A DNA stretch of 64,000 bases, taken from assembly GCA_051362555.1 (NCBI GenBank), contig CM120644.1, positions 11,306,567 through 11,370,566 of the forward strand, in the 5' to 3' direction. This document shows, one piece after another, positions 1-64,000 of the stretch. How positions within the stretch are numbered: position 1 is the first letter of the stretch; the number at the start of each line of letters is the position of its first letter. A program made the position numbers and the translations under genes. The DNA is from Lingula anatina (Eukaryota; Animalia; Brachiopoda). The notes beneath the pieces were generated by a model. It was not told where the DNA came from and made no database searches. It worked only from the letters and a program-made list of their open reading frames with translations.

Positions 1-210
1 CTCTTTATGATTTGACACAAAAGATTGAAGAAATTTTGCTCTTGAATTTAAGACCAATTTTTGCTCTTTGGAGCCGTACAGAATGAGTTATGTTAACCTA
101 GCTTCTGCTAACTCCATGGGGAAAGGTTAACAAACCACTTGATTTCAACATACTGGCATAATCACCAGCTTTCTTGTATTCTACTACTCAACCCCAGGAA
201 GGTACATGTA

Positions 211-470
211 AGGCTTCATTCACATGCAATGTCTATTTTCTAAATTCTATTTTCTATTCGCGGTATGTCTTATGATCACGGTCTGTGCCCTGAATATCCC
301 GCGGCGTAATTACTGGCAGAGCGAGCCAGTTACTATAAGTTACTATAAGTAACTGGCTCGCGCTGCCAGTAATTACGCTGCGGGATATTCAGGGCACAGA
401 CCATGATCATAAGATACTGCGAATAGAAAATAGATTTTTAGAAAATAGACTTTCCATGTGAACGAAGCCT
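211..470. mobile_element. Near-perfect palindromic (foldback) MITE
   Basis: ~120-bp inverted arms, AGGCTTCATTCACATG...CATGTGAACGAAGCCT, flanked by TA. Related copies at ~9495-11103 (interrupted) and 43220-43350. Confidence 0.85.
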
Positions 471-613
471 TAATCTCCCATGTTAATCATGTCTGTTAAT
501 CTGGTTGCATTCAGCAAGGGTCTCCATGCACTAGCTAATGTGTAAATCATTCTGAGCAACCCTTTAAGTTGTTCTGGGAAACCAACCCATGCCCACTTGT
601 TAAAGAGCCTTCG

Positions 614-644
<31 letters not shown>

Positions 645-1112
645 CACAGAGGCTGCTCAGCACCCAGTCCATCAATGGTCAAGCTGACCCCTTCCCCCAG
701 GCCATTTGAACCTTGACTATCTCAATGTAGATAATATGAAAGATTAGGTACCTGGGTACATGTTACATGAGCTGTGTATTGGTCTGGTGGTCTTCAGGCT
801 GCTTTGGATGGAAGTGATCTGCATTAGATCCTATCAGAAGGTGTATGATGGGGACATGTTGAATAACCCACCTTCCACAATTCTGGCTAGGGAGACAGTG
901 AGGGAGTTAAGTTTTCTTTCTTTGAGCAGTGAAGGGAAGTGGTTAAGTAGGGCCAGGCCATTTGTAGACTGAGAGCAAAATAAAGAGATAGTGGATAGTT
1001 GTTCTTGTAGATAAGTAAACAGACAGATTAGCTGGTTGTCAGACTTCTAGACAATATTTAACACGCAGATTACTAGAAGCTGGTTGCCAGAGACGTCTCA
1101 GACGTTGACACA

Positions 1113-1546
1113 ATTAAACAGACAGGTTAGCTGGTTGTTAGTCTTCTAGACAAATAAATAGACAGGTTAGCTGGTTGTTAGTCTTCTAGACAAATAAATA
1201 GCTTAGCTGGTTGTTAGTCTTCTAGACAAATAAATAGACAGGTTAGCTGGTTGTTAGTCTTCTAGGCAAATAAATAGACAGGTTAGCTGGTTGTTAGTCT
1301 TCTAGGCAAATAAATAGACAGGTTAGCTGGTTGTTAGTCTTCTAGGCAAATAAATAGACAGGTTAGCTGGTTGTTAGTCTTCTAGGCAAATAAATAGACA
1401 GGTTAGCTGGTTGTTAGTCCTTTAGACAAATAAATAGACAGGTTAGCTGGTTGTTAGTCTTCTAGGCAAATAAATAGACAGGTTAGCTGGTTGTTAGTCT
1501 TCTAGACAAATAAATAGACAGGTTAGCTGGTTGTTAGTCTTCTAGG
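1113..1546. repeat. 40-bp minisatellite, ~11 copies, followed by (TG)n at 1619-1662
   Basis: Unit GTCTTCTAGRCAAATAAATAGACAGGTTAGCTGGTTGTTA. Confidence 0.95.
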
Positions 1547-1616
1547 TGAGTAAACAGATAAGTGAGCAAGAAGATAGATGTGAGCAAGAAAGTAGAGGTG
1601 ATCAAGAAGTTGGTGA

Positions 1617-1665
<49 letters not shown>

Positions 1666-3391
1666 TGCTTGTGTGTGCAAAAGAATGTGGGGGAGAATGT
1701 TGAGGAACGTCCAGCTTTTGACATTAACAAACGGGGCTTTGTTCACAATGGTTTGAAGAAAATGGTGTAGTTTTCACTTCATAAAGTAGGCACTTGATTG
1801 CACCTGTCTTCCCTGCTGTGTTGTCTCTATGTATTCCAAAAGTTGTCAGCACAATGCGGGCTACATGATGGGGATTGGCATGTGATGTTAACTTCAAAAG
1901 TTTTAAAGAATTGAGATGTTTAACCTTATTTCTATGCTCGTTTGTTATATATCAGCGCAGAATGCTGTCAAAAGTCTAGCTTAATAACATGAAAATAACA
2001 CTATTTGCGGCAGTGATTCACTGAATATTTATACTGTTAACATTTATACATATATATAAACGTGTGTTTGTGTTTGTTTCCAGTCAAGCTTGCAGTAGTT
2101 GACCTATCTTAGTATGACCAATCTCAACAGGACACTCGTCAAGCCATTATAATTACATCACCATAACCAGTAAATCTATTCCTTCAATTACCTCACACAC
2201 CACCACTTCAGGTGTGGTTACTATAATGGTGCAAGGTTTTGCTGTTATGGCGAGCATATCATGGAGAAAATAAAATTTAGAATAAAAAAAAGAAAGGAAA
2301 AGAAAAGAAAATCAGTGATCATGCTGAGATTGGTTTTGTTAAGATAAGTCTGCCCAACTTGACTTGAACATCACCTTGATATATATATGTAATACTGCAA
2401 TGTAGCACTGTGCGTTTCTCTGCAGGGCCAAATGAGAACCTCCTCCTCCATCGTAGGCAATGGGCTAGCACAAGTAAGAACTCACTCACCACACCTTGAA
2501 GTTCTAGCATCTTTATGTTGAGGCAGTTTTAAATACAGTGAAGCCCTTTGATGGAAGTTTTTTTTTAATGAAATGTCTATTGTGAGATGTTTTGGTATTG
2601 TGCAGCCTTGTAAGACTACCGGTGGATGAAAGCGGCTTTTTTTGGCACTGAAAAAAAAGAAGGATATTGCTGGCCGATCGATTTATTATTGCATTTAAAC
2701 TTGCCTCAACTGTTGTTCATGCTTTACCTTGAGGAAATGTACAGTAGATGTGCTTGTGAGCTGAGCTGTATTGTAACATTGTAGAACTGTGATGTAGATA
2801 TTAGTCCTAAAGATATATGATGAATTAAAGACGCTTGGTAACATATCTTGATATGCTTTGCTTTAGTGATTGTTTTGGATTTTATCGATGCTTCCACTTT
2901 AGAAAAAAAAAGCTTGGGCACTTCTATCTTCTTTGCTTCACTATTTGCTGCTCTTGCTTAGTTTCATCCCCACCCCCACCTCAAACCTCCCATATTTGTA
3001 CAAAAACAACTAGGCTGCTACTCTAGATAATGATGAAGAAATGGGCACTTGTTAATTGCTGCTTATCATGGACTAATGAACCAATACTATGTCAGATCAT
3101 TATTGGCTCTAGAATGAAGCAAGCAGTTTGGAAAATAAATATGCAATGTATATTTATTTTTCACCCACCCCTCTAGGTGTGAAGTGGGAAGTAGTGCACC
3201 ATGGGATAATGGGAATTCGTTGCAATTTATTTTTCCGTAATATTTTCATGATTGACACAGTCCCTCATCTGAAAAATAAAAATTGATTTTCGGACACTTC
3301 ACATCATAATATTTAAATCGATCAGTTGATGATCTCTCTCCCGGTTTGTAATTATTTGAAATATGTTGTTATCATCTCTCTCTCTCCTCAG

Positions 3392-6300
3392 GACCAGGGC
3401 AGTCTCCCGTTTGCTTCACCGCCCCCTCCTGAAATTAGACAACAGGTAAACAGCACACTCCAGTGTATTCTTAATTGTGTTTTATGTTGTTTCTGATTGT
3501 GATCTCTATCATAGCTCATTCCCCTCCTTCTCTTTTTGTGCCACATTGGAAAATGGTTAAAGAGAAATTATGTTGGGTGTTTATACCATTAAGTTTTCTC
3601 GTTTCTCTTGCCCAGATAACAGTATGCTGAGCTAAAACCATTCACCTTTGGTTTTACTTTCTCCCCCCCCCCCCCCCCCCCTCCCAAAAAAAAAAAAAAA
3701 AAAGTTTTTAAAATTTATTTTATTCCCTGAGCTCATGACTTACCTTTTAAATATTTATCCATGCTGGAAAGGATTAGGAAATATCATTGTCGTTCATTTA
3801 ACTGAATCTGAAATAACACTTGCATGAGCTGAGCTTGAAGTGTTGTATCTGTGTGTTTCTAATTCCTGCATGCTGATTCTGCTCAAAAGATGCATTCACA
3901 GTTGAGTTGTGACAGCCTATCTTAGTGCTCTCCATCTATGCTGACTGTAATCAAGATTTCTAACCATAGAGAATTAGTCTTACTAAAAGCAGTTTGACTG
4001 AGTTTAAATTTAGGAGTGGCAATATGATTGGCTATACATTATCAGAGCGCATATAAAACAGCGGACTTACAGGTCCACGGAACAAATATGGCGACCCACT
4101 AAAAAGCTTGCCACTTAATTCCCGATTAAACACTTAAAAGATACCCCACGGGGATTATGCAACAAGCATTCAAGTGGGTCGGCCACATTTGATCTCTGAA
4201 TCTGTTAGTCTGCTGAATTCTGAATGCGCTCTAAGAAGTGATAATCACACAGTCTAAATCGGCGTACTACTTAGATCGATCCAACTCTGCGGGGGATTCT
4301 CACTAAAGTGCATTCAGTGTAATCAGCTTGAGTGAAATAGTTTCCAAGAGTTGAGCCCTCACGACAATTAATTACCCTCTTGCCTGTCTAAGAGGCTTAT
4401 CAGACAATTTAGCTGATTACATTGACTACAGTTGATACATTGACTTAGGCGTGGGACTGCAGAATAGGATCGATCCAGCTAGTACAGTGGGTTTGTCTGA
4501 ACGCTCCTTTACATTTTAAGTTGGGCTGCCACAACTTCACTGGAAATGCTACTGGAAATGTTTGTGTCGAGTTTGGAACTGCTTTTTTCATGCTATAAAT
4601 GGGTCAATTTGTTTGTTTACCAAGAGAACTTCCACAGTTTAGCATGTTATTTTATGATTAACTTTATTTTAAAAAAAGAATTTGTGTGTGCATTGCTGTG
4701 AGCACAAGCTGGTTACCTATTAGGACTTTATTTTTGAAGTAGGCCATAACATCCTGCATTTTCTTTTTCATTTTTAAGTTTAAAGAGCCTATTGAGCTGA
4801 ATGATTTTATATTAGCAGAGAGTACTCTGCTGGTTACAAAATTATTTTTTTCAAACTGTTGTCCAGATTATATGACAGAAAAAAATGTATTCTTAGACTC
4901 ATTAAAAAACAAAACGACGAAAACTTGTTCATTTTTCTATAGATATCTCCTCCAAAGCATTGTATTTATAATTATTATTTAGAGATCTATCCACCAGCTG
5001 TAGTCCTTTGTCCTGTTTTTGTTTTTTCAACAGCTGAAAAAAGAAGTTACCCTACCTTAATGTGCACAATTGTAGGAGAAAGAGGGATTAAGGAATTTGC
5101 AATAATAATCTTTTGTTTTCCTATGTTTAGACTCCTGAGAAGGCCAAAACACCAACAGAAAGGAAAAGAAAAAGGAAAAATGCCAGTGCGGAAGATGGAG
5201 GTATGTTCAGAGTGAATATTTAACACGCATGCATGTACACACAAACACGCACACACTCAAGCTGAGAAAATAATGATACAAAATGTAAGAAAAATGATAA
5301 TATATAATTAGATGTAAAAAAATTTTTTTAAAAATTACTTGTCATCAGTTTAATAACCAGATCTGAATTTGTCGAAAAAAATCTTTAATTTTTTCTTTCA
5401 CTTTCAGTGCAAGGAAAGCAAGGCAAGGCAGATAGTGCCAAGAAGATAAATGAATATTTTAGGGTAAGTAAAATTGTGGATTATTAATATCTAGTGTCAA
5501 GATTTTGGCCCTGTAGCACATAAGTATTAAGTATTAAAAATTTGAGGTCAGCAAGAGATTACTGGTCATTTTCAGAAAAAAATGTTTTGATTACCATGAG
5601 ATATAAGCAGAGCGTCTCACTTTGTCCATTGGAAATTAAAAGAAAAAGTTCTCGTAAGCTGTCATGAAATTAATGTGGACACACTGTATATTATACTGTT
5701 ATTCATTTAATTATTTAAATAGACATCATCAAATTCTCACTTTTGAAAATGAACTTGTAGAGTGAAAAAAGAAGAAAAAAAGGGGGTAAGACAAGTACAA
5801 TTTGTAAAAGCTGTGATTTGTTCATCTATTATTTCTCGTTATTTTTATTTATTATTTTAGGGAGGAAGCCCAGGTCGGGGAACACGGAACTCCCCCATTC
5901 CAATGGTAAGAACTCACACCCCTGGTGGGTCTTGGCTAATTTGGGTCATCTGCATTAAAAAAAAAAAAAAAGACCGAGTCATGTAGTTACTGGTGATGGT
6001 AATCTCAGTCAGAGCTGTAAATGATACTATGTCATATATTCCTCTCTTTGTACATGATCAAATACAATAACATTACAAATGGTATAAGAAATATTATTGA
6101 ATTAAAAATAGTCAAACATTGGGCACTCTTACATTGGTTTATTGTTGAAAACTTCCCTTTTGACGATACAGTTAGTATTTAATGACTGTGATTATTTCTT
6201 CCCGTATTTCCAGTACCCTGCGTCCCCCGTCATGTTTGCCCAGTCTCCAATGCAGGGGAGCAACAACAGTAACTCACAGGAGTTTCAGTCGATGTTTCCA

Positions 6301-9129
6301 AATGCGGGAAGCCAAAATAACGACTCTTCAATGAGGCCAGTACAGGTAAACATCAGTATTTTATTTGTAAGTGGAAATACACTGAGAGATGCACACTTTT
6401 CTTCTCTGATTTTTTTTGTGGTGTCAGTGCCTAAACAGTCATTAGATTTTTCCAGTTATGGCAGAATTCCAACTTTTTTGGGAGCCAAAACTTTTCACCC
6501 CTAATGTTTATTGCAAACATGCAGTAATGGAAATCATTATGTTTTAATTCATCTGTCCAGTCAGATTTTCTATTAGTCGATTTGACAAGGATATTATTTA
6601 ATTGTCCTTGGTCATATAGATATGAAGATCATTGTCTTTGTTTTAGCCGGACACCAGTCACAGCCAACTAGGGAACATGAACGCTCAGCCCCCGCCAAAT
6701 GATGTGAGGGATCAAAAAATACAGGAATATTCAAAGGTATGGAAAAGATTCTTGTAACAAAGAATAAATTGGAAAACAGATGCACATACTGTTGAGAAAA
6801 TATAAAACGTGATACCTTCATTTTTCGTAGATGTGTGAAGGGTATGTTAAAGTTATCCTGTATGTTTTAGAGTCTGCTCAAATGGTATAGTTTTGTTCAC
6901 TGATGTGTTTGTAAATTAGGTGATGAAATTATAAGGACATTGCTGCAGAATTTTCGCCCTTTTTGTGTATGAGGGGAGCTTTTTATTTAGTCCAGATATA
7001 TATGCTTCCCAACATTCAATATTTCATTTTTTTTTCAACAAAATTATTCTAAAAATTATTATTCATTGTGTAATATCTATTTCAGCAAATTGATGAACTA
7101 AGAAGGCAGCTCACAGCCCAGCAAAAATTAATAGACAAATACAAAGAGACACAAAACAGATGTCTAGAAAAGACCAAGAAACTGCTAATAGAAAAGGTAA
7201 CGTCGTCCTCGCTCATTACCTTGATTTAGTGCAAAGCAGATATAAGTAGGAATTAGAGAAAAAATTGTTGATGTATAAAATTCATTGTACATTTAATGTT
7301 GGCCCTTTGGGATACATGAGAAAGAAAAGAAGGAAGTCAGCTTTGTTATCATCCTTCTAATCATCTCCTTCTAAGTCTTTCTTATCATCCTAAAAGCATT
7401 GAATGGAAAAATCAACATTAATGCCAAAAATATTTAAGTGACCAAAAATGGCATGAAGTTTATCTTGTCACTTCCATGATCTTTCCATTGCTCTGACCTT
7501 GGCCTCACTTTGATATGACCTTTGCTTCTTTTTAATACAACCTTGACATTTCAGAGTGATATGGAGAAGAAGGACAGGCGGCAACATGCAATGGAGAACA
7601 GGCTGCGGCTGGGCCAGTTCCAGACCCAGCGCCAAGGGACGTCCTTCGTGGAAAACTGGGTGGACGGATATGCATTTACAGATGTGATAAAGTGAGCAAA
7701 TAAACCCAAACTGGTTTTGTATAAAATGTGTCTCTTTTCGACCAAAGTGTAACATCCTGCACTAGGGACTGGTTTTACAGGAAAACTTGTGCCTTTTGGT
7801 CCACTTTATTTTGGGATTAATCTGAAGGTTTCAAACTAAAGTAACTGCTGGTCAGTTTTTGTGGGAGATGTACCCAGATAAACTCAAACTGGTTTTGTCT
7901 AAAATGCATCAAAAGTCCAGTACCCTAGGGGCTTAAGTGGTCTACGATGTGTCTCAGGCACAATGGTTACTCAATATACTTATACTTGCCCCACAATAGT
8001 TTACATAAGAGTCTGGGTTCAATAAGAAACGACTTAATTTACATGTGTTTGTTAGAAAATAAAGTGTTTGTTTGTTTACAGGCGTCAGGAAAGGATAGGA
8101 GCAGAGCGAGAAGAAATAGACCGACAGCGGAAATTGTTAATGAAAAGAAAACCTTCGACAGGAGGGACTAGCAGAGGATCGAGCAAAAGTCAAGATGGAT
8201 TCTTAAAGCCTGCCGAAAAATCTCAGTGAGTTTTACAGTCAAATCTTAACATTAAGCTGGGAAAAGTTGGTTGTATTTGCTGAAATAGGCTTTGATATTA
8301 GATGAACTATGGCATTTATTATGGAAATTAGCTTATGATACTGTTCAGCAGATGTATGGGGTTTTCTGTTTTCAAATATTTTGGTAGATAAAACTTGATG
8401 TGTTTGTTTTAACTGAAAATATCCCAGTATTCTCAATGCTTTTTTCCCCCAAATTTGTTGAGAAAGTTTAAAAACTGTTGAAAATAATGGATGTAACAAA
8501 TATGCAGTGAGATTTTTATTGTTTTTATGTTACTATTCCAGATTATCTCTCGGCGGGTTTTACGAACAGGACGAGATTCTGAAGCTGCGGCAAGCAGCAC
8601 TTAAAAAAGAGGACACTGACTTACAATCCGAGCTGGAAAAATTAGAACGGGAGCGCAATTTACATATCAGAGAACTCAAACGCATTCACAATGAAGATAA
8701 CTCCAGGTATAAGAAAGTTACAGCACCAGAGGAGAAATTCAGTGATTGTTTCAGCTTTATCTCATTATATAACGAGATCGCATGCACACAAGCTCCTTAT
8801 GATGTGAGATTGCAGTGATTTTTGTTCACATGGAATGGTATTAAAAAAATTAGCTAGAAGGCAGGCCTGGACACAGCATTTTGAGGGATTGGAAAAGACA
8901 AAGAAAAGTACCACAAACGGGACCAGGATTCTGTTTGAAAATGTATTATATTGTATGCCATTAAGTTTAACAGCTGTGTCTAGAAGTTTTATAAAATGTT
9001 AATAAGTTGATATACATTTCATTGTTTATTTTCAGATTCAAAGAACACCCAGTATTAAACGATAGGTACCTCCTGCTCACCCTTATAGGAAAAGGGGGGT
9101 TTAGTGAGGTTCACAAGGTGAGGTCCCCC

Positions 9130-9189
<60 letters not shown>

Positions 9190-12100
9190 GCGTACAAACA
9201 TGCATTTGTTCGCACACTAGGAAAACTATCACCCTTCAAACAAATATAGAAATTAAACCTCCATTTGATTAGTCTTGAAAGAAAATATAATCTTACCTGA
9301 AGAAAACAAAGTTACAAAAGATTTTTTTTATTCACAATATTAATAAATACATAAAACCTAAAAAAAATAACAGCATATGTGAAATGTTTTGCGTATGTAG
9401 CAAAAAAAAAAAAAAATCTACAAAGAAAAGAAAAAATGAAAATTGGAATATTAGTAATCTAATGGTGAAAAAAATGGTATCTCTAAGAAGACTTACGCTG
9501 CATTCACATGAAAAATCTATTTTCTAAAAATCTATTTGTGGTATCTTGCGCGAGCCAGTTACTTCCAAAGCTGTAATTAATTCTCGGCACTGCCAGTAAT
9601 TACCCCGCGGGGTATTCAGGGCACAGACCGTGATCACAAGATACAGCAAATAGATTTTTATGTACAGACACAGATGTGTCTGTACATATAGCCATCATCT
9701 GCGTCTGTCGTCGTCGCCGTCGTCGTCGCCGTGCACTTTTACCGATAACACGATAAGTGGAAAACCATTTTACCTTTTGACTTGAAACTTGCAGAACTGA
9801 TGAATATTCATAATACGCAGGTCAAGTTCGAAAATCAGCATGATCGGGTCACTTTTAGGGAATTTATGCTGTTTTTTCACTTTTTTCAACATATATGCAG
9901 CACCGATAACACGATAAGTGGAAAACCATTTTACCTTTTGACTTGAAACTTACAGAACTGATGAATATTCATAATACACAGGTCAAGTTCGAAAATCAGC
10001 ATGATCGGGTCACTTTTAGGGAATTTATGCTGTTTTTTCACTTTTTTCAGCATATATGCAGCACCGATAACACGATAAGTGGAAAACCATTTTACCTTTT
10101 GACTTGAAACTTACAGAACTGATGAATATTCATAATACGCAGGTCAAGTTCGAAAATCAGCATGATTGGGCCATTTTTTGGGAATTTATGCTGTTTTTTC
10201 ACTATTTTCAATATAAATACAACACTGATAACACAATATAAAAAAAACGGATTGGTCAATTGTAATTATACTCACAGGAGTGGTCAATCTTACTAAAACG
10301 CAGGTTGAGTTCGAAAATCAGCATAATCGGGCCATTATTTTAGAAGTTATACTGTTTTTCACATTTCCTCAGATTCAATTATTAGGCATGTTAACAGTCT
10401 CATTATTTAACTAATAAGATGCCTAAAAGTGTTTGTTTGATATTTCCTGCATCTTTACAACATTGTTAGTTGATTATGTAAAAAACATGGTAAACTTGTT
10501 ATCATGTATTGTGTAACAAAGTGTCAAAAATGGAAATAAACTCATATCATTGCAGTTTGTCAGATTCAATCATCTACTATGTTCAGAATCTCAGAATGGA
10601 GGAAATTGGACATTTAACACTGTTCTATTGATACTTTTCCCATCTCATCAATTTTCTTAGTTGGTCATATAAAATGGCAGTAAAATGTTTATTTTGTTTT
10701 ATGTTAAAAAAGTGTTAAAAATGGAAATAAACCCATTTCAGAACAGTGCTGTCTTGTTTACATTTTGGCATTTTCAAGGCGTGACTTGACCATGGGCCTG
10801 AAGACCTTTGCTAGTCACATTTTCTGAATATCTGTGATACTAATATTTTATAATTAAAAATTGATGGTCATTAAGCTGTTAAACATTATGTAATATTGCA
10901 TCAAAATTTGAAGAAACCCCTATTTTGGGCACTGCTTCCATGATGACCATTTAAGGTAAATCATGTCACTTACTGTTCTCAAACTTACAGGAAAGAAACA
11001 TGGGACTAAAATACAGCTTCAGTAGGCAATGCAGTCTGTTTGGTATTTTTATTTATTTATTTATTTATTTTTAGAAAATAGATTTTTCATGTGAACGCAG
11101 TCTAAACTACCTAAATTTATCCTCTTCCCAACAACCAGGAAGTAATTTGGCTTTCTCTTTAGTTGTAATTCGTAAAGCTTTACACATTCATTTCATAGCT
11201 AGACTCTATTCATGGATGTAAACTTTGTCGGGCATCATTCTTAAGGTTAAAAATATAAGTCAATATGAATTGATTAAATTGAGTAGTTTATATCTTGAGT
11301 TTACATACGACATTTGGCTAGTAGATTTACTTTGCCATATTTTGAAAGTTCATTTGTTGCACAGGTTGAATCTGCTCTGTAATTTACTAAAAAAATGGCT
11401 TTGCTTAGAAAGCAACAAACGTTTCATTATTTTCAGCTCACTTAGCATATTTTACTGATATGTCCTGGTATTGATAATTACTCATATTTGTTTTAGGCAT
11501 TTGACCTGAAAGAGCAGAGGGATGTGGCTTGTAAGATTCACCAGCTGAATAGGGAGTGGAAAGATGACAAAAAAGTGAACTATATAAAGTAAGTGTTGAT
11601 GGGGGATTCTTTAACACAAACGGAAAGAAGCTAATGGAGACTCAAATTTCCTCCTTGTGTTTGAGAACTAGAAATATGATATTTTCTGTTTCTGTCCCTT
11701 AATGTTTGTACAAAAACCCCAAGAAAACCTTAAGTGATTGTACTTTTAGCTTACTGACTGTTAGGATTTGCAAAAAAATATTTCAATTTCAGTCAGTGTA
11801 TGAGATATAGAATAAGTCGGTGAAAGATTGAAATTTGTATTTTTAGTTCGGGTTTTAATTTTGCACTTGGCTAAGCCTAAATATATGTCACCTTCCTGGT
11901 TTTTGTCTTGCAGACATGCTGTACGGGAATACAATATACATAAGACACTGGATCACCCGAGAATAGTAAAACTCTACGACGTGTTTGAAATTGATATTGA
12001 TTCGTAAGTAATCTGGACAGTTTGCCCTTCACTTGGATTCTTCAAATCATTAAATATGCAGCTGTGTGATGAAAAAAAAAACTTTTTTTGTGAGAGGAAA

Positions 12101-14567
12101 ATAACTTGATTCAGTCTGTATGCAACATTTCAGAGTCAATAAAACATTCTTATGATACTGAAAACTTGTGAGCTTTAGGTGACATTTCTGGCACTTTGCC
12201 GTGAAAATTATATAGTTTGGGATTCTGAATAGCTTCAGGAACTAGATTATTTTCATATAGATAGGCATGTTTCTTTTTGTTTTCAGATTTTGTACAGTTC
12301 TAGAATACTGTGATGGCCATGACTTGGATTTCTATCTCAAGCAGAGTAAGAGTATACCTGAGAGGGAAGCCCGCTCTATAATAGTGCAGACAGTCAGCGC
12401 CCTGAAATATCTGAACACGATCACGCCGCCAGTCATACACTATGATCTTAAACCAGGTAAGTACTCTGTGACCTTAAACCTGGTAGGTACACTGTGACCT
12501 TAAACCTGGTAGGTACACTGACCTCAAACCTGGTAGATGCACTGTGACCTCAAACCTGGTAGGTGCACTATGACCTCAAACCTGGTAGGTACACTGTGAC
12601 CTTAACAATTGTAGGTACACTGTGACGTTGAATTGGGTGGGTACACTGTGACCTTAAACCTGGTAGGTACACTGACCTCAAACCTGGTAGATGCACTGTG
12701 ACCTCAAACCTGGTAGGTGCACTATGACCTCAAACCTGGTGGGTACACTGTGACCTTAAACCAGGATCTTGTGAAAGAGTTGATTTTTGTTTCTAATTAC
12801 AACTTATTTGCATTTCATTGCTCATTTTAACATCTGTAGTTGATTGTTTCGATCTCTAGTGCTGTTTTCTCTCTCTTCCCTTAGGAAACATTCTACTAGG
12901 ACTAGGCATGGTGAGCGGGGAAATCAAGATCACAGATTTTGGTTTGAGCAAGGTGATGGAAGGCGACACCTACAGTCCAGACCATGGCATGGATCTCACT
13001 TCACAGGGCGCTGGGACATATTGGTCAGTTACCCATCTCTTTGGACCTTTTCACCTCTAGCAGCATTCTCTTGTAATTAAGTCTGTACCTGCACACTAAA
13101 ATTTTGTACACTGAAATGATGACTAGATAATTTCACCAATCTGTTACAATAATTATGTCTTCAATACAACAGCAAAGACAATTAAAATATTCCCATATCT
13201 ATATCCAGACACCTTCAGCCAATGATAAAACATTGATAAAGCTTGTTCCTGAGTTTTGCTGCCAGATTGATATTTTTCTATTGATATGTTACAGGTACTT
13301 ACCTCCTGAGTGTTTTGTTGTTGGTCGTGAACCACCAAAAATTTCCTCAAAAGTAGATGTCTGGTCTGTAGGGGTGATCTTTTATCAGTGTCTCTATGGC
13401 AAAAAGGTAAACTATCTGTTTTCATGTCTCCTGTCTTCTGTAAGAATTTCTCAAGATAAAGTGTCATGGAAACTAAAAGATGAAGACCCAGCTTTTATCT
13501 TCTTAGGGGTCATCCATTTTTATCAGCATCATTTTTACAAGTCTGCAAACCATATGCTGGGTTTATGTTTCTGTACACTTTTGAAAAATAATAAAAATGA
13601 TCATTCATTTTCTTACAAAGGTCATCATTTTAAATTTTTACTTTTTACTTTGTACTTTGGAAGGGGGATGAGGGGGTCTGAAAAAAGTCTACCCTTTGTA
13701 GGCTTGGTGAAATGATGATAAAAATGGCTGACCCCTTAGAATTACTCAGGAGAAAAAAAAAAAGATTTGACAATGTGGTGCACAGATATCCTCTCATATT
13801 TTCTCCAATAGAACATTCCTAGTGAATTACAGGTTACCCTATCTCTTCAACTGGGTATATCAGCTTATTTAAAATTTTAGAGACAATTGATTTTCTTCTT
13901 CATTTGGGTCTTAAATTTATTTATTTATTTATTCTTTCAGCCATTTGGTCACAACTTGTCACAAGCTGCCATTCTAGAAGAGAACACAATCTTAAAAGCA
14001 ACGGAGCCTCAGTTCCCCTCCAAGCCTCCAGTCAGCAATGAGGCCAAGTCTTTTATTCGTACCTGTTTACAGTATAAAAAGGAGCTTCGTCCAGAGGTTC
14101 TTCAGCTATCAGAACATGATTATCTTAAGCCTGTAGCAATGAAATCCAAGTACGTTTTTTTTTTTTTTTTAATCTTCATTTTTCATTTGAAGTTGATGCA
14201 GTTAATGAAATTGTTCATAGCTTTGCATTACTGGACTTGCCGTTTTCCCTTAAGATGAAAAATATTGATGAAACTTAATGGAAAATTTTAACAGCATATG
14301 ATAAGATATTTAGGTGCCTAATTTTAGATTTTAAGTTATGTACTTAGAAGGTAATGTAGATGTACATGACTGTGAATAATTTGAAGTGAAGGAATGATAA
14401 CAGCCCATGACCTACTGGTTTCATAAATCTGCTTTAGCTAAGATGATTGTTTAGTTGAAAATTGTCGATTGACAATTATAAAGTGATATGTGATTGTTGA
14501 TTATTCCATCACTAATTGTAGTTTTTTTCTCTATTTCAGAGACAAGGCAGACTCGATGTCAATGTGA
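3392..14567 (+). CDS. TLK: Tousled-like Ser/Thr kinase, 5'-partial (start codon not found in window); 18 coding exons
   Basis: Manually spliced GT-AG exons: 3392-3445 (least certain), 5131-5200, 5408-5463, 5861-5905, 6214-6345, 6647-6736, 7086-7196, 7555-7691, 8082-8225, 8542-8706, 9036-9117, 11497-11588, 11914-12003, 12287-12456, 12885-13023, 13295-13406, 13941-14149, 14540-14567. They sum to 1926 nt in one frame. Motifs: [10 protein letters not shown], coiled coils (KKLLIEK; [23 protein letters not shown]), [56 protein letters not shown]. Confidence 0.95.
9659..11040 (+). mobile_element. Helentron/HINE-like non-autonomous element with internal 161-bp tandem repeats, nested in a MITE inside a TLK intron
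   Basis: T-run, hairpin TATGTACAGACACA-GA-TGTGTCTGTACATA (9659-9688), (GTC)n microsatellite, repeats starting at 9741, 9902, 10063 and ~10223. Host MITE ends at ~9495 and ~11103. Right boundary approximate. Confidence 0.6.
12436..12765 (+). repeat. 26-bp tandem repeat derived from a TLK exon/intron junction, ~12-13 copies
   Basis: First copy TACACTATGATCTTAAACCAG|GTAAG is the real exon end. Later copies are TACACTGTGACCTYAAACCTGGTAGG. Confidence 0.92.
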
Positions 14568-14659
14568 TTCTATCTAGGGCAGTAGCACAATATTACCACT
14601 CAAGGCTTCAGTCACAAGTGCACAGATAACATAAGATTGTTTACAGTTGTCTGAATGAG

Positions 14660-14915
14660 AATGATACATGTGCTGACATCTTCAGTTGTGGGCTGATAAC
14701 AAGTGCTGACCCCTACAGTTGTGGGTGGATAGATACATGTACTGACACCTACAGTTGTAGGTAGATGTATAAATGTGCTGGCACCTTCAGTTGTGGACAG
14801 ATAGATACATGTGCTGACACCTTCAATTGTAAGCAGAAATATACATGTGCTGACGTCTACAGTTGTGGGCAAATAGCTACATGTGCTGACACCTTCAGTT
14901 GTGGGCCGATATATA
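14660..14915. repeat. 36-bp tandem repeat (7 copies) in the TLK 3'UTR
   Basis: TGCTGAC-like core at 14670, 14704, 14740, 14776, 14812, 14848, 14884. Confidence 0.9.
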
Positions 14916-17900
14916 CTGTGTTTGCTTCAGGACAATGAATGGGCACAGTTAAGTTTGAGTATGAACTTAAAGATAATGTGAACACAGCTCATCCTGTGTC
15001 CAGTCCATGTACTGTATCTCAGCCAGTGGTAATTACTTTTATTTTAGAAGTTACCAGTAAATTGAAGGATGACAGAGCGTTCGATGGTGCATTCACAGTG
15101 CAGAGCGTTGAAGAGAAGATGGATCAGCGCAAGAACAAACAGTTGCAATATTTTAAAAGAACGTAGAAACATTTCACCTTGATATTGATCTTGAACTTGC
15201 CATATCTTCACTGCTGGTCACAATCTTCGCCATTGCTCAGTATCTCCCAGTAGTAGCCAGTGGAGTTTAGGTCTTGTTCACTGCAGACATTTTTAGATCA
15301 TGGTTGCCTATTTTATCTCATCTTGGTGCTTTGAACTCTTGTGGTGCCCCCTATAGATACTCCACACTATGGCAGCATGGGAAGGCACGGGGGTTAAGGA
15401 AGACTAGATTTGACTAATTGACCTCCATTGTATGTGGGTATTTTGTGTGGAACACTTCATGTGCTGGACAGATACATGAACAAACATGCTAATACAAGGG
15501 CTGAGGAGACATCATATATAGTGCTGTAATGCTGTTATCTTTGTCTTTGATTCCCTGCTGGAGAAGTATGCATGGACTGTCATCATAGGAGTGTATCTGG
15601 CACCCCTTGGACTGCAGAATAGACTTGCCCAGGCAGTTGATTAACATTTCAACATGGGAGAGTTCAATTTGGATGCCAAGGGGAGGAAGGTTGTGAAGAG
15701 TATCGATTTGTGGATGCAAGGGATATCTGGTGAGTGACGAGGGCTCACTCTTTAAAAGTAGTGGCCTTAAATATGAACACTTCATAGCAGCTGTGGCCCT
15801 GAGCACAAACTGTTCTTCTTGGGTTGCAAACTATCCAAAGAAACTGAATTGGCATGTCAAGAATACAACAACTTCATTTACAAGAGCCTTGTAACAGGGA
15901 AAATGCACGATGGATACAGTGAAGCAAACAGACTGATATTGATTGAGGATAGAAAGAATGTGATGTGAGTCACGGGAAAGATAAATATAAAAGAGGACTT
16001 CCTATTGGATTACATGGAAAAAAGAAAGATGGATTTTACTAGCGAAAGGATTCTCTTAAGGATATTTGTGAGGTGGATTTAGAATGTGCTGTTTAATACA
16101 TACCATATCATCATGCAAAAATGTGTTTCGTTCATATAGAACAGGAGTATACTATTATTCATGCTTTTCATATGGACCAAGTGGTTGAGGAAGTGTCTTG
16201 TTACTTGTTCTGCCATCTTCAGTTGATTTAGGTGGCTTAGTATGTGCTGCCACCTATTAGAAAAACTTAAAAACAGATTTGGGTAAAGTGCATGCTGTCG
16301 CCATTATAATGAGAAAAACTTGTAAAACTTGACGTGTTGCAATATGAAGAAGTGAAAATGACAAAAAATAGTTATTTCATAGTTCTTGAAATAATTTTAG
16401 GATTCTTTTTATACAGATGTCATTGTAAGTGTGCTATGAAAAAAGAGAACTGTCATTTTGTTTTGAATTCTTAACTTTCAACTTTTTTTAGCCCAAAAAA
16501 GTTCATGTCACAACCAAAATTAAATTGACAATATTCAGTCTATCCTTCCCCCCTTTTTCTAGAGATTCTCCCACCTTGTTCTCAACTTAGAAAATATACC
16601 AACGTTCATTATTAGATAAATGTTAAATCAAGGAACGCTAATACCCCCCCCCTCCTCTCAGTAGCTTATGAAAGAAGTTGTTTTACTGATCTTACGTTTA
16701 TGTAAGACAAGAATGTATGTGGCGAGGGAGAGATGACGTGGTAGAAGATGTCAAATCTTTATTCCATGCTTGCAAGGGCACTTTTTAATAAATGCTGGAG
16801 AACTGTTGCTGCATTGTTTCATTATTTATTCCATTTGAAAACATTTATCCTGCTTGACAACAACGTGTGAAAAGCACTGATTACACGCTTCTCCTAGTGT
16901 TTATTCCACTTGGATGATATGACTCTGGTTTTCTCTGTTGGATAAAAAGTCGTTTTAACAGTGTGCTGTACACATTTTTGTTTTGCACCATTTTGAGAAA
17001 ATGTGACAGCTTAATATGTCGGTGGGAGGGGGGTGTTTTGCTGATGCAAAGCCTGCGGAAGAGCCCCAAAAAATTGAAACAGTGCCATTTGGTATGGTTT
17101 ATAACCGATTCAGCTAGTCAAAATTCCAATTTCAAGACCATTGGCGTGATTTTTTTCATAAAACTTTTTTCTTCGTCTGCATCCCAAACTTCCTTTTCAA
17201 ATAATGATAAACTTGAAGGATTGGACATAGATGTATATACTGACAAAGATTTGCAACTCAAAATTTTAAAACTTTTATTGCACCTGAAAAGTTTTTTGTT
17301 GAGATTTTATAACATCTCCAAGAGAAAATATACAGAGAGCAAGAATATCTACCTTAATATTAAGACATAGCAACACTGCTAATGAAATTTTATAATCTGA
17401 TGAGGTATGATAAAGATGTCAGTATCTTGGACTGACCTCCCCCTCCCCAAAAAAAAAAAAATGTTAAGTGGAGCTCTGTAGGAGGCGATCAATAATATCA
17501 TCTCAACAACATCTAGGAAAGATTCAGCTATCAAACAATTCTCTTTGAAATTGTATTCACTTAAATCAAACATGTTATCTTAAAATGCAAGTAACAGAAA
17601 CTAATCATTTGAAAAAGAAATGCAAATATATGGGATATACATAAAAAAACATTGTACAATAACAATACCTGATCAACATCATGTTTATAAATAGCAAAGC
17701 ATTTAACAATAATTAATTTTTTTTACACAACCAATATTAGAACACTGAGGAGGAAGATCATGGGAGAACTGGCAGAACTGGGAATTACCATGTACAGCAT
17801 GTACTATATTTGCCCAAAAAATAAGCAAAACTTTGACTACGTTCCCATAACCTTATCGTACTAGCAGGATCGATCTATCTCAGCAAGGAATTTCGCTATG

Positions 17901-19138
17901 GCACAGTCAATTTAATCAGCTGAACTGCCTGGCATTATGGACCACAAAGTTTTCCCAACTTAACTTCAATACTTAAAGTTATGAGGGGGGGCTGCCAGAC
18001 ATTTAAGTTGCTTAAACTGAATGCAATTTAGTGAGAATCCCCAGGGAGTTAGATCGATCCAGCTAGTACGACAGGGTTATGGGAATGGTCCCTTTCGCTT
18101 CAAGCAGTCAGATAATCTGCACTATCTTGAACCAGCACCATTGACAAGGGGGTTATAATTTTGCCTTTGTTGGCATGAACAAATTTGATAAAATTTTCAG
18201 GATATGTCAGAAATGAGCTATAATAGGGCAATAATAGAATAAAGAAACCTATGACCTACACTTCCTTTAGCAAGGTGAAGTATAAAAATGAAGAAGCAGA
18301 GCATAGCAAGATATATTCAATACATTAATAAAAACACTGAAAATAAAAGAAAAAAGCCCACAAAAAAATTCAAACTGATATCCCACAGGCAATATCACAG
18401 AATCAAACTGATATGACAAAATAATAACCTTTACACATAAGATATACTAAAAATAAAGTTGTGCTAAAGTTAAAGAAAACCTCCCTTCAAATGCATACAT
18501 GTTAAAATCCAAAAAATTAAAACAAACTTGGATCAAATAACAGTTGACTCAAAAACATATTTTCAAGAATAAATGGACAGATTGAGCATATAATCTAGGA
18601 TAAGCCTGCCATTCAGTGAAAAAGTCGAAAAATAATATGGCTTGTGGTCCAGGGACCACTTAAGCCAATAATATTTTTGGCTCCCAAAATGTTGGAAATC
18701 TGCCAATAGTGGAAAAAATATCCTTGTTTCATCCTCTATGCTGTCTTGTTGCTGAACGTAGGTTAGTGATAAAAGTATACATGACTTGCTTGACTTGGAT
18801 AAGATTGGCCTCTCCATAAAGACCAACCCATAATTTGTTCAGCTTTATTCTAAACCATTTTCAAACCAGACTAAATACAGATATGTAATATATCCCCATA
18901 TCTCAACCATTACTAGAGGAAACAATTCTGGACATCAAAAGTTTGAAACTCTTTTCACAGACCTAGAGACTCGCCTCTCTTGAACAGTGGACAAATCAGC
19001 ACCTGGAAAGTGCTGAAAAATGGCAGATCTGACAAAAAGGTTTTCTGTGTTGGATCTCCAAGCTCATGGTAATTTTCAACGATAACCCAAAGGAAATCTT
19101 AAAGCTGTGCCAAGTAAAACTACAGTTTCCATGGCAAC

Positions 19139-21015
19139 TCAGGGCAAAAAATGTTTCTGCTTCAAGACAACTCCATGATCAGGCTCCTCTTGGGGGATCT
19201 TGAAACAGTCCATGGGGAACTGCAGTGTCCACACCGACAGGAGATAAAGGTTAAACTGGACACAGCCAGTGAACGTGGTTTTGTGGTCATCGTGTTTGTT
19301 GACTGTTAAGGTAGAGTTGTAAAAATCCACGCAGAACTCGGCAGCCTTGTACACTGTACTTATGCAGACTTCAGGAGGGTCGTGAGCTGGAAGGGCATAA
19401 TAAGACATTGTGCTAGATTAGACTCTAGTCTGTGTTGCAAGTGTCTCCACCTATGGTGGAATAAACAGTGTCCTACCCATAAAAAGCGCATTTCACTAAG
19501 TGGCAACACTCTGGGTCTGGCTTTAGACAGAATCTTGATCTTAGATTCACGTATCTGAATGATTGATAATTTCTGCACATTGAAAAGTTGGTGTCATTAC
19601 TGTTTAGAAAATCATGGTTGCAAAACTAAGTCAGTGGTCTCACTTCTGTGATCTCTAATTTGAAATCAATATCAAAGAAAGAATGACTCTTATATATATA
19701 TCACTTTTACTGTTATTTTTATCATCAGAGCAGGCTTACCAGATATCACAGATCCCGTCTTTACAGCTTTGTCCATCAATAATGTCAGGTTCAGCTGCTG
19801 TAAGATGAAAAGTTAACTAAAGTCAATACTTTTTATCATCAGTAATATAAGGTTCAATAACATTACTGAAATAAATAAGATTAAGTACAGATCATTACAA
19901 AATATGTAATCTATACAATTACAAGTCAGCAGGGTGTATGCGACATAAACAATGTACAGGGTGGTCCATAAAAAAACGACCTATTTTAAATTGAGTTGGA
20001 AAGTAAAACAGGTAATTTTTATGGACCACCCTTTAATTGGAGAGGGGGGGGGGGGGGGTCACCTCATGTCTTATTATAATGCTAAGAATCCTGTAATTCC
20101 ACAGATGACACTCAATAAAAAGGCATGCGGATGATACAGATGGACTTTCAGTTAGCTCTAAAACTTAGGGTGTAAATACCCAACATGAGGCTTGCTATTT
20201 AAACACTTACCGGCACTCGAAGTCTTGATACATACGTAAAATTCACACATGCTGATACATCCAAGTGCAGCTTGGGCACTTCAATGCCCCTACAACACTG
20301 ACAGTTTACGTGGACACATTTACAACTATTTGTCTTTGGAGTCATTGATACTACATATTGGTTGTATGTGTGATTCAATGCATCTGTCCTCTGAACAGTG
20401 ACAATGTTGTCTTTATTCACCATGGAGATGCCGCTAATGAACTCCTTGGCTGTTGATTCTGAGATGTTTATTTGTAGCCTCCCTGTTGCGTTGATCTTTT
20501 TCTTTACACCTTCTATAGCTGGGATAACTCCATACTGATTAAATTTTTCATATGTTTTATAAGCGACTGCCTCTTTGACAAGGTTCATGTGGTCCTTTAT
20601 TTGCTGGGCCTTGTCCTGGAGTTTTTCATATTTTTCCTGGAAGACATTGGAGTAGTTTCTGCCAAAGCTTATCTTTAACGCCTTCTCAGCCAGCTCCTTA
20701 TGTGCTTGTACATTTTTACTTATCTGGTCTTTGGCGGCCATGGTTTTGTTTTTGAGGCCCTCATACTTCTGATGCGCATATGACTTGAAATTGTTGACAT
20801 TGTTCTCATAACTCCGCCTCACACCTGTAATAAAAAAAAATATTCATTATTTATTATTATTACACTGACCTACTTACCCTCTTATTTGATCCAACTTAAA
20901 AGATGGCATAAAACCTTGGCCAAGTATTAGGTAATTTTCGCATTTATTTCATTATGTAATCAGTGTCACCACATGATATACAGTTTCTAAATCCATTCCA
21001 ATGTAACTGTTACTC

Positions 21016-21058
<43 letters not shown>

Positions 21059-21202
21059 GTGATAAATGCACTCACCAGCAGGCGTCTGTATTGATACATA
21101 TAAGAATAAAACGTAGCACAAACATAAAACCAAACACGCTGAAACTATTGATCGTGTCCTTTTACTCAAACCAAACGTCGGGGCCCTCAGCAGCCTCGCC
21201 AT
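19139..21202 (-). CDS. Putative 348-aa type II membrane or secreted protein with C-terminal Cys-rich DUF4773-like domain; 4 exons
   Basis: Exons complement(21076-21202, 20211-20824, 19740-19797, 19139-19386) with GT-AG ends and consistent phases (1047 nt). N-terminal basic stretch plus hydrophobic anchor (SIVSACLVLCLCYVLFLYVSI), Lys-rich helical stalk, then CKCVHVNCQCC...CVNFTY...SAHDPPEVC...FCVDFY...GC...CF, matching the DUF4773 cysteine pattern as I recall it (not searched). Confidence 0.8.
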
Positions 21203-22021
21203 CTTGGCTGTTGCTATAATAAGAGCAAAAGTGGGAACGTTATCCGCCACCGCAATACGGAATGAAACTTTTTTTTTTTACAGAGGGCCATATATTTTAT
21301 TAAAAACCCTTTATATTTCAACAGCTAATACGCGGTGAATGATATTGTCTTCAGATATTATTCACAAATATTAAGATAGGTTAAAATCAAGGTTATAACC
21401 AATTTATAAGCAGGGCATAGGGGGCCTACATGTTGCGGACTCGCTGGACCAAATAACATTGATGTGGGCCGGTAGGCAGAAGGGGGGTGGGGGGTGGGGT
21501 GACAGCACCCTCCTTGGTTGGAAAATAATTTAATCTAGGTTTTGTGTCATTTACCAATTTGAGGATAAAAAAGTTCCCTTTTTAGAGCAAGACACCTCAT
21601 AATTGCTGGCTACAGGCCTGTTTCAAGTTCACATTCTCAGTGTTACGTAATCACTATTCCTTACAATATGAAATCATGAAATTAGATAATCACTTTATGT
21701 AGATTTTCACCACAATAAAGTCACAAAAGATCACAAGCCGCCAGATTGACAAAATTGATCTTTCTTTAGAGACATTGACAAAGTGTTGATCGATTATCGA
21801 TTAATCGTTTTAAACCGATATTCCAGTCCTATTCAGCATAACCACTGCAGTATATAACAATCGTTCCCTTGAACAAATTTATTGATAAACATAGGATTTA
21901 TTGTTCTTGTGTGTTGCAAGATACTACTGCCAAGGAGACAGAGTCACGTGGTTAAAATAAGTCAATCAGAAGCTCCGATCACCTTTCATTGATTGATCAC
22001 CTCGCCCTTGACGATGGCCAC

Positions 22022-22027
22022 TATAAA
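22022..22027 (+). promoter_or_regulatory. TATA box of alpha-tubulin A
   Basis: TATAAA ~30 nt before Inr-like TCATTC (22051). Upstream region ~21745-22170 is homologous to that of tubulin B (~32305-32720). Confidence 0.75.
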
Positions 22028-22160
22028 TACGGCCACGTGCCACGCGACTGTCATTCAGAAACTCACTCGACTCGTTGCGGTCCATTGGTGAGAACTTTCA
22101 AGCAATTTTCAACTAATTCTTATCACTGTTCTTGTGAACCAGACATCTTAACTAGTCAAC

Positions 22161-24346
<2,186 letters not shown>

Positions 24347-24936
24347 ACCCGGTGATGATCTCAACTTCACACCACCGGAATGTTTGAACGCTCTTTTCAT
24401 TCGTGCCAATAAAATTTACAAAGACATTTCATGAAAAAAAAAAAAAAAAAACAGAGTGCATTATTCCCAAAGAGTTGTCTTCCTCTTTTAATTGAGAACT
24501 CGAAACAGTTCTTATACCATCAGGGCGTTGACATACTCAAAATAATGTAATATATGAAATTTATTTTTGAACCGAATAAAGATGTGAAATATATTTATAT
24601 GCTGCCATTTTGTTTAGTATACTTGTATTGACAATCATTTTATATAGGGGCCTACTTTATAAAAAATGAGAAATTTTAGAGTTAAAACCGAGTGATTTCT
24701 TATTCAAATATTTTACGAACGTAAGCGACATGCTATCATAAATGGAATGTTTCTTACTCACAATTGAAATAATTCGATGGTTTTATGTAAGAACGCTAAT
24801 TTACATCGTTACTTTCTGTGTTTTGCGACCCATTAATGCAGAAAACTCCTCGTTCAATTTTACTGTTTTAACAAACTTAAACTTGAAAGTTGAGTTACAA
24901 AAGCACTCAGAGAAGTCAGACCTCCGCCAAACATTC

Positions 24937-27900
24937 TGTTGCATATTGTAATGTAATTAACATATCTCCCATAATGCATTGTTCTTTCTCTACCAGTTAG
25001 CCAGCATGGCTGGATGTGTTATGTAATAAATGAGTTATTAAAAAATGTTAACTTGAGTTACATAACAACAGAAAAACTACGACATGGTGTCAGAATCGGG
25101 ATATACATTGGATGTAGCATAATTTGGAGATTGGATGACCCACAAACTACAAGATTAAAACGGATTTAGAATCACTAAAAAAAAAAGGAAAAAAAAAAAA
25201 AATGGAGCACATGTATGGGATACAGCCGCCTCACATGGACTGGGAATCCATGGACTTACCGCGTACGTTCAAACTTTTCAAGGAAAAGTGTGAATTGATA
25301 TTCCAAGGACCTTTAGATGCTGTGTCAGAGGAAAGACAAGTGAAATTTCTTCTCCTTTGGATCGGAGAAAAAGGCCGCGAAATTGTGAAAACTTTTAACA
25401 TTGATGATCCAGACGTGTTGACCTCGTATTGGCAAAAATTGGAAGAATATACGAAGCCCAAGAGTAACTTTCGAATTCAGAGATTTAAACTTAGAGCATG
25501 CAGACAAGAAGCAGGTGAGAGCATTGATTCTTTTGTCAGACGAATCAGACTCGTGGCAAATGAATGCAAATATACCGATGTTGATCAACACATAATTGAC
25601 ACACTGATTTTTGGCACTAACTCGGAGCGAATTCAGGCGAAATTATTACAAAGAGAGGAAGATTTGACTCTAGATCAGGCTCTTGTTATTGCACGAACAG
25701 AGGAAGCAACTAAGAAACAGATTGAGGATCTTCACAGTACAGCAGCAAAGGAAATTCATGCACTACGGCCAAGTGGAAACAGTCAAAGAGGGAGACCGCG
25801 TTACAGACAGCCACAACCTCGCACTCCTCGCCAGCAAACTCAATCAAAGGTACCAAACAAGCAACGCTCACGACAGCCACTGCAAGAATGTGGTAAGTGT
25901 GGAACTGAACCTGTTTTTCAACAGTGCCCAGCTAAAGGTACAATTTGTCTCAAATGTGGCAAGCCAGATCACTGGAAAAGGGTATGTAGAACAAAAACAG
26001 TAACTGCATCGACCCATAGTAAAACTGTGCATTCAGTAGCAAATGAAAGTGACAGTAGCAGTGTATACTTTGACTCTATATATGTAGATAGTATTCAGTC
26101 AAAACAGTCCCCAGTTAAGCCATTTGCTGACATTGAAGTTAAAGTTGGGAACTCTACTTCAACATTACGTTGCAAAATAGACACTGGTGCTGAGGGAAAT
26201 GTAATACCACTGTCTTCTTTCAAAAAACTTGCAATTAAGCAACCACTAAAGCCTACAAATGACACGATTACTGCATATGGTGGCAGTAAGTTACCAGTAT
26301 GTGGAATAGCAACATTGACATTCACAAATGACAAGGTCATGGTGACCTCAGACAGCTATATTGTGGACTGTGAAGGACCAGTTATACTAGGAATGGAAAC
26401 CAGTCAGAAACTGGGACTTGTTACTCTGAACATAAATACAGTGACAAGACAGTCCATACTATCAGAGTATAAGGATATCTTTGAAGGTATCGGGAAATTG
26501 GATGGGGAATATCACATTAATATTGACCCCACTGTTTCTCCTGTTGTTCACCCACCACGGCGTGTACCTATTGCATTGCAGCCAGCACTCAAGGAGGAGT
26601 TGGACTCTCTCGTTGAGCAAGGGATCCTGTCACCTGTCACACAACCAACGAAATGGGTAAACTCGTGTGTATGTGTTACCAAACCCAATGGAAAAATACG
26701 TCTCTGCCTGGATCCAAAAGACTTAAATACGGCAATTAGACGTCCACACCACTACACACCAACACTGGATGACATCCTACCTCAACTGAGTGGCGCGCGT
26801 TATTTCAGTATACTTGACCTTCGGAGTGGGTATTGGAATATCACGTTAGATGAAGAAAGTTCTCTTCTGACTACCTTCAATACGCCCTTCGGAAGATTTA
26901 GATACAACAGACTACCCTTTGGCCTCTCGCTATCTCAAGACGTCTTCCAGGCCAAGATTGAAGAAGTATTCAAAGACATTCCAGGGTGTACCGGAATCGC
27001 CGACGACCTCATCATAGCAGGTTGGCAAGAAGACGGATCTGACCACGATGCGACTCTGCGCGTTGTATTAGATACAGCCAGAAGAAAGGGGATACGCTTT
27101 AATGAGGACAAGATGATTCTTAGAAAGGAGGAAATTCCATTCTTCGGTCATATTATAGGAAAAGACGGGCTAAAACCAGACCCAGCAAAGGTAGAAGCCA
27201 TTAATGTAATGAATGAGCCGAGAAATGTATCCGAGCTACAAACATTCCTTGGGATGACAAATTATCTAAGCAGATACATTCCCCATATGTCTCAACTTAC
27301 AGCCAGTCTCAGAGACCTGTGCAAGAAGGATAGTGTTTTTCAGTGGAATGCTGAACACAGTATTGCATTCAATGAGATTAAAAGAGAAATAGCAAACGCA
27401 ACCAACCTCCAATTCTACGACAGTAGCAAGTCACTTACACTCCAAGTTGACGCTTCATCTTATGGATTAGGAGCTGCCTTAATCCAGGATAAAGGCCCAG
27501 TTGCATATGCTAGCAAAGCACTCACAGAAACAGAGTCACGTTACTCAAATATTGAACGCGAGATGTTAGCAGTAGTGTTTGGTCTTGAAAAGTTTCACCA
27601 TTATGTCTATGGTAGACATGTTAAAGTAGAGACTGACCATAAGCCTCTAGAAGCCATTTTCAAGAAGCACCTACACAACGCACCACCGCGTCTGACCCGC
27701 ATGTTGCTGAGAACGCAGTGTTATGACACAGAGATTGTGTATGTCCCAGGCAAAAATATAGGACTAGCTGATGCCCTCTCTCGCATGAAACCTTGTGATG
27801 GTGACGACATCAAAGGACTTGACATTACAGTACATGAATTACACTCGTACATGAACGCAAGTCCAACACGCATTGAGCAAATTCGCGAGGAAACTAGTAA

Positions 27901-29575
27901 GGAACCACAGCTAGCAGCTCTTCGTGAAATGATTTCTGTAGGATGGCCAGCTACACGCAGCGAGTGTCCAGAAATTCTTCACCCATACTGGAACTACCGT
28001 GATGAGTTAGGCATCGCAGATGGAATCATAATGAAGGGAAATAGGATGATTATTCCTACAGTACTTCGCCCTGACCTACTTAAACAGCTACATTATGCCC
28101 ACCAGGGAGTGGAGAAATGTAAGCTACGTGCAAAATCATCAGTATTCTGGCCTGGCATGAATAATGATATTGAGCACACAGTCGGACTGTGTCCACCTTG
28201 CCAGAAACACCAAGCTGCCAACAGTAAGGAACCCTTATTGCCAGCAGATGTACCTCCCCGCGCATGGCACACATTAGCAGCAGATTTGTTCTATTGGAGA
28301 CAAACTGACTACTTATTAGTTGCTGACCAGTACAGCAAATATCCCTTAGTGCGGAAACTTCCAAATACATCATCAGGCAGTGTAATTGCACACTTAAAGA
28401 GCATATTCGAGGAGCATGGCATCCCTGAGATTCTTAAAACTGACAATGGACCTCAGTTTTCATCAGAAGGATTCAAAAACTTCGCAAACACTTGGGGATT
28501 TACGCACATTACATCCTCACCTATGTATCCGCAGTCAAATGGATTCATAGAACGAATGGTACAGACTGTTAAAAGTCTATTTCAGAAAGCATGGGAATCG
28601 AATTCAGATCCCCACCTATCCATGTTATGTCTTCGCACAACACCCATTGATCACAACCTACCAGCGCCTTGTGAGTTATTGAATAACCGGAAGTATAAAA
28701 CGAATATTCCCGCTGGACAGTCACAGTTGAACACCGACTACAATGTAGCATTACAGAAGAGACAGGAGGCAAGTAAAACACACTATGATCAGCATGTCAA
28801 ACCACTTGCACCTTTACATGAAGGAGAATTTGTTCGCATGTATGACACTCAGAATAATACATGGCAACCTGCCAAAGTTAAAACTGTATCAGACAAACCA
28901 AGATCTTATTATGTGGAATCCAATGGTGGAAATTACCGACGCAACAGGAAACACATTCATAAGACAAAAGAACATTTTGATTTCAGAAACAATGAGATTG
29001 AGGAAACTGATGAACCTCTTGTTGACATTACAAACACAGAGACTGTTACAAAATGTGAAACACCTCAATCTCAACCCTTACGCAGATCAAGCAGGAACAT
29101 TAAACCTCCAGAGAGACTGAACTTATGAATAAATTCAGTAACTATAGTGACTGTAACAAGTCAGTTGTGAAAGTGTCACAAATTGACTGTAATTTGAATA
29201 AGCTAAATCATAATTGTTTCATTTATGAACTCTGGACTTGAGATTCTGTTGACTTTTGTGTTTAAAAAAAAAACAAAAAAAACATTTACATGTGCCTATG
29301 AACTGTGAACATTGAAATGTCTTGGAGACAAAGACAACACGGACAGTGAACTGATTGTTTATTAGCAACTTAAAAAAAAAAAAAATAATAATTCCAGGAT
29401 TTATTTTTATTAAAAAAAAAAGGGAGATGTTGCATATTGTAATGTAATTAACATATCTCCCATAATGCATTGTTCTTTCTCTACCAGTTAGCCAGCATGG
29501 CTGGATGTGTTATGTAATAAATGAGTTATTAAAAAATGTTAACTTGAGTTACATAACAACAGAAAAACTACGACA
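24937..29575 (+). mobile_element. Full-length Ty3/Gypsy (Mag-like) LTR retrotransposon
   Basis: 148-bp LTRs 24937-25084 and 29428-29575 (TG...CA, identical by eye). 5-bp TSD CATTC (24932-24936, 29576-29580). PBS TGGTGTCAGAA (tRNA-Leu-like) at 25085. Polypurine tract at 29412-29427. Confidence 0.97.
25202..29128 (+). CDS. Gag-Pol polyprotein (1308 aa): gag/zinc knuckle, protease, RT, RNase H, integrase
   Basis: CLKCGKPDHWKRVC knuckle, DTGA protease, RT (LDLRSGYW, RLPFGL, IADD), RNase H (VDASSYGLGA, ETDHKPL), integrase HHCC plus DDE (ADLF, TDNGPQF, ERMVQT). Gypsy domain order, no stops. Confidence 0.96.
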   Translation: MEHMYGIQPPHMDWESMDLPRTFKLFKEKCELIFQGPLDAVSEERQVKFLLLWIGEKGREIVKTFNIDDPDVLTSYWQKLEEYTKPKSNFRIQRFKLRACRQEAGESIDSFVRRIRLVANECKYTDVDQHIIDTLIFGTNSERIQAKLLQREEDLTLDQALVIARTEEATKKQIEDLHSTAAKEIHALRPSGNSQRGRPRYRQPQPRTPRQQTQSKVPNKQRSRQPLQECGKCGTEPVFQQCPAKGTICLKCGKPDHWKRVCRTKTVTASTHSKTVHSVANESDSSSVYFDSIYVDSIQSKQSPVKPFADIEVKVGNSTSTLRCKIDTGAEGNVIPLSSFKKLAIKQPLKPTNDTITAYGGSKLPVCGIATLTFTNDKVMVTSDSYIVDCEGPVILGMETSQKLGLVTLNINTVTRQSILSEYKDIFEGIGKLDGEYHINIDPTVSPVVHPPRRVPIALQPALKEELDSLVEQGILSPVTQPTKWVNSCVCVTKPNGKIRLCLDPKDLNTAIRRPHHYTPTLDDILPQLSGARYFSILDLRSGYWNITLDEESSLLTTFNTPFGRFRYNRLPFGLSLSQDVFQAKIEEVFKDIPGCTGIADDLIIAGWQEDGSDHDATLRVVLDTARRKGIRFNEDKMILRKEEIPFFGHIIGKDGLKPDPAKVEAINVMNEPRNVSELQTFLGMTNYLSRYIPHMSQLTASLRDLCKKDSVFQWNAEHSIAFNEIKREIANATNLQFYDSSKSLTLQVDASSYGLGAALIQDKGPVAYASKALTETESRYSNIEREMLAVVFGLEKFHHYVYGRHVKVETDHKPLEAIFKKHLHNAPPRLTRMLLRTQCYDTEIVYVPGKNIGLADALSRMKPCDGDDIKGLDITVHELHSYMNASPTRIEQIREETSKEPQLAALREMISVGWPATRSECPEILHPYWNYRDELGIADGIIMKGNRMIIPTVLRPDLLKQLHYAHQGVEKCKLRAKSSVFWPGMNNDIEHTVGLCPPCQKHQAANSKEPLLPADVPPRAWHTLAADLFYWRQTDYLLVADQYSKYPLVRKLPNTSSGSVIAHLKSIFEEHGIPEILKTDNGPQFSSEGFKNFANTWGFTHITSSPMYPQSNGFIERMVQTVKSLFQKAWESNSDPHLSMLCLRTTPIDHNLPAPCELLNNRKYKTNIPAGQSQLNTDYNVALQKRQEASKTHYDQHVKPLAPLHEGEFVRMYDTQNNTWQPAKVKTVSDKPRSYYVESNGGNYRRNRKHIHKTKEHFDFRNNEIEETDEPLVDITNTETVTKCETPQSQPLRRSSRNIKPPERLNL

Positions 29576-30587
29576 CATTCTGCAGTGATAAATTGTGGTA
29601 GTTGAAAGCTCATCCGTCGTACAGGGTCAAGGTCATTAACAATTTCTAGCAATGGTGAAGGAACCTTTAAAATTTTGTTGATTCAGATGGTGATCCGGAT
29701 CACGGATCAGCACCAAAATCTAATCAGTTTTGAGAAAGCCCATTTTTGACCTATCCTGAAAATTTTATCAAAATCTTTCCACAACAGTTTGAATTAGGGT
29801 TGTGACGAATGGGCAGACAAACCGACGGATGTGAAACATAACCTCCGTGGAGGAGGTATAGTACACTATAAACTAAAATTATGGGAGTAGAGGCGGGGAC
29901 CGGGCTTCATCTCTGTTTCTGAATCTGTTTCTGGAACCAGACGTAGTTACCCTAGTTTCTAGATTTCAGTATTGCCAGCTCGATCTTGATTTCATATATA
30001 ACCATATCAGCACTGTAAAGCTACCGCATGTAAAGGTAGGCTATATAGTGAGCAAGCTAGCTTTACAGTGCCCTGGCACTCAGGGTAGACGTGGTGTACC
30101 TCGCATGAAAAGGAGATCCATCAGGATGTCTGTGTCTTTTGTTCTCGATGTCAAGTAAAACGTCAGAGACGCCTTAAATTTGCTTCGAAGACGTATATAC
30201 ACGTGTAGGTTGATTCAAGTTTTTTTCCGCTTTGCATGACCCGACGGTAAATTGTTGATGCCGCGTTTTCTCAACAGTTCCTACATAAATTCAGTTAAGT
30301 TTGCTCGTCGATCAGAATAAGGGGAAATGCAAGTATGAACTGGATCACATACAAACGGCGCCCGTTATCAGAGCGGTCGCGCCATTCGCTGTAGCCCAGG
30401 GGTGGCAGATAGGCCTACAACACCTTTTTGTTATCGGCGATCAACTGCACGTTTACACAGACAAATGCCTTCGTTTTAACCCTGTCAACAGATACATTAT
30501 ACAGGCAAATAATATCAGAGATATAATCTCAGAAAGGGAAAAGTTACCTGGCTTACTATCATGGGAAAGGAGCCATGCCCCCCCCCC

Positions 30588-30672
<85 letters not shown>

Positions 30673-31590
30673 ATACGATTCACATATTATATATTATGCT
30701 ATAATGTCACAAATGGAAGACAAAATGTCTAAACAGGCCTACGTACACATGTATTCAATAATATGAAAATTGTTGTATGGTGGTTAAAAGATATATAGGC
30801 TTACACATACTTGAGGTATCTAAAATATGACAAGAAAAAATTGGTTACTGTTAACAGTATACATGTACAAGGAAGGTATACCAACAGACTCATTGACCTG
30901 CAGATCACATAGACAGAATACAAATAAAATTAATAATAATAATAATAATATAAATATGAGAAAACAAAGAAAAACAAAAAAAAAAAAAAATGAAGAAAAA
31001 GAATATAAGATCATATAAAATATGATAAGATAAAACGTCTGATAGGGGCCACGGTAGTTTCGACAACTAAAATACCCGCTGCGCTCTCACATATAGATCC
31101 CTGACATATAGATTTTATCACGCAGCCTGAGTTATTTCCCTTCAGAGAAGTGACAGACTGATTAGTATTATAAACCATCTATTTCTAACCCAGCAAGCAA
31201 TTTGCGGATATCGACTTTTTTTTTTTACAAGGATCCTGTCTCATATAATTAAGGATAAACTGATATAATCTGACCGTGCACGAGAACACGGTCGATACAT
31301 AGCTAAAACCATACATAGGGCAGCAGCCATCGGTACATATAATAATAATAATAATAATAATAATTATTATTATTATTATTATTATTATTTACTCAACTTA
31401 TACGTAGTATAAGTACATTAGAAATGGGTTTATGACGCGAGCTCTAGAAGTAATCGGTGGAGAATATATTTACTTTACTCCGCAGGGTGACGAACGACAT
31501 ATATGACATTAAATTACAGCATATAATACAGCTACCGACAGCAAATGTATTCTTTTAGAGAGGTGTCATAAGTAAGACTTTAATGCTCAC

Positions 31591-31667
<77 letters not shown>

Positions 31668-32710
31668 AGAGCAGAGTACAGCAATAAGTAACCACAATAT
31701 GAAGTACAGGTTTTTAGACAGCCCAACTGCAGTAGTCGAGTCGCAGTTGTTGCAGAGAGTATAACTGACACTCTGGGTTCAGGGAGATCAATGATCAATA
31801 GATCAGGCACTCAGACAACAGAAAAAAACACCAGAGAATATGTGTTCTATAGACAAAATTCCCACCACTTCCTTGACTATCCTTTGGTTCTCAGGGTGAT
31901 TCACGAGTTTACGACAACACACAGACAGCAGTGAATACATTAGGCTGGCTGCTGCAATGCAGTGTAATATGCCTGCCACTTCCCGTTGCACCCCTTGCAT
32001 ACCAAACAAATTTCATACAGATGTACATCCCCTTTCAAAAGCCTTTAAGAGTATTATTTTGATAAAAAATTCGACTCATTTTTGAAAAATATCATAAAAA
32101 GATCAATATAAGTACATATAAATGGTTCATTTCATTAGCAGAGGGCATGGCAGTTAAATAAGCTCTATGGAGGGCAGTTATAATATTATGTTGATTAGCA
32201 GTGTATGAGCTTAGCATTATGTAATGAAAATTTCGATATGAAATTAGCCATTTTCTGCAGCTTTCCGTCCCACAGAAATCACGAAAGCATATACAGGCAG
32301 GCAAATTGACAAAATTGATCTTTCTTTAGCAACATTGACAAAATGCTCATTGTCCTCGGCTTATTATAATGGCTCATATTTCCGTCTAATTCAATGCAAA
32401 TACTGCATTAACGATCCTTTTCTCGAACAAATCAAGTGCTAAATATTTGGATTAATTTATTTGCGTTGGGAGACCAGGTGTCAGGGAGATAGAGCCACGT
32501 GATTTAAATAAGCCAATCACATGCGCAGATTTCCAGGTTATTGATTATTCTCCTCGTCCCAGACGACGACTTCTATAAGTAAGGCCACGTTTGTCCCGCC
32601 TATCATTTAGTAACTCACTCGACTCTTTACGGTCCAGCGGTGAGAGCTTTGAAGTCATTTTCAACGAATTTTATCACGTTTTTGTGAACCAGACATCTTA
32701 ACTAGTCAAC

Positions 32711-35002
<2,292 letters not shown>

Positions 35003-36792
35003 ATCTACGTCCAACCTTTCGAACTGCATTCCACCGAAATGTTACATTTGAACTTTTTCATTTGTGACGATAAGTCAGACTTTGAGAAACAAAATTTCAT
35101 CAGGGTATTCAAAAAACAAAATCATAATCAAAAGAAAAAGATCAAATTTATTTTTTGGAGCTGAATAAAGAATTAAAACCTATGCTAGTGTTTTGTTTGT
35201 ACACTTTATTGGCAATCATTATGACTAGAAGTAATTAGTTTTTCAGAATATTGGATATGCTTATTTGGTACACTGAGTGTCAGGGCACAGTAAAAGCTAG
35301 CTTGTTAAAAATCTCGTGATGGGATCGCTTTTGCTAGTATTTCTTTTACTTGTATTGCTGATATGGGTTATATACATGTATGAAATCAAGATCGAGCTGG
35401 CAATACGGAAATCTAGAACCTAGGGTAGCTTTGGGGGGGAAGGGACGGGGTGTAGGGAGGTTGGTGGTGGTAGTGGTGGTGGTGGTGGTGGTAGTGGTGG
35501 TAGTGGTGGTGGCGGGGTGCTTTCCTTCTCTTACCAAATATGAGCTGGATATTACGCAGATTAGGATTTCATCATTTACCTGCCCTCAGGCTTTCTCTAA
35601 CTTTGCCACCTCGCTTGATAGGCTAGACAGCTTTTGTTGCCGTTTTTTAAGTATCCAGGGATATAAAAAAAAACCCAGTAAAATGCGCCAATTAAATAAA
35701 AATAGACAAATTCTTTTCTGTTTTGCATCGCACTTTTAAACTTTTAAACCAACTCTTCCCATTTAAAATTATTCGAAATAGAAAGGTGAACATCGTTATC
35801 TATTTCACAAACAAGGTGCTAATGGTCACTAAAACTCAACGCAATAAATACGTTAACGATAAAGTTATAATTGCTTTTACATGAACAAGCACTTAACGGG
35901 AGCACCAGTATCTACGCCTTAGTTCGCATGTATGTTATAGGCCCTATAATACTGTAACGATGCTTTCTCCAATTTAAAAGCTACCATTTTATTGAGCTAT
36001 ATTAGGACGCAATAAGGTAGGTAGATTTTACCTGACTGAATAGTAATATCTTGAATGAACGCTATAAATGAGATGTAAGCTTAAAGCAATATTTTGATAA
36101 GTTTGAAAGTCCCGCAGTGTCTGGTTGAATAATTTGATTTATTCATATCAAAGCTTTCTATCCAGTGCGAGCAATGTGGGCTGCACTATCGTGTCATATA
36201 GCGACATTTTGCATGGTTGGGGAAGTCAATAAAGTGGATGTTGGGTTATATAAGGATAGCAAATAACCATATAGCACTTACGATTTTATTGGCATTATTT
36301 TGAAGGTAGACAGAGAATGAAATGATTTTATTTTTAGTGTAACAGGAGTTGGGCTGTCCCGGAAAAGGGGGGGGGGGTTGATTCTGATTTCTTTAAACAT
36401 TGTAATTAATGATGTCTCCTCCTTAACCATTTGGAACAGTTTAGAACTATGATTCAGCTATACTATACTAGCTATACTAGGCAAAATTCTAATTTTAAGA
36501 GGGGACCATTTGGGTGATGTTTTGCAGAAATCGAAGGGGGGGGGGCAGGACCCCTCTGGCACCCCCTAAATCCACCCCTGATATAAATAAGCCTTCTCAA
36601 TAAGTGCAATTTCATTCAATTTTCTATTTATAGCCTTGAAAGAAACGACTTTACATAGAAGCAAGACCGCATAGAAGAAAATCATTGATACACCTTCCGA
36701 TTGCGCTGCCAACCGCTTCTTAATTGCACAGCAGACGAATTTCTAATTCCTCTCATTTGAAGGAGATTTAATTTAAAATTTAAATCTTAAAG

Positions 36793-37014
36793 ATGGAGAT
36801 GGCAAAATTATTTATCATTTTTGCTTCGTTGACTATAGTGGGACTGCCGACAAGAAAAGGTCTTTTCGTCCACTATTATGTTGGCGAGGATATGGAGGAA
36901 GGCGAATTCTCTGAGGAATGGACAACTCCCGGGAATAGTGACGAAGTGGTCATCGTCGACTCCGTTGAGGGAGAGGGCAACGATGAAATCGATATTTTTT
37001 TTAATGATAAATGA
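36793..37014 (+). CDS. Tubulin-tail micropeptide unit 1 (73 aa): hydrophobic leader + alpha-tubulin C-terminus
   Basis: [24 protein letters not shown] then [19 protein letters not shown]...DSVEGEG. Tubulin-like 3'UTR with AATAAA at 37209. Confidence 0.6.
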
Positions 37015-37351
37015 TCTCAACGCCCAGCGTCCTGAACAGCATAAGTTCCACCGTGACCTTACATATTTACTTTTAATGTGACGATAAATAAGACATTTCT
37101 TGATAAAAGAACATATATGCATCATTTTATGGTGTTTTTGAGAAACAGTCGAAATTTTATCACGGTAATGAATCTCAAAAAAGAAAAAAAATGTATTTTG
37201 GGGAATTGAATAAAAACGTGTGCTGGCATTTTGTTTGTACACTGTGATGGCAATCTTATGAATAACTGACAAACTGATCCACCGACTACATATTCACTCC
37301 TCGGAGGGATGTGGTTACAGTAGCAACCATGCAGCTAGCAAATGGAGCTAA

Positions 37352-37564
37352 GAGACCATTCCCACAGATATTTTAGATCGATCTATCTCCCTGGGGAGTC
37401 TCACTTGAATGCTGTCAACTTAACCGGCTTAAATGTCTGTCCCGCCTACTAAAATCTGTAAGGGGGTAATTAACTTTCTTGCTCGCTCGGCTCCCGGAAG
37501 CTGACAGCAATTTATCGTGAACCCCCAAGGAGTTGGGTCGATCTAAATCTGTGGGAACCCAGTC
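37352..37564. mobile_element. PIF/Harbinger-like MITE (TAA duplication)
   Basis: Imperfect TIRs (CATTCCCACAGAT...AGATCGA / TCGATCTAAATCTGTGGGAA), TAA on both sides, empty site in the sister unit at ~39290. Same family at 42695-42921, ~54416-54631, partial at 60420-60485; related at ~17840-18090 and ~4260-4500. Confidence 0.8.
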
Positions 37565-38603
37565 TAAGAGAATTCATAGTCAGCTCTGCAATATTAAGGG
37601 TGGTGGGGATTCATGCCCCCTCCACCTTCCCCGTTCACTCTTCCTGTCCTTAGAGCTCAGTATATAGGCCAGTACCAGTATCTGTACCACAGTTGTCATG
37701 TTTGTAATATATGAAACCGTAACGATGCTTTCTCCAATTTAAAAGCTTTTTCATTGAGCTATATAAGGACGCAATAAGGTAGGCAGATTTAACCTGACTG
37801 AATAGTAATGGTCATATCTTCAGATATCTTAAATGTACATCATAAATGAGATGTAAGCTAATAACATTATTTTGAGAAGTTTGGAAGTCCCGCAGTGTCT
37901 GGAAATATAATGTGATTTATTCATATCAAAGCTTTCTATCAAGTGCGTGCCATGTGGGCTGCACTATGGTGTGATATCATCTCATATGACTACATTTTGC
38001 CTGGTTGGGGAATTCAATAGAATAGATCTTGGGTTATATAAGGATAGTAAATAACCATACAGCACTTACGATTTTATTGGCATTATTTTGAAGGTAGATA
38101 TAAGACAGAATGAACTGATTTGATTTTTAGTGTAACAGGGGGTTGGGCTGTCCTGGAAAGGGGGGTGGGGGTGATTCTGATTTCTTTAAACATTGTGATT
38201 TATGATGTCTCCTCCTTTACCATTTGGTGCAGTTTACAACTATGATTCAGCTATAGACCTACTAGGCAAAATTGTAATTTCAAGAGGGGACCATTTGGGT
38301 GATGTTTTGCAGAAATCGAAGGGGGGGGGGGGGGTCAGGACCCCCCTTACATCCCCTAAATCCGCCACTGATATAAATAATTCGTAAGCCTTTGCTCAAT
38401 GCAATCTCATTCAATTTTCTATTTATAGGCTTCAAAAAAAAAAAAAAAAAAAAAAAAAAACTTTACAAAGAGGCAAGACCGCATAGAAGAAAAACATTGA
38501 TACACCTTCACATTACGCTTCCAACCGCTTCTTAATTGCACAGCAACGGATTTCTAATTCCTCACTTTTGAAGAAGAATAAATTCAGAACTAAAATGTTA
38601 AAG

Positions 38604-38936
38604 ATGGAGATGACAAAATTTTTAATCATTCTTGCCTCGTTGACTATAGTGGGAATGCCGACGAGAAAATGTCCATTCGTCCTCTATTATGTCGGTGAGG
38701 GTATGAGGGAAGGTGAATTCTTTGAGACTCGTGAGGATTTGGCCGCTCTTGAGAAGGATTACGAAGAAGTCGTCGTCGACTCCATTGAGGAAAAGGGAGA
38801 GAGCGAAGATGGGAGCGGGGAGGATATAGAGGAAGGTGAATTCTCTGAGGAATGGTCAGTTTCGGGGAATAGTTACGAAGATGTCAACGCCGACTCCGTT
38901 GAGGAAGAGGGCGACTATGAAATCGGTTTTTTTTAA
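38604..38936 (+). CDS. Tubulin-tail micropeptide unit 2 (110 aa) with two tandem tail modules
   Basis: [33 protein letters not shown]...[17 protein letters not shown]...GDYEIGFF. Alternative ATG at 38595, AATAAA at 39151. Confidence 0.6.
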
Positions 38937-39589
38937 GCTGATAAATGATCCCAACGCCCAGCGTCCTGAACAACATATATTCCACAGTGATGTTCCATAT
39001 TAACTTTTAATGTGACGATAAGTAAGACATTTCTTGATAAAAGAACAAATATGCAACCTTTTTTTTTTTTTTTAGGCGTTTTTGAGAAACAGTCAAAATT
39101 TCATCAGGGCAATGAAACTCAAAAGAAAATCAATGTATTTTTGGGAACTGAATAAAGAATTTAAACGTGTGCCGGTATTTTGTTTGTACACTATGATGGC
39201 AATCTTATGAATAACAGACAAACTACATGTACATATTTACTCCTCAGAGGGAAGTGATTACAGTAGCAACCATGCAGCTATAGCAAATGGAGCTTAGAGA
39301 ATTCATAGTCAGCTCTGCAATACTAAGGGTGGTGGGGATACATGCCCCCTCCCCCTTCCCCGTTCACTCTTCCTGGCCTTAGAGCTCAGTATATAGGCCA
39401 GTACCAGTATCTGTTCCACAGTTGTCATGTTTGTAATATATGATACCGTAACGATGCTTTCTCTAATTTAAAAGCTTTTTCATTGAGCTATATTAAGACG
39501 CAATAAGGTAGGCAGATTTAACCTGACTGAATAGTAATGTTCATATCTTCAGATATCTTAAATGTACATCATAAATGAGATGTAAGCTA

Positions 39590-41106
39590 CAGACTTGACA
39601 TTTAATATGGAATATTATTTTCCAAGTCATTTTTCATCAGTTTTTTGCTATTTTGCTGACTGATAAATGAAAATAAGGATTAAAATCGTGTTTTAATAAC
39701 TTTAAATTATCTCTTTGATGTCATGCTGACACCAGCTCATTGGTTTAATAACGGTCATAGTAACGGTCGCTGTTACGCCTGGCCTCTTCTGTCTGTTATC
39801 AGCGCTCTCAAGCAGCAAGGCATTCCTTGGGAAAAGTTTTTAGAGTTCAATCTGGAATATTATTCCAGGCATCGGTCCAAAATTGTCCAATTTGGTCCAG
39901 TTTTGATGTAGGGCATGTAAGCAGTTGATTCGGCGAGTAATGGCTTACCCACATATTGTCTATGCGGTTCAAATGTGGCGATTTTGATGACCAGGGTAGC
40001 TGCTCATTCCCTTGGTTCTGTAAGTTATCTGCTATTAAAAGTGCTCTGTGTGAACCGGCAATCTGACCGTGCAAACTAAAATTGTTCCTAAGGTGCCCCC
40101 TATCAAATGATAGTCAAGTGGTTCTCAGATTATTCCTTTATTTGATCTGGTTCAGGTTTTCATCAATGACTACCATTGGTGTTTTGGCACCAATGTGGTA
40201 TCCACTCCAAATACTAACGCTGTCAATGACCCGTGTCACTTTACACGCGGTACATGCTTCGTCGTAGGCCTCTTCTGGATGTCTGTAAACTCTGTTTTGA
40301 CTAGCTGGGAGGTACAGGTGAAATCTGACCTCAATAAAGAAAGTCACGCGGTTTCAGTGTTCTACCCAGAAACGGTCATGGCCCCCAATTCATTAGAGAA
40401 ACAGACGACGATGTTTTGCTGTTTACAGTGGGTACCTCGCAGGTCATCTGGTATTCTAACCTGCTAAAACCAGTTTGGTGCTCGTTAAGGGCTTGAAAAA
40501 CGCATTTTGGTGGCAATTTACCCCTCGTTCTGAACAGACTGGGTGGCTTATGTTTAGTTGCAGCAGCGTATCCCGAAAGACAGTGCGTCCTGTACCCTGG
40601 AGATAAGATTTCGATGCATTGGGTGTGACCTCTGTGTAGTTACATCAGTCTGGGCATTACTCTATAAAACTGTGCGGACCGTTCCGTTTGGCGCTGTAAT
40701 CTGTCTGGTAATGTCTGTCTTTTTCGCGCCATTCTGCCACAAATTTACAAATTTGTAAAGCACTCATTGGCTCATTTTACGCACTGCAAAACTGACCGCT
40801 TCCATGCAAAATTTCAAATTCTTCTATGGAATAGTTGCCGACATACGGATACTTTTTTGACAGAACCAAGATTTGAAGCCAAGCATTGACCAGCCCAAAG
40901 GAACACTACCCAATTAAATCACCGCATTTTACATAATGTAGCAGCGCAACAGACATGGAAGTCAGTTAATTGGTAGCGACACACCTGACTACACACTTCT
41001 CCATTCACAAATCTTATATGAGATCGGAGTTTTTTTGAAAAAAGAACGAATTTTTACCTAGGCATACCTTCGAAACTGAAATATTCCATATAAAATGTCA
41101 AGTCTG
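39590..41106 (-). mobile_element. Decayed Tc1/mariner DNA transposon
   Basis: 27-bp TIRs CAGACTTGACATTTWATATGGAATATT. TA duplication supported by the empty site GATGTAAGCTAATAAC in sister repeats (~37850, ~41775). Frameshifted transposase fragments on the - strand (FFIEVRFHL, VSIWSG, PWSSKSPHLNRIDNMW, resembling WPxxSPDLNPIENxW). Confidence 0.88.
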
Positions 41107-42470
41107 TAATAACATTATTTTGAAAAGTTTGGAAGTCCCGCAGTGTCTGGAAAAATAATTTGATTTATTCATATCAAAGCTTTCTGTCCAGTGCGAGCAA
41201 TTTGGGCTGCACTATCGTGTGATATAGCTACATTTTGCCTAGTTGGGGAATTCAATAAAGTGGATGTTGGGTTATACTGTATATGGATAGTAAATAACCA
41301 TATAGCACTTACTTTTCTATTGCATTATTCGGAAAGTAGATATAAGACACAGATTGAACTGATTTGAATTTTAGTGTAACAGGGAGTAGGGCTGTCCCGG
41401 AAAGGGGGGGGGGGGTGATTATGATTTCTTTAAACATTGTAATTTATGATGTCTCCTCCTTTACCATTTGGTACAGTTTAGAACCAATATATGATTCAGC
41501 TATACTAGGCAAAATTCTAATTTCAAGAGGGGACCATTTGGGTGATGTTTTGAAAAAATCGGAAGGGGGGGGGGGTCAGGACCCCCCTTACATCCCCTAA
41601 ATCCACCAATGGTATGAATAATTCGTAAGTCTTTGCTCAATGCAATTTCATTCAATTTTCTATTTATAGCCTTGAAAGAAACGACTTTACATAGAAGCAA
41701 GACTGCACAGAAGAAAAACAATATGAATAGTAATGTTCACATCTTCAGATATCTTAAATGTACATCATAAATGAGATGTAAGCTAATAACATTATTTTGA
41801 AAAGTTTGGAAGTCCCGCAGTGTCTGGAAAAATAATTTGATTTATTTATATCAAAGCTTTCTGTCCAGTGCGAGCAATGTGGGCTGCACTATCGTGTCAT
41901 ATAGCGACATTTTGCATGGTTGGGGAAGTCAATAAAGAAAATCTTGGGTTTCATAAGGATAGTAAATAACCATACAGCACCATATTGCCATTATTTTGAA
42001 GGTAGATATAAGACACAGAATGATTTGATTTTTAGTGTAACAGGGGGTTTGGCTGTCCCGGAAAGGGGGGGGGGCAGTTAATTCTGATTCCTTTAAACAT
42101 TGTGATTCATGATGTCTCCTCCTTTACCATTTGGTACAGTTTAGAACTATGATTCAGCTATACTAGGCAAAATTCTAATTTCAAGAGGGGACCATTTGGG
42201 TGATGTTTTGCAGAAATCGAAGGGTGGGGGGGGGGGGGCAGGACCCCTCTGGCACCCCCTAAATCCGCCACTGATATAAGTAATTCGTAAGTCTTTGCTC
42301 TATGCAATATCATTCAATTTTCTATTTATAGACTTCAAAGAAAAAACTTTACAAAGAGGCAAGACCGCAAAAAAGAAAAACATTGATACACCGCTTCTTA
42401 ATTGCACAGCAAACGAATTTATAATTCTTCACTTTTGAAGAAGATTAAATTCAGAATTAAAATATTAAAG

Positions 42471-42665
42471 ATGGAGATGAAAAAATCTTTTATCGTTTTT
42501 GCTTCGTTGACTATAGTGGGACTGCCGACAAGAAAATGTTCATTCGTCCACTGGTATGTCGGTGAGGGTATGGAAGAAGGTGAATTCTCTGAGGCTCGTG
42601 AGGATTTGGCCGCTCTTGAGAAGGATTACGAAGAGGTCGCCGTCGACTCTGCATTTGAAGAGTGA
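42471..42665 (+). CDS. Tubulin-tail micropeptide unit 3 (64 aa, 3' end frameshifted)
   Basis: [64 protein letters not shown]. The old ...GAG TAT end follows out of frame and a MITE sits at the former stop. Confidence 0.5.
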
Positions 42666-42694
42666 GAGGGCGGAGATTGGAGGGGGGAGTATTA

Positions 42695-42921
42695 GGATGC
42701 ATTCCCAGAGATTTAGATCGATCCAGAGATTTAAAATTAGATCGACCTAAGTCCTTGGGGGTTCACACTAAATTGCAGTCAGCTGAGCTTGCACCATAGT
42801 TAATTACCCCCTTTACAGCTTTTAGTAGGCAGGACAGACGCTTAAGCCGACTTAACTGACAGTAATCTAGTGAGACTCCCCACAGGGATAGATCGATCTA
42901 AAATCTATGGGAATGGGGTCC
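42695..42921. mobile_element. PIF/Harbinger-like MITE inserted at the ancestral stop codon of unit 3
   Basis: GGATGCATTCCCAGAGATTT...AAATCTATGGGAATGGGGTCC. Flanks rejoin to GAGTATT.AACTGATAAATGA as in unit 4. Confidence 0.8.
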
Positions 42922-44435
42922 TAAACTGATAAATGATCCCAACGCCCAGCGTCCTGATAAGCATATGTTCCACCGTGATGTTTCATATAAACTTTTAACG
43001 TGACGACAAGTAAGACATTTCTTAATAAAAGAGCAAATATGCATCATTTTATGACTTTATTGAGAAACATTCAAATTTTTATCTAGAAACTCAAACGAAA
43101 ATAAATATATTTTTGGGAATTGGATAAGAGCTAAGATGATTCAAAGTCAGCTCTGTAAGGCCTCATTCAGAACAGTGGACCGACTAGTCTGAGGATCAAA
43201 TATGGCCGACCCACTTAACTACTTATAGTAACTGGCTCGCGCTGCTAGTTATTACGCCGCGGGATATTTAGGGCACAGACCGTGATCATAAGACATACCG
43301 CGAAAAGAAAATAGAATTTAGAAAGTAGACATTGCATGTGAATGAAGCCTTAAACTCATTTAAAACCAACTCTTCCCATTTGAAAATTATTCATAATAGA
43401 AAGGTGAACATGATTCTCTATTTCAGAGACTAGTTGCTATTGCTCGCTTAAACTTAACACAATAAAACTGCTAAAGATAAAGTTATAATTGGTTTTACAT
43501 GTACAAGCACTAAGCGGGAGTAGGCCTACCAGTATCTGCGCCCTAGTTGGCATGTTTGTAGTATAATACAGCAACGATGCTTTCTACAATTTAAAAACTT
43601 CCATTTTATTGAGCTATATTAGAACGCATTAAGGTAGGTAGATTTAACCTGAATGAATAGTAATATCTTAAATGTACGTTATAAATGAGACGTAAGCTTA
43701 AAGCAATATTTTGAAAAGTTTGGAAGTCCCGCAGTGTCTGGAGGAATAATTTGCTTTATTCATATAAAAGCTTTCTGTCAAGTGCGTGCAATGTGGGCTG
43801 CTCTATGGTGTCATATCATTACATATGACTACATTTTGCCTGGTTGGGGAATTCAATAAAGAAGATCTTGGGTTATATAAGGATAGTAAATAACCATACA
43901 GCACTTACGATTTTATTGGCATTATTTTCAAGGTAGATATAAAACACAGAATGAACTGATTTGATTTTTAGTGTAGCAGGGGGTTCGGCTGTCCCGGAAA
44001 GGGGGGGGGGGGTTGATTCTGATTTCTTTAAACATTGTAATTTATGTCTCCTTCTGTACCATTTGGAACAGTTTAGAACTATGATTCAGCGATAGGCCTA
44101 CTGGGCAAAATTCTAATTTCAAGAGGGGACCATTTGGGTGATGTTGTGAAGAAATCGAAGGGTGGGGGGGGGGGGGGGGGCAGGACCCCCCCCCCCTACA
44201 TCCCCTAAATCCGCCACTGATATAAATAAGTCTTTGCTCAATGCAATGTCATTCAATTTTCCATTTATAGCCTTCAAATAAAAAACTTTACAAAGAGGCA
44301 AGACCACATAGAAGAAAAACATTGATGCACCTTCGGATCACGCTGCCAACCGCTTCTTAATTGCACAGCAAACGAATTTCTAATTCCTCACTTTTGAAGA
44401 AGATTAAATTCAGAATTAAAATGTTAAAGATAGAG

Positions 44436-44654
44436 ATGACAAAATTTTTAATCATATTTGCCTCGTTGACTATAGTGGGAATGCCGACGAGAAAATGTCC
44501 ATTCGTCCACTATTATGTCGGTGAGGGTATGGAGGAAAGTGAATCCTCTGAGGCACGCGAGGAATGGACAGCTCCGGGGCAGGATTACGAAGCGGTCGGC
44601 GTCGACTCCGTTGAGGGAGAGGGAGAGGGCGAAGATGGGAGCGGGGAGTATTGA
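44436..44654 (+). CDS. Tubulin-tail micropeptide unit 4 (72 aa, ends GEY)
   Basis: [72 protein letters not shown]. Alternative ATG at 44421. 3'UTR homology truncated after ~25 nt. Confidence 0.58.
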
Positions 44655-45097
44655 ACTGATAAATGATCCCAACGCCAAGCCTTGTAATTTCTGCTGTCTC
44701 CTCCTTTATCATTAGAGTGAGGATATTTCGGTATTCAGGGATGTGCCTGGTCACAAGATTTTTCCTGCACCTAGGGGTTTGGTTGTCCCTTGCGGGTGGT
44801 TGATTATCTTTTTTTACAATGTTATCTCTAACATTTCATCCTAGACCATTAGAGTGAGGAAAAGGACATTGATGATATATATCTGATTTACAAATCTTTG
44901 CTCAGTAAGAGCAATTTCATTCAATTTTCGTTTTTTACTTGAAATAGCCTTGAAAGAAATGACTTAACGTAGAGACAAGACTGGATAGAAGAGAAAACAT
45001 TGATACACCTCACGCTTCGCTGTCAACCGCTTCTAAATTGCATAGCACACGGATTTCTAATTACTCTCTTTTGAAGAAGATTTAATTAAGGTGTAAA

Positions 45098-45325
45098 ATG
45101 TTTCAGACGGAGATGACAAAACGTTTGATCGTTTTTGCCTCGGTGATTCTAGTGGGAATGTCGACAAGGAAATATGTTTTTGTCCACTCGCATGATGACG
45201 AGGGTATGAAGGAACGTGATAACTATGAGTATCGTGAGGATTTGGGCTTTCTGGAGAAGGATTACCTGCCTGTCCTCGAGAGAACGGGTGAAGAGGAACT
45301 GGAGGAGCAATGGACGGATATATGA
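45098..45325 (+). CDS. Tubulin-tail micropeptide unit 5 (75 aa, highly diverged)
   Basis: MFQTEMTKRLIVFASVILVGMSTRKYV-FVHSHDDEGMKERDNYEYREDLGFLEKDYLPVLERTGEEELEEQWTDI*. Tubulin-like 3'UTR follows. Confidence 0.6.
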   Translation: MFQTEMTKRLIVFASVILVGMSTRKYVFVHSHDDEGMKERDNYEYREDLGFLEKDYLPVLERTGEEELEEQWTDI

Positions 45326-45769
45326 TCCCAACGCCCATTGTCCTGGACAGCATGTATTCCACCGAAATGTTACACATTGACTTTTTTGTGAAGAAGTCAC
45401 ACATTTCTAGTCAAAAGAACATTGTGCATTATTTATACGATCTATTAAGGGTTCAAAATTTCAACAGGGTACAGAAAAATAAAGATAAAAATAAAATAAC
45501 ACTATACTAATTTTCCAGCGAGAGTTAAGCTAGTAACAATGCAATAATCAAATAAAAATAGATAAATTCTTTTCTGTCTCGCATTACGCATATTTATCGT
45601 TATTGGGATATCAATAACATAGATCGCATTCACAACGATTTGAGCCAGGCTTTACATATCCTGCGACTAAATATGGCGGACGTACATGAAAGGAAAACCG
45701 CCTAATCTTTTAATAGTCTCTCCGCCTCTCACACGCTTCCCCACACGTCGTCCCTGCGGGGTACAGTCA

Positions 45770-46413
45770 TTTAATCTCGACTTTTTGATGAACCTAACAT
45801 CCAGCGTTTTGAACAGCATTTTACCGAAATGTTACATGTTGACTTTTGTGACCATTCTTTACCAAAGCTAGGATCCAAAATATTTATTTTGGATCCTAGA
45901 CCAAAGGTAATGTGCTTCATTTTCATGGAGTTGACTGTTTTCGAGAAACCGTCAAAATTTGATCTGGGTACTGAAAAAATAATAAAAAATAGCAAATTCA
46001 TTTTTTAGAACTGAATAAACAATTACAACGTGTGCTATGTTAGATTTGCACACTGTGTTGGTAATCATGTTGAATATCAGTTTTAAAAATTGAGAAATGG
46101 TTTGTTTCTACCAAGCGCATAGCCTTAAAGAGAATAATTATAGCAATTTTAATATAGTATACTTAAAATGAACAAAAATAATTTAAACACAATCATATCG
46201 ACGTACCGTGTCCTGACACAGGGAACTACCCACGTATTTCCTTTATGTGCCTTGGTGAAAAGTGGAGGGGTATTGGGCGGGTATTTCCAAATGTGCCCTG
46301 AAAATCATTCAGCTTATGACGTCATTATTTAGCCGCCCTAAAGTTTTCTGCATCTCTGCCGCTTCACTTGGTAAGCAAGACAGTTTAGCCAGTACTAGAA
46401 TGCAATAATAAAA

Positions 46414-46473
<60 letters not shown>

Positions 46474-47295
46474 ATAAATAAATAAATAAATAAAGAATAA
46501 TAAAAATAATAGATTGGTTTTTTTTGTTTTGCCTCACACTTTTAAAATCTTTTCAAACCAACCACGCCCATTTAAAATGCTCCGAAAAAGAAAACTCAGA
46601 ATTATTGTCTGTTTCACAAACATGATAATGATAAATTAAGCTCGACACAATAAACATGTTTGTTTATATATGTACAATATAATTGCAAGCAGTTAACGGG
46701 AACACCAGTATATGCGCCGTAGTTGTCTTGATGCTAATGCTAAATGAATCTCAACACGACAAAAATGTTATAGATACACTCATATTTGTTTTTATATGTA
46801 CGGTACAAGCACTTAACGGGAGTACTAGATTCTGTGCTATAGCTGGCATAATAGTTGGTACATGTATAATACTGTAATGATGCTTTCCCCAATTCAAAAG
46901 CTGCCGTTTTATTGAGCAATATTAGGATGCAAAAAGGTAGGTAGATTTTATTTGACTGAATGATTATGCTGATATCTCCAAATATCCTACATGTACATTA
47001 TAATTTTACTGTCAACTTAAAGCATTATTTTGATAAGTTTGGAAATCGCGCAGTGTCTAGTAGAAAACCTGATTATAAAAAGGACGTAGAACTATTATAA
47101 GGATGGGGTGTAAACGATGTTTTTTAATTGTATTTTTCAATGTCCACTTTCTTGCATTACTACAACTCCCGACTTCGCTGCCAACAGCTTCGAAATTGCA
47201 CAGCACGCCGATTTCCAACCACTCTCTTTTAAGGAAGATTAATCCATAGGTAAAATGTTTAAGACGTAGATGGCGAAACGTTCGATTCTAATTTA
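45770..47295 (+). pseudogene. Broken micropeptide unit(s): orphan 3'UTR (~45770-46080) plus upstream block and leader start (unit 6) truncated next to the inverted tubulin C 3' end
   Basis: CCAGCGTTTTGAACAGCAT...CTGAATAAA 3'UTR homology. Conserved upstream block (46780-47250), then ATGTTTAAGACGTAGATGGCGAAACG (MFKT*MAKR) with no tubulin tail after it. Confidence 0.6.
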
Positions 47296-47649
47296 TTCAA
47301 TGATGTATTCTTTTTCACTCTATAGTATCATTGCTATAAAATTCTATTTGTTGCAGGCAAATTATTTCTCAAATCGTATAGTCATAATGATTGCTTACGC
47401 ATGTGTAGAAACTAAACAACATCAAAAGTTTGAATTATTATTCAATTTCAAAATATGAATTTGATCTTTAACTTTTATGATTTTTGCAATGCCCTGATAA
47501 TATTGGACCGTTTCTTAAAGAACTTCATGAAAAAGTGCACAATAATCTTTTGAAAAAAGTCTGACTACTCGTCACAGATGAAAAAAGTTCATATTTAACA
47601 TTCCATTGGAATGCTGTTTGAGACGCTGGACGTGGAATAATGTATCTGT

Positions 47650-53341
<5,692 letters not shown>

Positions 53342-53846
53342 GTTGAAGACGGTTATGTTGATGAACCATACAAGTAAGGTTAATCGAAGACTCCGCGGAG
53401 TAGATTTTGCTCTTTGACTTGAAGTGTCCGAGCAAAATTCAAAATATGACGTCAACAAGTGAAAAGTGTTCTATTTATACCACGGTTTGCCCAGCAGTTC
53501 GTTGAGTGGAAAACTCAGCAGTTGATTGGTAGACGTAGCGTTGCCCGAGTGAATGGCTTAATTATGGGTTAGGGATGAGCAACAGCGACCGTTGAATGCC
53601 CTGGTGCTGTACAGTCGCATCATAATCGCGCTAAGTAAGTTGAAACGTAATGCCCTAATCTGAGCCCAATAATCATAACAGTGCGCAGACTCAGCGGCAT
53701 GAATAGAATTGAGCTAGCACCGTTTGAAATTTCGAATTCGGTGTAACTTGACAGAGAGGCCACATGAGAATCCGCTTCCTTTCCTTTTGTACAGGTAAGG
53801 CTCGCCCTGAATTTTGACCTACTTAAGCCAGCTAACCCTAACCATT

Positions 53847-54156
53847 ACTAGAAAAGCACCCCGAGAGCGCAGACCTTCGCCAAGGCAGCGATTTTTGATT
53901 ATTATTGATTGATTATTGATTCCGGATCACCACTAATCATCTCTTTCCTTGGCCCGCTTCTGACAGATCTTGAAAATTTCATCAAAATCGGTCCATAACT
54001 TTTTGAGTTATGTTGATGATTGATGATTGATTATTGATTGATTATTAATTCGGATCACCACCAAAAACTAATCACTTCTAAGTTAACCCGTTTTCGACCT
54101 ACCATGAAAATTTCATCAAAATCGGTCCATAACGTTTTGAGTTATGTTGATGACAA

Positions 54157-54187
<31 letters not shown>

Positions 54188-54231
54188 CAGACAAACAGGG
54201 GTGAAAACATAACCTCCGTGGCGGAGGTAAA
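53847..54231 (-). mobile_element. Helentron/HINE-like non-autonomous element
   Basis: Minus strand begins TTACCTCCGCCACGGAGGTTATGTTTTCACC, then (GTCT)n and two core repeats. Partial relative at ~29640-29858. Confidence 0.6.
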
Positions 54232-55337
54232 ATAACTTAATAAAGGGCAGACTTTCTTTAACACGGACCCTCAATTTCGTTATAAAGGTTAGGGAAAAAT
54301 TAACACGATTTCAAGCGTCAGACAATCAACGCTGTTTGCACTTAGCGAGAATTCCCGGTGATGATGAAGTGATTGCGCAAACAGTATTCTACGGGTCATT
54401 GGTATGGGGATTCCAAGAGCGTATCCCCAGAGATTTAGATCGATCCAACAAGATCGACCTAACCCCCTGGGGGTTCACGCTAAATTGCTGTCAGCCGACC
54501 GAGCATGGTAGCTAATTACCCCTTTAAAGCTTTTAGTAGGCGGGACAGACATTTAAGCCCGGTAAGCTGACAGTAATCTAGTGAGACTCCCCACGGGGTT
54601 AGATCGAACTAAAATCTGTGGGAATGGGGTCCAAGCGTATGAACAGACAGAAAAGGTACATATATTATTTTGCAGGAAAAAATTTAAGTGTAGTATAATT
54701 CCACGTGCGGCAGATATTAATATTAACAGAAACATTATATGTACCTCGACACAGTCCTACTTATGTAACTACTTGCACTTAACGGGAGTACCAGTATCTA
54801 CGTAACCAGTATCTACGTCAAAGCGGCACGTTTAAAAAAATCAAATTTATCATATACTTAACGACGCTTTCTCCAATTCAAATTGCCCCCACACTGTATT
54901 GAGCTGCAATGGACGCCAAAAGGTGGGTAGGTTTTACTGAATGGTAAATTGGTATCATGTAAATTTTAAATGGGATGTGAAATAAGGGATAATTTTGATA
55001 GGTTAGGAAATCTCGCATTGTCAGGAAGAAAGGCTTGATTCATTCAAAACAAAATTTTCTGTAAAGTGTTTTGCAGTTGAGCCTGCACTATTGTGTCATA
55101 TAGCTACATTTTGTCTAGTTTGATAATTCAGTAAAAAAGGGGACATTGGTTGATTATATGGACGGTAAATAACCATGCAGTTTTTATTTAAAATAGCCTC
55201 GGAAAAAAAACAACTTTACGAGGAGATGAGAGAAAATATGGTACATCATTCGACTGTCCGGACAACTGCTTCGAAATTGCACAGAGCGCTGATTTCCAAT
55301 CCACCTCTTTCAAAGAATATTTCATTCACAAGTAATA

Positions 55338-55565
55338 ATGTTTAAGACAGATTTGGCCAAATGTTTAATCGCTTTAGCCTTGTTGGCTTTTGTGGGGGTA
55401 TCGATAGGGGTTTGTGCTTTCGTCCACTGGTGTGACTGTGAGGGTATGGAGGAAGGTGAATTCTCTGAGGCTCGTGAGGATCTGGTCGCTCTGGAGAAGG
55501 GTTACGAAGAGGTCGGCGTCGACTCCGTTGAGGGAGAGGGCCAAGATGAAGTGTATTACTCGTAG
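55338..55565 (+). CDS. Tubulin-tail micropeptide unit 7 (75 aa)
   Basis: [75 protein letters not shown]. Classical signal-peptide shape with a V-x-A cleavage motif. Confidence 0.62.
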
Positions 55566-56102
55566 GAATGATCCCAGCGTCCTGAAGAGCATATGCTTCA
55601 CTGAAACTTTACATATTAAGCTTTTGTGACGAAAAGTCAGAAATTTCTTGTCAAAAGAACTTTGCATGCGTTATTTTATGAGTTTTTGAGAAACAGTTAA
55701 TATTTCAGCAGGGTGTTGAAAAAATCAACAGGCAATAACAAAAATATCTTTGGGAACTGAAAAAAGGACAAAAACGTGTGCTGGTGTTTTGCTTGTACAC
55801 TGAGTTGGCAATCATAATGAATGTTAGTTTTCAAAATTGGAAAATTGATAATTTTTACCAAGCGCGTAATCTTTAACTGAATTTCATATCATTTATATGT
55901 TCATATTAAAGAATAATGTAATGTTATTTATTAAACAAAATCTTAATTAGAATAATAATTATGCAAGCACTACCTCCTAATCCATTGCCGAAAAGTGCTT
56001 TGGGGCAGAGGGTGGGGGTGGGGGTGGAGTGGGGATGGGGGGTAGAGAAGCGCGTTTTCCCTTTCCAAATGTGCCTTGAAAATTAAATACAGCTTACGAT
56101 GT

Positions 56103-56307
56103 CAGGGGCGGATTTAGGCCTCCTTCTGGGTCTTCCGGAAGACGGTCAGATTTTTAAGTTTATATTGACGGGTATCTAATATTTTCTGTCGGAAGACGGT
56201 CAAAAATTGAAGACGAATTAAAACAAAGATAATTTGGAAGTTAATTTGGAAATCAAAACAAAGATAATTTGGAAGACTGTCAGAAAATATCTCTGGATCC
56301 GCCCCTG
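56103..56307. mobile_element. Short TIR element with 5-bp duplication GATGT
   Basis: CAGGGGCGGAT...ATCCGCCCCTG flanked by GATGT. Empty site GCTTACGATGTCATC at ~59707. Confidence 0.75.
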
Positions 56308-57346
56308 GATGTCATCATGTAGCATTAAAATGCACGCTACTTATATGTATGAACTGAATGTAAAGAAACCGGCGGCCAAGTTTATTCAGAATAAGAAAAT
56401 AACAGATTAGGCCAGTAAACGAGCATATTTTCCCATTGAGGTTGGAAAAAATTGGTGACAAAGGTTTCTCAACTGATTCTGGTCCGTTGAAGGCCCAATA
56501 TAGCCCAAAAAAAATTCCCCATGAATCCCCCCATGGCAAAGTCTCATTTTCCACAAAAATCCAAAATGGCCGCTATTGAATGGGGTGGGTGGACTTGAAA
56601 TCCATAACTTGGGAACCCAATGTCACAGAAACATGCTTTAAGTATCAATTCCTACTAAGTGAGGGATCCCCAATCTTTTGAAACTAGTCTCAAGGTCACT
56701 GGAGCAATACACAGTAAATAATCTACTACAAATACAACAAGTACTCCGGGTATCGACTGTTTTCCCCACGCTTACCTCAGATTTATTTCAGACACCCTGA
56801 GTTTGCCATGATCAAAACGTGCATCATCATCATCATGTCGATGCTTGTTCAGTGGTGAGAACTGTATTTGTAGCCGCCAAGTACTCTCTAACAGGATGGC
56901 AGATATTATAGGCAAATTTTCCAAAAGCCAGAGAACCAAATGACAGTCTAAAGACATATCTGTGAATATCTTGTGAAAAATCAATCCGTCGCCCTGTTAG
57001 AGGTTAGCCGCCCAGAGCTCGGTGAATACATTAGTCAACGACAGCAAACACAATGCACAAACTGCAGGCGGCCTATTCAGTTATCTAGACCTCAGGAAAT
57101 ATGGTGATACATACATACATACATACATACATACATACATACAGGGACACATGCCCCCCCTCCACCCTACCCCCACTGTATACTCCTCCAGTCTGTAGAG
57201 CTCAGTGAATATATCGGTCACCGACATAAAACGTAAGGTGTATAGAGGAGTTGTATTCAGTGCTGTGACATTCGATTTGAACTGGAGATACAAACTGTAT
57301 AGATCTACGTATACAGTACACGCCTCAGAGCTCGGAAGACACGTAG

Positions 57347-57535
57347 TTGACTCTTGTGGGGATGTCGATAGGGATATTTCCTTTCGTCCACTGGTATGTC
57401 GGTGAGGGTATGGAGGAAGGTGAATTCTCTGAGGCTCGTGAAGATTTGGCCGCTCTTGAGAAGGATTACAAAGAGGTCGGCGTCGACTCCATTGAGAAAG
57501 AGGAAGGAGAAGTGTATTATTACTTTCATGAATGA
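57347..57535 (+). pseudogene. Tubulin-tail micropeptide unit 8, 5'-truncated leader
   Basis: (L)[20 protein letters not shown]...[16 protein letters not shown]. Start of leader replaced by a block also present at ~60540-61210. 3'UTR and AATAAA (57741) intact. Confidence 0.55.
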
Positions 57536-58926
57536 TTTCAAAGCCCAGCGTCCTGAACAGCATATATTCCACTGAAATTTGACATATTTTAATATGTCAA
57601 AACTTTTTGTGACGATAAGTCGGACGCTTCTTGTCAAAAGAACATTGTGTGCATTATTTTATGAAGTTTTTGAGAAACAGTCAACATTTTATCAGGGTGT
57701 TGAAAAAATCAACAGAAAATAATTTTATCTTAGGGAAGTTAATAAAGAATGTAAACGTGTACTGGTTTTTTGTTTGTGATGGCAGTCATTATAAATACAA
57801 ATTTTTAAAATGGGAAAACGAATATTTTTCGCCAAGCACGTTACCCCTAACAGAATTTTAAAGTAATTACATTACAGAATTCTTTAAAAGGTTCATAAAA
57901 ATTATAAACACTATCATTTTTATGTACTGCGTTCTAACCCAGGGAAGTCCTCATATATTTTCTTAAAGTGCCTTGGTGAGAAGGGGAAAGGGTGTATGGC
58001 GGGTGCTCGTGGTGGTGTGCTTGGCGCTTCCCTTCTCATTCCAAATATGCCCTGAAAATCACGAAGCTTAAGATTTCATTATTTAGCCGCTCTCCGGCTC
58101 TCTGTAACTTAGATGCCTCGTTTTGTAGGTTAAAAAACTTTCGTTGTCATATTCAAATTTTCTGGCGAGAGCTAGACTACTAAGCAAAACAATAATCAAA
58201 CAATGATAGATGAATTCTTTTCTCTCTTGCACGGTGCTTTGCACTTTTTCAACGCCTTTTAACTCTTTATGATTATTGGAAATAGAAATGTCAACATCAT
58301 TCTCTAATATAGAAACATGATGCTACTGATAAATAACACTAAATTCAACAAAAATGTAATTTATAATGGTTTTTTCATACGTGGAGTTAAAGCACTTGAC
58401 GATACACGTAGTACCAGTATCTGCGTTAAAATGTTTCATTTCCTATATAATACTGTAACGATGCTCGCTCCAATTCAAAACCCGCCGTGTTTGATTGATC
58501 AGCAATATTAGGACGGAGGTAGGTAGATTTTATTTGACTGAATAATATACTGATACATCCAGATATCCTTAATGTACATTATAACTGAAATGTGAACATA
58601 AAGCATTATTTATGTAAGTTTGGAAATCCCCACGCTGTCAGGAAGAAAGGCTTGATTATTTAAAGGACGTTAATGATTATAAGTATAGAAGAAAAACATG
58701 GAGCTTCAACGTTTTTATTTGCATTTTTCGATTTCCACTTTCTTGCAATGATACGTTTTACGTTTTTACTGGTATTTTTCAGTTTTCACTTTCTCACTTG
58801 AAAAGCCTTAAAAACCCTACTTTTCGCAGAGACAAGACGGTTGAGAAGAAATAACTTTGATACACCTTCCGACTTCGCTGTCAACCTCTTCGAAATTGCA
58901 CAGAACGCGGATTTATTTTAAAGGAG

Positions 58927-59136
58927 ATGGGATTCACAAGTAAATTATTTAAGGCGTTGGCGAAATGTTTGATCGTTTTCGCCTTGGTTACTCTGGTGGG
59001 TATGTTGGTAGAGAGCCGTGCTTTCCTCCACTTGCATGAAGATGAAAGTAATGAGGATCAAACAACCTATTGGCCTCTTGTGGATTTTGCCGGTGCTGAA
59101 CAGGACTATGATGGGAGCGGCGATGACTCCATTTAG
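58927..59136 (+). CDS. Tubulin-tail micropeptide unit 9 (69 aa, most diverged)
   Basis: MGFTSKLFKALAKCLIVFALVTLVGMLVESRA-FLHLHEDESNEDQTTYWPLVDFAGAEQDYDGSGDDSI*. The TAG replaces GAG (REEGEVYYF continues in frame). AATAAA at 59382. Confidence 0.55.
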   Translation: MGFTSKLFKALAKCLIVFALVTLVGMLVESRAFLHLHEDESNEDQTTYWPLVDFAGAEQDYDGSGDDSI

Positions 59137-61900
59137 AGAGAGGAAGGAGAAGTGTATTACTTTCATGGACGATCTTAACGCCCAGCCTCCTGAACAGCAT
59201 ATATTCCACTGAAAAATGACATATTTTAATATGTTAAAATTTTTTTGTGACGATATGTCGGACATTTCCTGTCAAAAGAACATTGCGTGCATTATTTTAT
59301 GAAGTTTTTGAGGAACAGTCAACATTTCATCAGGGTGATGATATAATCAGCAGACAATAACAGACTTATCGTTGGGAACTGAATAAAGAATTAAAGCGTG
59401 TGCTGGTGTCTTGTTTGTACACTGTGATGGCTAAACAATGAATAATGGAAATATTGGAAATATTGGAAAATGATTTGTTTTCGCTAAGCAAGTTACCCCT
59501 AACAGAATTTTAAAGTAATTACATTACAGACTTAAAAAGAATTCATAAAAACAATGAACACAAGCATGTCTACGTGCCGCGTTCTAACCCAGGTAAGTCC
59601 CCATATATTTTCTTAACTTGCCTTGTTGAGAAGGGGTGGGGGTGACGGGCAGATGTGTGTGGACTGCTTTTTTTTCTCTTTCTAAGCACGCCCTGGGAAT
59701 CACGCAGCTTACGATGTCATCATCTAGCAGCGGATCCAGGATTATTTGAAGGGGGGCCGATTTTTACTAATGACAGGCTGCGAATGCGAAGCCGACACCC
59801 CCCCCCCTTGGGCTGGGCTTCGGAGCCCGCTAAAGAGCCCCGTTAAATTTTGGGATTTTAGAGCGCGAACAGTACCATTTGGTACGGTTTAGAACTATGA
59901 TTCAGCTAGTCAAAAATTATTATTTAAAGAAGGGATTATTGGTATGATTTTTTTTCAGAAATCGAAGGGGGGGGGGTAGGCCCCCTTGCCCCCACCCCCT
60001 AAACCCGCCACTGCTTAGGTTTTCTGTGTGTCTGCCTCCTCGCTTAATAGACTAGTAAGTCGCTGTGTTCTGAAATAAAATTGTCCGGCGAGAGTAGATC
60101 CACTAATATGCATTATTATTCAATGAATTAAGATAAATTCTTTTCTGTCTTGCATCGCAATTTTTAAAAGTTTTTCCAAACGAACTCTACGTATTTAAAA
60201 TTATTTAAAACAGAGAGATAAGCATCATTCTCTTTTCCAGAAACGAGTTGATATTGCTAAATCAAAGCTCAACACAATAAAATTGTTAACGATTTTGTTT
60301 ATTTTTATATGTAGACTACTTGCACTGAACGCGAGTACCAGTATCTGCATTGGAAGTGCCATGTTTGAGAATATCGGGCATATGAAATACTATATTGATG
60401 CTTTCTCCAGTGTAAAGCTGACAGCAATCTAGTGAGACTCCCCAGGGGGATAGATCGATCTAAATATCTGTGGGAATGGTCTCTTATACATGAACAGAAT
60501 ACAAAGTAAACAAAGCCCACGGCCAAGTTTATTTAGAAAAAAAATTGCTAAGCAATATAAACCATCTACTACAAACACAGCAAGTTATCGGGATATCGAC
60601 TGTTTTCGTCATGCTTACCTCAGCGTTATTTCAGTCACCCTGAGTTTGCGATGATCAAAACGTCCATGAGTTCGTCATCGTGTCGATGCTTGTTCAGTGT
60701 AGAGGACTGTATTTGTAGCCGCCAAGTACCCTCTAACAGGGTGGCAGATATTATAGGGAAATTTTCCAAAACCCAGAGAATCAAATGACCGTCTATTTAT
60801 CTAAAGAAATATCTGTGAATATCTTGTGAAAAATCAGTCGCCCTTGTAGAGGATAGCCGCCCAGAACTAAGTGAATACATTAGTCAACGACAGCTAACGC
60901 AATGCACAAAATGAAGGCGGCCTATTCAGTTGTGTAGATCTCAGGAGATACGACAATACATGTATACACGCCTCAGCGGGCAGCCAGTCGGGCAGTTGTT
61001 ACAGGGACACATATGTCCACGTCCCCACCCTACCCCACCCCACCCCACCCCCACCGTACACTCCTCCAGTCTCTAGAGCTCAGTGAATATATCAGTCACC
61101 GACATAAAACGTATGTTATGTAGTGGAGATGTAATCTTTGCTGTGATAGCCAGGGTGAACTGGGGATACAGACTGTATACATATAAAGTACACGCCCCAG
61201 AGCTCAGTAGACAGGGAGTCAAAAGCAAGCATTTATTATCAAGATGTTATCTGACATAAAGAGAACGTACGGAGTCGTAGTCAGTTGATTCTCATGGTGC
61301 TTCAGAAAATAAGGGCTTCATGATAACCTCTACCAAGATGGCAGATTATATATAGGGAAAAACGGAAAAATCCAGACCAAAATGACTTTCTGTTTTTCTG
61401 GAGACATATCTGTGAATATCTGTGAATATCTGTGATCTGTGACGTGTTCAAAACCCCTATAACTATACCTGCATTAGCCGTCTGTAGAAGACGTATACTC
61501 TGTACAGGAGAGTATCTGACAACATATTGATACTCAGGTTGATTTACGGTGACTGGGTACGCACTGTGTGTGTGTCCTGTAGAGGAGGCACCGCCAGTGC
61601 TCCGAGCAACCGTGTGATTTTCAGGGTGAGCCGCCAGTTAATTCTCGGCAACACAGACATCACTGAATACGTTTGCCGGCTTACTAATGCGGTCATGAGA
61701 GTATTCCGTGCAATATATCATGTCTGCTACATCATGTAGCGCCGCTTAATATTGAAATAAACTGTAAAATTTTAAGCTTTGGAAGAGAGTTGTGACCAGT
61801 TAAAGTTTCATTTCACGTGTCTGTATCTCTGTACGTCTGGTCGTCAGTCTCAATCAGGGTGTGTGCGTGCGTGTGATTGCGTGCGCGGTTTGTTCCCGTG

Positions 61901-61942
<42 letters not shown>

Positions 61943-62631
61943 TTGAGTGGGGCATTTTCATGATTCACACTATGGCTTTAAACGAATTATAAAATGTTGC
62001 ATAGGAATATATTATCAGATGATATAGGAAAGGGCAGAAGAGCGATTGCAGGAATGGACAGGGGTAGTTCATAAAATACCAGTTCTCTGTAAAAAAAACT
62101 TATCCACAATATTGTAAGTCTATAAAGATGGAAATCACATATCTATATCTGTGAAAATAAAATTTGGAGCTATACTTGCTACATATTAAACTGCATAATA
62201 TATTCAGTCGTAACAACCCCCCCCCCCCCCAACACACACACACAAAAACACGCACATATACACATAGACTCATAACACCATCCTCAATGGGCATATTTTA
62301 GCCGGTATTCGTAATTTCAAAATGCACTAGTCCATATGCAATGACTCATGCCGCTGAAGCCGCGCACCAAGATATCCAACGGTCGCCGTTGCTCATCCCA
62401 AACCTATAAACCATTCACTCGGGCAACGCTGTCTTCGTCTACCAATCATCTGCCGAGTTTTCCACTCAACGAACTGCTGGGCACTGCGCCGTGGTATAAA
62501 TAGAACGCTTTCCCTTGTCTACGTCATATTTTGAATTTTGCTCGGACACATCAAGTCAAGGAGCAAAATCTACTCCGTAGAGTCATCGATTAACCCTTCT
62601 TGTACGGTTCATCAACATAATCGTCTTCAAC

Positions 62632-62634
62632 ATG
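62632..62634 (+). CDS. Probable alpha-tubulin D, ATG-only first exon; rest of gene beyond window
   Basis: TCTTCAAC-ATG-GTGAGT. Region ~62360-62920 is an inverted paralog of the tubulin C promoter, exon 1 and intron 1 start (~53060-53600). TATAAA at 62495. Confidence 0.72.
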
Positions 62635-64000
62635 GTGAGTAAGAGACTGAATGTAATGAATTAAAGGGAGTCGGTTTTATTTTATTCCATTTCCTTAAAT
62701 CTTGCGTTGAATGAATAAGAATAAGAAAGGTGTCTTCATTTTAGTGTGCGCACCACCTCAATTAGACAGGAAATCATGAAGTATTAACGTCAGCGGGCTG
62801 CGTTCCTTTTTTAACGAAAGGGGAAGCGTAATATGTGTATCACATCGTATGTAATATGCCGGGTTTAGCACTCGAGATAGACTGCCTTTATTCTCTAGGT
62901 TTATATTGCTAATTCATGCCGTATGCGCATTAGATACCCGCAGTGCATATTTCTCAGTGCCATCTGCTGTAGGCTTCAAGGCAGCTATAGCTTCATGTTA
63001 TTTGTGTGGCGATCAATGATTTTTGCGGTGAACGTGCTAGGAAAGATGCTTGGTGTTTCCCAGAAATGAATTTGTGTTCCCGTTGAGCTAGTATGTTCCT
63101 TAGAGATACGGATATATAAACGAGAGCAGGATCCAAAAATACCCAAGTGTAATAAAATACGAAAAATAAGTAGATTTGTTCTTTCATCATATGATATAAA
63201 ATGATAAAATGTGATATCTTTGTTATATCTGCTCTCCCATGCGCGGGAAGACTATGCTTGAATGAGATTGATGAATGTCCCATTTTCCCGCCGGAATGTT
63301 GAGAATCCCATAGATCACATCAGTGCTCATCTCATCGTCTGCAGAATTTTTAATGTTTTCCTTAAATGAAGTTTTTCTCCATTTGGGGTCACAGACGGTG
63401 GTTAGTACGGGAATACGTTAAGCTGCCACGTGTACTTGTCTTTAATATGACTGAAAAGACGACACAGTTTTAATGAGATGGTTTCTTCCTCACTCAAAAA
63501 AAGCTGTCATAAAGTATTGCTCATTTGACCTTTCGACATATGCAGTTTAATATTCGCAGGGAAGATACAGATTCCTTGGGAATGCGGGAGGGAAAGAGTG
63601 CAATCCCATAGTTATATATCCATCAGTGTTTTCATAATAATATGCAATTTGATAAAATCAAGATTTCAGTGCCGGTTATTATTCCCAGTACACGCACTGC
63701 TTATATTCAGGTTTCAAATTTCACCTGAGATAAGAATATTTCATATACATTTTGCTTGATTAAGTATACCCGGTATAAATCTATATAAAAACGCAAAGGT
63801 GTGCTGCTGCTTTCTTACTGGGGAGGTGAAATTAAGAGCAATTAACTCTTAGTTTTAAAATCGTAACGGTTTTAACGTGTAAATTTCTACCAGGTGTGGC
63901 TCGCCTAGATCAGTGAAAGTCGAGCCATATGATAGCGTAGCAAAACATGCAGGTATATTTTCACGCTGAGGCCTCGTTTTCAATTCTTTCTAATATCCAA

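Follow-up and report, generated by a model that had tools for sequence, protein, structure and literature searches.

The window analysed here, 64,000 nucleotides of Lingula anatina DNA (contig CM120644.1), carries eight copies of the alpha-tubulin tail, each running from F404 onward and each joined in frame to a hydrophobic leader upstream, in the company of alpha-tubulin genes, three of them intact and a fourth represented by its beginning. The units share a two-exon architecture with a non-coding exon 1 common to the copies, a GT-AG intron and a 3' UTR derived from tubulin. The splice donor is kept in seven exon-1 blocks and acceptors are present in seven units, and these sites are conserved although the blocks are only 55-96% alike between copies. 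Since the leaders are just 59-97% identical to one another, an assembly duplicate is ruled out. A protein neighbouring the array shares 92% identity with one from Lingula anatina.

The intact alpha-tubulin gene T2 (32707..35002, + strand) has an ATG-only exon 1 and two introns; its 3' UTR matches those of seven of the eight units at 69-82% identity, and it is likely the donor of the unit tails and 3' UTRs. All units lie on the + strand. Unit 1 has a non-coding exon-1 block at 35854..36016, ending at the conserved donor AG/GTAGGT, and an ORF of 73 aa (36793..37014) with a 9-nt in-frame deletion in its tail, while unit 2 (exon-1 block 37638..37778) encodes 113 aa (38595..38936) by way of an in-frame tail duplication whose second half is unit-1-like. 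The intron of unit 3 (exon-1 block 39368..39507) has grown to about 2.8 kb through insertion and partial duplication; its ORF of 64 aa (42471..42665) stops prematurely, about 10 codons short of the homologous end, its tail is 95-97% identical to the tubulins, and its 3' UTR holds an inserted repeat. Unit 4 has its exon-1 block at 43472..43633 and an ORF of 77 aa at 44421..44654, and unit 5, with an ORF of 75 aa (45098..45325), an acceptor at 44947 and no exon 1 of its own, has a tail only 69-72% identical to tubulin. Unit 6 (46769..47286) consists of exon 1, intron and a leader remnant with an in-frame stop (47156-47286), and the tail is absent; we considered whether it is the untouched ancestral end of the array, which the block order would fit, but a deleted copy fits equally.

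The array is split by T3, an intact and inverted alpha-tubulin gene (47650..53345, - strand). Unit 7 has its exon-1 block at 54752..54922 and an ORF of 75 aa at 55338..55565. In unit 8 (57347..57535), a repeat element (56715-57347) cuts the leader, leaving no signal-peptide start and no ATG ahead of the leader remnant, and the tail is 94-97% identical to tubulin. Unit 9 comprises a non-coding exon 1 with two short upstream ORFs (58374..58518), a GT..AG intron of 264 nt (58519..58782), an ORF of 69 aa with a premature stop about 14 codons short of the homologous end (58927..59136; tail identity to tubulin 61-65%) and a 3' UTR of tubulin origin (59178..59542) with AATAAA at 59382. What is left of a tenth exon-1 block, which a repeat has truncated, lies at 60301..60422. 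In all, four of the nine units are truncated or dead, units 3 and 9 through premature stops and units 6 and 8 outright. Between positions 35000 and 62000 no known structured RNA family from Rfam matched at gathering thresholds. The earlier note had described eight ORFs in which a leader, truncated in unit 8, passes in frame into the alpha-tubulin tail, and all eight starts translate in this way; units 2 and 4 have further in-frame ATGs upstream (38595 and 44421). It had missed the upstream exon and intron, the tail-less unit 6 and the exon-1 remnant.

Seven of the eight ORFs possess an ATG-initiated leader of 24-32 codons that is in frame with the tail at F404. All seven leaders keep an in-frame ATG, yet no single ATG is common to all. 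Their hydrophobic cores of 12 residues have a mean Kyte-Doolittle value of 2.5-3.0, and a comparable leader precedes only 103 of 47,760 scanned positions (0.2%, units included). Hydropathy together with a scan by simple rules recognized the n/h/c anatomy of a signal peptide with a -3,-1 site in 7/7. In units 1-5 the core of about 12 residues is followed by [PS]-T-R-K (19-residue hydropathy, 1.4-1.7), whereas in units 7 and 9 the uncharged residues number about 19 (2.5-2.7). The switch at F404 reported earlier holds, although tubulin identity begins one to two codons before the reported A403/F404 junction, at about R402/A403. The motifs V-C-A (unit 7) and S-R-A (unit 9) do lie at the junction as had been noted, and the proposal that A403 is the signal peptidase site is possible for these two units; it fits only 2/7 copies, and cleavage across the family probably takes place elsewhere than at A403. 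The candidate site [IL]-V-G, seven residues before F404, is found in 6/7 copies.

With ORFs of 64-113 aa, no Pfam tubulin match in any of seven, and more than 400 tubulin residues including the GTPase domain missing, the units are not functional alpha-tubulin (about 450 aa). What the tails keep is acidity, with Asp or Glu making up from 11/37 to 31/86 of the residues across units, even where DNA identity to tubulin is 61-72%. The sequence of H12 is near-native in units 3, 7 and 8 and its identity is lost in units 5 and 9 (pN 0.26-0.43), and the terminal G-E-Y persists only in unit 4, most tail ends being rewritten. Tail identity to tubulin reaches 94-97% in units 3 and 8, whose 3' UTRs match it at 64-79%.

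The mapping of RNA-seq reads suggested in the earlier note was performed with raw RNA reads of the same species from seven of nine available runs (all but X5 and X8; tissues coded), 6-30% of each run being read. A unit-9-like copy is transcribed and spliced: the exon junction 58518/58783 was crossed by 21 reads (14 start sites) in run X1 and by 11 reads (8 start sites) in X3, both from one study, and by none in X6 and X9, which come from two other studies. All of these junction reads run in the same direction as the tubulin reads, and intron depth is zero. Sense-read depth over exon 1 of unit 9 was 19.8 in X1, 14.8 in X3 and 0 in X6 and X9, and over its 3' UTR 7.3 and 4.5 in X1 and 6.0 and 2.1 in X3, the 3' UTR drawing sense reads in these two runs alone. 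This signal is not cross-mapping from tubulin, because unit 9 drew no reads at all in X6, a run roughly tenfold richer in tubulin reads. Within the ORF the depth is just 1-4, the read alignments end at 58910, and among the unit-9-like reads of X1 and X3 none was seen to span the leader-tail junction, though both UTRs are covered there. Because the reads mismatch unit 9 at several sites and the ORF is poorly covered, the expressed copy is an allele or paralog of unit 9. A TATA box at 58443 was rejected, as reads begin upstream of that position. Units 1-5, 7 and 8 showed no clear reads of their own in the 6-30% of each run that was read: unit 1 had none in three of four runs and a depth of 0.2 in the other, and depth was 0 in 4/4 runs for the leader bin of unit 2, for unit 5 and for the bin of unit 7 that covers the 5' UTR and start (55201-55367). 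Reads on unit 3 were rejected as its own expression, being tubulin cross-mapping.

Several comparisons suggest that the reading frame and the hydrophobic core are under constraint, while dN/dS is about 1; they were made pairwise or per column, and the p-values are rough. Over eight ORF rows we counted a single indel (of 9 nt), against 13 gap events, three of them multiples of 3, over seven 3' UTR rows of 200 nt. The leader block of 63 nt has zero indels at 59-97% identity, and indel depletion is seen also in the unconverted tails of units 5 and 9. Variation of the core by codon position is 8/3/12, second positions being spared (p=0.026 in a region chosen for hydrophobicity; p=0.07 with one codon more). 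D, E, K, R, N, Q, P, H and stop are absent from 7/7 cores, an outcome that random substitution matches in 9-43% of trials per pair. The dN/dS values, 0.98 for the leader and 1.20 for the tail, also fit neutral drift.

The tubulin origin of the tail and 3' UTR, the gene anatomy and the tandem expansion are seen directly at the locus. We regard it as reasonably probable that the units are a young family of acidic secreted peptides evolving by birth and death, made of a predicted signal peptide and the alpha-tubulin tail. A duplication of the tubulin tail, 3' UTR and downstream flank would have put the tail behind a new promoter, a non-coding exon and a leader. The leader, with its Lys and 12-residue core, would act as a signal peptide whose most likely cut lies after the invariant V-G, with A403 as an alternative in units 7 and 9; against this, the cores of units 1-5 are short. 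The released tail, of 37-86 residues and about 30-35% Asp+Glu, would be an extracellular polyanion, most probably acting within a secreted matrix, with Ca2+, further metals or cationic proteins as possible ligands. Copies would come and go, and some tails would be rewritten through conversion by the tubulin genes. The new gene family proposed earlier thus gains from the gene structures, the constraint on frame and core and the spliced unit-9-like RNA, and loses from the silence of most copies, the dN/dS near 1 and the truncation of 4/9 units.

These last three points would also be expected if the units were decaying partial duplicates, a tandem row of tubulin-fragment pseudogenes in which a single lineage yields non-coding or non-functional RNA and the hydrophobic leader is inherited by accident. 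The upstream ORFs in exon 1 speak for this too, and gene conversion from tubulin, of which units 3 and 8 may be examples, could keep tails open without selection. Conversion would not account, however, for the depletion of indels in the leaders and in the unconverted tails of units 5 and 9, nor does decay sit well with the spared second codon positions of the core, with start codons that turn over yet are always replaced, or with splice sites that outlast the divergence of the exon-1 blocks. We therefore consider decay unlikely, albeit a serious possibility.

If the peptides are made, the leader might instead remain as an uncleaved signal anchor that shows the acidic tail at the cell surface or in the secretory pathway. 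The roughly 19 uncharged residues of units 7 and 9 would suit an anchor, as would an AlphaFold model of unit 7 in which residues 2-31 form a single continuous helix (low confidence, mean pLDDT 57); the shorter core of units 1-5 and the -3,-1 sites in 7/7 make such an anchor quite improbable. A free tubulin tail could also stay in the cytosol as a decoy that competes for motors, MAPs or tubulin-code enzymes, to which the near-native H12 of units 3, 7 and 8 would lend itself. Such a decoy would hardly be expected to have rewritten ends in most copies or to have lost H12 identity in units 5 and 9; moreover, a Lys N-terminal to a hydrophobic core favours a lumenal orientation of what follows, here the tail, and we hold this reading to be very improbable indeed.

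Whether the leader is truly foreign to tubulin, as had been claimed, deserves a qualified answer. When whole leaders were tested for tubulin origin, nearly all units scored at the level of the controls, and profile searches with the upstream blocks found no match in the tubulin genes; a post hoc comparison hints, weakly, that the leader core may derive from tubulin helix H11 by rewriting. On that reading, a 9-nt deletion and a few polar-to-hydrophobic changes would make a signal peptide, and the cluster would preserve the whole series that leads from an intact tubulin to a diverged peptide. The fuller version, in which H11 was rewritten in place and the secreted tail is a mineral- or metal-binding acidic peptide missing from the Lingula calcium phosphate shell toolkit, we regard as rather doubtful.

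None of nine unit ORF versions is present in a collection of 15 billion proteins. A family profile search returned tubulin fragments, and the leader is absent from all 253 proteins retrieved (the best 120 of 7187 and the best 150 of 2166), below which diverged members could rank. With unit 4 as the sole query, proteins of 42-135 aa yielded no candidate, and an ESM Atlas search with unit 9 was uninformative, its best score being 0.76. In one protein, P0131, a hydrophobic N-terminus meets the tail at the junction residue of the units; a singleton from a contig of 1410 bases with an unrelated leader and a native tail, P0131 is likely a gene-calling artefact. The literature searched likewise held no description of a secreted tubulin-tail family, in keeping with the earlier statement that none like it is known to have been described.

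The route itself, from a parent C-terminus with a new signal peptide to tandem expansion, is known, and what our protein and literature searches did not find elsewhere is tubulin, among the most constrained of proteins, as the parent of a secreted peptide. The type III antifreeze protein of zoarcid fishes arose in this way from a cytosolic parent; it has no homology to the units, whose parent is alpha-tubulin, and it is a folded domain, whereas for the Lingula product, known from genes and RNA, the prediction is a mostly unfolded acidic tail. From alpha-tubulin and its truncated pseudogenes, with which they share tail and 3' UTR, the units differ in having their own exon 1, intron and leader and no GTPase domain. 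In Drosophila melanogaster, the consulted part of one account describes Sdic as a young chimera that arose next to its parent through segmental duplication plus deletion, was then amplified in tandem, acquired its first exon de novo and was subject to conversion by the parental gene (PMC7475035), all of which recall the present array. Sdic differs in having two parent genes (one is identified here), in keeping WD40 motifs and in affecting sperm competition; that part of the account does not mention a signal peptide, and the Lingula copies are far more diverged. With parent genes and near-native, diverged and dead copies side by side, gene birth and the origin of a signal peptide become directly testable.

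Acidic biomineral matrix proteins (vertebrate SCPPs and those of molluscs and corals) resemble the units in combining a predicted signal peptide with a short Asp/Glu-rich region, and Lingula builds a shell of calcium phosphate; they have no homology to the units. According to the portion of Luo et al. 2015 consulted, Lingula has no SCPP orthologue and its shell proteome no secreted acidic matrix protein (PMC4595640), which speaks against the secreted reading. The units would be unannotated candidates for the kind of acidic secreted peptide that was sought in this phosphate-shelled animal and not found. Being absent from the protein collection, the unit ORFs may have escaped that shell proteome search. 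The ATCUN motif, as defined in the consulted part of another source, is a free N-terminus with His at position 3 (PMC13398410); a cut after A403, a putative site that fits 2/7 copies, would give F-V-H in unit 7 and F-L-H in unit 9, with a His inherited from tubulin. This tubulin-derived His is retained in seven of the eight tails.

The tandem two-exon units of the array are a real, young, lineage-specific gene family, at least one member of which is expressed. The eight short ORFs that the earlier note had described as switching from a hydrophobic, signal-peptide-like leader into the alpha-tubulin C-terminal tail (units 1-5 at 36793, 38604, 42471, 44436 and 45098; units 7-9 at 55338, 57347 and 58927) all translate in that way, and the leader was confirmed to be in frame with the tail in seven copies, as ATG and Lys followed by an uncharged core of 12 residues and by tubulin from F404, with tubulin identity starting at about R402/A403. 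Unit 8 is interrupted by a repeat, and early stops occur in units 3 and 9. The second half of the unit 2 tail (38816-38936) is like the unit 1 tail, 9-nt deletion included, and the unit 2 tail is, as judged from sequence, an in-frame recombinant between copies. An ORF of 62 codons (47270-47458) begins in the leader remnant of the tail-less unit 6 (47156-47286) and runs antisense into the 3' UTR of the alpha-tubulin gene T3; it has no Pfam match.

Homology among the units extends well beyond the ORF. An upstream block with a conserved GT donor at its end is present in seven full copies and, as remnants, at 46656 and 60301. The block preceding the leader also has seven full copies, plus remnants at unit 6, unit 8 and 41642; profiles of the two blocks matched nothing in the tubulin genes of the window. 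These genes comprise the intact T1 (from 22157, +), T2 (from 32707, +) and T3 (53345-47650, -), and a fourth represented by its first exon (62628). The unit 3' UTRs are tubulin-derived, with 69-82% identity to T2 in 7/8, that of unit 4 having been replaced, and the flank downstream of T2 has a match in the one that follows unit 8. The order T2, flank, units 1 to 5 and tail-less unit 6 would be expected if a segment that starts in the tubulin tail and includes the downstream flank had been duplicated in tandem. The promoter and exon 1 of T3 (53057-53607) share 85% identity, inverted, with the fourth tubulin gene (62364-62921), and T3 may have entered the unit array as an inverted duplicate.

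Regarding the leader, whole 75-nt leaders scored at control level against tubulin. A 45-nt span beginning at the invariant Ile codon was on average 45% identical to tubulin codons 384-401 at a best gap of 9 nt, the gap being picked freely from 0-21 and the span chosen by eye; this identity was matched at 8/845 other tubulin positions and 0/282 in-frame ones, alternative spans were weaker (17-482 of 815), and, unit by unit, only units 9 and 5 stood out against tubulin helix H11. Because the span was picked by eye, the idea that the leader arose in place from H11 is put forward as tentative and rather doubtful.

Same-species raw RNA runs were read over 35800-45600 (units 1-5; X1, X2, X4 and X7, 6-25% of each) and over 54700-59700 (units 7-9; X1, X3, X6 and X9, 6-30% of each). 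In the first region, depth was 0 in 4/4 runs, as far as read, for the bins of the unit 2 leader and of the unit 5 ORF, and unit 1 reached 0.2 in one of the runs. Reads covering the unit 3 tail ran on into tubulin sequence on either side, and those on unit 4 carried the tubulin letter at 44593. The GT..AG junction of the 264-nt unit 9 intron was crossed by 21 reads in X1 and 11 in X3, oriented like tubulin mRNA, and by 0 in the portions read of X6 and X9. Depth in X1 was 19.8 on exon 1, 0 on the intron, then 13.3, 4.4 and 1.1 (ORF), 7.3 and 4.5 on the 3' UTR, and then 0. Furthermore, reads on unit 1 exon 1 bearing a unit 9 letter numbered 22 and 19 in X1 and X2 and were absent in X4 and X7. Together, these reads place a unit-9-like transcript in the three runs of study P1, two of them by direct and one by indirect evidence, and not in four runs of studies P2 and P3 (direct for two, indirect for two). 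At eight listed sites in exon 1 the expressed reads depart from unit 9, and no other unit matches them; many end at 58910, beside an 11-nt deletion found in unit 9 alone; the expressed gene is therefore an allele or sister paralog of unit 9. Its ORF appears to diverge from unit 9 more than its UTRs do, and its leader-tail junction was not seen in the portions read of X1, X3, X6 and X9. In these same portions no clear signal came from unit 7 or unit 8; low depth on unit 7 exon 1 (1.4 in X3) and on the unit 8 3' UTR (1.7-2.6) may be cross-mapping.

A secreted acidic peptide is our best reading of the product, and a probable one; the main rival, that the units are decaying or non-coding copies, we consider unlikely. 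The evidence on selection falls on both sides. Under the same settings, one gap (9 nt) was found across eight ORF rows vs 13 events across seven 3' UTR rows of 200 nt, where overlapping homopolymer gaps may overcount; default settings gave more ORF gaps, by eye all multiples of three among ATG-bearing copies. Core variation by codon position was 8/3/12 (p=0.026, the core having been chosen after being seen), and the core lacked polar residues and stops in 7/7 copies, as random substitution also gives in 9-43% of trials per pair, the pairs not being independent. We counted the scarcity of ORF indels, the codon-position pattern and the absence of polar residues and stops for selection, and dN/dS (leader 0.98, tail 1.20), the post hoc core, the dependent pairs and the truncation of four of the nine units against it. 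The tails of units 2, 3, 7 and 8 are 88-97% identical to tubulins, vs 64-82% for their UTRs, which points to gene conversion; those of units 5 and 9 fall to 61-72%, equal to or under their UTRs.

By a simple -3,-1 scan, a candidate site [IL]-V-G, with V-G invariant, lies seven residues upstream of F404 in 6/7 copies, and A403, previously proposed as the signal peptidase site, suits units 7 and 9 and only those two of the seven. Cutting at A403 would make His the third residue and create an ATCUN motif, following the definition in the available text of PMC13398410; we take this as a lead only. Our best guess for the role is a cation-binding secreted matrix peptide; a gamete or defence role also fits the fast divergence and restricted expression. 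Luo et al. 2015 (PMC4595640) report that a secreted acidic protein was not found in the shell matrix; "tubulin" has 0 occurrences in the main text and one supplementary file of that paper. The chromosome-level paper of 2026 (PMC13121700) likewise has 0 in its main text, and its supplements may list these genes.

No family member was present among 253 proteins retrieved (best 120 of 7187 and best 150 of 2166), nor were the nine unit ORF versions found by exact look-up in a 15-billion protein collection. A full-text literature search, with most subscription papers outside its scope, showed, among the papers listed, no secreted family built on the tubulin tail. Among the nearest precedents, from the text available, are type III antifreeze protein (PMC7737890) and Sdic (PMC7475035), by analogy of route, not homology. 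One protein of the searched collection (P0131) is an unrelated 80-aa singleton whose hydrophobic N-terminus gives way to a native alpha-tubulin tail at the residue where the units make this switch; it is probably a gene-calling artefact or, less probably, an independent leader-tail fusion.

The window is animal DNA with 39% GC. Between T1 and T2 lies an intact LTR retrotransposon (24937-29575) with identical 148-bp terminal repeats and a single 1308-aa ORF matching protease, RT, RNase H and integrase; given the identical repeats and intact ORF, it inserted very recently. A DUF4773 gene (20199-21202, -) shares 92% identity with Lingula anatina LOC106168024 (98% of 180 residues aligned), its sole match among 615 candidates; by this one match the source is a Lingula brachiopod, either L. 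anatina or a species near it. A multi-exon protein kinase gene, presumably Tousled-like, spans about 6200-15200, with a Pfam Pkinase match on one exon. Tandem repeat arrays lie outside the tubulin cluster (978-1567, 9741-10366, 12435-12765 and 14658-14920), and a short repeat element with several insertions (37349-37557, 42701-42921, 54423-54632 and 60412-60486) attracts many partial RNA reads from other places in the genome.
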